Source: Gammaproteobacteria bacterium (GTDB lineage Bacteria > Pseudomonadota > Gammaproteobacteria > UBA4575). Taken from it: a stretch of DNA of 64,000 nucleotides. Made by a program: the position numbers and the translations under genes. The stretch covers positions 214,454 through 278,453 of the forward strand of contig CBDCUI010000009.1 in NCBI GenBank assembly GCA_965222615.1. Direction: 5' to 3'. The notes beneath the pieces were generated by a model. The model was given only the letters and a program-made list of their open reading frames with translations. It searched no databases and was not told where the DNA came from. Of the stretch, positions 1 through 64,000 are shown piece by piece (within the stretch, counting starts at the first letter, position 1; each line of letters begins with the position of its first letter).

Positions 1-319
1 ATTCCTAAATAAACACTAGCGACTAACTGCCCTAGATCAGTAATAGCAGTCATAAATCGATGATTTAGTACTCCCTTTTAGGTACGTCTGAAGTGAAATT
101 GACCCCTGCTTCTGCGGGCGAGACCATTTACTCAATAAGAAAGAACTTTTTAAGTCGTAATACTTAGGCGCAAGCGATATGTGGAGGGTCCTAGTACGCT
201 AAACGGCGTATGTAATAACAAGTAAGTAACTGCTTAAACAGCTAACTTTCCCACGCAATAAATAAAAAAGCTATTGGCTTAATGCTAGAGGCTAAAAATT
301 CTAAAACTTATACCGCTAA

Positions 320-2572
<2,253 letters not shown>

Positions 2573-2728
2573 TACAGCGTTCTCAAGTTGAAGTATTTTG
2601 CTTGAAACAGCGTCCTTGAGTTAAAAATTCACTTGAGGGCGCCATTTCCTTTTCAACACTGCATTTTACAGCTATGCGGTTGAGTCCTGAGTAATCATCC
2701 AAATACAAGCTGAAAAGAAGAACGGCTA

Positions 2729-4852
2729 ATGAATGACTCTGAGTTAAACCATAACGCCGAACAAATTACTCGAATCCTATTTCAGGAATTCCCAACATGG
2801 ATGTTGGTATCTTTTTATATTGCAGCTTTTGCGACTATTGCAATTTTTTTGTATGGCTGTTTTGTACAAGTGCGAAAGTATCGTTACGGCCAGCCTTTAC
2901 ATTTCAATGAGCTAGGCCAAGGAATTGTAGGCATGATAAAGGACGTCTTTAGTCACCGTACGATTAAGCGTCGTGATTCCTCTGCCGGTCTCCTTCATGC
3001 ACTTATCTTTTTTGGTTTTGCGTTGTTGTTTATTGGCACTGCAATTATCACGCTTGAATACGATATAACTGAACCATTAATCGGCTTTAAATTTTGGTAT
3101 GGTTGGTTTTATTTATGGTTCTCGTTAATTCTAGATATAGCTGGTATCTCATTGATAATTGGGCTTATTTATATGATGTATCGGCGCAAATGGTTAAAGC
3201 TGCCAAAGCTAGATTATACGCGACCTGATCGTGCGAAAGGTGAACCAGATTATGATCGCAGCGGGTATCGTCGAGAGGATTGGGCGTTTTTATGGACGCT
3301 TATCTTAATTGGAATCACGGGTTTTCTATTAGAAGCCACACGCTTGACCTGGTTACAGAGTGATGCGAGTGTATGGGATTATCGTTGGTGGTCACCAGTA
3401 GGGACCTTAATTGCTTATCTATTCCAAAGTATTGGCTTGTCAGCCACAGGGGGTGGCGTTCTACGACTTTATTTATGGTGGTTTCACGGTCTGCTAGCCT
3501 TTGCGTTCATTGCTTTAATCCCTTTTACTAAAGTTAAACATATTTTTACGGCGATGGCTTCGCTTGCAGTACGCGATGCTAAACCTGCTGCACGCCTGCC
3601 CAAGGCAGACTTGGAAAGTGAGACCATTGGTTATAACAAAATTACAGATCTAAATTGGAAACATCTGCTACAGGCGGATGCTTGTACCAAATGTGGGCGT
3701 TGTCATGAAGCCTGTCCAGCTAATGCAACGGGATTTCCGTTATCACCTCGTGATGTGATATTAACTTTACGTGAATTGGCAATAAACACATTAGAGCGTG
3801 CTGTCTTACCAGATGACACGGCTTTAGCGGTTATTGGCGATCAGGTAAATCAAGTACGCACAGAGACACTTTGGTCTTGTAGAACTTGTGCAGCATGTGT
3901 GGAGATTTGCCCAGTAGGGATTGAACACGTTCCAATCATTGTAGAGATGCGTAGATCGCTTGTGGAAGAAGGCGAGATGGACTCTACTTTACAAACAGCA
4001 TTACAGCAGATTCAAAAAAAAGGCAATTCCTTTGGTGAGAATAAACGCAAAAGATCTGCATGGACAAAGAAACTTGATTTTCAAATCAAAGATGCACGTA
4101 AGGAAGTAGTAGATGTACTTTGGTTTGTAGGTGACTTTGCCTCATTTGATCCACGTTATCAAAAAGTATCGCAATCATTCGCCCGTATTCTTAATTCTGC
4201 TGAAGTAGATTTTGGCATTCTCTATGAGGCAGAGATGAATGCGGGTAATGATGTACGGCGTGTTGGTGAAGAAGGGCTCTATGAGCATCTGGTAGAAACC
4301 AATGTTGATAGTTTAGCGGGTTGTGAATTCAATCGCATCGTGACAACAGATCCGCATTCTTTTAATACGATAAAAAATGAATATCCAGAATTCGAAGGAA
4401 AATTTGAAATAGAACATGCTAGTACGCTAATCAAGCGCTTACTTACCTCGAATCAAATCAAATTAACTAAAAAATTAAGCAATCGAGTCACGTATCACGA
4501 CCCGTGTCATTTAGGTCGGCTTAATAAAGGTTACGATGCACCACGTGATGCCATTAAATTATTAGGTGCAGAGCTTGTAGAAATGGAGCGTTCTCGAGAC
4601 AACTCTTTTTGTTGTGGTGCTGGTGGTGGACGTATCTGGATGGCAGATCCTCTCGATAAAGACAAACCTGCTGAACATCGTATGCATGAAGCAGCACAGA
4701 TTACCGACTTAGATACCTTTGTGGTGAATTGTCCCAAATGTATGAATATGTTTGAGGATGCGGTGAAATCTACGGGCCATGAAGACGATTTCGAAGTTAA
4801 AGAACTTATTGAATTGGTTGAGGAATGCATGGACTTTGGTATGGATGATTAG
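2729..4852 (+). CDS. Membrane-anchored Fe-S oxidoreductase, EtfD / HdrD-GlpC-like (N-terminal polytopic domain, two 4Fe-4S ferredoxin motifs, C-terminal CCG domains)
   Basis: 707 aa. About 5 hydrophobic helices in the first 260 aa; CTKCGRCHEACP and CRTCAACVEICP ferredoxin motifs; C-terminal HDPCH...FCCGAGGG cysteine-rich CCG-type motifs. Confidence 0.65.
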   Translation: MNDSELNHNAEQITRILFQEFPTWMLVSFYIAAFATIAIFLYGCFVQVRKYRYGQPLHFNELGQGIVGMIKDVFSHRTIKRRDSSAGLLHALIFFGFALLFIGTAIITLEYDITEPLIGFKFWYGWFYLWFSLILDIAGISLIIGLIYMMYRRKWLKLPKLDYTRPDRAKGEPDYDRSGYRREDWAFLWTLILIGITGFLLEATRLTWLQSDASVWDYRWWSPVGTLIAYLFQSIGLSATGGGVLRLYLWWFHGLLAFAFIALIPFTKVKHIFTAMASLAVRDAKPAARLPKADLESETIGYNKITDLNWKHLLQADACTKCGRCHEACPANATGFPLSPRDVILTLRELAINTLERAVLPDDTALAVIGDQVNQVRTETLWSCRTCAACVEICPVGIEHVPIIVEMRRSLVEEGEMDSTLQTALQQIQKKGNSFGENKRKRSAWTKKLDFQIKDARKEVVDVLWFVGDFASFDPRYQKVSQSFARILNSAEVDFGILYEAEMNAGNDVRRVGEEGLYEHLVETNVDSLAGCEFNRIVTTDPHSFNTIKNEYPEFEGKFEIEHASTLIKRLLTSNQIKLTKKLSNRVTYHDPCHLGRLNKGYDAPRDAIKLLGAELVEMERSRDNSFCCGAGGGRIWMADPLDKDKPAEHRMHEAAQITDLDTFVVNCPKCMNMFEDAVKSTGHEDDFEVKELIELVEECMDFGMDD

Positions 4853-4894
4853 ATTTAAAATTTATAAATGCTAAAAAAATTATTTTGCTTTTGA

Positions 4895-6304
4895 ATGATG
4901 CTGTTATTAATAAATCCATTTCAACACGATCCTGTAGCAATGGATAAGTCTATAAATAATTTGATTAATCACACACTAAGTCGGGAAGATCCGTACTGTG
5001 CAGCGGCATTACATCCATATGTTGCATCAAAGATGCAAGAGCAATTAGAAGAGATAATATTTGCTACAAAAAAATTAAAACTTTTATTTTCAGGAGTAGT
5101 CTACACGCCGTTAAGTGTACTAGAAAAATTAACACACGATAGGGATATAAAAATTCGAACTCGTGTTGCACGACACCCATCAATTTCGGATGCAGTGTTG
5201 ATGAGGCTGATAAAAGAAGATGAACGATTACCTATTTTAGTCGCTATTGCTACTAATCAACATGCCAGTCAACAAGTTTTAGAACAGCTCCCTTGGCGAG
5301 AAATTAATGAGGTTAGACAAGCCCTCTATAAAAATATGAACACAGGGGCTACTGTGCTTAACGCGCTATTAGAGAACAGCTCGCTATTGCAAAAAAAAGA
5401 AATTGCTAAAAATTCAAATATAAACGCGAAAATTTTAAACAAATTATGGGCAAGTAAAGATGAGTATTTGCGCGCAGAAGTTATTGCACATCAAAATTGT
5501 CCCGTAGAATTAATGCTAGAAGCTCAGCAAAGTAAATCATCATTGATACGTAGAATGTTAGCTTCGAATCCAAATATTCCAACTAATACTTTAATATCGC
5601 TATTAAATGATGCAGTTGCCCAGGTGCGTGCTGCAGCAACACGTAATTTGTTATTGCCTGAAGATCAACTTGATGTCATCAAGGATGATCCATCTAATCA
5701 AGTCAGACGTAACCAGGCGAGACGACCAAAACTTGAATATGGCGTGGTAAAGCACCTTGCAAGTGATAATGATTCATGGGTACGTCGATGGATTGCGCGT
5801 AATGTCGATACACCCCCAGAGATACTACTCGACTTAGCTGAAGATGCAGTAAGAGAAGTACGCCGTAGTGTGGCCTGTCATCCATCTTGCCCACAATCCT
5901 TGGTACTAAGGCTTGCAAATGACTCAAGTGCATGGGTCAGGGCAGGGATTGCAGCCCGCGAGGACATATCTATAGAAGTCATACGTAAATTTGCGACCGA
6001 AACTGACCTCGATGTGATTTCAGCGGTGGGGAGGAATTCAAATACACCAGAGGATATTTTATTAGACATTACAGAGCATCCAGACAAAGATGCACGTCGC
6101 GCAGTTATTTTAAATAGCAGCGCTCCGTATAGTGTTGTTAACAATCTCTTAAACGATCCCTATCCACTCAATCGCTTTATGTTGATCGAACATTCTGTTT
6201 TGACAGACACAGACTTGTGGCAATTAACCGCGGACCCAGAGGCCCAAGTGAGGTTCAGGGCTACTTCGGTTTTGGCACAACGTCTAAGCAATAAAATAAA
6301 GTAA
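4895..6304 (+). CDS. HEAT / leucine-rich-repeat-variant (LRV) repeat protein
   Basis: 469 aa with recurring units of the form V(R/A)xxAAxNPxxPxxxLxxLAxDxxxxVRxxxA, e.g. VRRWIARNVDTPPEILLDLAEDAVREVRRSVACHP. Sits between the EtfD-like gene and etfB. True start may be the internal Met at 4943. Confidence 0.45.
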   Translation: MMLLLINPFQHDPVAMDKSINNLINHTLSREDPYCAAALHPYVASKMQEQLEEIIFATKKLKLLFSGVVYTPLSVLEKLTHDRDIKIRTRVARHPSISDAVLMRLIKEDERLPILVAIATNQHASQQVLEQLPWREINEVRQALYKNMNTGATVLNALLENSSLLQKKEIAKNSNINAKILNKLWASKDEYLRAEVIAHQNCPVELMLEAQQSKSSLIRRMLASNPNIPTNTLISLLNDAVAQVRAAATRNLLLPEDQLDVIKDDPSNQVRRNQARRPKLEYGVVKHLASDNDSWVRRWIARNVDTPPEILLDLAEDAVREVRRSVACHPSCPQSLVLRLANDSSAWVRAGIAAREDISIEVIRKFATETDLDVISAVGRNSNTPEDILLDITEHPDKDARRAVILNSSAPYSVVNNLLNDPYPLNRFMLIEHSVLTDTDLWQLTADPEAQVRFRATSVLAQRLSNKIK

Positions 6305-6359
6305 TTTCAATTAGATATTAAGTATTCTTAATGTAAATTAAATTTATGGAGTCAGCCAA

Positions 6360-7154
6360 ATGAAGATACTTGTACCGATTAAACAGGTAGCAACACTCGA
6401 TGAAGACTTTGAAGTTCGCGAGGACGGTAAAGATGCCGACCCAGATTATCTCGATTACGAGCTCAATGAGTGGGACGATTATTCTTATGAAGCCGCATTA
6501 CAGATAATGGAAGCACATGATGCTGTGGAAGTTATTCCTGTCACAGTTGGGTCAGAAGAAGCAGAAGATGGTTTGCGCAAGTGTTTGGCAAAGGGGGGCG
6601 AACGTGGCATTCGTATATGGGACGATGCTTTAGAAAATTCCAATCCACTTGTAATAAGCAAGGTACTTGCAAAAGTTGCTGAAAAGGAAAATGCCGACAT
6701 GGTATTTGTAGGTACTTTGTCATCAGATCATGCCTTTGCAAGTACTGGAGTCGGTATTGCTGCTGAGCTGGACTGGCCACATGTCGCAGTGGTTTCAAGT
6801 TTGGAATACAAACCGGGTGATCCATCAGCCAAAGTTCGACGCGAGTTAGAAGGCGGTATCGAAGAAGAACTCAAAGTGCAATGTCCTGCAGTTTTAACCA
6901 TTCAGCTTGGTATTAATGAACCTCGCTATTCTTCACTTCGTGGTATTAAACAGGCTAAAGCAAAGCCTATTGAAGAACTGTCACATAGCGACTTGGGTTT
7001 AAGTGATGACGAAGTAGGTGAAGCGGGGTCAGCCTTTCGTGTACGACGTATGTATATCCCTGAAAAGGGGCAAGCAGAACTGATTGAGGGAACTGCAGCT
7101 GAACAAGCAGTGCGACTTACTGAAATCATTAAAGAACTACAAGGAGCAGCTTAA
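6360..7154 (+). CDS. etfB: Electron transfer flavoprotein beta subunit
   Basis: 264 aa. N-terminus MKILVPIKQVATLDEDFEV is typical EtfB; immediately followed by etfA with a 1-bp overlap. Confidence 0.9.
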   Translation: MKILVPIKQVATLDEDFEVREDGKDADPDYLDYELNEWDDYSYEAALQIMEAHDAVEVIPVTVGSEEAEDGLRKCLAKGGERGIRIWDDALENSNPLVISKVLAKVAEKENADMVFVGTLSSDHAFASTGVGIAAELDWPHVAVVSSLEYKPGDPSAKVRRELEGGIEEELKVQCPAVLTIQLGINEPRYSSLRGIKQAKAKPIEELSHSDLGLSDDEVGEAGSAFRVRRMYIPEKGQAELIEGTAAEQAVRLTEIIKELQGAA

Positions 7155-8116
7155 TGAATGGAATACTAGTTATTGCTGAACACCGACAAGGCGAGTTAAG
7201 TGCAGCCACACTTGAGACGATAGGGGCTGCCACTTTGCTCAAATCACAACAACAGCAGCAACTAACTGTTGCTATATTAAGTAAAAATACCGATGCGTTT
7301 GTACAACAAGTAAGTGTTACTGGAGTGGATGAGGTAATTACTGTTGAAACGCCGGTTGATAATTTTCAATCAGATATATATGAAACGGCTGTTTTAGGAC
7401 TCGCAAGTGAACATAAGCCGAGCGTGATCATGATGCCGCATAGCGTTGATGCTTGGGGGTATGTTCCAGCGGTGGCGGTTAAGGGTGATTATGGCTTAGC
7501 CACCGATGTATTTGACGTCAAATATGAAAACGATGAACTTATCGCTACTCGTGCCGCCTATGCAGAAAAAATGCATATGGAAGTTGATTTTCCTGGTAAG
7601 GAAACCATCGTACTTACTATTCGTGGCAATGTATTCAAACCAGCTGAAGGGACTACCAGTCCAGAAGCATCCATATTTAATTTAGCTGATGTGCAAATGC
7701 GTACTGAACATTTGCAATTCATTGAACCGGAATCTAGTGGAGATGTAGATATCACTCAAGCCGAATATATGTTGTCTATTGGGCGAGGAATTAGTGAAGA
7801 AGATAATGTAGAACAATTTCAAGAGCTGGCAGACCTTATGGGCTTTACACTAGGATGCTCGAGACCTATAGCTGATAACGGTTGGTTACCTAAATCTCGA
7901 CAAGTAGGCCAATCTGGCAAAACTGTGACAAGTTGCAATGTCTATATCGCCATGGGGATTTCTGGTTCGGTACAACATATGGCAGGAATGAAGCATGTAC
8001 CTAATATCATCGCAGTAAATACCGATGCCGAAGCCTCTATATTTAGTATTGCGAGATATGGCATCGTTGCTGATATCTTTGATATCGCTGATGAGCTACA
8101 AAATCACTTTACGTGA
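7154..8116 (+). CDS. etfA: Electron transfer flavoprotein alpha subunit
   Basis: 320 aa. C-terminal FAD-binding signature ...ISGSVQHMAGMKHVPNIIAVNTDAEASIFSIARYGIVADIFDI matches the EtfA consensus. Confidence 0.9.
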   Translation: MNGILVIAEHRQGELSAATLETIGAATLLKSQQQQQLTVAILSKNTDAFVQQVSVTGVDEVITVETPVDNFQSDIYETAVLGLASEHKPSVIMMPHSVDAWGYVPAVAVKGDYGLATDVFDVKYENDELIATRAAYAEKMHMEVDFPGKETIVLTIRGNVFKPAEGTTSPEASIFNLADVQMRTEHLQFIEPESSGDVDITQAEYMLSIGRGISEEDNVEQFQELADLMGFTLGCSRPIADNGWLPKSRQVGQSGKTVTSCNVYIAMGISGSVQHMAGMKHVPNIIAVNTDAEASIFSIARYGIVADIFDIADELQNHFT

Positions 8117-8147
8117 TCTAAATAGTCGAGAAACTGCTTTAAAGAAA

Positions 8148-8193
8148 GAGGCCTGCGCCTTAGTAGGGGTTTGAAAAGTTAAGCGCAGGCCTC
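8148..8193. terminator. Stem-loop between convergent etfA (+) and outer-membrane protein gene (-); candidate bidirectional terminator
   Basis: GAGGCCTGCGC (8148-8158) pairs with GCGCAGGCCTC (8183-8193), 11-bp perfect stem with a 24-nt loop; lies in the 170-bp gap between convergent genes. The long loop lowers confidence. Confidence 0.45.
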
Positions 8194-8289
8194 ATTTACA
8201 ACACCACGAAGAGGAGTACCTTCCTCGACTTTGATATGGAGGATATTTCAATATGACACGTGATGTTGTTTTTTTGCTTGTATCAGTAC

Positions 8290-9096
8290 TTAAAATGAAC
8301 GGGATATACTGAAGACGACTCTATCTTCAATATTCTTTTTACCACTAGGGCCAAAAAAGTCTTTGAGATCGCTGTCTTCATCGGTGTCGTGATAGCGCAA
8401 GTCTAAATTGAAATCATAAATTGTTTTAGTAATGCCGACTTCCCAGTGCTTATAAGAGTATCCGTCACATAATGTATCTGTAACTGGGTCACAAAATGCA
8501 CCTCTTGAACCTGTTGCGTCATCGCCCTCGACATCTTGATAGCCGTAACCAAAATCAAGTCCCCAGTTATTCGCAAATGACAATGCAAGTGCACCTTTGA
8601 TATAAAATCCATCACCGTCCTCTAAAGTAAAGTCAGGCGAATAGGCGCCAAACAAGCTAATATAAGGCGAAAGTGCGCCTTCAAAGCCGTGCCCTAGAGT
8701 TAACCAGAATTCCCATTGATCTGTTTCTAATCCACCCGAACCCGAGTCCTCCGCACTGGGGAAGTTGTAATAAATGAGCGTCGCATCATAATCTAAACCG
8801 CCACCAGAGCCTGCATAACCAACATAATAATCTAGCTCTAATGAGCTGTTTGCTAATTCAATGTTGGATCCCCAAATTCCTGCATACCAGTTGTTATAAC
8901 CCCAATCAAAGCTGCCTTGAATAGCTGGGTCCTGGCTAGTAAATGATAAGCCTCGGAATACGTAGTCTGTTGTCAAGGTGATCGTATTACTAAAATTTTC
9001 TTTCGCAAAAGCACCTTCTGCTGAGGCAATTCCACCGTAGCTAGATAAAAGTAATACAGCCGCAGCAGCCATTTTTTTAATAATTTGGCTTTTCAT
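8290..9096 (-). CDS. Outer-membrane beta-barrel protein (porin-like), signal peptide
   Basis: 268 aa. N-terminal signal MKSQIIKKMAAAAVLLLSSYGGIASA; Gly/Tyr-rich alternating amphipathic strands; C-terminal ...SISRSF with terminal Phe typical of OM barrels. Confidence 0.55.
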   Translation of the reverse strand: MKSQIIKKMAAAAVLLLSSYGGIASAEGAFAKENFSNTITLTTDYVFRGLSFTSQDPAIQGSFDWGYNNWYAGIWGSNIELANSSLELDYYVGYAGSGGGLDYDATLIYYNFPSAEDSGSGGLETDQWEFWLTLGHGFEGALSPYISLFGAYSPDFTLEDGDGFYIKGALALSFANNWGLDFGYGYQDVEGDDATGSRGAFCDPVTDTLCDGYSYKHWEVGITKTIYDFNLDLRYHDTDEDSDLKDFFGPSGKKNIEDRVVFSISRSF

Positions 9097-9290
9097 TAGT
9101 TACTCCCCATAAGAATGGATAATTTGTAGCTGAGATATTCTTATGGGGAACGGCTTCAAACAATTCCACTCTGGAATTAACACCAAGTAGGTAGAACTTA
9201 TCTAATACTATTAAAAGGTTGGTAGTGGTGTAAGACGATCAGGGGGTCAATCATGTATTAGGCGTTAGATATCAAATATTTGTAGAATAG

Positions 9291-11453
9291 TTAATGTTGT
9301 GGAGTCAGTGTTTGGGAAAGCTTTTGAACTGCGGCATCTCCCGTGATTGGTTTTGAAATAAAGTCACCTTGAGCAAAATCCACACTAGCATTTTTAAGTA
9401 AGTTTAGTTGGGATTCTGATTGCACACCATTTGCAATAACACTGATATTTAAATTGTGCATCAGTGAAACAATAGCTCGAATGAACTTTCCATTATCATC
9501 TATACAATCTTCTATTACTGAACGATCTATACGAATTAAATCTATAGGCATATTTTGTACTAAAGAGAGAGATGTTTTTCCGCATCCATAGCCGTCTAAT
9601 AGCAATTGAATATCTTTTCCTTCCATAGGCTTTAATAAGCTATTCGTTATTCTTGGAGCATGGCTTAATACATTTTCAGATACTCCAACAACTAAATTGC
9701 ATAGATCAGGTTTGACGGATAACAATTTTTCACGTAATCGGAAAATTGAATTTGCGTCTAATAATGAGGCCCCGGTGACTTGAATATTAAATGATAATTT
9801 CTGAATTTCAGGAATAGAGGTATGCCAATTTTCTACTTGTTTACACACATCGTTTAGCATCCATTCCCATAATGGAGTAATCAGTTGTGTCTCTTCTGCA
9901 CTAGGTACGAATTGTTCGGCATATAACAAACCTTGTATCGGATGAGGCCAAACTAATCTTGCTTCAAGCCCTGTTAATTGATTATCTTTTAATGCGACTA
10001 CTGGTTGCCAATGCACTAGAAATTTATCTTCATCAATTGCTTGTTGAAGTTCTTTTTCTCTATGGGTTTGTAATGCTGCTTTTCCATGTGTAACTAAATC
10101 AGATACTTCATAACGAGCACCACCTAAACTTGTTGCTCGGCTTAAGGCATTTTGAGCCTCAGTAAGTACGCTGTCTTTATCGTCATATCTAGAATTACCT
10201 ATTACCACACCCATGCTAGCAGTTACATAGACCTCATTTTCGCCTACCGATAGAGGTGCTTGTACTTGCTCTTTGATTTGATTAATAATTGTAGTGATGT
10301 TTTTTATACTATAGTGAGATGAGTCTAATAAAATCCCAAAATGGTCGTCGTGTAATCTACATAAAGATATGGGCTCATTTAAAGCTTCAATAATACGGTG
10401 TCCAATTTCAACAATAACGTATTCAATACTTTGTACACCTAGACTTTCAAGTATCTGAGAATACTGGTCTATGCTTAGTAATAGCAATGTAAATGCATAA
10501 TTTTTTCTGTATTTAGATTTTTCAATTGCATGATCTAGGCGATCTATAAATAAAATCCTGTTCAATAATTTAGTATTAGAGTCGTATAAAGACTGTTGTT
10601 GATTACGTTCTTGAATTTTTATCTGCTTATCAAAATCAAACAGCGAGCCTTCAAACGATAATAATTCTCCACTTGAAGAAAAATTTCCCTTTCCCTTATT
10701 AAAGACCCATCGCTCTAAACCTTCTGCTGTAATAATTCGGTGTGTTAGTTCATACTGTTTTCCAGCTTGTAACTTATATTGAATAGTTTCAAAAAGTCTT
10801 TGATGATCATCTGGATGTATAATGCTCGAAAAGGTTATCTCGTTCTTTTCTACTAATTGATCACGGCTATAACCAGTCAATTCTAAACACCCCGAACTCG
10901 AATATTCGATAGTGAAATTATTATCATTGCGACATCTATAGAGCATTCCTGAATAGTTATCGATAAGATTACGCAAGCTACGATACTTGGCTTCGACTAT
11001 ATCTTGCTTGCGCATTTTGTCTGTAACATCTGTTAACGTCCCGACTATCCCAACTAACTCACTGCTGTGACTATTTTTGAAAATAGAGTTGGCGCGAAGC
11101 ACCATGAAGATAGAATTATTTTGTTTAGAAAGAAACCGAGTTGTAACCGAACCTCTCGTACGGGTTTTTTGTTTGAATAAATTATGTAAATATTCCTCAA
11201 CGCTGGATCGATCTTTAGGATGGATATGATCGAGCAGATGAGTACCCAGCGTTTCATCTTGTGTATAGCCTGTTAAATGTGCCCATGATGGATTTAAGTA
11301 AACCCATTTACCTGACATATCTACTTCAAATACAATTTGCTGTAGATTGTTTAAGACATTATTTTTATTGAGAGTTGATTCGGTGCTGTAATACAAGTCG
11401 TCCTGACTAAGACGTTTATTAAATTGTACAAATATGTTGCTTAATGTGCTCAA
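9291..11453 (-). CDS. PAS / degenerate-GGDEF / EAL signalling protein (probable c-di-GMP phosphodiesterase)
   Basis: 720 aa. N-terminal PAS-like segments; GGDEF position reads RLHDDHFGILL (GGDEF replaced by HDDHF); EAL domain with LEARLVWPHP, DGYGCG and QGDFISKP motifs. Confidence 0.8.
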   Translation of the reverse strand: MSTLSNIFVQFNKRLSQDDLYYSTESTLNKNNVLNNLQQIVFEVDMSGKWVYLNPSWAHLTGYTQDETLGTHLLDHIHPKDRSSVEEYLHNLFKQKTRTRGSVTTRFLSKQNNSIFMVLRANSIFKNSHSSELVGIVGTLTDVTDKMRKQDIVEAKYRSLRNLIDNYSGMLYRCRNDNNFTIEYSSSGCLELTGYSRDQLVEKNEITFSSIIHPDDHQRLFETIQYKLQAGKQYELTHRIITAEGLERWVFNKGKGNFSSSGELLSFEGSLFDFDKQIKIQERNQQQSLYDSNTKLLNRILFIDRLDHAIEKSKYRKNYAFTLLLLSIDQYSQILESLGVQSIEYVIVEIGHRIIEALNEPISLCRLHDDHFGILLDSSHYSIKNITTIINQIKEQVQAPLSVGENEVYVTASMGVVIGNSRYDDKDSVLTEAQNALSRATSLGGARYEVSDLVTHGKAALQTHREKELQQAIDEDKFLVHWQPVVALKDNQLTGLEARLVWPHPIQGLLYAEQFVPSAEETQLITPLWEWMLNDVCKQVENWHTSIPEIQKLSFNIQVTGASLLDANSIFRLREKLLSVKPDLCNLVVGVSENVLSHAPRITNSLLKPMEGKDIQLLLDGYGCGKTSLSLVQNMPIDLIRIDRSVIEDCIDDNGKFIRAIVSLMHNLNISVIANGVQSESQLNLLKNASVDFAQGDFISKPITGDAAVQKLSQTLTPQH

Positions 11454-11474
11454 GTTGCTGCAGTCGATGAGTTG

Positions 11475-12131
11475 TTATTTGCCAAACCCGTGACCTAAAG
11501 CCCAGACAGCGGCTTCTAGGCGTGAGTGAACCTTCAATTTCCTTAATAAATTTTTCACATGTACTTTTACAGTACCATCACTTATATCAAGATCGCGTGC
11601 AATAAGTTTATTATTTTTACCACTTGCAATTAATTCCAAAATTTCTCTTTCTCTTTGAGTAAGAGAAACATCTTCTTCTTTTTCCGGCGTAGCATTTCGA
11701 TCACGTCGTATAGAGCTTGCTAGCTTTTCAGATAAGTTCTGATCTAGCACCATTTGTCCTTTTAATACGTTTTGTAACTTTGACTGTAAAACTTCCGGTT
11801 CTAAATCTTTTAATAGATATCCGTCAGCGCCATTGCGCAAAGCTGCTACAAGGTCCTCTTCGGCATTAGAAACTGTCAGCACAATAACATATGCACCTAT
11901 ATTATTTTTTTTCAGCTCAACTAATGTTTCAATACCGTTCATGCCTTCCATGTTTAAATCAAGTAATATGAGATCGGGATTATGATGCAATGCTAGTTTA
12001 ACTCCTTCCATCCCTGATTGTGCTTCACCTACAAGTTTAAATTCATTACCCATATCATCGATAAGCTGAGCTACACCTTTTCGAAATAGTGGGTGATCAT
12101 CAATAATTAAAACAGAATTTTCTGACTGCAT
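11475..12131 (-). CDS. LuxR/NarL-family response regulator
   Basis: 218 aa. Receiver domain VLIIDDHPLFRKG...LILLDLNMEGMNG; C-terminal LuxR HTH LTQREREILELIASGKNNKLIARDLDISDGTVKVHVKNLLRKL. Confidence 0.85.
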   Translation of the reverse strand: MQSENSVLIIDDHPLFRKGVAQLIDDMGNEFKLVGEAQSGMEGVKLALHHNPDLILLDLNMEGMNGIETLVELKKNNIGAYVIVLTVSNAEEDLVAALRNGADGYLLKDLEPEVLQSKLQNVLKGQMVLDQNLSEKLASSIRRDRNATPEKEEDVSLTQREREILELIASGKNNKLIARDLDISDGTVKVHVKNLLRKLKVHSRLEAAVWALGHGFGK

Positions 12132-12143
12132 TTTTACCTCACT

Positions 12144-13406
12144 TTAATCAGGCAAAATATTTTTACTATTTTTTGTTTTGAAGGATATTTTTATCTGTGT
12201 ACCACCTAATTGACTCGCCTGAACGCGAAATTTTCCTCCTAATTCATGTGCTCTTTGCTGCATAATGATCATGCCATGGCGGTGTGTGTGTGTTTGAATA
12301 CCATCCATTCCAATACCATCATCATCAATAATAATGGATATTAATCCTTGAGGTTGTAAATTCAGTGATACCTCCGCACGGCTCGCTTGAGAATGTCTCA
12401 CAACATTCGAAATTGCTTCACGAATTATTTGTAGCACATGAATTTCCTCATCTACTGCTAAATCTACACGAGACAATCTATTATCTAAGCTAATAGCAAC
12501 ACTGCTGCGATTTTCAAATTCTTCTACAGAATCTTCTAATGCATGAGCAAGATCACGACTATTCATTGCTAGTCTGAAAGTAGTAATCAGTTCACGTAAC
12601 TGTTTATAAGAAATATTAAGATTTGTGCGCAATTCTTCTACAATGCCACTGATTGCAGTTATATTGCTGTCATTTTTATTCGAGCTTATTTTCAGTAATG
12701 CTTGAAGGCGGCTTACTTGTATTTTTAAATAAGAAAGAGATTGAGCTAGTGAGTCATGTAATTCTCTTGCTATCAAAGCTCTTTCTTCATGAAGTGCAAG
12801 ACGTTTGCTCATATCCACTTGCTGCGAACTTGACAAAATACCATTCAATGCAAATTTTAATGACTCAATCTCTGCAATTGAAATTTTTTTCGATGCAGCT
12901 TTAGGCACTTTTAAAATTAAAGTGCCACCAGTACTATGCTTATTTTCGCTTAAACGAATTATTTTAATATCAAATAAATCATTATGATTTCGATTATGTA
13001 AGTGTAATGCGTTATAATTTTCATCTGATGAGATATGGCTTAAATAATCTTTAAATAAATTCAGCTCTTTTTCGTCTGTAATTGCTATGATGTCATTTTC
13101 ACCAGATTCTTTTTTTACAAAAATTGCACCTGCATCAGCATTTGTTAAATTTTCAATTTCTTTTAGTACAGTAGAGAATGGCGTTGTAGAACCAGGGTTT
13201 TCTATGATGGCTCTAAGAATAGAGTTAAGAAAATGAAGGTGTTTATGTTCATCAGGAAATTCTAATGTGCTGTATGCGAGCTTATTGGATTTGCTATTAG
13301 GTTGTGTAAGCTCCTTTTTTTCTCTAAACAGGTAGGTTTTTGATATAAGGTTCAGAAATGCTTTTGAGGTATGGAGCGTATTTTTATAATTGTCTGATAA
13401 CATCAA
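12144..13406 (-). CDS. Sensor histidine kinase (HisKA_3 / NarX-DegS type), apparently cytoplasmic
   Basis: 420 aa. H-box ELHDSLAQSLSYLKIQ; HATPase region EAISNVVRHSQAS...IIDDDGIGMDG; no clear TM segments. Sits in an operon with the response regulator and the GGDEF/EAL gene. Confidence 0.75.
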   Translation of the reverse strand: MMLSDNYKNTLHTSKAFLNLISKTYLFREKKELTQPNSKSNKLAYSTLEFPDEHKHLHFLNSILRAIIENPGSTTPFSTVLKEIENLTNADAGAIFVKKESGENDIIAITDEKELNLFKDYLSHISSDENYNALHLHNRNHNDLFDIKIIRLSENKHSTGGTLILKVPKAASKKISIAEIESLKFALNGILSSSQQVDMSKRLALHEERALIARELHDSLAQSLSYLKIQVSRLQALLKISSNKNDSNITAISGIVEELRTNLNISYKQLRELITTFRLAMNSRDLAHALEDSVEEFENRSSVAISLDNRLSRVDLAVDEEIHVLQIIREAISNVVRHSQASRAEVSLNLQPQGLISIIIDDDGIGMDGIQTHTHRHGMIIMQQRAHELGGKFRVQASQLGGTQIKISFKTKNSKNILPD

Positions 13407-13968
13407 ATCGCCTTTTGTTATGAGTAGATGATTTGTTTTAACAGCTCATATCAGCAGTAACGCATATACAACTGAAATAGCAACATATCACTGTAAATTT
13501 TAGTACAAATAGATTACACCTTGTTTATAAAGGCTACAATTTATTTGCCATGTGAAATTACTGTTTCGTAAAAACATGTAATACAATTAATTATATTCAT
13601 TGCCTTACTCTACATGTGGTTTACATAAAGTATTAGTTTTTATAGTTGGCCAACCTCGTTCCTGGCGTTGCTACTAATATTCTTAGCAAGAATGTCTAGC
13701 ATATACATATGTCAACCTAAACTATACGCCACTAGCACCATCGATGATGGATAAAACTCTATAAATAAATTTATAAACCTAATAAGAAGTGTATTTATAC
13801 ACATGTGGCTACCAATAAAGTTGTATAACTTATTAGTAATTGACGCAGACTAGAAATACTTTTTATTTTTTGATGTTTGGCTAGTATCAGTTAACGCCTT
13901 TGCATTGTTTAGTCTAATTACTTCAACAACACAATTTTAAAAAAATAAATTATTTTAAGGAGAAACTC

Positions 13969-15075
13969 ATGGCCGTTACTCGACATTCAGCATTGGAATC
14001 ACGTCATCAAGCGCTTGGCTCACCTCTTGGAGAATGGAATGAGATGGATGTACCGTGGGAATATGCCCAAGATATAAATGATGAACATCTAGCAGTTCGA
14101 CATGCTGCAGGGTTATTTGATGTTTCAGGTCTTAAAAAGAACCATATTATAGGGCCAGATGCAATTTCTGTGGCTAATCATGTATGTACACGTGATTTGT
14201 CTATTCTTTATCCAGGAAGATCAACTTATGCCATTATTCTTAACGAAGATGGATACATCACGGATGATTGCATCATGTTTCACATATCGCCTAACCATGT
14301 AATGATGGTGCATGGTGGTGGTACTGGCATGGAGCAGCTGCAAAAATCAGCGCAAAACAAAGATGTCAATATTATATTTGACGATGATTTACATGATATT
14401 TCATTACAAGGTCCTAAGGCAGTTGATTTGCTAGATCAACATACACCTTTTGATCTGCAAAGCTTAAAGTATTTCCATCATATACCTACTACATTATTCG
14501 ATCATCACTGCCTAATATCACGTACAGGTTATTCAGGCGAACGAGGCTATGAGATTTTTGCTAAAGCGGCTGACATCGTTTCAATCTGGGATGCAATTTT
14601 GGAAAATGGTAATTCAATGGGAATCATTCCTTGCTCATTTAATTGTATCGATGCTATTCGTGTTGAAGCAGCGTTGTTGTTTTATCCTTATGATATGAAT
14701 GAAAATAATACGCCCTGGGAGGTCGGATTGGGATTCGCAATCAGTCAAAAGAAAAAAGCAGACTATCGAGGTAAAGATGCCGTATTAAATTCTATTGGCA
14801 AAGAAAAGATTAAAACATTTGGCATTGTCGCTAATTGTGAAACAGCTGTAGACCCGGATGCAGAAGTCATTCAAGATGGAAAAACAGTGGGTAAAGTAAC
14901 TGCACCGGTTTTCTCGCCCATCATTAACCAATCTCTTGCTATGGTGCAACTTCAACCTGAACTTGCTCAGGCTGGCATCAATCTTGATGTCAAAGGTGAG
15001 AATGTATCGTGTTCTGCAACCACTTCAGAAATCCCTTTCCTGGATCCAACAAAGAAAAAGAGATCAGCTAAGTAG
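13969..15075 (+). CDS. GcvT-family aminomethyltransferase / THF-dependent demethylase (DmdA-like)
   Basis: 368 aa. Glycine-cleavage T-protein fold features (AGLFDVS, GYSGERGYEIF), but the N-terminus is unlike canonical GcvT; the size matches DmdA/GcvT-like demethylases. Confidence 0.65.
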   Translation: MAVTRHSALESRHQALGSPLGEWNEMDVPWEYAQDINDEHLAVRHAAGLFDVSGLKKNHIIGPDAISVANHVCTRDLSILYPGRSTYAIILNEDGYITDDCIMFHISPNHVMMVHGGGTGMEQLQKSAQNKDVNIIFDDDLHDISLQGPKAVDLLDQHTPFDLQSLKYFHHIPTTLFDHHCLISRTGYSGERGYEIFAKAADIVSIWDAILENGNSMGIIPCSFNCIDAIRVEAALLFYPYDMNENNTPWEVGLGFAISQKKKADYRGKDAVLNSIGKEKIKTFGIVANCETAVDPDAEVIQDGKTVGKVTAPVFSPIINQSLAMVQLQPELAQAGINLDVKGENVSCSATTSEIPFLDPTKKKRSAK

Positions 15076-15207
15076 AAATTTAGTTTAATAATTCATTTGG
15101 CTATCTATTTTGATAGTAATGTCTAATATACCAGCGTATAAAATATGGCGCAGTAGTTTAGGTCTTATATATTTAACTAGTAACTCTCGAAGTAAAATCG
15201 CTAAAAA

Positions 15208-15924
15208 TTGAAACCAATACGTATTTTTAGGCACGATGACTGGATTGGAGCAGGTTATTTTGTTGAAACGCTAGATCGCCTTCAAATTGCATATGAATTA
15301 ATTGCAATTGATACTGGTGACATAGTCACAGATCGACTTGAAGATGCAAGTGGCTTGGTTTTCTTGGGTGGAACCATGAGCGTAAATGATCCGCTTACTT
15401 GGGTTGATGATGAGTTAAACCTTATTCGTAATGCAGCAAAACGAAAATTTCCAGTTTTTGGTCACTGTTTTGGAGCTCAGTTAATCAGTAAAGCATTGGG
15501 TGGAAGCATAAGCAAAATGCCTGCTAAGGAGATAGGTTGGCATGCAATTGAGTTTAAAGATAATGAGATTACAAGAGAGTGGTTTAATAAACTACCACGT
15601 ACAATTAAAGTCATGCTTTGGCATGAAGATGCAATGACACTACCACAGGGTGCAACACCTCTTTATTCAACTGCTTTTTGCCCACAGCAGGCTTTCATTT
15701 TCGATAATATGATTGCAACGATTCCACATATTGAAGTCACTTCTGCAATGTTAAAAAATTGGTTAGATTTATATGGTTATGATTTAACTCCAATTTCGGC
15801 AAGCGTGCAGAGCATTGAAGAAGTGAGCAGTAATCTCGATATGCGGATTCGCGATATGCAACAATTATCAGACGTTCTTTATAAACGGTGGTTAGATATA
15901 GTGAGAAGGTATAATCAGACTTAA
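15208..15924 (+). CDS. Class I glutamine amidotransferase-like protein
   Basis: 238 aa with a TTG start. Segment FGHCFGAQLISKALGG carries the GATase1 nucleophile Cys; a later His region is present. Confidence 0.55.
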   Translation: MKPIRIFRHDDWIGAGYFVETLDRLQIAYELIAIDTGDIVTDRLEDASGLVFLGGTMSVNDPLTWVDDELNLIRNAAKRKFPVFGHCFGAQLISKALGGSISKMPAKEIGWHAIEFKDNEITREWFNKLPRTIKVMLWHEDAMTLPQGATPLYSTAFCPQQAFIFDNMIATIPHIEVTSAMLKNWLDLYGYDLTPISASVQSIEEVSSNLDMRIRDMQQLSDVLYKRWLDIVRRYNQT

Positions 15925-16181
15925 ACTAGATTATTTATATTGGTTAAAACCAATTAATCGAGTACTTATTTTAGGCAAGCAGATACAATTAAAACGCTAA
16001 AATATCTTTAGTGCTCTAGTGCAAGACATTTGTACTAGCTTTAGGGCTTGTAATTCATTTATCGATATTTTATACGACAGACGATAATTATTTATATATC
16101 AGTGGGTTAATCAACACGTGCAATATGACTATATCTATTTTACTATTTACTAATATACAGGAATAACAGCAAAATCAGGCC

Positions 16182-17423
16182 ATGAGCGAATTCACTTTTA
16201 ATACTGTTCCCGAAGTCTTAGAGGATCTTAAGCTGGGTAAGCTTGTGATTGTTGTGGATGATGAGTCACGTGAAAATGAAGGTGATCTCATTGGTGCAGC
16301 AGACAAGTGTACGCCTGAAATGGTGAACTTTATGGCCACACATGGAAGAGGACTAATCTGTGCTGCCATTACTGAAGAGCGTTCAAGAAAATTAGATTTG
16401 GATTTAATGGTAGAGGCGAATGAAAACGATGCCTTACACAATACCCCATTTACTGTTTCTGTTGACTATAAGCATGGTACTACCACCGGTATTTCTGCTA
16501 CAGACCGTTATAAAACCATCCAGGCGCTTGCAGATCCTTCTACAAGCGCAAGTGATTTTGCACGTCCGGGACATATTTTTCCGTTACGTGCCACAAAAGG
16601 AGGGGTATTCAGACGTGATGGACACACCGAAGCTGCGGTAGATTTAATGGAACTTGCCGGACTACGTCCTGCAGGCCTGCTATGCGAAATCATGAAGCAA
16701 GATGGCAGTATGGCGAGACTACCAGACTTAATTGAATTTGCCCAATTACATGGTTTGAAAATTCTTACTATACAAGAACTTATAAGATACCGTTTACGTT
16801 ATGAATCAAGAGTAGAGCGTGAAGTTACCGTACAACTACCCACTTGCTGGGGAGACTTTGAATTAACGGCATTCCGCGATATTTATACGGATAAAGAACA
16901 TCTGGCGCTTGTACATGGCAGTTGGAATCCAGGTGACGACGTATTGGTGAGAATACATTCTGAATGTTTGACTGGCGACGTATTTGGATCTGCACGATGT
17001 GATTGTGGCGAACAAATCCGGATTGCCATGGAAATGGTGCAACAAAATCAGCAGGGTGTCATTATATATATGCGTGATGAAGGTCGTGGCATAGGCTTGG
17101 TGAATAAATTAAAGGCCTATGCATTACAAGAACAGGGTTATGATACCGTAGAAGCCAATCTTGAATTAGGATTTGATGCCGATCAGCGTGATTTCTCCAT
17201 CGCAGCACATATTCTGCGTGCATTAAATGTTGAAAATGTACAACTGATTACCAATAACCCGGATAAGTGTAATTGGATGGAAGCGTACGATATTAATCTT
17301 GTGGATCGGATTTCTATGATTTGTCCAACAGATAGCGAATTTCGTCGTAAATATCTTCAGACTAAGCGCGACAAAATGGGCCACGTTATTGATCTTAAAA
17401 ATATCGTACCGCACTGGAAATAA
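16182..17423 (+). CDS. ribBA: Bifunctional 3,4-dihydroxy-2-butanone-4-phosphate synthase / GTP cyclohydrolase II
   Basis: 413 aa. RibB N-terminal signature VVVDDESRENEGDLIGAAD; RibA zinc motif RCDCGEQ and IYMRDEGRGIGL. Confidence 0.9.
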   Translation: MSEFTFNTVPEVLEDLKLGKLVIVVDDESRENEGDLIGAADKCTPEMVNFMATHGRGLICAAITEERSRKLDLDLMVEANENDALHNTPFTVSVDYKHGTTTGISATDRYKTIQALADPSTSASDFARPGHIFPLRATKGGVFRRDGHTEAAVDLMELAGLRPAGLLCEIMKQDGSMARLPDLIEFAQLHGLKILTIQELIRYRLRYESRVEREVTVQLPTCWGDFELTAFRDIYTDKEHLALVHGSWNPGDDVLVRIHSECLTGDVFGSARCDCGEQIRIAMEMVQQNQQGVIIYMRDEGRGIGLVNKLKAYALQEQGYDTVEANLELGFDADQRDFSIAAHILRALNVENVQLITNNPDKCNWMEAYDINLVDRISMICPTDSEFRRKYLQTKRDKMGHVIDLKNIVPHWK

Positions 17424-17656
17424 GCGCAAGAAGCTCTGATTTATTCTGCTACTTCGTTAAAAAATGTTTCGAAATGCTCATTTACTAGCGTGTAAACTCC
17501 GCTTTGACTCGCACCTTCCTGGTGCTCGGCCTGTGGCTAGCAGAGCTTCCCAAATCTGCTCCCGGCAGATTTGTCTTAACATTTTTTGCCTCATATCAAA
17601 CGCTATGCTAATAAATCAGCACTCCTTTAACGTATTAAGCTTACATATTTAATAAA

Positions 17657-18274
17657 ATGAAATTACTTGGCCTTTCGGGCAGCCCTGCCAAAAACTCAAA
17701 CTCAAGGACGTTGAGTGCCGTCAAGCAAGTTGTGGAATTTGCCAAGACATATGATTCTAGAATAAATGATGAAACCATCAATGTGCGTGACTTAAATATT
17801 GAGTTATGCGACGGTCGTAATCCAGCCTTGTATGAAGGTGATACCAAGAACTTAATCAATAAGATAGTACAAGCGGATGCATTGGTTTTAGGGACACCAG
17901 TCTATAGAGGTTCATATACTGGTATATTAAAAAACGTATTCGATATCATTCCTAATGATGCACTTGTAGGGAAACCAGTGGGCATCGTGGTTACGGCTTC
18001 GACTCAACATCATTATTTATCTATCGAACATGGAATTAAGCCATTGCTAGGATTTTTTCATGCTCATGCATTGCCAGGAGGCGTGTATTTAAGTAGCCAT
18101 CATTACCAAGACCACGTGCTAGTAGATGAACGAGCGATAGAGCGCTTACATCAATTAGGGGAATCCATAATTGAATTTGCTAAACATATTCCACATGACA
18201 GATCTAAAGTAACTGGCGCATCGGGACCAGATATTCCTTGGGAGTCTCGGTTGAAAGGTAGTAATACCCTATAG
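17657..18274 (+). CDS. NAD(P)H-dependent FMN reductase (SsuE/MsuE-like flavodoxin fold)
   Basis: 205 aa. MKLLGLSGSPAKNSNSRT N-terminus, GTPVYRGSYTGILKN flavin-binding loop. Confidence 0.7.
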   Translation: MKLLGLSGSPAKNSNSRTLSAVKQVVEFAKTYDSRINDETINVRDLNIELCDGRNPALYEGDTKNLINKIVQADALVLGTPVYRGSYTGILKNVFDIIPNDALVGKPVGIVVTASTQHHYLSIEHGIKPLLGFFHAHALPGGVYLSSHHYQDHVLVDERAIERLHQLGESIIEFAKHIPHDRSKVTGASGPDIPWESRLKGSNTL

Positions 18275-18689
18275 TTTTTTGTACCTTTTTGAATGTGCTA
18301 CAAGTGTCTTAATATTTTTCATTGTAAAACAAGCGGATAACTAATAATTTAGCATTAAATAATTACAAATAATTTATAACTAATTGATTTTAATATATAT
18401 TATATATCGCTAAAAGAAAAATATAATAACTTCAAGCAACTTAACCTCATTTTTAATGTACCTCTTTGCATAAAGCTGTGGTACTTTACATCTCGGTGGT
18501 TCCATAAATCTCTGTACCGTTGAGAGGCGATATCTAGAGAATCCGGAAGGAGCAATAACTATATAAAATAACTTCTGTAAAACCATCTGCCTAGCGTAGA
18601 AACATTTAGCAGCCCTTTCTCCTCTAGTTGGGTCATTAATTAAAAAATATAAAAGCTAAAGTTGTTACGCAAAGAAAGGTAAGTATCAA

Positions 18690-18716
18690 CCCGCCCCCGT
18701 GGCGGGTTTTGTTTTT
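18690..18716 (+). terminator. Rho-independent terminator-like hairpin with U-tract
   Basis: CCCGCC (18690-18695), loop CCCGT, GGCGGG (18701-18706), followed by TTTTGTTTTT. It lies 415 bp downstream of the nearest + strand stop, so it may terminate an unannotated small transcript. Confidence 0.5.
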
Positions 18717-18752
18717 CATGGGTACACTAATCTTTTTAAAACTTCTTTTTTC

Positions 18753-19136
18753 ATGAACAGTTGTATTAAATCCATGAAATTTTGGTATGTAGTCACACTA
18801 AGCTTACTGTTCATCTATACAACACCACTATTTGCGGCAGATGTAGGCGGCCGATATTTAATCTCAGGGATTGGTAAAGACTCATGTCAAAGTTTTGTAG
18901 ATGCCGATGCTGTGGGGCAGTCATATTATTTGACTTGGTTATCTGGCTATATTACTTCTCACAATTATCATTCTGAAGGTACATATAGTATTGTTAACAA
19001 GAAGTCTGTTCAGGATTTAGAAACCTGGTTGCGCGGCTATTGTTTTGCCAATTTAGATCATACATTTGAACAAGCTGCAAAGGGTTTGGTGAGAAGTTTA
19101 GAATATTTTAAAAAGAAAAATTATTACGACAAGTAA
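18753..19136 (+). CDS. Secreted hypothetical protein (signal peptide)
   Basis: The ORF-track start at 18699 lies inside the terminator hairpin. In-frame ATGs at 18753 and 18774 give MNSCIKSMKFWYVVTLSLLFIYTTPLFAADV, a signal peptide. No recognisable domain. Confidence 0.4.
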   Translation: MNSCIKSMKFWYVVTLSLLFIYTTPLFAADVGGRYLISGIGKDSCQSFVDADAVGQSYYLTWLSGYITSHNYHSEGTYSIVNKKSVQDLETWLRGYCFANLDHTFEQAAKGLVRSLEYFKKKNYYDK

Positions 19137-19154
19137 TTAATACAAGAGTGTTTT

Positions 19155-19577
19155 GTGGAAAATCAAGATCTTAAACGTGCTGGATTAAAAGTTACTTTAC
19201 CTAGAATGAAGATTTTAGAGATTCTTGAAAGCTCCAATAAAAAACATTTAAGTGCTGAAGATATCTATAGGGTATTACTTGACGCAGGTGAAGAAATAGG
19301 GCTTGCCACAATATACAGAGTGTTAACCCAATTTGAAGATGCGGGATTGGTAATACGGCATCATTTTGAAACTGGGCAGGCTGTATTTGAACTAGAAAGC
19401 GGTAAACATCACGATCATTTAATCTGCGTTAAATGTGGCAAGATTATTGAATTCATGGATGAGTCTATTGAAGCCAAACAAAAAGAAATTGCTAAGAAGA
19501 ATGGCTTTCGAATCTCAGATCATTCTCTGATCATATATGGGATATGCGATAATATAGGATGTCAAAGCAAGCATTAG
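19155..19577 (+). CDS. fur: Ferric uptake regulator
   Basis: 140 aa with a GTG start. LKVTLPRMKILEIL...HLSAEDIYRVL...ATIYRVLTQFEDAGLV...HHDHLICVKCGKI matches Fur throughout. Confidence 0.9.
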   Translation: MENQDLKRAGLKVTLPRMKILEILESSNKKHLSAEDIYRVLLDAGEEIGLATIYRVLTQFEDAGLVIRHHFETGQAVFELESGKHHDHLICVKCGKIIEFMDESIEAKQKEIAKKNGFRISDHSLIIYGICDNIGCQSKH

Positions 19578-19636
19578 TCTAAAGTTCAATATCAAATAGA
19601 CTATTCCTTAACGAGTTTTATGCTTAATTTACTTTA

Positions 19637-20992
19637 ATGTCTAAAAACAAATTTCCTCCAGGCCCTGAAGGCGAGGGTAAATTAGGTTGTCTACCCAGCA
19701 TGCGTAGCAACCCCATGCAATTCTTAGAGAAGGTTGCGCAAGAATATGGTGGTATCGCCCGTATTAATATGGGTGATTATTACTCATACCTTGTTTCTGA
19801 GCCTAAATTAATAAAAGAAGTGCTAGTCGATAACTATGATAAATACAAAAAAAATACTCGCTATAAACAAGTACGTATGGTTATAGGAGAGGGTATGCTG
19901 CTAAGTGAAGGCAATGTCTGGAAGAGGCAACGTACCACGGCACAACCAAAGTTCACTGCCAAGGCATTGGAAGCACAAATAGACTGGATTACTCAATTGG
20001 CATCAGAATTTATTGACACCTGGCATGAAAATATTGAAACCAAAAAACCAGTCGAGCTTGAATACCAATTTAATATCCTCACGCAATTACTTGCAGGAAT
20101 GTGGATGATGGGTGCAGGATTCAAATCACGTGCAACTACAGTTGCCCATATTTATCACCAGATTCGTACGAACTGGCCTGAGATGACCGATTTAACAACT
20201 AGTTTATTGAAACCGAAAAATTTGAAAAAAGAAATTAACTTTAGACGCGCATTGCACCAGCTGAATAAATGTGTGTATGGGATCTTAGATGAATATCCGG
20301 ATATCATTGATACAGATATTGGTTATTTAAAACATATCATCGAAGATGAGGACGCAAAGTCCTATATCAAAAAAAACAGACGTAGCTTACGTGATCAGAT
20401 GCTTACTTTGTTTGTTACAGCATTTGAAACAACAGCTACATCTTTGTGCTGGACGATGTATGTCATAGATAAGTACCCAGAAGTGAAGCAACGCATTTAT
20501 GAAGAAGTAAACACTATTCTCGGCAAACAAACTCCTACATCAGAACTACTTAACAAGTTAAATTACACTGAAAAAGTTATCAAAGAGTCATTGCGCTTAT
20601 ATTCCTCAGTACATTCCTTTTCACGTGTTGCTTTAGAAGATCATCAGATCGGCGGGTATAACGTACCGAAGGATATGACAGTTATCATATCTTCTTACGT
20701 AACGCACCGCCTTCCACAATATTGGGATGATCCCTATACATTTGACCCAAATAGGTTTGATAAAGATAGATCAGTTGGAAGGTCACGTTTTGCCTATATA
20801 CCTTTTGCAGCAGGTCATCGAAATTGCATTGGCTCTCATATGGCAATATTGCAAAGCAAGCTAGTAATTGCGCTGATTACTCAACGCTATAATTTGACAC
20901 TTATTCCTGGACACAAGGTGGAGCCTCAAGCCGCGACTACTATGCGACCAAAATATGGGATGAAAATGAGTGTAGACCGTCTTGCTGCTTAG
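19637..20992 (+). CDS. Cytochrome P450 monooxygenase
   Basis: 451 aa. PPGP near the N-terminus, ETTA I-helix, ESLRL (ExxR) and heme loop FAAGHRNCIGSHMA (FxxGxRxCxG). Confidence 0.85.
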   Translation: MSKNKFPPGPEGEGKLGCLPSMRSNPMQFLEKVAQEYGGIARINMGDYYSYLVSEPKLIKEVLVDNYDKYKKNTRYKQVRMVIGEGMLLSEGNVWKRQRTTAQPKFTAKALEAQIDWITQLASEFIDTWHENIETKKPVELEYQFNILTQLLAGMWMMGAGFKSRATTVAHIYHQIRTNWPEMTDLTTSLLKPKNLKKEINFRRALHQLNKCVYGILDEYPDIIDTDIGYLKHIIEDEDAKSYIKKNRRSLRDQMLTLFVTAFETTATSLCWTMYVIDKYPEVKQRIYEEVNTILGKQTPTSELLNKLNYTEKVIKESLRLYSSVHSFSRVALEDHQIGGYNVPKDMTVIISSYVTHRLPQYWDDPYTFDPNRFDKDRSVGRSRFAYIPFAAGHRNCIGSHMAILQSKLVIALITQRYNLTLIPGHKVEPQAATTMRPKYGMKMSVDRLAA

Positions 20993-21001
20993 TGAGATAT
21001 A

Positions 21002-21154
21002 TTAATAACCTGCTCTACGTGCGCGGTCATCGGGACGATCGTCCTTATCTTCCTTAGGGACAGTGTTGTTATCAGTGTCTGTTGGTTGTGGGCCAGCTAC
21101 CCCACGACCTGCATTCAATTTGTCCTCTGTAAGCTCTTTTTGTCGCTTATCCAT
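21002..21154 (-). CDS. Small hydrophilic protein, 50 aa (not in the ORF track)
   Basis: Reverse-strand ORF MDKRQKELTEDKLNAGRGVAGPQPTDTDNNTVPKEDKDDRPDDRARRAGY; ATG to TAA with no internal stops, in the 390-bp gap after the P450 gene. No homology can be judged by eye. Confidence 0.25.
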   Translation of the reverse strand: MDKRQKELTEDKLNAGRGVAGPQPTDTDNNTVPKEDKDDRPDDRARRAGY

Positions 21155-21381
21155 GCTCTTTATCCAAAAAAATCACCAAACTAACTATACTTTATCGCTT
21201 TTTATTGACCGTGATCTAGCTCATAAGTCATTATCGATTTAGTATATAAGTGTTTAAAGCAGATATTTTGTGAAGTGTATCGCCAAGTAGAGCCTACAAA
21301 AACCTTATAATTTACGGGAAAATAATAGGGAAATATTCATATACAAGAATTTAAACCAGGTATGGAGAGCATAATTTAAGG

Positions 21382-22650
21382 ATGTATTTACAGCACTTTG
21401 GCCTTGAACAACAACCGTTTCAACTGACTCCAGATGCAAATTTCATGTACTTGAGTAAGCCGCATGCGCGTGCCAAATCGTACATGGAATACACAGTATG
21501 GAATCGAGATGGCTTTGTTGTAATCACTGGAGAGATTGGCTCAGGGAAAACGACACTGATCCAGCAGTTGCTACGTAATGTTAGTGATGATGTCCTCATT
21601 GCCCGAATTTATCAGACTCAACTGAATGAAGTTGAGTTCTTTCAGGCTATATTACTTGAATTTGGTTTAGAGCCTTTCAATGCTGGAAAAGTTGAATTAA
21701 TGAGTATGCTTAACAACTTTTTGATCGAGCAATACTCACATGGAATTCAAGTCATACTTGTGGTTGATGAAGCACAGAATTTGAGTAAGCGTGTCCTTGA
21801 AGAACTGCGCATGCTTACCGGAATGGAAACAGATGAAGAGCGTATTTTAAACCTTATATTAGTCGGGCAGCCAGAATTAAAAAATTTATTAGATGCTCCG
21901 GGTATGGAACAACTTTCGCAACGCATTCGATTTCGATTTCATTTGAAGCCCTTAGAGCAAGAAGATATCGCTAATTACATTAGACATAGGCTCGAAATCG
22001 CTGGTGCAAAGAAGAAAACTATAATACGAGATGAATGTATCCCACTAATATACCGTTATACAGGAGGCATACCTCGTCTTATCAATACGCTTTGTGACAC
22101 TGCTTTAATTTGTGCTTATGTCGATGGTAAAAAATTGGTAACAGCTAGCTTCATAGAAGAGGCTGTTACTGAGTTGCAATGGCAGCCATATCACGAAAGA
22201 GCTGGTATTAAAGCTCTAGAATCTAAACCGACTATGGCTGTAGATTATGATTCTGGTGCTAAGTTAGTGGACATCATGAATGAAGAAGAAGTAGTCGAGC
22301 ATGTAATCACAGAAAATATTACCTCAATTGGTCGAATACCAGTTAACGACATACGCATTAACGATGAAATGGTAAGTGGACATCATGCTAAATTGATACG
22401 TTTCCAAGATAATTATTTCATCGAAGATCTTATTAGTACCAATGGCACATTTGTGAATGGAAAGCGGATTAAAAAATGCGTACTAAAAGATGGGGATCGT
22501 ATCGCTTTTGGTCCATACAAAATGTTGTTTCAGGTAGATACATCTTCGTTATTGAATCCAACTTCTTCCAATAAAGATGATGAATTCAGTAACATAGTTT
22601 CGCTTGATGATACTGTGGTTAGTAATCCTGTTGCAGCAAACAACAAATAA
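21382..22650 (+). CDS. ExeA/MshM-like AAA ATPase fused to a C-terminal FHA domain
   Basis: 422 aa. N-terminus GLEQQPFQLTPDANFMYLSKPH...ITGEIGSGKTTL is the ExeA/GspA family with Walker A; C-terminus IGRIPVNDIRINDEMVSGHHAKLIRFQDNYFIEDLISTNGTFVNGKRI...GDRIAFG is a forkhead-associated domain. Confidence 0.7.
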   Translation: MYLQHFGLEQQPFQLTPDANFMYLSKPHARAKSYMEYTVWNRDGFVVITGEIGSGKTTLIQQLLRNVSDDVLIARIYQTQLNEVEFFQAILLEFGLEPFNAGKVELMSMLNNFLIEQYSHGIQVILVVDEAQNLSKRVLEELRMLTGMETDEERILNLILVGQPELKNLLDAPGMEQLSQRIRFRFHLKPLEQEDIANYIRHRLEIAGAKKKTIIRDECIPLIYRYTGGIPRLINTLCDTALICAYVDGKKLVTASFIEEAVTELQWQPYHERAGIKALESKPTMAVDYDSGAKLVDIMNEEEVVEHVITENITSIGRIPVNDIRINDEMVSGHHAKLIRFQDNYFIEDLISTNGTFVNGKRIKKCVLKDGDRIAFGPYKMLFQVDTSSLLNPTSSNKDDEFSNIVSLDDTVVSNPVAANNK

Positions 22651-22659
22651 AGGAAGCTC

Positions 22660-23433
22660 TTAGCTGCGTATCCCTATGCCTTTATTCAGCAAATAAAGGC
22701 AAATCAAAAACAATACTACAAGAAACCCAATAATTACTGTCATTGAAATGGTCAGATTGACATCTGATATACCAAGTATTCCATAACGAAAAGCATTTAC
22801 CATATAGAGAATAGGATTGGCTAGTGAAATTTGCTGCCAGAAAGTTGGCAACATTTGTATGCTAAAAAACACTCCACCAAGATACGTAAGTGGTGTAAGG
22901 ACAAAAGTTGGAATGATAGAAATATCGTCAAAGCTTTTTGCGAATATTCCATTAATCAGACCTGCCAGTGAAAATAATGCAGCAGTTAATATAGAAGTTA
23001 TTAGAATAATAGTGATATTACTGATTTGTAGGCGCGTAAAAATGAGCGCTACAAATGTTACTGCAATACCTACTGTTATGCCTCGTGCAATACCTCCCAG
23101 CATAAACCCTAAAATAATAATATAGTTGGGCATAGGTGATACCAGCATCTCTTCTATATGACGTTGAAACTTTGAGCTATAAAAGGATGAGACTGAATTG
23201 GCATAAGAATTAGTAATAATGCCCATCATGATTAAGCCGGGAGCGATGAATTCTATATAAGAAAAACCATCGATATCACTAAGCTGGGAGCCAATGAACT
23301 TTCCCATGATTAAAAAGTATAAGGCCATTGTAATTGCCGGAGGTAAAATTGTTTGAACCCAGATTCTTGCAAAGCGAAGAATTTCCTTTGTTACAATTGT
23401 GCGTAATCCAATTAATTGCTTTACCAAGTTCAT
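22660..23433 (-). CDS. ABC-2 type transporter permease
   Basis: 257 aa with six hydrophobic helices and the ABC-2 (NodJ/YadH-like) pattern; directly downstream of the ATPase gene. Confidence 0.8.
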   Translation of the reverse strand: MNLVKQLIGLRTIVTKEILRFARIWVQTILPPAITMALYFLIMGKFIGSQLSDIDGFSYIEFIAPGLIMMGIITNSYANSVSSFYSSKFQRHIEEMLVSPMPNYIIILGFMLGGIARGITVGIAVTFVALIFTRLQISNITIILITSILTAALFSLAGLINGIFAKSFDDISIIPTFVLTPLTYLGGVFFSIQMLPTFWQQISLANPILYMVNAFRYGILGISDVNLTISMTVIIGFLVVLFLICLYLLNKGIGIRS

Positions 23434-23439
23434 TTGGAT

Positions 23440-24363
23440 TTATTCACTAGTATTTTTTGTTAATGTAAGAAATAGCTCTTCTAGACGGTTAGTCTTATTC
23501 TTAATGCTTAGAACAGTAATTCCTTGTTGGTTTAAAGTATTGAACAGCTCATAGAGAGATTTTTTATTTGATAAAGTAACCTCTAAAGTTTTTTCATCAA
23601 GAACATCGTACGAGTACTCATAAAGGTCTAAAGCTTTAGTTATCGGATGCTGCAAATATAGAATAAAGCTTTCTTCTTTTAATTTTTCTAAGAGATTTCG
23701 CATAGAAGTATCTACTTTGATCTTACCTTGATCAATGATCGCAATATTTTTACAGAGGTTTTCTGCTTCTTCCAAGTAATGGGTAGTTAATATAATAGTT
23801 TTCCCATCTTCATTTATTTTTCGAAGCATCTTCCACATCGATCTGCGAATTTCTATATCTACTCCAGCTGTAGGCTCATCTAAAATAAGTAACTCAGGGT
23901 TATGGACTAAAGCTCTTGCGATCATTAACCTGCGTTTCATTCCGCCCGAGAGTTCTCTTGGGATATCTTTGCGTTTTTCCCAAAGCCCCAGTTTTTCAAG
24001 ACAGTCTTCAGTTGCATCTAATGCTTCATTTTTTGGCACTCCAAAGTAGCCTGCTTGGTTCTTAATGATTTCAGCCAGTGGCTCAAAATTGTTGAAATTA
24101 AATTCTTGTGGAACCAACCCAATTAAGTTCTTCGCTTGGGAAAAATGCGTGTCGATGTCATAACCAAGAATATGTACTTTGCCTGCTGTTTTGTTAACTA
24201 GGGATGTTATGATGCCTATCAGTGTAGATTTGCCAGCACCATTTGGGCCAAGCAATGCAAAGAAATCACCCAGATTTACATCAAGGTCAATATCTTCCAG
24301 TGCAACAACATTATTGCCATAGGTTTTACAAAGCCCACGAATGGATAAAGCATGTTCAGTCAT
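23440..24363 (-). CDS. ABC transporter ATP-binding protein (NodI/YadG-like)
   Basis: 307 aa. Walker A GPNGAGKST, signature LSGGMKRRL, Walker B LLILDEPT. Confidence 0.85.
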   Translation of the reverse strand: MTEHALSIRGLCKTYGNNVVALEDIDLDVNLGDFFALLGPNGAGKSTLIGIITSLVNKTAGKVHILGYDIDTHFSQAKNLIGLVPQEFNFNNFEPLAEIIKNQAGYFGVPKNEALDATEDCLEKLGLWEKRKDIPRELSGGMKRRLMIARALVHNPELLILDEPTAGVDIEIRRSMWKMLRKINEDGKTIILTTHYLEEAENLCKNIAIIDQGKIKVDTSMRNLLEKLKEESFILYLQHPITKALDLYEYSYDVLDEKTLEVTLSNKKSLYELFNTLNQQGITVLSIKNKTNRLEELFLTLTKNTSE

Positions 24364-24421
24364 TTTTTGTGAGAGTATGTTTTTATAATAATTTATTTAG
24401 TCTATCGGTATGAGGAGCTAA

Positions 24422-25816
24422 ATGGATAACACAGATTTGATGCATTATTTTTATGATGAACAACATGATGACAGTGTACCAATTAATATTGTTACTAAAG
24501 AGAATTATAAAGAATGGAAAGCCAAACAAGGTAAGTTTACTCAAAACTGGATTCAATCATCAGGCTTTCAGCCCAAAGCAAATAAATACCTATGTATTCC
24601 AAATACAGATGGAGGTTTAAATAGTGTACTGGTTATAACCGATCAAGAAAATACTATTTGGACCCTGGGAGATTGTCCTCAATCTTTGCCTGCAGGCCAT
24701 TACCATATTGCTGAGAAACCTGAAAATACTAGTGATGATTCGTATTTACTTGGCTGGGGTTTGGGGGCCTATCAATTTATCCAATATAAAGATACTAAGA
24801 ATAAACTATGTAAGATCTCAAACGTACAGCTAACTGATAAAAATTGCTTAGAAGCACTTTTGAGAGCCACGGCAATAACACGAGATCTGGTAAATACTCC
24901 TGCTTCCGATATGATGCCACAGCATTTATTGGAACATAGTCAAGCGCTTGCCAAACAATTTAATGCAGAGTTAGTTGAATACGAAGGCGATGATTTATTA
25001 AAAGAAAACTTCCCAGTTATACATGCAGTAGGGCGAGCTAGTGTACACCCACCCAGGCTAATTCAATTGTCATGGGGCGACTCCAAGCACCTTAAAGTAG
25101 CCTTAGTGGGCAAAGGTGTGTCTTTTGATAGTGGTGGACTGGATATAAAGTCTGCTGCCGGTATGCGTTTAATGAAAAAAGACATGGGGGGTGCAGCGCA
25201 TGTTTTGGGAATCGCAAGTGCGATTATGCAATTAAACTTGCCTGTTTGTTTACAGGTGTTTATTCCCGCAGTGGAAAATGCTATCTCGGCAAATGCCTAT
25301 CGTCCAGGTGACGTTATAAAGTCAAGATCTGGTAAAACAATTGAAATTGAAAACACAGATGCTGAAGGGCGTTTAATACTTTGCGATGCGATAACTAAAG
25401 CGATTGAAAACGATCCAGAAATACTAATTGATTTTGCAACTTTAACAGGTGCAGCAAGAGTGGCATTGGGAACAGAAGTGCCCGCATTTTTTACTAATGA
25501 TAAAACTATTGTTGAGGAAATAATGCTTGCTTCTGAAACTGTACATGATCCTGTATGGCAATTACCATTGCATAAGCCATATCGATATCTACTGAACAGC
25601 AATATTGCAGATATTTCAAATTGCTCTACTGGTTCCTTCGGTGGAGCAATTACTGCAGCACTCTTTTTAAGTGAATTTGTGCCGATTACAACAAGATGGC
25701 TGCATTTTGATGTAATGGCCTGGAATACACGTAACCGACCTGGTCGCCCAAAAGGTGGGGAGGCAATGGGTTTACGTACTATTATTGAATTTCTACGACA
25801 ACGATATTCTGCATAG
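24422..25816 (+). CDS. M17 family leucyl aminopeptidase (PepB-like)
   Basis: 464 aa. NTDAEGRL signature, VGKGVSFDSGG metal-binding region; co-linear with PepB-type aminopeptidases. Confidence 0.85.
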   Translation: MDNTDLMHYFYDEQHDDSVPINIVTKENYKEWKAKQGKFTQNWIQSSGFQPKANKYLCIPNTDGGLNSVLVITDQENTIWTLGDCPQSLPAGHYHIAEKPENTSDDSYLLGWGLGAYQFIQYKDTKNKLCKISNVQLTDKNCLEALLRATAITRDLVNTPASDMMPQHLLEHSQALAKQFNAELVEYEGDDLLKENFPVIHAVGRASVHPPRLIQLSWGDSKHLKVALVGKGVSFDSGGLDIKSAAGMRLMKKDMGGAAHVLGIASAIMQLNLPVCLQVFIPAVENAISANAYRPGDVIKSRSGKTIEIENTDAEGRLILCDAITKAIENDPEILIDFATLTGAARVALGTEVPAFFTNDKTIVEEIMLASETVHDPVWQLPLHKPYRYLLNSNIADISNCSTGSFGGAITAALFLSEFVPITTRWLHFDVMAWNTRNRPGRPKGGEAMGLRTIIEFLRQRYSA

Positions 25817-25835
25817 AAATTAAGACTTATAAATA

Positions 25836-26828
25836 ATGAATAACCCGCATCGTTTTTGCATTGCTCCTATGATGGAATGTACAGATCGTCATTATCGATA
25901 TCTTGCGCGTCTTCTGACCAAACGCAGTATGCTCTATACTGAAATGATAACTACAGATACCTTATTGCATAGTGATCATGGTTACCATTTAAAGATCAAC
26001 TCTTGTGAACACCCAATTGCCTTGCAGTTGGGTGGTAGTGATCCAGTAAAAATGGCTAAATGCTCTGAATACGCTTCTGAATTTAACTACGATGAGATCA
26101 ATATAAATGTAGGTTGTCCAAGCGATCGTGTACAAGCTGGCAAGTTTGGAGCAAGCTTGATGCTTGAGCCACAAACCGTTGCAAAATGCATAAAAGAGAT
26201 GAATAGCGTTACTGATCTCGATGTGACAGTAAAAACGAGAATAGGTGTAGATGAGCAAGACAGCTATGAGGATTTTGCAAGATTTATAGCTATCATTGCC
26301 GATGCAGGTTGCACGGTGGTAATCGTGCATGCAAGAAAAGCATACCTTTCAGGTTTAAGTCCAAAAGAAAATAGAACGATTCCGCCTTTATGTTACGATT
26401 ATGTCTATAAAATTAAACAACAACATCCGCAACTTAAAATAATATTGAATGGAGGTCTTGATAATTTTCAAGATATTCAAAAACATTTAACTGCACTTGA
26501 CGGGGTGATGGTTGGAAGAAAGGCTTATGAAGATCCTTATTTTTTAGTCAATGTCGATGCAAAAATATTTAACGAGCAACATACAACTCTTTCGCGGTAT
26601 GAAATATTAGCCAAGTATCTTAGTTATGCACAAGGACAGTTGGACAAGGGGGTGCCATTGCATATTCTCACCAAACATATATTCGGAGTGTTTAACGGTG
26701 TACCTGGCGCAAAACAATGGCGTCGCTATCTAAGTGAAAATAGACACAAAATTGGAACGAATCTTGGTGTAATCCATCATGTAGCGTTAGAGCTTGTTGG
26801 CAGAAATAAGCTATCTACTATTTACTAA
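25836..26828 (+). CDS. dusA: tRNA-dihydrouridine synthase A
   Basis: 330 aa. N-terminus FCIAPMMECTDRHYRYLARLLTKRSMLYTEMITT is characteristic of DusA. Confidence 0.9.
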   Translation: MNNPHRFCIAPMMECTDRHYRYLARLLTKRSMLYTEMITTDTLLHSDHGYHLKINSCEHPIALQLGGSDPVKMAKCSEYASEFNYDEININVGCPSDRVQAGKFGASLMLEPQTVAKCIKEMNSVTDLDVTVKTRIGVDEQDSYEDFARFIAIIADAGCTVVIVHARKAYLSGLSPKENRTIPPLCYDYVYKIKQQHPQLKIILNGGLDNFQDIQKHLTALDGVMVGRKAYEDPYFLVNVDAKIFNEQHTTLSRYEILAKYLSYAQGQLDKGVPLHILTKHIFGVFNGVPGAKQWRRYLSENRHKIGTNLGVIHHVALELVGRNKLSTIY

Positions 26829-27447
26829 AAATGTGTGCGTACTCTTTTTGTGCTGAAAAATAGTTGTAATCGGTTAGCTCGTCAACGTCGCGCACACTGG
26901 ATAAACATGTTGTCGACCAACCTAGAGAATTTATTTTTTCTTCCGTATCTTTAAGCACCTTATTTGTGCTCCAATTAATGCCACTGAAAATAGATACATG
27001 AATTTTATTGGTGCCGATTAGTACATAGCCACCATCGACTGCAGGGCCTAGTACAATATCATGTCCAGTTTCTAGTTCAGTAAAGGCACGGTTAATATAA
27101 GTTAAGTCTAGTTGAGGACAGTCTGAGCCAATCAATACCACTGGTGTGTCATATTTCAGGTGTTGTCGTATCGCATTATACATGCGCATGCCTATGTCTT
27201 TGCCCATTTGCTTATGCAAAGTAAGTGTGTATTTGTTTTGGCAATATTTAAAAAAAGGATGATCAGAATCTGGATAGCAATATAATGCGATGTCAAAATT
27301 TTCTACGCAAATATTTGTTAAAATATGTTCTAAGATTTTTTTATACAACTCTGCAGTGAATTCTTCACCAAGATTGGCAGACAGGCGAGTTTTAACAAAC
27401 CCTGGCTCAGGGTGCTTGCAAAAACAAATTACAGTTTTGGTTTGCAC
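26818..27447 (-). CDS. DUF2064 / TIGR04282-like transferase-associated protein
   Basis: 209 aa. The N-terminus VICFCKHPEPGFVKTRLS resembles DUF2064 proteins that pair with a GT2 glycosyltransferase; overlaps dusA by 11 bp on the opposite strand. Confidence 0.5.
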   Translation of the reverse strand: MQTKTVICFCKHPEPGFVKTRLSANLGEEFTAELYKKILEHILTNICVENFDIALYCYPDSDHPFFKYCQNKYTLTLHKQMGKDIGMRMYNAIRQHLKYDTPVVLIGSDCPQLDLTYINRAFTELETGHDIVLGPAVDGGYVLIGTNKIHVSIFSGINWSTNKVLKDTEEKINSLGWSTTCLSSVRDVDELTDYNYFSAQKEYAHIFSK

Positions 27448-27451
27448 TAGT

Positions 27452-28129
27452 TTAATAGTAATACTTGGCTAGTTTTTCTGTAGAGGCGCCAAAATAGAAC
27501 ATCAAACGTAGTTTCCACATTGTAACAATAGTTTTTATTGTGCCTTGTTGCTCCCATTTTCTACTAGAAGAAATTACCTTTTCGGGCAGACATAAAGGAT
27601 GGGATAGATGTTTTAAACGTGCGCTAACGGCAATGTCTTCCATAATTATGTAATCCGGAAATCCCCCGCAGGCAAAATAAGCCTCTCTTCTTACAAACAT
27701 GGCTTGGTCACCGGTTACGATCCCTGTAACAGCACTGCGGAAATTCATAAACCAAGCAATTATTTTAAACATGAAACTTGAATTTGAAAATTTGATAGTA
27801 AATCTTCCCCATTGCTTAGAACTTGACTTAAGTGATTTGCAAATCAAGTTTGTAGCATCAGCAGGTAATATCGTATCGGCATGAAGAAATAAAAGAATTT
27901 CATTTGAGCTTTGTTGGGCACCTAGATGTAATTGAAAACCACGAGATGGTTTAGAACTAAATGTTTGACAGCCAATTTGTTTCGCAACTTCTATAGAAGC
28001 ATCACAGCTTCCACTGTCAACAACAATTATTTCGTGTCCTTGTTTGATTAAGTCATGCAGCAATGTTTTTTGTTTTGTTAAATTTTGCTCTTCATCTAAA
28101 ACTGGGATGATTACAGATATTATTGCCAT
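27452..28129 (-). CDS. Family 2 glycosyltransferase (TIGR04283-like)
   Basis: 225 aa. IISVIIPVLDEEQNL GT-A N-terminus, D-x-D-like DSGSCD segment. Confidence 0.65.
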   Translation of the reverse strand: MAIISVIIPVLDEEQNLTKQKTLLHDLIKQGHEIIVVDSGSCDASIEVAKQIGCQTFSSKPSRGFQLHLGAQQSSNEILLFLHADTILPADATNLICKSLKSSSKQWGRFTIKFSNSSFMFKIIAWFMNFRSAVTGIVTGDQAMFVRREAYFACGGFPDYIIMEDIAVSARLKHLSHPLCLPEKVISSSRKWEQQGTIKTIVTMWKLRLMFYFGASTEKLAKYYY

Positions 28130-28332
28130 GATTTTGAAAGCAATTGTTCTAAAACAACTATTTTATTTTCTGTAGTGGTTAAATGATTGATTAATCAGCC
28201 AATTTTAAATTCAGTTCATTAATATATTTTTGTTACAATTACCGCCAACATTCTATTAGTATTGCTAATGAAAACAATTAAATAAGCTAGCACATATTTA
28301 CTCTTTACTCAGCATGCGAAGGAACGAAATTT

Positions 28333-29643
28333 ATGAAAAATCACATCCTGAATATTCTCAAATCTCATAAATTTATATTAGTTAGTGTATTCTCCATGGC
28401 ATCTTTTTCTGTGTATGGTGCCGGATTTCAAATCAGTGAACAGAGTGGCACAGGATTAGGGCGTGCGTTTGCTGGTTTCGGAGTGATCGGTGATGATCTT
28501 TCTATGGCTTTCTACAACCCTGCTGGCTTGACTATGCAAGAAGGCACACAAATCCAAGTAACAGGGTTTGCAATTGATGGCAGTTCAAGATTTGATGCGG
28601 ATACAGGTCAATCCGGCCGCGTGCCACCACTTGTTCCGTTAGGTAGCAATGATAATGGGGCTACATTCAGCATAGTACCTAATCTTTATTTTACCATGGA
28701 TTTAACGGATAGATTAAAATATGGCTTTGCTATTACCGCACCATTTGGCCTTGCAACGGAATACGATCGGGATTGGGTGGGTCGCTATCAAGCTAAAGAA
28801 TCAGAGCTGCTTACTGTGAATATTAATCCTTCTCTTGCATATAAGCTTAGTGATTCATTTTCCATTGGCTTTGGAGTAAGTGCGGAGTATGCCGATGCAA
28901 CTTTAAGCCAAGCAGTCTTTACGGGTGGCCCTGATGGCTTTGCAGAGGCAAAGGGAGATGATTGGGGTTATGGGTGGAATGCGGGATTTATGTATCACCC
29001 CGATCCAACTTTTCGTGCGGCAGTAGGATTTAGATCTAAGATTCACCATAAGTTGTCTGGCGATGATAATGAAATTACTGGCACTCCATTAGGTGGCGGA
29101 AATTTTTCATCAGGGGTGGAAGCCAGAGCGACATTACCTGAAGTCGTGCATGCAGGATTGTACAAAGAATTTGCTTCCAAATGGGGTCTATCTCTTGGTT
29201 TCCGGTGGACAAGGTGGAATCGATTGCAAGAACTTATTGTAAAGACCGATAGCCCATTTGTTCCAGACAGTGTCCTTGAATTGAAATGGGATAATGTAAT
29301 TTCTGCAAATATTGGTGTGGATTACTACTATTCAGATAAGTGGACATTTCGTGCAGGGTATATGTTTGATGAGTCACCTACTGATGATAATTTTAGAACA
29401 CCTCGAATTCCTGATGAAGATCGCAATTGGTTCGCCGTAGGTGCTACCTATAAGCCAAATGAACAATTGCAGTTAGACGTAGGCTTCACACATATTATTG
29501 TGGATGATGCCGATATTGAAATAAGAGGAGATGTTATTGCAGCTCCACCTGCATCACCAATCGTTGTTACTGATAGTGTCGTGGGAGAATACGACGATTC
29601 AGGCGTTAACATTCTTAGTTTACAAGCCGTTTATAAATTTTAA
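28333..29643 (+). CDS. FadL/OmpP1/TodX-family outer-membrane hydrophobic-compound transporter
   Basis: 436 aa. Signal peptide; GAGFQISEQSGTGLGRAFAG N-terminal hatch motif typical of the FadL family; C-terminal ...VYKF. Confidence 0.8.
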   Translation: MKNHILNILKSHKFILVSVFSMASFSVYGAGFQISEQSGTGLGRAFAGFGVIGDDLSMAFYNPAGLTMQEGTQIQVTGFAIDGSSRFDADTGQSGRVPPLVPLGSNDNGATFSIVPNLYFTMDLTDRLKYGFAITAPFGLATEYDRDWVGRYQAKESELLTVNINPSLAYKLSDSFSIGFGVSAEYADATLSQAVFTGGPDGFAEAKGDDWGYGWNAGFMYHPDPTFRAAVGFRSKIHHKLSGDDNEITGTPLGGGNFSSGVEARATLPEVVHAGLYKEFASKWGLSLGFRWTRWNRLQELIVKTDSPFVPDSVLELKWDNVISANIGVDYYYSDKWTFRAGYMFDESPTDDNFRTPRIPDEDRNWFAVGATYKPNEQLQLDVGFTHIIVDDADIEIRGDVIAAPPASPIVVTDSVVGEYDDSGVNILSLQAVYKF

Positions 29644-30166
29644 TTTTCTCAATAGCATCAACTCACAAGTTAACAAGCTTGCGAGTTGATTAGTTCAACA
29701 AACCTATCAATAAGCTCAAAATCTTTGAGCGATATTTTGTTTGACTAAAATACATTTAGTTTTCATTTGGTTATTCCTCGCAAGTTTTACAAGTCTTTGC
29801 AATGTAATACAAATTTAGCGACATGTTTCGCAGAAATAGAGTAGGCATTGGCAGAGGATCAAGTTTGTTGACGGTAAAACAGTTCAGCAGTTGGTGCCGG
29901 TAATAAAAGCGTTACTTGATTATTTTTAATGATAATTGCTTTTTATAATTAAATTGCACTCATCGAAAATTAATCGTTGCTTTTTAGTACGTTACGAATT
30001 TTTGTTCTGTTTATTTTAGATGTGGAAATTTAGTTTGTGTATTCCAATTTTAAAAAAACTGCCAATAAAATAGTTTGAAATTTGCAATTAAAGTAAATTA
30101 TCATGAGATTATTGTAAGTGAATAAATTTTCCTTACAAAAAATAACAAAATACCAGGTGGGAGAAT

Positions 30167-33100
30167 ATGAGAACGAAGGATTTCGTATCTCATTTGCTAC
30201 TATTAATAAGTATCTATGCATTAGCCGTATCTAGTGCAAATTCCAGTGACTCAGCTGAAGTAGCAAATTGGCAAACTACATTCAATAGCGTCAATTCATC
30301 GACATATGTTGAGGATAGGTTGTGGACACCTGAAATATATTCACGTCTGGCAACCGCTGATACTCATAGCAATAACAATTCTCGAAGTAGTCAAAGCAAA
30401 TATCACAAGAAAAGAAAAAAACGTAAGCAAGCAGATCTGTCTTTACGCAAGAGTGTAAACAATCCACGTCCGGATGTTGGAGAGTTTGTTACCTTTACGA
30501 TTACTGTAAAAAACGATGGCCCGGCAGGCACTGATTACGCAGTGGCTGATGTAATTCCAAGAGGCTATACCCACATCACTAATATCAGTAAAGGTGGTCA
30601 TCTGGAAGGTAATGTAATTACTTGGAAACATAATTGGATCGATGCAGGTGTAAAGCAAACTTTTAGTTTTCGTGCATTGGTTAAAGAGAAAACTGGAGCA
30701 AAAGACGAATATAAAAATGTTGCGCAAATCATAAAAAGCAATCGGCCTGATCCCGACAGCAAACCAAATAATGATGATGGCGATCAAAGTGAAGATGATG
30801 AGGACTTCGCAATTGTTGAACCTCAATCCAATGTGGCAGATTTTTCATTACATAAAAATGTTGATAACAGAACACCGAATATAGGAGATGTAGTAACTTT
30901 TACGATTAGCGTTAAAAACTATGGCCCAGCAGGAGGAGATTATGATGTACAAGATTTGCTTCCTCCTGGGTTTAGTAAAATCTCGTACATCAACAGGGGA
31001 GGTATTCTAAAAGGCAATAAAATTACCTGGAAAGGGCAGTGGATAGGCAAAGGTGAAACACAGGTATTTAAATTTCGTGCAACCGTAAATTCTCCCAAAT
31101 GTGTAGCTGATGAATATAAAAATATTGCACAAATCATAAAAAGTAACCGACCCGATCCCGACAGTACGCCGAACAACGACGATGGTGATCAAAGTGAAGA
31201 TGATGAAGACAGTGTTGTTGTTATTCCAAACACCGATATCTGCGATACGAATAATGCGGATTTATCGTTACAAAAGACGGTTGATAATAAAACCCCAAAT
31301 ATTGGTGATGTAGTTACTTTTAAAATTAAAGTCAAAAATGATGGTCCGTCTGGTGCTGATTATCATCTTGAAGATGTAGTTCCCAGCGGTTTCAGCAATA
31401 TTACTGGTATTACGAGGAATGGTGCACTTGCTGGTAATACGATTACATGGAAAAGGCAATGGATAGACAAAGGTGAAATACAGGTATTTAAATTTCATAC
31501 AACCGTAAATTCACCAAAATGTGTAGCCAGTGAATATAAAAATGTTGCACAAATCATAAAAAGCAATCGACCTGATCCCGACAGTACGCCGAACAACGAC
31601 GATGGCGATCAAAGCGAAGATGATGAAGACAGTGCAGCTGTTATTCCAAATACTAATATCTGTGACATCGGTACTTCTGACTTATCACTAAACAAAACAG
31701 TTAACAATGCCACCCCGAATGTAGGTGACACCGTGACGTTTAGTATTGTGGTGAGCAATGCCGGCCCGGATGCTGCCACCAATGTAGGGGTGAGTGACAT
31801 TGTACCGGTGGGCTACAGCAACATCAGTAATGTCAGCAATGGCGGCAGTGTCAATGGCAACAATATTAGTTGGAATGTTGCCAGCATTGCTAGTGGAGCG
31901 AGTGTCGCATTGAGCTTTAGTGCAGAAGTGCTCGCACCCACCGGTGTGGCCGATGAATACAAGAACACGGCCCAAGTCAGTGCTAGTGATCAAAGTGATC
32001 CGGACAGTACGCCGAACAATGATGATGGCGATCAAAGTGAAGATGATGAAGACAGTGCCAGTGTAATCCCAGGCGGTAGTGCAGGCGTTGCCGATCTGAT
32101 GTTAACCAAGAGTGTCGACAATGCCACCCCGAATGTAGGCGAGGTGGTGACGTTTAGTATTGTGGTGAGCAATGCCGGACCCGATGCCGCCACCAATGTA
32201 GGGGTGAGTGACATTGTACCGGTGGGCTACAGCAACATCAGTAATGTCAGCAATGGCGGCAGTGTCAATGGCAACAATATTAGTTGGAGTGTTGCCAGCA
32301 TTGCTAGTGGAGCGAGTGTCGCATTGAGCTTTACCGCAGAAGTGCTCGCACCCACCGGTGTGGCCGATGAATACAAGAACACGGCCCAAGCCAGTGCTAG
32401 TGATCAAAGTGATCCGGACAGTACACCGAACAATGATGATGGCGATCAAAGTGAAGATGATGAAGACAGTGCCAGTGTAATCCCAGGCGGTAGTGCAGGC
32501 GTTGCCGATCTGATGTTAACCAAGAGTGTCGACAATGCCACCCCGAATGTAGGCGAGGTGGTGACGTTTAGTATTGTGGTGAGCAATGCCGGACCGGATG
32601 CTGCCACCAATGTAGGGGTGAGTGACATTGTACCGGTGGGCTACAGCAACATCAGTAATGTCAGCAATGGCGGCAGTGTCAATGGCAACAATATTAGTTG
32701 GAGTGTTGCCAGCATTGCTAGTGGAGCCAGTGTCGCGTTGAGCTTTAGTGCAGAAGTACTCGCCCCAACGGGTGTAGCCGATGAATACAAGAACACCGCC
32801 CAAGTTAGCGCCAGTGATCAAAGTGATCCGGATAGTACGCCGAACAATGATGATGGCGATCAAAGTGAAGATGATGAAGACAGTGCCAGTGTAATCCCAG
32901 GCGGTAGTGCAGGCGTTGCCGATCTGATGTTAACCAAGAGTGTCGACAATGCCACCCCGAATGTAGGCGAGGTGGTGACGTTTAGTATTGTGGTGAGCAA
33001 TGCCGGACCGGATGCTGCCACCAATGTAGGGGTGAGTGACATTGTACCGGTGGGCTACAGCAACATCAGTAATGTCAGCAATGGCGGCAGTGTCAATGGC

Positions 33101-36100
33101 AACAATATTAGTTGGAATGTTGCCAGCATTGCTAGTGGAGCGAGTGTCGCATTGAGCTTTACCGCAGAAGTGCTCGCACCCACCGGTGTGGCCGATGAAT
33201 ACAAGAACACGGCCCAAGTTAGTGCTAGTGATCAAAGTGATCCGGACAGTACACCGAACAATGATGATGGCGATCAAAGCGAAGATGATGAAGACAGTGC
33301 ACTGGTGGTTCCACAAATCGATCCAACCGGTCGTTTTTATTGTGAAGATACCGGAGAGATCTTAACCGGTGGTTCGGTTGCATTTAGCTCATCAAACGGT
33401 GGTTCTACAACTGATTTCTTAGATGGTACTACAGGTGAATATCGTTCTGACTTTATCGCGCCTGCGGCGGGTACGATGTTTACCATGGCGATTACACCGC
33501 CACCAGGAACCATTTTAAGTGTGACTAGACCTGTAAACCCAACTCCCATTGCGCCCGCAGGAGCAGTTCCGGTAAATCTGGGTAGTACTGAACAGGGTAA
33601 TACTGGATTCTTAGTTGATTTCAGTGCAGCTGCAAATACACCTTGGTATGACACATTTACGATCGATCCGGGTGATCCCATTATTATCAATAACAATATA
33701 CCCGTAACGAATTGTGCAACCTCATCTATTTTGTTACGCAAAACTGCAGCTGAGCAAAGTGTAACAATTGGAAGTCTTGTTCAATATGAGATTAATGCAC
33801 GTGTGTTACTGCCATTACCGCTTACGGATATCGATATTGTCGATAACATTCCTGGCGGGTTCGTATATGTTGCAGACTCTGCAATTATTATTCGCGCCGG
33901 TGCGGATGGTGAGTTAAATACTATTGACGATGTAGTAACGAATGCCATAGTTACTGGAACCGATCCAATTACCTTTGAAGACATTGATTTTGCAGCTGGT
34001 GAAGAGCTAATTATTCGTTATTTCTTGCAAGTTACTTCGGGTGTGGTTGAAGGGCAATATGAAAATACTGCTCAATGCTTTAATCAAGGTAACTTAGCGG
34101 TTTGTAACCAAGCGGTTGCTTCAGTAGAAGTATCACAAGACCCGATTCTGGAGAAAACGACCATTATCGGCAAAGTTTGGGATGACATCGATCAAGATGG
34201 TTGGCAAGACAATGCCAATGCAAGCAATATCGTTGTGAAACATTTAAATGATGATAGTGAAGGAATAAATATTGAATCGATACCTGGACGTTCTGATCAG
34301 TTGGATCCTATTGAATTACACCAGGAAAATGTAACAGTCGCTATGTCAAATGATCATAACAATCCGGTTGTACTGACTTCGGCTGAAGGCACACGATTGG
34401 TTATCGATCAAACCGGTAAAGTCACTGCAGAACACACCGGCATGAAAGCCAAGGGCTTAACTGGGCAAGATTTGCAAGTGGCCAGCGTAATTGATAACGG
34501 CAAAATGCACCTTACTATTACAAACCATGGACTACATGAAGCCGGAATACCTGGTGTTCGTATTGCCAGCGTTGAGGGTTTATTAGTTGAAACGGATGAA
34601 TATGGTCGCTATCACTTAGCCGATATCGATGGTGGCCGTTGGGAACGCGGACGCAATTTTATACTTAAAGTAGATCCTCTAACTCTACCTGAAGGCGCTG
34701 AATTTACTACAGAAAATCCCCGTGTCTTACGTATAACACAAGGATTGATGAGTAAAATCAACTTTGGCGTGAAATTACCCAAGCAGGATGCCGTATATAA
34801 ACTGGAAATGCAGGAGCAACATAAGGCCTCTAGACACGAAATCGTCAAAACGCGTGAACTCGATGGAATTGTAGACCCAATTCATTTTGCGTCGGGTAAA
34901 GCCGATATCACGGATACATATATAGCTAAATTAGAGCGTGCCATTAGTAGTCTTTCCGACAAGGACAATGTGCGTATACACGTAGTTGGCCATACCGATA
35001 CACAATTGTTAACCCCGGCAACTGCTGCGAAGTTTAAAGATAACTACGGGCTCTCCATAGCAAGGGCAGAAGAAGTGGCCGCCAAATTGCGTTCTGAGCT
35101 GGGACTTAAAGTAACTTCGGTAGAAATTTCAGGCCGAGGCCCAGATGAACCTGTTGCCAGTAATGACAACCCAGAAGGCATGGCTAAAAACCGCAGAGTA
35201 GAGACGAGTTTACTTTTTGATGAAAGAATATCGAAAAAAATGGTGGCGACCAGCTATGAAAAAATCGCCGCGGGGCGTAGTGATGTATTACTACCTAAAG
35301 GTGGACGAGTTTGGGTGGTGGAAGATCCCACCAAGATTGATCTAAGACTGGACGTTATTTTCCATAGTGCGGTTGCAGTTGATAAAGGTGGGAAAGTCTC
35401 TGCTGTAAGCTTTAATAACTACAGCAATTACTTGGCTTACATTGATCGCTGGGAAGTAACGATTTATAACGACTCCGATGTTGATTTAATTTATCCAATT
35501 GCAAAGGTCTCAGGTGAGCGCAGCAATTTCTTGGCAATTCATGAACTGCAACTAGATGCCAGCACAAAACTAGACGATTCACTGTGGTACGTTTTGCGCG
35601 TACACGATTCCAAAGGACGCATGGATGAAACCGTGCCCAAACATCTTGCAGTCGTAGATGCGGAGCTTGCAGGAATGGAGCCAATATCAGAAGAGCAGCA
35701 AAGAGAGTTAAGTAGAAGCATTGTTGGTAAAAACAGCCTGAGTAATCAAAGAATCCCCATACATGGGTCTCGTGTGCGCTTAAATGGCAGTGGTATTGAT
35801 GCTGGTTATATATTGAGAATTAACGATCTCAGCATTCCAATTTCAGAAAAAGGCACATTTGCGACAGAACAACACTTACCAATCGGTACGCATAGCTTTG
35901 AGGTGAATGTAAGTGATGGCATTGACGATACAACCAGCAGAAATTTGAACGTAGATGTAAAAGGTAAGCATTTCTTCATGGTTGGTTTGGCTAATTTAAC
36001 GGTTGGTGAAAATAGTTTATCGGGAAGTGTTGAACCTCTGGGCGAAGACGATCACTTTGATGAAGATGTATGGATAGATGGCCGAGTTGCGTTCTATTTG

Positions 36101-38689
36101 AAAGGCAAAGTGAAAGGCAAGTATTTAATTACTGCACAACTGGATACTACTGAAGATGAATTGCGTAATTTGGGGGATCGTTTAGATGATGAGGATCCAC
36201 GTAGATTGTTCCGCAAGCTGGATCCTGATAAGTACTATGCCGTATATGGTGACGACTCCACTACGATAGATGATACCGATAGCCAGGGAATGTTTTATCT
36301 GCGCGTCGATTGGGATAAAAGTATGGCATTGTGGGGCAATTACAATACCGATATCACCGGTACCGAGTTTTCGCAATACAACCGCAGCTTATATGGTGCC
36401 AAGCTTGAACACCGAAATGTCGACACCACTGAATTTGGTGATCACAAACATGAAGTGCATGCATTTGCATCTCAAGCACAAAACGTTGCCGCGCACAATG
36501 AATTTGTTGCCACAGGTGGCTCCCTTTATTACTTGCGCGATACCGATATTGTTCAGGGTTCTGAAAAAGTTTGGGTGGAAGTTCGTAATCGTGATACCGA
36601 ACAAGTTACAGAAAACATCGCGTTAAAACACGGCCAAGATTACGACATCGATTATTTGCAAGGACGTATTATTTTAACGCGACCGCTTTCCCAGGTAGAT
36701 ATCGGTAATGGTCCAAACATTATTAAAGACCAACCTTTAGAAGGTGATGATGTATTCCTATTAGTGGATTACGAATACAACCCAGAATCATTTGATGCAG
36801 ACGACGTAACTGCCGGACTACGTGGCAAAGCCTGGTTAAATCAATACATTGGTATTGGTGGTACCTATATCAATGAAGAACGCAATGGCGAAGACTATGA
36901 GTTAAAAGGTGCTGATGTAACTCTGAAGGCAGGCAAGGGCACTTACATCAAACTTGAATATGCAGAAAGTGATGCCAACCAAACTAACCAAAACTTTATT
37001 TCAAATAATGGTGGAATTAACTTTAACAACAAGACCAATACACTAGACGAAAACAGTGATGGTGAAGCCTTAGGGATAGAAGCACGAGTTAATTTTGCAG
37101 AGATGACAGGCAATAAGCAGCAAGGTTATCTCATGGCGTGGTGGAAAGATCGTGATGCAAACTTTTCATCTACCGCGCGTCTCGATGATGGTATTGAAAC
37201 TACAGATACTGGTTTAGAAGGGGTGTGGCAGGCCACCGATAACTTGAAGTTAAGTACAAGAATTACCAATTTAGACAAACGCGGTGAAGGTGAGTTTACT
37301 GCTGCAAGCATACAAGGTGATTACAGCCTGACCGATCGTTTAACCCTGGGCGCAGAAATTCGTTACGAAGACGAAGAAGATGATACGGGTCTATTTGAAG
37401 ATACCGAAGCAACATTGGGTGGCCTCGCGTTGCGCTATAAGTTAACACCAGACACCGAAGTCTATGGCAGTGCACAAGCTGTGATTGCGGACGATAACGA
37501 TTATGAAAATAATGCCGGTGTAACCATTGGTGCCAGTCGTCAACTTAATACAAGATTGGCATTAAAAGGCGAAGTTACGACAGGTGATCGTGGTGAAGCG
37601 ATTGTACTTGGCGGTGAATATGCAGTAACACCGAATACCAATATTAGTATTAATGCTGGGTTTGGTGAAGGTGCAGCAAGTCAGATCGGTACGAATTATG
37701 TCACTGCAAATGGAATGGAGCTTTATGGCAGTTATGCAGTGGATCCTGATCGCACCGATAGTGGTTCCAATATGTTCACGTTTGGTACCAAACGCAGATT
37801 CCAGAACGGTTTAACAATATTTACTGAGAGTCAATTTGGCGAAGGTGACGAAGAACAAAGTATCGGCCGTACCTACGGCTTGGATTATGATCTGACTGAA
37901 CAATGGCGACTTAGTGCATCAATACAAAGTAATGATTTAGATCGTGATTTAGGTGATATTGATAGACGTGCAGCTACCGTAGGCGCTAAGTTTAGAAATA
38001 AAACGGTTCAGTTTGGTAGTGTGCTTGAATATCGTGAAGATGATGATCGCTCAACCGACTTGGATAACACTCAATGGCTTACCAGTAACACCATTGAATG
38101 GCAGAAAAGTGAAAACTTGAGGTTGCTGGGTAAACTAGATTTGTCTACGACTCATAGCGATAGCAATAAAGGCGATGAAGCAAAATATGCCGAGATCGAT
38201 CTTGGTTTTGCTTATCGACCTGCAACATATGATCGCTGGAATATTTTAGGCAAATATACCTTCTTGTATGACTTAGGTAGCAGTGGCCAGGATGATGTGA
38301 CACCAGAAGAGCGTGCGCACATCTTCTCGCTAGAAGGCATTTATGACCTTAATCAAAAATGGGAGCTTGGCGCTAAGTATGCACATCGCGAAGGCGATCT
38401 GCGTTTAACACGTGGATCCGGCCCATGGTTTGAATCGGGCGCACATTTAGCTGTAATTCGATCTCGATACCACTTCATTAAGAAATGGGATGCCTTGTTT
38501 GAATACCGTTGGTTGGAAAGTGAAAGCGAAGATGATGAAAAACATGGCGCTTTAGTCGCGGCATACAGGCACCTAGGCAAACACTTTAAAGTCGGTGCTG
38601 GGTATAACTTTACTGACTTTAATGACGACCTTACGGACAACGATTATGATAGCGATGGTTGGTTTATAGATATAGTAGGTAAGTACTAA
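30167..38689 (+). CDS. Giant repetitive cell-surface protein (2840 aa): signal peptide, 7 DUF11-like 138-aa repeats, internal OmpA-like peptidoglycan-binding domain, C-terminal beta-barrel-like region
   Basis: Signal peptide MRTKDFVSHLLLLISIYALAVSSA. Seven tandem units (LxKxVxNxxPxxG(D/E)xVTFxIxVxNxGP...NNDDGDQSEDDED). A GKVWDDIDQDGWQD SdrD/CnaB-like motif sits near aa 1300. OmpA-like segment HVVGHTDTQ...GLSIARAEEVAAKL...NRRVE at about nt 34850-35200. The last ~1000 aa are Gly/Tyr/Asp-rich and end ...WFIDIVGKY with an aromatic terminus. Confidence 0.8.
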   Translation: MRTKDFVSHLLLLISIYALAVSSANSSDSAEVANWQTTFNSVNSSTYVEDRLWTPEIYSRLATADTHSNNNSRSSQSKYHKKRKKRKQADLSLRKSVNNPRPDVGEFVTFTITVKNDGPAGTDYAVADVIPRGYTHITNISKGGHLEGNVITWKHNWIDAGVKQTFSFRALVKEKTGAKDEYKNVAQIIKSNRPDPDSKPNNDDGDQSEDDEDFAIVEPQSNVADFSLHKNVDNRTPNIGDVVTFTISVKNYGPAGGDYDVQDLLPPGFSKISYINRGGILKGNKITWKGQWIGKGETQVFKFRATVNSPKCVADEYKNIAQIIKSNRPDPDSTPNNDDGDQSEDDEDSVVVIPNTDICDTNNADLSLQKTVDNKTPNIGDVVTFKIKVKNDGPSGADYHLEDVVPSGFSNITGITRNGALAGNTITWKRQWIDKGEIQVFKFHTTVNSPKCVASEYKNVAQIIKSNRPDPDSTPNNDDGDQSEDDEDSAAVIPNTNICDIGTSDLSLNKTVNNATPNVGDTVTFSIVVSNAGPDAATNVGVSDIVPVGYSNISNVSNGGSVNGNNISWNVASIASGASVALSFSAEVLAPTGVADEYKNTAQVSASDQSDPDSTPNNDDGDQSEDDEDSASVIPGGSAGVADLMLTKSVDNATPNVGEVVTFSIVVSNAGPDAATNVGVSDIVPVGYSNISNVSNGGSVNGNNISWSVASIASGASVALSFTAEVLAPTGVADEYKNTAQASASDQSDPDSTPNNDDGDQSEDDEDSASVIPGGSAGVADLMLTKSVDNATPNVGEVVTFSIVVSNAGPDAATNVGVSDIVPVGYSNISNVSNGGSVNGNNISWSVASIASGASVALSFSAEVLAPTGVADEYKNTAQVSASDQSDPDSTPNNDDGDQSEDDEDSASVIPGGSAGVADLMLTKSVDNATPNVGEVVTFSIVVSNAGPDAATNVGVSDIVPVGYSNISNVSNGGSVNGNNISWNVASIASGASVALSFTAEVLAPTGVADEYKNTAQVSASDQSDPDSTPNNDDGDQSEDDEDSALVVPQIDPTGRFYCEDTGEILTGGSVAFSSSNGGSTTDFLDGTTGEYRSDFIAPAAGTMFTMAITPPPGTILSVTRPVNPTPIAPAGAVPVNLGSTEQGNTGFLVDFSAAANTPWYDTFTIDPGDPIIINNNIPVTNCATSSILLRKTAAEQSVTIGSLVQYEINARVLLPLPLTDIDIVDNIPGGFVYVADSAIIIRAGADGELNTIDDVVTNAIVTGTDPITFEDIDFAAGEELIIRYFLQVTSGVVEGQYENTAQCFNQGNLAVCNQAVASVEVSQDPILEKTTIIGKVWDDIDQDGWQDNANASNIVVKHLNDDSEGINIESIPGRSDQLDPIELHQENVTVAMSNDHNNPVVLTSAEGTRLVIDQTGKVTAEHTGMKAKGLTGQDLQVASVIDNGKMHLTITNHGLHEAGIPGVRIASVEGLLVETDEYGRYHLADIDGGRWERGRNFILKVDPLTLPEGAEFTTENPRVLRITQGLMSKINFGVKLPKQDAVYKLEMQEQHKASRHEIVKTRELDGIVDPIHFASGKADITDTYIAKLERAISSLSDKDNVRIHVVGHTDTQLLTPATAAKFKDNYGLSIARAEEVAAKLRSELGLKVTSVEISGRGPDEPVASNDNPEGMAKNRRVETSLLFDERISKKMVATSYEKIAAGRSDVLLPKGGRVWVVEDPTKIDLRLDVIFHSAVAVDKGGKVSAVSFNNYSNYLAYIDRWEVTIYNDSDVDLIYPIAKVSGERSNFLAIHELQLDASTKLDDSLWYVLRVHDSKGRMDETVPKHLAVVDAELAGMEPISEEQQRELSRSIVGKNSLSNQRIPIHGSRVRLNGSGIDAGYILRINDLSIPISEKGTFATEQHLPIGTHSFEVNVSDGIDDTTSRNLNVDVKGKHFFMVGLANLTVGENSLSGSVEPLGEDDHFDEDVWIDGRVAFYLKGKVKGKYLITAQLDTTEDELRNLGDRLDDEDPRRLFRKLDPDKYYAVYGDDSTTIDDTDSQGMFYLRVDWDKSMALWGNYNTDITGTEFSQYNRSLYGAKLEHRNVDTTEFGDHKHEVHAFASQAQNVAAHNEFVATGGSLYYLRDTDIVQGSEKVWVEVRNRDTEQVTENIALKHGQDYDIDYLQGRIILTRPLSQVDIGNGPNIIKDQPLEGDDVFLLVDYEYNPESFDADDVTAGLRGKAWLNQYIGIGGTYINEERNGEDYELKGADVTLKAGKGTYIKLEYAESDANQTNQNFISNNGGINFNNKTNTLDENSDGEALGIEARVNFAEMTGNKQQGYLMAWWKDRDANFSSTARLDDGIETTDTGLEGVWQATDNLKLSTRITNLDKRGEGEFTAASIQGDYSLTDRLTLGAEIRYEDEEDDTGLFEDTEATLGGLALRYKLTPDTEVYGSAQAVIADDNDYENNAGVTIGASRQLNTRLALKGEVTTGDRGEAIVLGGEYAVTPNTNISINAGFGEGAASQIGTNYVTANGMELYGSYAVDPDRTDSGSNMFTFGTKRRFQNGLTIFTESQFGEGDEEQSIGRTYGLDYDLTEQWRLSASIQSNDLDRDLGDIDRRAATVGAKFRNKTVQFGSVLEYREDDDRSTDLDNTQWLTSNTIEWQKSENLRLLGKLDLSTTHSDSNKGDEAKYAEIDLGFAYRPATYDRWNILGKYTFLYDLGSSGQDDVTPEERAHIFSLEGIYDLNQKWELGAKYAHREGDLRLTRGSGPWFESGAHLAVIRSRYHFIKKWDALFEYRWLESESEDDEKHGALVAAYRHLGKHFKVGAGYNFTDFNDDLTDNDYDSDGWFIDIVGKY
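30434..33331 (+). repeat. Seven tandem 414-bp (138-codon) coding repeats; the last four (31676-33331) are near-identical at nucleotide level
   Basis: The period is visible as GCCGATCTGATGTTAACCAAG at 32090, 32504 and 32918 (414 bp apart) and as identical reverse-strand shadow ORFs at 32032, 32446 and 32860. The first three units are diverged. Confidence 0.85.
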
Positions 38690-38707
38690 AATTTAATTGT
38701 TATCAAA

Positions 38708-39136
38708 ATGGCTGAAAACAGAATTCTAAAGAGCCAAGAAGTCCTGTCACAGGCGGCAAACTATGCGCCAATTATTGAAACCTTTGGGATGAAGCTTTCA
38801 TATAATGAGGATAATGAAGCAGTATGGACATTACCTTTTACTAAAAGCCTAACCAATGGCGTTACCATCCATGGAGGCGCTATCGCCACGCTTTTAGATT
38901 GTGCTGGTTGGTTTACGCTATCGCAGTATTACGAAAACTGGATAGCAACCGTTGACTTCAATACCAATTTAATAACCTATGCCAAAGATGAGACCCTTGT
39001 TGCTACCGGGCATGTCGTCAAGATTGGAAAAAGAATATCCAACTCAACAATGGAAGTTGTCTCAGAAAAAGACGGCAGAATCATTGCAACAGGTACCGGA
39101 ACATACGCATTGACTTCAGTGCCATTTCCTATCTAG
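38708..39136 (+). CDS. PaaI/YbgC-type hotdog-fold thioesterase
   Basis: 142 aa. HGGAIATLLDCAGW motif typical of the PaaI-family 4HBT fold. Confidence 0.65.
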   Translation: MAENRILKSQEVLSQAANYAPIIETFGMKLSYNEDNEAVWTLPFTKSLTNGVTIHGGAIATLLDCAGWFTLSQYYENWIATVDFNTNLITYAKDETLVATGHVVKIGKRISNSTMEVVSEKDGRIIATGTGTYALTSVPFPI

Positions 39137-39250
39137 TGATACTTGGAATATTTTGAGTAAATATACATTCGTTAAGCTGGTGTTTTAGTAGTTTTTTAAT
39201 CCCAACTTCTGCCTAATTGTTGGGTAATGATCTTAATACCCATATAATGT

Positions 39251-40640
39251 CCGCTAACGACCCAATGTATGGACACCTCCAAGCTAAGCAATTAGTTTGT
39301 GTGGTGTTAGAAACACAAAAGAAGGAGTCCATACATGAAACATCTAAACATAGTTGGCGTTGATTTAGCAAAAAACGTAATCCAAGTTTGCGTGATGCGC
39401 GCGCAGCGACAAGAAGTAATCAATCGTTCCTATAGTCGTACTAAATTTGCAGTATTTCTCGTTAAACAACAGCGCAGTGTCATCGCCTTTGAAGCATGTG
39501 CCAGTAGTCATTATTGGGCACGAAAAGCCAAAGCATTGGGGCATACCATCAAAATCATTCCGGCAAAAGCGATCACACCGTATCGTCAAGGCCATAAAAC
39601 CGATATCAATGATGCCCGCGCGATCGCTGAAGCGGCGAGCCGTCCCCACCTACTTGAAGCCCCATTAAAGAGTGTTGAACAACAAGGCTTGCAAGCCGTA
39701 CAACGTTCAAGAGAGCTTTTGGTACAAGAGCGAACCGGTCTATCCAACCACATCCGTGGCATATTGATGGAATTTGGCATCGTCATTCCTAAAGGCTTTG
39801 CCGCCTTGCATCAACAGATACCCGAGGTACTAGAAGATGGGGAGAACGAGCTACCCGATCTATATCGCCCGACGTTACAGATATTGTACGAACGCTTAGT
39901 GCAACTCAAAACAACCATCACGATACTTGATCAACAAATTGCCGCCCTCATCAAACAACATCCAGGTTGCGAAACGCTCATGAAGATAGAAGGTGTGGGC
40001 CCAATCAGTGCGATATTACTGTATGCCAGCCTTGGTAGTGGCGATGCGTTTAGCCAAGGTAGACAATATGCGGCGTACTTAGGGTTAACGCCCAAGCAAT
40101 ACAGCAGTGGCGGGAAAACGAATCTTATTGGGATAAGTAAAAAGGTTGCGAATAAACGTTTGCGCTCCGTACTCATTCAAGGAGCACGTGCTTATGTGCA
40201 CAAGCTCAAAGAACCGAAAAGCCAAAAAGATCGCTGGCTGCTGGCACTGATTGAACGTGCCGGCTATGGCAAGGCGGCGGTAGCGTTAGCCAACAAAAAT
40301 GTGCGCACCGCATGGGCCATGCTGACCCGGGGGACAACGTACAATAAACAACATACAACCACGATGCACATTGCATAAAAACAAAACCAAGACACTACGT
40401 TACATAAAAGTGTAGAAGAGGTTAGGCAAGTAGACCTAGGTAAAGAATAAAGAGATTCGCTTCGATGAAACCTGCTCCGCTTTGAGGATAAATAGAATCC
40501 ATCGACCCAATGAGGCATCGAAGTGCGCATACATACAGGGCTAGAAGATCGCAACTTCACGAAAAAGCCGAATATACATCTGCGTCTTTTTCTTTATCAA
40601 TTTCTGTTTGCTAAACTGGCGGTGTCCATATACAAAGCGG
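39251..40640 (+). mobile_element. IS110-family insertion sequence (element 1)
   Basis: Interrupts the backbone segment right after ...CCGCTAACGA. Subterminal inverted motifs GTATGGACACC (39256) and GGTGTCCATATAC (40621). Transposase at 39335-40378 plus a 260-bp noncoding 3' end. A 90-bp remnant of this 3' end recurs at 43791-43880. Confidence 0.6.
39335..40378 (+). CDS. IS110-family transposase
   Basis: 347 aa. N-terminal DEDD-type domain MKHLNIVGVDLAKNVIQVCV; C-terminal GVGPISAILLYASLG...AAYLGLTPKQYSSGGK motif characteristic of IS110/IS1111 transposases. Confidence 0.85.
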   Translation: MKHLNIVGVDLAKNVIQVCVMRAQRQEVINRSYSRTKFAVFLVKQQRSVIAFEACASSHYWARKAKALGHTIKIIPAKAITPYRQGHKTDINDARAIAEAASRPHLLEAPLKSVEQQGLQAVQRSRELLVQERTGLSNHIRGILMEFGIVIPKGFAALHQQIPEVLEDGENELPDLYRPTLQILYERLVQLKTTITILDQQIAALIKQHPGCETLMKIEGVGPISAILLYASLGSGDAFSQGRQYAAYLGLTPKQYSSGGKTNLIGISKKVANKRLRSVLIQGARAYVHKLKEPKSQKDRWLLALIERAGYGKAAVALANKNVRTAWAMLTRGTTYNKQHTTTMHIA

Positions 40641-40855
40641 ACAAATATAAATTATGCTTTGTGATTATATACTTTGGTTTCTTATGGCCGCTTTTCTGAT
40701 CGTGGTTTTAAAGCACAGTTATGTTTTATATATGTATTTAGTCAGAAAAGAAAGCATATCTATGACAGATAGTGCATCTAAGGTCTATTCGCTATTACTG
40801 TTATTAGCGGTTGCCCTGAGCTTGATTTGCCAATTAAACATTATTGATTAAATGT

Positions 40856-42289
40856 CCGTATATGGCCTCCCTCCGTTTGCAAGCAAAATATTCAATGACA
40901 AAGTAGAGTCGACTGCACACGTATATTCGGCCTCTATTGATAGCAAGCGCTATTGATAGCAAGCGTTGATGCTGGGCCAGGATGGTGTATTCGCACCTAA
41001 GCACCCAATCGCTATTACGTACTCGAAGTACCTGGACATTCACGGGTTACGCTTAGGTCGGTTCGACCGGTTTGCCATCTAATAAATTACTTTGCAATCG
41101 TGGTAGATAATCCTCTTAAGTGTAAGTACATGTAATTTCGTTAATTGTTTTATTTCACATAAGCGCAAAGTTCGGATCATATTCACTTTCATCTCGCAAC
41201 ATTGCAAATGCCATACGCACGGTTTTATTCGCCAGTGCGACAGCGGCCACATTCGTATGTTTGGTTTTAGAAAGATGCGTGACCCACTGACTCAATCGAT
41301 CCTCTTTATGTTTCGCTTGCGAGACGACAGCCCTTGCTCCGTGAATGAGTAAGGTGCGCAGATAGGCATCGCCGCGTTTACTGATTTCCAGTAAACGCTC
41401 TTTATTGCCTGAACTGTGTTGTCTGGGGGTTAAGCCTAAGGCTGCCGCCATCTGGCGACTGCTCTTGTATTGTTTGGCATCGCCTACCGTGGCAATCAAT
41501 GCTGTGGCCACCATCGGCCCGACCCCTCGTAGCTGTTGTAGACGCTTGGTGACTTCGTTTTGTTTGGCCTGTTGTTCAATCGTTTGATCAAGTTCTTTTA
41601 CACGCGCATCTAATGTTAGTACGTCATGTTGAAGTCCCTGTAGTAAAGAACGAAAGTGTGGCGTTAAGCCATTCTCTCCGTCTTCTAACCAAGTCGGTAT
41701 TGCAGCGCGTAATCGATGTAACTGTTGGGGTGCGACTAAGCCATATTCACTCACTAAGCCTCGAATCTGATTGGCTTTAGCGGTGCGTTGTTGCACCAAA
41801 GTATTACGCACACGATGCAGGGCCTGAATGTCTTGCTGTTCAATACTTTTGATCGTGACAAAGCGCATGTTGGGGCGACTCATGGCTTCGCAAATGGCTT
41901 CGGCATCGTTGGCATCATTCTTGTTGCTCTTTACATAAGGCTTTACAAACTGGGGTGCAATCAATTTCACCACATAGCCTCGTTGTTGTAATACACGAGC
42001 CCAGTGGTGTGCACCCGAACAGGCCTCCATGCCAATCTCACCACCCGGTTCAACATGCTCCACTAATACCTTAAGCCACTTGCTTCGAGATAAGCGTCGT
42101 TTGAATACGCACTTTCCCGTGCGATCCACCCCGTGTAGTTGAAAAACATGCTTTGCCAAATCCACACCCATGCGTGTAATCTTGTTCATGTATGGTCTCC
42201 TTTATTCAAAGTAACTGGTTCTATCGCTTCCAGTATGGGCACATTACGATGCCGTTTAAAGTTGAGGGAGGCCATACCATTGCTATTGG
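40856..42289 (-). mobile_element. IS110-family insertion sequence, copy A (identical to copy B apart from a 16-bp internal tandem duplication)
   Basis: 1434 bp identical to 44249-45666 except for an extra TATTGATAGCAAGCGC near 40930. Flanks diverge outside these coordinates. About 300 bp of noncoding sequence lies 3' of the transposase. Confidence 0.8.
41155..42189 (-). CDS. IS110-family transposase (copy A)
   Basis: 344 aa. MNKITRMGVDLAKHVFQLHGVD N-terminus; LRGVGPMVATALIATVGD...AAALGLTPRQHSSGNK C-terminal motif. Confidence 0.85.
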   Translation of the reverse strand: MNKITRMGVDLAKHVFQLHGVDRTGKCVFKRRLSRSKWLKVLVEHVEPGGEIGMEACSGAHHWARVLQQRGYVVKLIAPQFVKPYVKSNKNDANDAEAICEAMSRPNMRFVTIKSIEQQDIQALHRVRNTLVQQRTAKANQIRGLVSEYGLVAPQQLHRLRAAIPTWLEDGENGLTPHFRSLLQGLQHDVLTLDARVKELDQTIEQQAKQNEVTKRLQQLRGVGPMVATALIATVGDAKQYKSSRQMAAALGLTPRQHSSGNKERLLEISKRGDAYLRTLLIHGARAVVSQAKHKEDRLSQWVTHLSKTKHTNVAAVALANKTVRMAFAMLRDESEYDPNFALM

Positions 42290-42426
42290 ACGAAAGCAGA
42301 CATAATTGAGGACAAATCAGGTTGGAATCAACAAACTACAAACATAAAATGACTGCTTACGACTGCCGATTCAATTGATCACCGCAACACTTTATCTTAA
42401 GTAACAAAAAAGATGGAGTGTGAAGG

Positions 42427-51694: not shown

Positions 51695-51780
51695 AGTTTC
51701 GAATTTCTGCGTGCAAACTCTATGATGAAATCGACAAGATATGCAGTATCGTTTTTAACCATACCACACGTATTTTCACC

Positions 51781-52157
51781 CCCAACTTTTATTAAAAAGT
51801 TAACGCGCCCTATTCTCTTCATTGGCTAACCTTGATGTCCGCTTTTGGCTGTGGTCTCAATAGGTCGATGCAACACTTTGAAATAGAGTGAAAAAAGGCT
51901 GCAAAAGCTAAGAGAAATGCAATTACATCAACATCTTAAGAGTAGATCAATAAAAGATGGCTCGAAGCAAGTAATAATGCAGTATTTAATGTAACCGGTT
52001 CATCCAAAAACAACTCAACACTAAATGGTCATCCGTTTGAGTCAACCTCTTTATTACTAAAAGTTTAGCAAGGTGTTGCATTGACCGATTGAATCGGCAG
52101 TCGTTAGCGGACATTATATGGGTATTAAGATCATTACCCAACAATTAGGCAAAAGTT
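51781..52157. repeat. Conserved noncoding backbone segment of the Tn7-like element (downstream of tniQ); recurs inverted and split in the degenerate copy
   Basis: The reverse complement of 52099-52150 equals 39214-39265; the reverse complement of 51781-51850 equals 45668-45735. Contains AGCGGACAT-type motifs resembling the IS110 insertion flanks. Confidence 0.5.
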
Positions 52158-52198
52158 AATAGATAATTATTCCTGAATTTCTTTGTACGACCCTCATA

Positions 52199-53785
52199 TT
52201 AGAATGAACCATGCACGTGCATAGATCTTTCGACTATTTCATCCCTGCCTTTTTGTTTTACATCGCTCAAATTAACTAGTATTGGTAGGAATGTTAAGTG
52301 TTCGTATACGATCTTATTATTAGTGATGTCAATAAAAGATAGCGTTTTTGCAAAATTGAGTTTATTTAGATCGCGCTCCAAGTTATCTGAATGCACCCAT
52401 ATTTGTTCACTCAAAGAAACTAACCATACAAATTGTAAATAAAGTTCTGCAAGGTATTGCCACAACCATTCTTTGGTAAACCGATAGACAAAGGGTCGAT
52501 TATTAAAATGCATGCATTTACTATCTTCAGACCATAATAATTTTCCTGGACCGTTTTCTGACCAATCCATCCATACCGATGAATCCAAATAATGTGATGC
52601 GTAGTCCTCTACATTAATTATTTGCCCTTGCGGAAATACACATTTTTGCCAAAGCGAATATGCAGTACACCATAATGACGTAGCTTTAGATAATTTGACA
52701 CTACAAAACTTATTACAGTGAAACATAGTCCCTGACTTACGACTTGAATAATCAATATGCACTTTCAATTCCTGATCAAACGACTTTATGAAGGATGTTA
52801 TAAATTGAGTGAGGTGGTTATAAGTCCGTAATTTGGGGAATCTTTCTATCAAATTTTTACCGTTTAGGTATTCTTTAGTAAGAGTTCTATCACGTAGAAT
52901 CTCCTTGTAATTTTTTACGTCATACTTATCGAAACAACCCACATCACATGAAAGTGGATAAAATTCCCTAGTAGGGATATTTATTTTTGATTTCAAGTAC
53001 GTGGTTTTTGAAGTTCTAACATTTCCAACGTTAACTAAACAAGTCTTCACCCAATCCGGACCAGCTGAAAAATGATGTAAATAGGCTAAATTTGCATAGT
53101 CGACACAACCCTTCAGCCAAATCCGAACAGAATTGGAAGGGTTATTGAGTTCCTCGGCTTTGTTAATCCAATATCTATATTCTTCTATTATTTTCTTGCG
53201 TTCTAAAATATCTGTGCCGACTCTATATCTATCTATATCCCAAAAATTTGTTCCACACTTAATGTTAGGGCAACTATATATTTGTAAGAAAGCATTCGTA
53301 ACTTTATATTTATGTAAATAGCTCCCACATTTTATACAGATAGTAGTTAATGGAGCGTGATGAATTGGGCAGTGACTCCATGCGAGAATTTGATGGAAAA
53401 CAAGATGTGTGCCCCGCTGGACACATTGAGGACAAATGCGTAAATGTTTTGATAAATTTAATGGATTGTTAATAGAGATTGTTGATTTATAGGCACAGAT
53501 GTTTTTGATATTCGAGGAATAGTATTCTCCACACGATGCCTCTAACCAATCACTCTTCCAACCAGTCAGCTGCAGAATTCGTTTTACGTTAAAATTACGA
53601 ACGTCGTCTGGATAGGTGCTTATATCGCTAATGTAATCCGACGCATAACTTTTTCGAGTTCCAAAGTTTCTTTTAAAGTCTGACCAATCAAAATGATTTA
53701 ATATTGCTAGCTTCGCTGTAATAGACCACAGAGTCTCACCTATTGGATTCCATTCTTGAGCACCAATCAGGCTACGGCTATTCAT
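52199..53785 (-). CDS. tniQ: TniQ/TnsD-like target-selection protein
   Basis: 528 aa. N-terminal ETLWSITAKLAILNHFDW resembles the TniQ N-terminus; Cys/His-rich zinc-finger region CPQCVQRG...CPIHH...CIKCGS. Last gene of the tns operon. Confidence 0.6.
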   Translation of the reverse strand: MNSRSLIGAQEWNPIGETLWSITAKLAILNHFDWSDFKRNFGTRKSYASDYISDISTYPDDVRNFNVKRILQLTGWKSDWLEASCGEYYSSNIKNICAYKSTISINNPLNLSKHLRICPQCVQRGTHLVFHQILAWSHCPIHHAPLTTICIKCGSYLHKYKVTNAFLQIYSCPNIKCGTNFWDIDRYRVGTDILERKKIIEEYRYWINKAEELNNPSNSVRIWLKGCVDYANLAYLHHFSAGPDWVKTCLVNVGNVRTSKTTYLKSKINIPTREFYPLSCDVGCFDKYDVKNYKEILRDRTLTKEYLNGKNLIERFPKLRTYNHLTQFITSFIKSFDQELKVHIDYSSRKSGTMFHCNKFCSVKLSKATSLWCTAYSLWQKCVFPQGQIINVEDYASHYLDSSVWMDWSENGPGKLLWSEDSKCMHFNNRPFVYRFTKEWLWQYLAELYLQFVWLVSLSEQIWVHSDNLERDLNKLNFAKTLSFIDITNNKIVYEHLTFLPILVNLSDVKQKGRDEIVERSMHVHGSF

Positions 53786-53797
53786 TATTTGATAATG

Positions 53798-54787
53798 TTA
53801 ATGTGCTGTACGTACAACTAGATCTTTAATCTGTTCAATTGCTACATGGCTGATAGCATCTTCGATGAATCTCTTTTCCAATTGAAGTGACATATCATCT
53901 TGTTCTGGCAATGCTTTTAGTATCCAACGTAATAACGCTGAGATCGGTTGTAGAGGAATTTCATCAAATTTTGCAATATGTTCAGCTCTGCACATCTCCA
54001 TAAGAGAATCCCAAATTAATTCTGCCGAATCTAATAAACGCCAGCCTGCGTCATAAGCTTGTGGAGCAAAATACCTTGTATAGGAGCATCCCGACCCAGG
54101 AGGATATTCTGAATGTGAATCGAGCATTTTTATTATGCGTCTAAAATCTCTTTTGTCGGCAATGCCTTCAAATCGATGTGTCGCAGTCATGAATCGCCCA
54201 AGCAATTGTTGCTTTCCTGAACTTCTGAAATTGTTTTTTATATCTATTAATTCTGGTTGACCGACTAGCACTGTCACTAAACGCACGTCTTTCATTTTCA
54301 ATGAATTATGAAGATCCATAAGATATTCATATTGTGTTAAATCTAACCATTCTGCTTCATCAATAAATAAAAGATAACGATGTTCACGCGTTTGAAAGGC
54401 ACGCTCAACCATAAAATCAATACAACGTCTGCGCTTTATTCTTGCGGCTTTAGAATCAATTAATGAATAATTTAGTGCTTGCAGCATCTCATCAAAGAAG
54501 CGTAATTCAGTAGTACTACTTTGTGATGGTTGCCACATGCTCAACATCGTAGTTGGAATTGGGCTTCCTAAAACTTCTTCACAATTATCAACAATGTAAC
54601 GAATTGCTTGAGTCTTCCCTACCCTTTGATTTCCCCACACTAAACCGCCTGGTAAAAGTTTATCCAACCAAACTAGAATTGCATTTACGAATTCTTCTAA
54701 TGGACGCGTCGGAATAATTGCTGCATCACGCAATATTGGGTGATCGTCAATAAACTCTACTCTCTCGTTATTATGCTTTCTTTCCAT
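53798..54787 (-). CDS. tnsC: TnsC/TniB-like AAA+ ATPase
   Basis: 329 aa. Walker A GNQRVGKTQ, Walker B LLFIDEAEWL; sits between tnsB and tniQ. Confidence 0.7.
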   Translation of the reverse strand: MERKHNNERVEFIDDHPILRDAAIIPTRPLEEFVNAILVWLDKLLPGGLVWGNQRVGKTQAIRYIVDNCEEVLGSPIPTTMLSMWQPSQSSTTELRFFDEMLQALNYSLIDSKAARIKRRRCIDFMVERAFQTREHRYLLFIDEAEWLDLTQYEYLMDLHNSLKMKDVRLVTVLVGQPELIDIKNNFRSSGKQQLLGRFMTATHRFEGIADKRDFRRIIKMLDSHSEYPPGSGCSYTRYFAPQAYDAGWRLLDSAELIWDSLMEMCRAEHIAKFDEIPLQPISALLRWILKALPEQDDMSLQLEKRFIEDAISHVAIEQIKDLVVRTAH

Positions 54788-54799
54788 TGTGTTTATATG

Positions 54800-56695
54800 C
54801 TATCGAGTTGTATGTACTTTATTTAATGAAACCCAGTTCTCGTGTTTCGTAGGTATATTCTGTTTTTCTTGTTTTAGTTTGTTGAATTCTGTTGAGGAGT
54901 GCTGCAAATGCAGAAGTCGGTTTCTATCTTTTCTATATTTATTGGCGCGTTTATTGAGAAAGTTCATGTAGTCTGATAACGGTGTGAGCGTGTCAGAATA
55001 TAAACGCTTTTGCTTTATAAGTTTTAAAATTGCACATCTTATTTTTAAGCTATGTGGATAGATCATCCAGCGTTCTTCTGCTTCAAGACGACCTATACAT
55101 TTGCCATTTTCTAAAAACAGTAACCCTGTGCGTATGTCTTTAATGTTTACGCGAAATGTTGCACGTTGATTTGTATATTGAGTATTAATTCTTAAGAAGT
55201 CACTGGAATATCTCACTCCTTTGAATTTTATATAGGGTCGGTGCTGATGCTCACGACTTGACCGTATCGTGACAAAATAATTTCTTTCAAATAAGGGAAT
55301 ATTATCCGGTTGTTGATTTGTTAGATATCGTGGTATATCCCCTGCTCGATCAATTCGATAACGGATGTATTCAAGTGGCGTGCGACCATTCAGACTGGTG
55401 TGAGGGCTCGCATTATAGTTTGCGATAGCGACATCTGTAACGAGTTCAAGGTTTTCATACTCGATTAAGAGTTTTTTTGCTTGCTGTGTTGCGTTTCTTC
55501 TTCTCGGATCTTGTGGATTTGAACCAGTTGTATTTGGCCATCTATGTAAAGATGCTTCTTCAAACGTCCTCATGAATCTTTCAATTATTGAATTAGATCG
55601 AGGTCGTCGAGCTTTATTGCTGATGATCTCTATTGCACCCGTTGAGATAATTCTGTTTTGTAGCCAACTAGAAATATTTGCATATGCATTGTCTAGTTGG
55701 ACAACATCAAATGATCTCCAAGCGCATTTATCAATAACACCAGATGGCAATCCCGCATTTCGCTTGTAATGAATAACGCCGTTGGTATTTTCTTTTGGTA
55801 ACCACGGTGTGAATGAACTTGCTATGCATTCTAGCAAGTCTTCCATAGTGTAATTTTCCGATAAGCTTAAGCTATAACCAAGAATCGCCCTGCTCGACAC
55901 ATCAATTAGTACGAGCAACCAAATTCTAGAAAGCGGTAGTTCTTGTTCTTCACCAAATTGGTCTTTGATGCGGATGATTAGTTCAGCATCAAGGCGATGT
56001 GCATCAAACTGCACCTTATTATATGGTTTTAGTATTGGGACAGCGTTATTTAAGCAGATATGATTTGTAGTGATCGATTGGATGTTATCGCCAAACTCAG
56101 CAATCGCTCCTTCAATAAAATTCTCTTTTTGAACTTTTCTGCAATAGTTACGAATTACCTCTCTACCACCGTCACGATTACTGAAGGGATAATCCAATTC
56201 GGTATCAATGCCTTTTGCTGTACAATTATCTTTAAAAGCTTCCCAAATGATTTTAGTATTTCTACCGCGCACATAGCACTCATCTATTTTTTTCTTTCCT
56301 AATGCCCATCCTTTAAGGCTATCTTCAAGATTTGGATATTGACGTAGAAATTGACTAAATAATCCAGCATGCCCAGTTAACTTGTTGGTTGTACGCTCAT
56401 ACTTTTTAAATCGAAAATTTGGGATACAAGCTGTATACCCCCACGGATCTCCATCTGGCGATACGTCAAAGGCACGTTTAAGAATTCGTATTAACTCTGA
56501 TTTAGATAATCCGCATTTATAAAGTATTTTTTCTATTGACAAATCGGATGATAAATATAGGTCAACAGCACGTTTTCTACGATTAAATTTCGCTTTTTTA
56601 GCAGCAGAAAATGAACTTACATCAACCGGAAGCCAGTTGTTTGGCTCTAAGTCTTTTGATAGATGATTATTTTCAAGACATAGTTTCCTGATCAT
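54800..56695 (-). CDS. tnsB: TnsB-like DDE transposase (Mu/rve integrase core)
   Basis: 631 aa. DDE motifs in WLLVLIDVSSRAILGY (D), VQLDNAYANIS (D) and IIERFMRTFEE (E); N-terminal HTH-like region. Confidence 0.75.
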   Translation of the reverse strand: MIRKLCLENNHLSKDLEPNNWLPVDVSSFSAAKKAKFNRRKRAVDLYLSSDLSIEKILYKCGLSKSELIRILKRAFDVSPDGDPWGYTACIPNFRFKKYERTTNKLTGHAGLFSQFLRQYPNLEDSLKGWALGKKKIDECYVRGRNTKIIWEAFKDNCTAKGIDTELDYPFSNRDGGREVIRNYCRKVQKENFIEGAIAEFGDNIQSITTNHICLNNAVPILKPYNKVQFDAHRLDAELIIRIKDQFGEEQELPLSRIWLLVLIDVSSRAILGYSLSLSENYTMEDLLECIASSFTPWLPKENTNGVIHYKRNAGLPSGVIDKCAWRSFDVVQLDNAYANISSWLQNRIISTGAIEIISNKARRPRSNSIIERFMRTFEEASLHRWPNTTGSNPQDPRRRNATQQAKKLLIEYENLELVTDVAIANYNASPHTSLNGRTPLEYIRYRIDRAGDIPRYLTNQQPDNIPLFERNYFVTIRSSREHQHRPYIKFKGVRYSSDFLRINTQYTNQRATFRVNIKDIRTGLLFLENGKCIGRLEAEERWMIYPHSLKIRCAILKLIKQKRLYSDTLTPLSDYMNFLNKRANKYRKDRNRLLHLQHSSTEFNKLKQEKQNIPTKHENWVSLNKVHTTR

Positions 56696-57434
56696 GAGAA
56701 CTGGATTTTATTATTGTTTTTATTGTTAATGGGTATGTGTCTAAATCAGATGAAAGTACCCCTTTGTGTAAATGTTTTGCTAAACAAGCAATAATATGCT
56801 GAGATTCAGACGCGCAGAGATTGATGATTTTCTCAAGGGTTATTTCTTTGTAGTTCTTACAAAGTTCCAAAACCTCTCTTTCAAGCAAAGGATCTGGGCT
56901 CTTATAGGCGTTTCTTGCATGTGAGAGCAGCTCACGCCAATTAAAAATTAGAATTTTGTCTTTCTCTAAATTTTTATTAGTTATAAATTCACATCTGTAG
57001 CCATTTTCACTTCCCCACCTCTCAATTAAGTTCCAATCTTTGGGTCTAGTTGTTCCAGAATTGTCCTTCCTAAGAGAGGCTTCATTGAGAACTTCATAGA
57101 ATACTTCTTGTTTTGACTTAAAGGTGAAACTTAAATCAAATGTGTAGTGAGGTTTGTTTCTTAGAGGCGCTTCTATCCGCAGTGGTCGCTCGCATAATTT
57201 TGTTATTGAAGGTTCCGCTTCTGCTTTTATGATTGCATCAGCAATTAGATCTCCGGCGACACAGACTTCTCTCATACCAGCCTTGATACTAAAAATGCGA
57301 TGATATCTGCAGTTAATTTGTTTTTTTAGAGGCAATAAATGCGGGCCTCTAAACATTTTAGCTTCTATAAAACGTGCTGAATTGAAGTTCTCAGTGGATA
57401 AGTTGTTCTTATTATTTGCAACTACATCAGTCAT
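56673..57434 (-). CDS. tnsA: TnsA-like endonuclease
   Basis: 253 aa. RYHRIFSIKAGMREVCVAGDLIADAIIKAEAEPSITKLCERPL parallels Tn7 TnsA YSHKTGRVHHLLSDLELAVFLSLEWESSVLDIREQFPL; TFDLSF matches TnsA TDFLVD. Overlaps the tnsB start by 23 bp. Confidence 0.55.
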   Translation of the reverse strand: MTDVVANNKNNLSTENFNSARFIEAKMFRGPHLLPLKKQINCRYHRIFSIKAGMREVCVAGDLIADAIIKAEAEPSITKLCERPLRIEAPLRNKPHYTFDLSFTFKSKQEVFYEVLNEASLRKDNSGTTRPKDWNLIERWGSENGYRCEFITNKNLEKDKILIFNWRELLSHARNAYKSPDPLLEREVLELCKNYKEITLEKIINLCASESQHIIACLAKHLHKGVLSSDLDTYPLTIKTIIKSSSHDQETMS

Positions 57435-57716
57435 AAATTTGTAAACTAATAAAGATGACTGTTCTAAATTAATAAATAATTACTATCTCAATCAACATAA
57501 AATTGTCTTGTAATATCAAGATTTTGATCTGTTATGTTTCTTAACTAATTATGTTAGCCGTGTATAGCATTGTGAACACACACTATATGTAGTGGGTAGC
57601 ATTGTTTTACTATCGCTTTTTTCATGAATTTTAGGAAATTTTGCATATTTTAAGAATATATGTAAAAAAATGGTTGTATAAATAATCTAATATTTCGATC
57701 GTTTTAGATCAAAATT

Positions 57717-58112
57717 TTGTTTAATATTTTGTATATGGGAAGAGACTTAAAAGTACTCGGCGAAAACATAACGTTACTGCGTAAACGTTTATGTTTGAAG
57801 CAAGACCAGTTGGCTGAAATTGTTGGAACTTCCCAGTCACAAATTAATGCGCTCGAAAGCAAGAAAACTTGTAATCCTGGTTATTTCATTGTTGAAGCAT
57901 TAGCAGATTTTTTTGGTGTTAATAACTGGGATCTTGTTCATAAGCGTCTGGTGAACTTGAGTCCGAAAGAGCAACTTATTAATAGAGTAAGAACAAACAC
58001 ATCTGACAGTGATTTTTTACAAATTAAGCATCTAGTAGATGGTCAGCATCTTGAATACGCGAAAAGCGGTAAATTTCGCTACGAGTATCGCCAGATAAAG
58101 AAAAGTAACTAG
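57717..58112 (+). CDS. Xre-family HTH transcriptional regulator at the transposon right end
   Basis: 131 aa. LRKRLCLKQDQLAEIVGTSQSQINALESKK is a Cro/C1-type HTH. Confidence 0.6.
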   Translation: MFNILYMGRDLKVLGENITLLRKRLCLKQDQLAEIVGTSQSQINALESKKTCNPGYFIVEALADFFGVNNWDLVHKRLVNLSPKEQLINRVRTNTSDSDFLQIKHLVDGQHLEYAKSGKFRYEYRQIKKSN

Positions 58113-58129
58113 AAAATAGTGTCCTGTAA

Positions 58130-58280
58130 TTCAAGCATCGACTTTTACTACGAAGTTTCCCCAAAATCTGATTTTTAGTCCTGTTTCTTCACGTCTAAAT
58201 TAGTCCTCGAATTGGACTGATTTCAATAATTACAATAATTTAGGACTGTTTCTTAGTGTTCGGTATTACTAGGAACTACA
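58130..58280 (-). repeat. Tn7-like right-end repeat array and terminus
   Basis: Four (A/T)GGACTAA / TTAGTCCT(G/C) sites at 58131, 58178, 58203 and 58241, ending in ...GGTATTACTAGGAACTACA at 58280. Confidence 0.6.
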
Positions 58281-58543
58281 ACATGCCCTATACCAGAAAG
58301 TTACTTTTAAGATTACTCTGGTTACCATGATACGTGACTACTTATTAGATAGGCTTTCTATTACCTAATGGCTACACAAAGTCGAATATTGTTTTAGAAA
58401 AATATCGTATCTTAATGAATTTATTAGAATTATATTTTTAAGAATAACTGGCCTTATCCCACGATTAATATATTCTAATTCTATTAGTAAAATTATATAT
58501 TAGAATCTTCTAATATTATTAATATTTTATGGGATGTGTAGTT

Positions 58544-59152
58544 ATGAAATCAGCAATTCAAAGTTTTAAATTTACGACTATCGCGTTTCTTGTAACCCTC
58601 GCGATCAGTCTTTCTCCTGTTGTTTTTGGCAAAAATGACAAAGATACACAAGAAGAAAACACTCAAGCTTCTACCGATTGTAAAATGAAAGCCTATACCG
58701 ACCCAGAAGTAATGGCTGCAGCGATGCTCGATCCAGCTAAGTTTATGGAGCTTATGGCCTTAATGAGCAATCCACAAACTACTTCTAATATGATGGAGTG
58801 TGGTTTAGATACTAATCAGTGGAACGAAATTATCGCTAATATGACCAACCCAGCCAAAATGATGAACGCAATGGTTCAGTTCATGAATCCGCAGATGTAT
58901 GTAAATTGGATGAATGCTTCCATGAATCCCGCGTTTTACCAATCTATGAATGGCTTTATGAATCCTGCCTTATACATGCAATGGATGACTGCCTCTATGA
59001 ACCCACAGTTCTATGCACCGATGTATAAAACCATGGACCCTAAATGGCAGCAAGAAGCTACAGCTTGGATGATGGATTCAAGTAATTTCCAACAAATATT
59101 TGACAACATGTTTAAAGCACCTGTAATTGCAGAAGCACCAGTTACGGAATAA
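58544..59152 (+). CDS. Secreted repeat protein with MNPxxYxxWM 13-aa periodicity
   Basis: Signal peptide MKSAIQSFKFTTIAFLVTLAISLSPVVFG; repeats MNPQMYVNWMNAS / MNPAFYQSMNGF / MNPALYMQWMTAS / MNPQFYAPMYKT. No recognisable family. Confidence 0.45.
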   Translation: MKSAIQSFKFTTIAFLVTLAISLSPVVFGKNDKDTQEENTQASTDCKMKAYTDPEVMAAAMLDPAKFMELMALMSNPQTTSNMMECGLDTNQWNEIIANMTNPAKMMNAMVQFMNPQMYVNWMNASMNPAFYQSMNGFMNPALYMQWMTASMNPQFYAPMYKTMDPKWQQEATAWMMDSSNFQQIFDNMFKAPVIAEAPVTE

Positions 59153-59313
59153 AACTGATAAAAATAAAATTTTGCAGGATGCAATCGGGATGTCTTTGAC
59201 TCTCAGGAACTAGAGTAGAAACTGCACTCCCCTCATAGAAGCCTCGATAAGTATTTGTCGAGGCTTTTTTTATATGCAGTATAATAATTTCAAATAAAAT
59301 ATTTTTAAGAAAA

Positions 59314-59982
59314 ATGATGAATAAAATTAAAGCCTATGTGTTTAATGCCTATGGGGCATTATTAGATACCTATCTACCTTTTGATGAATATCGTGAAGAA
59401 TTGGGAGAAAATGCCTTAGTTATTTACAAGCTCTGGCGGTCCAAACGGCTACAGTATTCTTCTCAATTGAGCTTGATGGATAAATACACTAACTATGAAA
59501 CGATTCGAAAATATGCCCTTGATTTTGCTTGCGAGGTATATGGTATTAATGACAAAAATATCAAGCAAAAGATCTTAGAAGCACATTCTGAGTTGGCCTG
59601 CTATCCAGATGTTAAAGAAGTACTTACTTCACTCAAAGAAAACAATATGAAGATGGCGGTACTTTCAAATGGTTCTCCGCAAAAATTGAGTTCCGCTTTG
59701 AGACATGCCGGCATCAACGATCATTTAGATGGAGTTTATTCCACGGAACAAGTGCGCACCTATAAACCCTCCCCTGCTGTATATGAATTTGTCGAAGAAC
59801 AACTGGGTTTGCCACGCAGTAAAATTTGTTTTGTCTCTTCTAACTCCTGGGATATCGCAGGTGCAGTGTCCTATGGTTTTAATTCGGTTTGGATTAATCG
59901 ATACGAGCGAACGCCTGAACACCTCCCTTATAAAGCTGACCATGAAATTAAAGCATTGAACGAGCTTCTATCTTTAGGATAA
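59314..59982 (+). CDS. HAD-superfamily type II L-2-haloacid dehalogenase homologue with Asn at the nucleophile position
   Basis: 222 aa. The C-terminal two-thirds align closely with L-DEX (VLSNGSPQ, YKPSPAVYE, FVSSNSWDIAGA, GFNSVWINR). Motif I reads FNAYGALLD where L-DEX has FDLYGTLFD (Asp to Asn, Thr to Ala). Confidence 0.75.
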   Translation: MMNKIKAYVFNAYGALLDTYLPFDEYREELGENALVIYKLWRSKRLQYSSQLSLMDKYTNYETIRKYALDFACEVYGINDKNIKQKILEAHSELACYPDVKEVLTSLKENNMKMAVLSNGSPQKLSSALRHAGINDHLDGVYSTEQVRTYKPSPAVYEFVEEQLGLPRSKICFVSSNSWDIAGAVSYGFNSVWINRYERTPEHLPYKADHEIKALNELLSLG

Positions 59983-60074
59983 ATATGCCAGCTATTCTTA
60001 GCTCTGATCATTGAGATCAGAGCTTTTCGGGTATATCTAATCCAGCTCGAAGTTAGTACGTCTTACTTGCTCAC

Positions 60075-61148
60075 TCAATATGTTAATTCACTATCAGTTT
60101 TTTGCTTGCGAAGAATTCCGATCGCACCAAAAATTGAGGCAAAGATGATTGCAATGGCGCCCACCAAAAGTGCAAGCGCGAGTGTGAAGTCACTTAATTG
60201 ATGTAATATCGAAGACCAATTACCTGGTAGAGGGTTGATCAACTTTAGGCTTGCTAGGTAATCAGGTATCACCAAAAGCCTGCTTACTAAAACAATTAAC
60301 ATGATGCTAGCCATCACTTTTTTTACAAAATTTTCGCTTACATAAGTGGTAGCTACCACACCCACTTGAACACCAAATAACGAACCAGCGAGGATTAACA
60401 TAGAGAGCCGAATGTCTACATAGCCTTCCCATGCATACAACATACTACCGCCTAACCCCATTATAAAAGCTACGACTAGCTCAGTTGCAGTGGCCATTAA
60501 GGCTGGAACACCAAGGACAAACATCATTGCAGGCACGCCTATGAAGCCCCCAACCGCAATAAAAGCTGCTAACAGTCCCGTTGCAAAACCTAACGGCGCA
60601 ATGATTAAAACTGAAACTTTTGCCTGTATAGACCGAAGGTAAACCATAGTACCAGGGATATGGATGGATTGAATCCACTTAGCTAATTTTTGCTTATTTG
60701 TTGTTTTTTCTTCAGTATTTGCATTTTCACTACTGCGCTTAGCGTCTCGAAGAATCATCCCGCCGATGATTGCAAGTGTGATTACAAAGATGATGGATAC
60801 ATAAAAGTCGGTGCCAATATCCCCATATTGAGCACGAATATGCGTCATAATTTCCTTGCCTACATAGACGCCAATTTCTGCGAAGGCACCCATTATCAGA
60901 CCAAGTTTAATATCTACTTGCCCAAGTTTGGCTCGCTTAATCGAAGCAACAAGCGCCTTTGGAAATTTATGTGCCATATTGCTGGCTACCGCAACAATAC
61001 CTGGCGCACCTAAGGTCATCATGGCTGGGGTTAATACAAAGGCACCACCCGAGCCAATAAATCCACTTACCAACCCACCAACAAACCCAATGAGCAAAAG
61101 TGTAAAGCCACTCGCAGCAGTAAGATCTATGAAATGTATGGCGTCCAT
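60075..61148 (-). CDS. TauE/SafE-family sulfite/anion exporter (duplicated 4-TM modules)
   Basis: 357 aa with two internal TauE-like halves, Gly-rich helices and a hydrophilic linker at about aa 135-165. Confidence 0.7.
   Translation of the reverse strand: MDAIHFIDLTAASGFTLLLIGFVGGLVSGFIGSGGAFVLTPAMMTLGAPGIVAVASNMAHKFPKALVASIKRAKLGQVDIKLGLIMGAFAEIGVYVGKEIMTHIRAQYGDIGTDFYVSIIFVITLAIIGGMILRDAKRSSENANTEEKTTNKQKLAKWIQSIHIPGTMVYLRSIQAKVSVLIIAPLGFATGLLAAFIAVGGFIGVPAMMFVLGVPALMATATELVVAFIMGLGGSMLYAWEGYVDIRLSMLILAGSLFGVQVGVVATTYVSENFVKKVMASIMLIVLVSRLLVIPDYLASLKLINPLPGNWSSILHQLSDFTLALALLVGAIAIIFASIFGAIGILRKQKTDSELTY

Positions 61149-64000: not shown

Follow-up and report, generated by a model that had tools for sequence, protein, structure and literature searches.

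A 2840-residue gammaproteobacterial protein is the fused form of a widespread adhesin and predicted giant outer-membrane barrel system

The gene analysed here (plus strand, 30167..38689, ATG start, 2840 aa and a stop codon) unites in one reading frame the two components of an 'adhesin + giant barrel' system that is very widespread, uncharacterised and, in its other form, encoded by two genes. From N- to C-terminus, the product comprises a signal peptide, seven CLIPPER/DUF11 repeats with a degenerate eighth domain behind them, a base module, an OmpA-like domain, a pair of beta-sandwich domains and a predicted barrel. We consider it somewhat probable that this is a single-chain, self-anchoring surface fibril, whose stalk is threaded through the giant barrel of the same chain and fastened to peptidoglycan underneath. 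Within the window, the whole 64,000 nt stretch of DNA under analysis, neither Rfam nor tRNA scans gave a match, and an exact-sequence look-up of the ORF returned no record.

The C-terminal module, which is about 1150 aa long and consists of the barrel and the two beta-sandwich domains preceding it, belongs to a family of more than 3300 clusters without a Pfam, NCBIfam or PDB relative, spread through the Gamma-, Beta-, Alpha-, Delta- and Epsilonproteobacteria. It is found either fused, as here, or as a gene of approximately 1200 aa adjoining a CLIPPER...OmpA adhesin gene. The fused form accounts for 139 of 259 sampled relatives, in many lineages, and the two-gene version for the remainder, such that the architecture can no longer be called unusual, as it was in the first-pass annotation. 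The stand-alone barrel gene carries its own signal peptide (about 50 loci) and adjoins the CLIPPER...OmpA gene in every locus with readable flanks; in Acinetobacter sp. ANC 4470 a barrel gene of 1236 aa lies immediately downstream, Lysobacter yangpyeongensis has the two genes in swapped order with their linkage retained, and the split point falls either before or after the OmpA domain. The conserved pairing, the linkage kept when the order is swapped and the repeated fusions speak for a functional coupling of stalk and barrel. No third conserved gene was found at these loci, where the other clusters represent antisense shadow ORFs or lineage-specific synteny.

The C-terminal 906 aa (aa 1935-2840; 35969..38686, plus strand) are predicted from an AF2 model, Foldseek comparisons, covariation and strand pattern to form a closed antiparallel outer-membrane beta-barrel of about 40 wall strands; the count of 38-42 strands is an estimate, as is the state of the lumen, and closure rests on covariation. 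The model of the C-terminal module (pLDDT 76.6, pTM 0.73) consists almost entirely of beta structure, in which short turns join long strands, and the last ~900 aa contain 9.8% Gly and 5.1% Tyr and end in GKY. Nearly all Foldseek matches are outer-membrane barrels, the exceptions being two to ApoB100, and none has the same global fold (TM <= 0.19 query-normalised and <= 0.38 target-normalised). An alternating hydrophobic/polar pattern is present family-wide in 36 of 42 candidate wall strands when scored with a 9-residue alternating-position test; with Kyte-Doolittle values averaged over whole strands the amphipathicity looks weak, as that scale treats Tyr and Trp as polar. Covariation was computed from 295 sequences (Meff about 199) after removal of gappy columns and without counting gaps as a state, as the unfiltered signal is dominated by gap artefacts near model residues 790-815. 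The best partner of each strand is its sequence neighbour, and the pair joining the first and last strands (253-1145) ranks 7th of 385,067 pairs. The final strand resembles a beta-signal (...GWFIDIVGKY; 38657..38686, plus strand), 203 of 230 relatives (88%) have Y, F or W as their final residue, and the module is always protein-terminal, with 0-1 residues beyond it. The barrel-like C-terminal region and aromatic end noted at first reading are thus both upheld, the prediction being of an outer-membrane barrel and neither soluble nor disordered.

A small, highly conserved beta domain (aa 2107-2204; 36485..36778, plus strand), delimited by covariation, invariant residues and secondary structure, is inserted between two wall strands; it carries the motifs ...TGGSLYYL...GSEKVWVEV...QGRIILTRPL..., and the flanking strands 405-413 and 524-533 covary. 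In this placement it is reminiscent of the plug of ushers. The C-terminal 1150 aa have no PDB sequence match at E<=1, and the Pfam and NCBIfam searches returned only sub-threshold OMP_b-brl and noise (YadA_anchor, NtrZ); a YadA or trimeric-autotransporter reading was discarded. Literature searches for this family or for barrels of 38-48 strands yielded nothing on the family, the sole related remark being a prediction of 38 strands for three outer-membrane proteins of Deinococcus.

At the other end of the protein, MRTKDFVSHLLLLISIYALAVSSA (aa 1-24; 30167..30238, plus strand) is a putative Sec signal peptide, with the typical n/h/c layout when read by eye; the N-termini of homologues P0002 (71% identical), P0009 and P0010 are of the same kind, in agreement with the signal peptide proposed earlier. 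The Ser/Asn-rich tip region that follows (aa 25-89; 30239..30433, plus strand) is closed by the polybasic KYHKKRKKRKQ and contains no known domain in a family search; these 65 aa constitute the N-terminus, and no adhesive tip domain is recognisable in the protein. DUF11/CLIPPER (PF01345) matches seven stretches (E=5.8e-163, 533 bits against a cutoff of 24.6) and TIGR01451 eight. Regex searches place the unit starts at aa 90, 225, 365, 505, 643, 781 and 919, spaced 135-140 aa apart in units 1-3 and exactly 138 aa in units 4-7, with every repeat ending in DPDS[TK]PNNDDGDQSEDDED, which bears out the DUF11-like tandem repeats with acidic ends described previously. Repeats 1-3 (aa 90-504; 30434..31678, plus strand), set apart by Pfam, regex and codon composition, use AT-rich codons (GC3 0.25-0.30), and each has a Lys/Asp/Asn isopeptide triad and an acidic tail. 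Repeats 4-7 (aa 505-1045; 31679..33301, plus strand; Pfam, tandem-repeat and regex searches) are 93-98% identical as protein with a GC3 of 0.48-0.51, and their DNA is a 414 bp tandem repeat (x3.9, 96% identical) whose copy number could be affected by assembly. The acidic tails (DPDSTPNNDDGDQSEDDED) are candidate Ca-binding segments, with a motif that just 20 of 223 long relatives share. A small beta domain and Pro/Ala-rich linker (aa 1046-1187; 33302..33727, plus strand; the linker, approximately aa 1122-1155 or model residues 77-110, is of low confidence, with pLDDT <50) lead to the degenerate eighth CLIPPER-like domain (aa 1188-1310; 33728..34096, plus strand), in which the triad motifs still carry Lys, Asp and Asn.

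The motifs L.K, D..P.G[FY] and Y.N.AQ are present in all seven repeats (regex), and in an alignment with 9IFR their K, D and N fall on chain positions 10, 44 and 101. The triad is named K715, D748 and N806 in the 9IFR paper (Protein Sci 2025 e70342); we count the aligned Asp as residue 749, one off the published number. With this triad, Lys-Asn isopeptide bonds may form in the CLIPPER domains.

Between stalk and barrel lies a base module (aa 1330-1540; 34154..34786, plus strand), which begins GKVWDDIDQDGW and was defined from the model and family conservation. It adopts an SdrD-B/CnaB-like fold with a large insertion (pLDDT >90), has residues that are near-invariant family-wide, and is found in 58 of 82 loci, always immediately ahead of the OmpA domain. 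The SdrD/CnaB-like assignment made earlier is correct as to fold; PF17210 itself stays below its gathering score here (12.1 bits against 29.7), and precomputed matches to it exist in several homologues. Structural neighbours of the middle-region model (pLDDT 82.5) are Gram-positive pilins and adhesins, 9IFR, SdrD and OmpA-like domains. The OmpA-like peptidoglycan-binding domain (aa 1556-1691; 34832..35239, plus strand), likewise recognised at first reading, scores 47.1 bits with PF00691 over aa 1574-1676, where the cutoff is 27.2, and by sequence matches PA0833-PD, TssL, MotB and AbOmpA in the PDB. It has a MotB/TssL-type loop and both GHTD and LSIARA, which line up with GHTD and LSLARA of 3TD3 (A. 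baumannii OmpA); the Asp and Arg are thus retained and aligned with Asp271 and Arg286, which we take to be the diaminopimelate-binding residues of that protein. Park and colleagues reportedly described the roles of these two residues in 2012. Two beta-sandwich (Ig-like) domains follow in the AF2 model (aa 1705-1931; 35279..35959, plus strand) and are presumed to be periplasmic. The base module is placed in the periplasm because relatives nest the OmpA domain inside it, and it and the OmpA domain very likely sit beneath the outer membrane, as the two Ig-like domains presumably also do; with these parts below the membrane, the protein need not span the periplasm as had been supposed.

In the self-anchoring fibril that we propose, the protein would be exported by Sec through its N-terminal signal peptide and the C-terminal 906 aa inserted, probably by BAM, as the ~40-strand barrel. 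Within this insertion step, there is computational support for the barrel fold, for closure between the first and last strands and for the aromatic beta-signal. The OmpA-like domain, the SdrD-B-like base module and the two Ig-like domains would remain on the periplasmic side, where the OmpA domain could hold peptidoglycan non-covalently via its conserved Asp and Arg, while the stalk of seven or eight CLIPPER domains would thread the wide lumen to the cell surface. There a Lys-Asn isopeptide bond may lock each domain, as the correspondence with 9IFR suggests, producing a fibre that would resist proteolysis and force. The conserved inserted beta domain, together with a loop that is conserved and modelled at low confidence within the barrel's first third, may plug or seal the pore round the stalk. 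An adhesin function and surface exposure are what we infer for this protein, which might serve attachment to surfaces or other cells by a sulfur-oxidising Thiotrichales-like gammaproteobacterium. For a folded Ig domain the roughly 24 strands of an usher barrel are enough, and so passage of the stalk does not explain the huge size; no energy source for export is evident. More broadly, there is a reasonable possibility, somewhat short of an even chance, that the ~1150 aa module is the outer-membrane component of an undescribed display and secretion pathway with type-V-like or usher-like logic, in which a single-chain barrel that has about 40 strands and exceeds all solved ones in size threads a Sec-exported, possibly folded, isopeptide-locked Ig fibre held by the base module and OmpA domain, with one or two genes sufficing.

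An envelope tether would make use of the same parts. The barrel would then be merely an anchor or a large porin, stapled to peptidoglycan by the OmpA domain in a manner likened to OmpA, OmpM and SlpA, with the CLIPPER repeats as a rigid periplasmic spacer or scaffold. The very likely periplasmic location of the base module and OmpA domain and the lack of a recognisable tip both suit this arrangement. However, we estimate a length of ~30-100 nm for stalks that comprise from 7 to over 20 Ig domains, which exceeds the width of the periplasm, and isopeptide-locked domains are characteristic of surface fibres. Relatives also bear typical extracellular adhesin modules (Calx-beta, cadherin-like and Big_13) as well as CshA_NR2-like tips, and such proteins are regarded as fibrillar adhesins with adhesive N-terminal domains and an OmpA-like C-terminal anchor (bioRxiv 10.1101/2025.04.25.650565; PMC10952558). 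In the split systems, moreover, barrel and repeat protein are separate and unattached, and a tether would require neither conserved linkage nor so wide a barrel; we consider it unlikely. Less likely still is a general translocon or uptake channel modelled on the T9SS protein SprA or a TonB-dependent receptor, with the barrel moving other substrates (folded proteins or large solutes) and the adhesin-OmpA part as a positioning accessory. Some homologues are indeed labelled 'TonB-dependent receptor' by their source annotation, but there is no Pfam or NCBIfam match to the plug or barrel of such receptors or to any transporter family, the loci offer no further conserved neighbour as a possible substrate or motor, and the sole invariant partner is the CLIPPER...OmpA protein, which has repeatedly been fused to the barrel.

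The genomic setting raises the question of an assembly chimera in the repeat region, or of a non-functional relic near mobile elements. Four near-identical 414 bp repeats of deviating codon composition are prone to mis-handling by assemblers, and IS elements and a Tn7-like element lie directly downstream. The frame is nevertheless unbroken across 8.5 kb, every functional motif is conserved, and the ORF is collinear with the full-length 71%-identical homologue, which shares its upstream neighbours; repeats 4-7 differ by about 4% and so are not simple duplicated reads. We regard artefact or decay as very improbable. The same synteny with a related genome shows that the gene is native and the mobile elements are a later insertion of ~20 kb, and excludes the gene from the mobile-element complex; the adjacency remarked upon earlier is real, its significance incidental.

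Surveys list Gram-negative fibrillar adhesins with OmpA-like 'anchors' and are silent on how a protein with a peptidoglycan-bound C-terminus brings its stalk across the outer membrane (bioRxiv 10.1101/2025.04.25.650565; PMC10952558). The fusion and the invariant linkage suggest that the missing component is a giant barrel dedicated to this task, a question that is directly testable in culturable Acinetobacter, Lysobacter and Pseudoxanthomonas strains. If true, this would add a minimal route of surface display, give a function to thousands of proteins labelled 'OmpA family protein', 'hypothetical' or, wrongly, 'TonB-dependent receptor', and make the barrel the largest known in a single chain, a puzzle for BAM-mediated folding.

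Among known systems, Acinetobacter silvestris B9T28_05395 (9IFR) has the same stalk domain with a Lys/Asp/Asn triad; the words 'barrel', 'outer membrane' and 'periplasm' are absent from the main text of its paper, and a partner barrel is thus unmentioned there (Protein Sci 2025 e70342). Gram-negative CLIPPER adhesins with an OmpA anchor have the same base module followed by an OmpA-like domain, whereas here the adhesin is covalently fused to the ~1150 aa barrel module and has no recognisable adhesive tip. Type V systems (Va, Ve and Vb) also combine a Sec-dependent passenger with a barrel, in one chain or two linked genes, and display the passenger through or beside its own barrel; intimin even has a periplasmic peptidoglycan-binding LysM. 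The barrel described here is three times the size of the 12-strand (Va, Ve) or 16-strand (Vb) barrels, however, the order passenger-OmpA-barrel fits neither Va nor Ve, the passenger consists of isopeptide Ig domains rather than a beta-helix, and the protein has no Pfam match to autotransporter or Omp85 families. A classical autotransporter (Va) was accordingly rejected (no PF03797 match, ~40 strands and an Ig-like repeat passenger), as was an inverse autotransporter (Ve; reversed domain order and no LysM or IAT_beta match).

TonB-dependent receptors have a plug, a 22-strand barrel and a TonB box; with no PF07715 or PF00593 match in Pfam/NCBIfam searches at E<=1-10, structural likeness to them is confined to the barrel wall, and this assignment was set aside. 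So was T9SS SprA/Sov (no sequence similarity or family match, TM <= 0.16, no conserved partner genes), a 36-strand barrel of Bacteroidota rather than Proteobacteria; the protein here has no CTD signal or PorV-like partners, and its cargo is OmpA-tethered. The MtrAB porin-cytochrome complex differs in serving electron transfer, in having 26 strands and in being unrelated in sequence. The ushers PapC and FimD are closer in logic, as outer-membrane barrels that pass folded Ig-like subunits of surface fibres and have a small beta domain between early wall strands. They differ in having 24 strands rather than about 40 and in polymerising subunits, whereas the fibre here is one polypeptide of tandem domains with an OmpA anchor; there is no sequence or Pfam kinship (no match to PF00577) and no cognate chaperone gene nearby. 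SlpA of Deinococcus and OmpM of Negativicutes likewise place a cell-wall-binding domain and a very large barrel in one chain, and SlpA (30 strands) has the top query-normalised TM-score among the Foldseek matches (0.19). These proteins are trimers with an SLH domain, a coiled coil and no external stalk, whereas the protein described here has an OmpA_C-type domain with a long repeat stalk N-terminal to it.

The ORF at 30167-38689 (+ strand) runs without interruption and encodes a protein of 2840 aa, in which all of the elements listed by the first-pass annotation were found at the places it had assigned them. A Sec-type signal peptide, recognized by eye from the sequence (aa 1-24; the N termini of the homologues P0002, P0009 and P0010 are like it), is followed by a Ser/Asn-rich tip (aa 25-89) that terminates in KYHKKRKKRKQ and matched nothing in a family search, and by seven CLIPPER (DUF11) repeats (aa 90-1045; Pfam E=5.8e-163), all of which contain L-x-K, D-x-x-P-x-G-[FY] and Y-K-N-x-A-Q and close with DPDS[TK]PNNDDGDQSEDDED. 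A small beta domain and a Pro/Ala-rich linker, low-confidence in the AlphaFold2 model (aa 1046-1187), lead to an eighth CLIPPER-like domain, degenerate but still recognizable (aa 1188-1310), a base module that begins GKVWDDIDQDGW (aa 1330-1540) and an OmpA domain, which Pfam matches over aa 1574-1676 with 47.1 bits (cutoff 27.2). The C-terminal 1150 aa have no relative in Pfam, NCBIfam or the PDB sequences.

DUF11 has been renamed CLIPPER, and its crystal structure (PDB 9IFR, from Acinetobacter silvestris) is a CnaA-like Ig fold locked by a Lys-Asn isopeptide bond with Asp as catalyst, the bond conferring resistance to heat and proteases (bioRxiv 10.1101/2025.04.25.650565; Protein Sci 2025 e70342). 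The K, D and N of one repeat align with the 9IFR triad (the Asp is residue 749 by our count, one position off the D748 of that paper), and the triad is retained in all seven repeats. For aa 1046-1700, AlphaFold2 gave a model with a pLDDT of 82.5, exceeding 90 over aa 1185-1545; the earlier call of a CnaB/SdrD-like element therefore holds at the level of fold, although the Pfam SdrD_B match lies below threshold. The OmpA domain belongs to the MotB/TssL type, and the Asp of its GHTD and Arg of its LSIARA align with the diaminopimelate-binding Asp271 and Arg286 of Acinetobacter baumannii OmpA (3TD3); these domain identities and key residues are computationally established.

The base module is present at 58 of 82 loci, each time directly N-terminal to the OmpA domain. 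At four loci (L009, L055, L062 and L068) the OmpA domain is nested within an SdrD-B-like base module, cutting it into two halves, which points to a periplasmic location for the base module; at another, L018, the split falls before OmpA, so that this domain is encoded with the barrel. Many other relatives have two tandem OmpA domains, and the number of peptidoglycan anchors appears to differ between relatives. Published accounts of such adhesins term the OmpA-like domain an 'anchor' (bioRxiv 10.1101/2025.04.25.650565; PMC10952558), the latter only in passing, and the article on CLIPPER (bioRxiv 10.1101/2025.04.25.650565) nowhere uses the words barrel, outer membrane or periplasm in its main text. 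Literature searches for the family of the C-terminal module returned nothing.

For that module, modelled as aa 1691-2840 from a 59-sequence alignment (pLDDT 76.6, pTM 0.73), the AlphaFold2 model, membrane-type strands and terminal aromatic residue all agree with an outer-membrane barrel, as had been proposed. Two beta-sandwich domains (aa 1705-1931) precede near-continuous strands of 10-15 residues, separated by turns of 2-8 residues, from aa 1935 to the C terminus. Foldseek matched the model almost exclusively to outer-membrane barrels, two ApoB100 hits excepted, with TM-scores no higher than 0.19 (query-normalized) and 0.38 (target-normalized); in that search its global fold is thus not shared by any solved structure. 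Of 42 candidate wall strands, 36 have an amphipathic 9-residue stretch (at least 60% hydrophobic on one face, the other mostly polar) across 295 non-redundant relatives. The module is without exception the C-terminal end of the protein, and the last residue is Y, F or W in 88% of relatives. Computationally, the module is a closed barrel. Wall strands 405-413 and 524-533 (model residues) covary, and residues 417-514 (aa 2107-2204), a small and very conserved beta domain, therefore form an insert between two wall strands. The loop DPxxxFRxLDPDxYYxVYGDDSTTxxDTDSQG (aa ~1994-2042, model residues 304-352; reported at 37.0-37.4 kb of the window) is among the most conserved segments of the family, with many invariant residues, and has a pLDDT of 31-44. 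A partner may be needed for it to fold, which makes it a candidate interface.

The architecture had been called unusual, but the gene proves to be typical of the fused members of a very large, uncharacterized family. Searching 1.84 billion representatives of clusters at 50% identity recovered 3389 clusters at E<=1e-3, of which 1105 remain at E<=1e-30, and GTDB species genomes yielded at least 589 matches; among those listed, carriers include Lysobacteraceae, Kangiella, Granulosicoccaceae, Acinetobacter, Myxococcales, Desulfobulbaceae and Epsilonproteobacteria, with Thiotrichales nearest (74-75% identity). Fused forms make up 139 of 259 database proteins, reaching 7402 aa, with a recognizable upstream OmpA domain in 102 and CLIPPER repeats in 111. 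Another 90 are stand-alone barrels of ~1200 aa. These carry a signal peptide of their own and, after it, a remnant of the final OmpA strands (...NRRVDV), seen for example in the N-terminal ~100 aa of P0079, P0083 and P0119 as ..FRVK..GE......NRRVDV; this remnant is a hint that a fused ancestor was split, within or after an OmpA domain, to give the two-gene form. At all loci with readable flanks the stand-alone gene adjoins, on the same strand, a large gene of CLIPPER or other Ig-type repeats; such partners end in one or two OmpA domains. In Lysobacter yangpyeongensis the order is inverted and the linkage retained, and in Acinetobacter sp. ANC 4470, whose barrel is 37% identical to ours across all 1150 aa, the genes lie 10 nt apart. 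A third conserved gene was sought around the pair and none was found. Stalk and barrel are thus genetically coupled by computational evidence, and the studied gene is the two-gene system in fused form.

The window is collinear with the syntenic locus L001 of a related metagenome-assembled genome over 22.2-38.7 kb and again from 58.5 kb; shared upstream genes encode an ABC transporter, M17 peptidase, Dus, DUF2064, GT2 and FadL, and the homologue there is 2266 aa long, 71% identical, with fewer repeats. Relative to L001, 38.7-58.5 kb is an insertion of ~19.8 kb, and the giant gene is therefore native and the mobile elements later arrivals. These are three IS110-family transposases (39335-40378, 41155-42189 and 44532-45566, the last two indistinguishable by Pfam hit and score), an IS30-type transposase (42427-43587), a phage-integrase fragment (47603-48253) and a Tn7-like tnsABC-tniQ module (52199-57434, - strand) with ORFs of 253 aa (possibly TnsA), 631 aa (rve-type, TnsB-like), 329 aa (AAA_22, TnsC-like) and 528 aa (TniQ). 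The insertion also holds a small 4HBT thioesterase gene (38708-39136) and an AAA ATPase (334 aa) adjoining an S8 subtilase (769 aa; 48375-51694, + strand), a pair that could be defence-type or cargo genes. Homologues of SoxY/SoxZ, which synteny with L001 identifies at 62418-63220, together with a TauE/SafE sulfite exporter (60075-61148), indicate a sulfur-oxidizing host, in agreement with uncultured Thiotrichales as closest relatives. Within the gene, repeats 4-7 (31679-33301) form a 414-bp tandem array (96% DNA identity; repeats mutually 93-98% identical as protein) with a GC3 of 0.48-0.51, against 0.25-0.30 in repeats 1-3 (30434-31678) and 0.30-0.40 in the remaining gene; this contrast and near-identity suggest that a donor of higher GC supplied a repeat cassette, which tandem amplification then multiplied.

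The essentials of the earlier interpretation are supported, and we lean, a little beyond even chances, towards a stalk displayed through its own barrel and anchored below by OmpA. The protein would be exported by Sec and its barrel inserted in a BAM-dependent manner; the base module, OmpA domain and two Ig-like domains would stay below the outer membrane, with OmpA on peptidoglycan. We infer that the CLIPPER stalk threads through the wide lumen to the surface, where it would be adhesive, isopeptide bonds making passage irreversible and the stalk robust, while the inserted beta domain and the conserved low-confidence loop would seal the pore.

The same parts could instead form a periplasmic tether linking outer membrane to peptidoglycan, which we consider unlikely. 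Less probable again is a general translocon or uptake channel to which the adhesin is accessory. Several stand-alone homologues (Kangiella spongicola, Lysobacter silvisoli) carry the source name 'TonB-dependent receptor'; the module matched neither plug nor barrel profiles of such receptors, so we doubt this label, probably a propagated misannotation. That the gene is an artefact or relic is very improbable.

Display through its own barrel remains our preferred explanation. The insert at aa 2107-2204 is placed like the plug of ushers. By count on the predicted structure the wall has about 40 strands (38-42); the largest solved single-chain barrel, SprA, has 36 (bioRxiv 10.64898/2026.03.07.710327), and predicted 38-strand barrels are mentioned for Deinococcus (PMC9388160). 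Taken as a whole, the family looks to be a so far undescribed variant of adhesin display through a barrel, one in which the barrel is exceptionally large.
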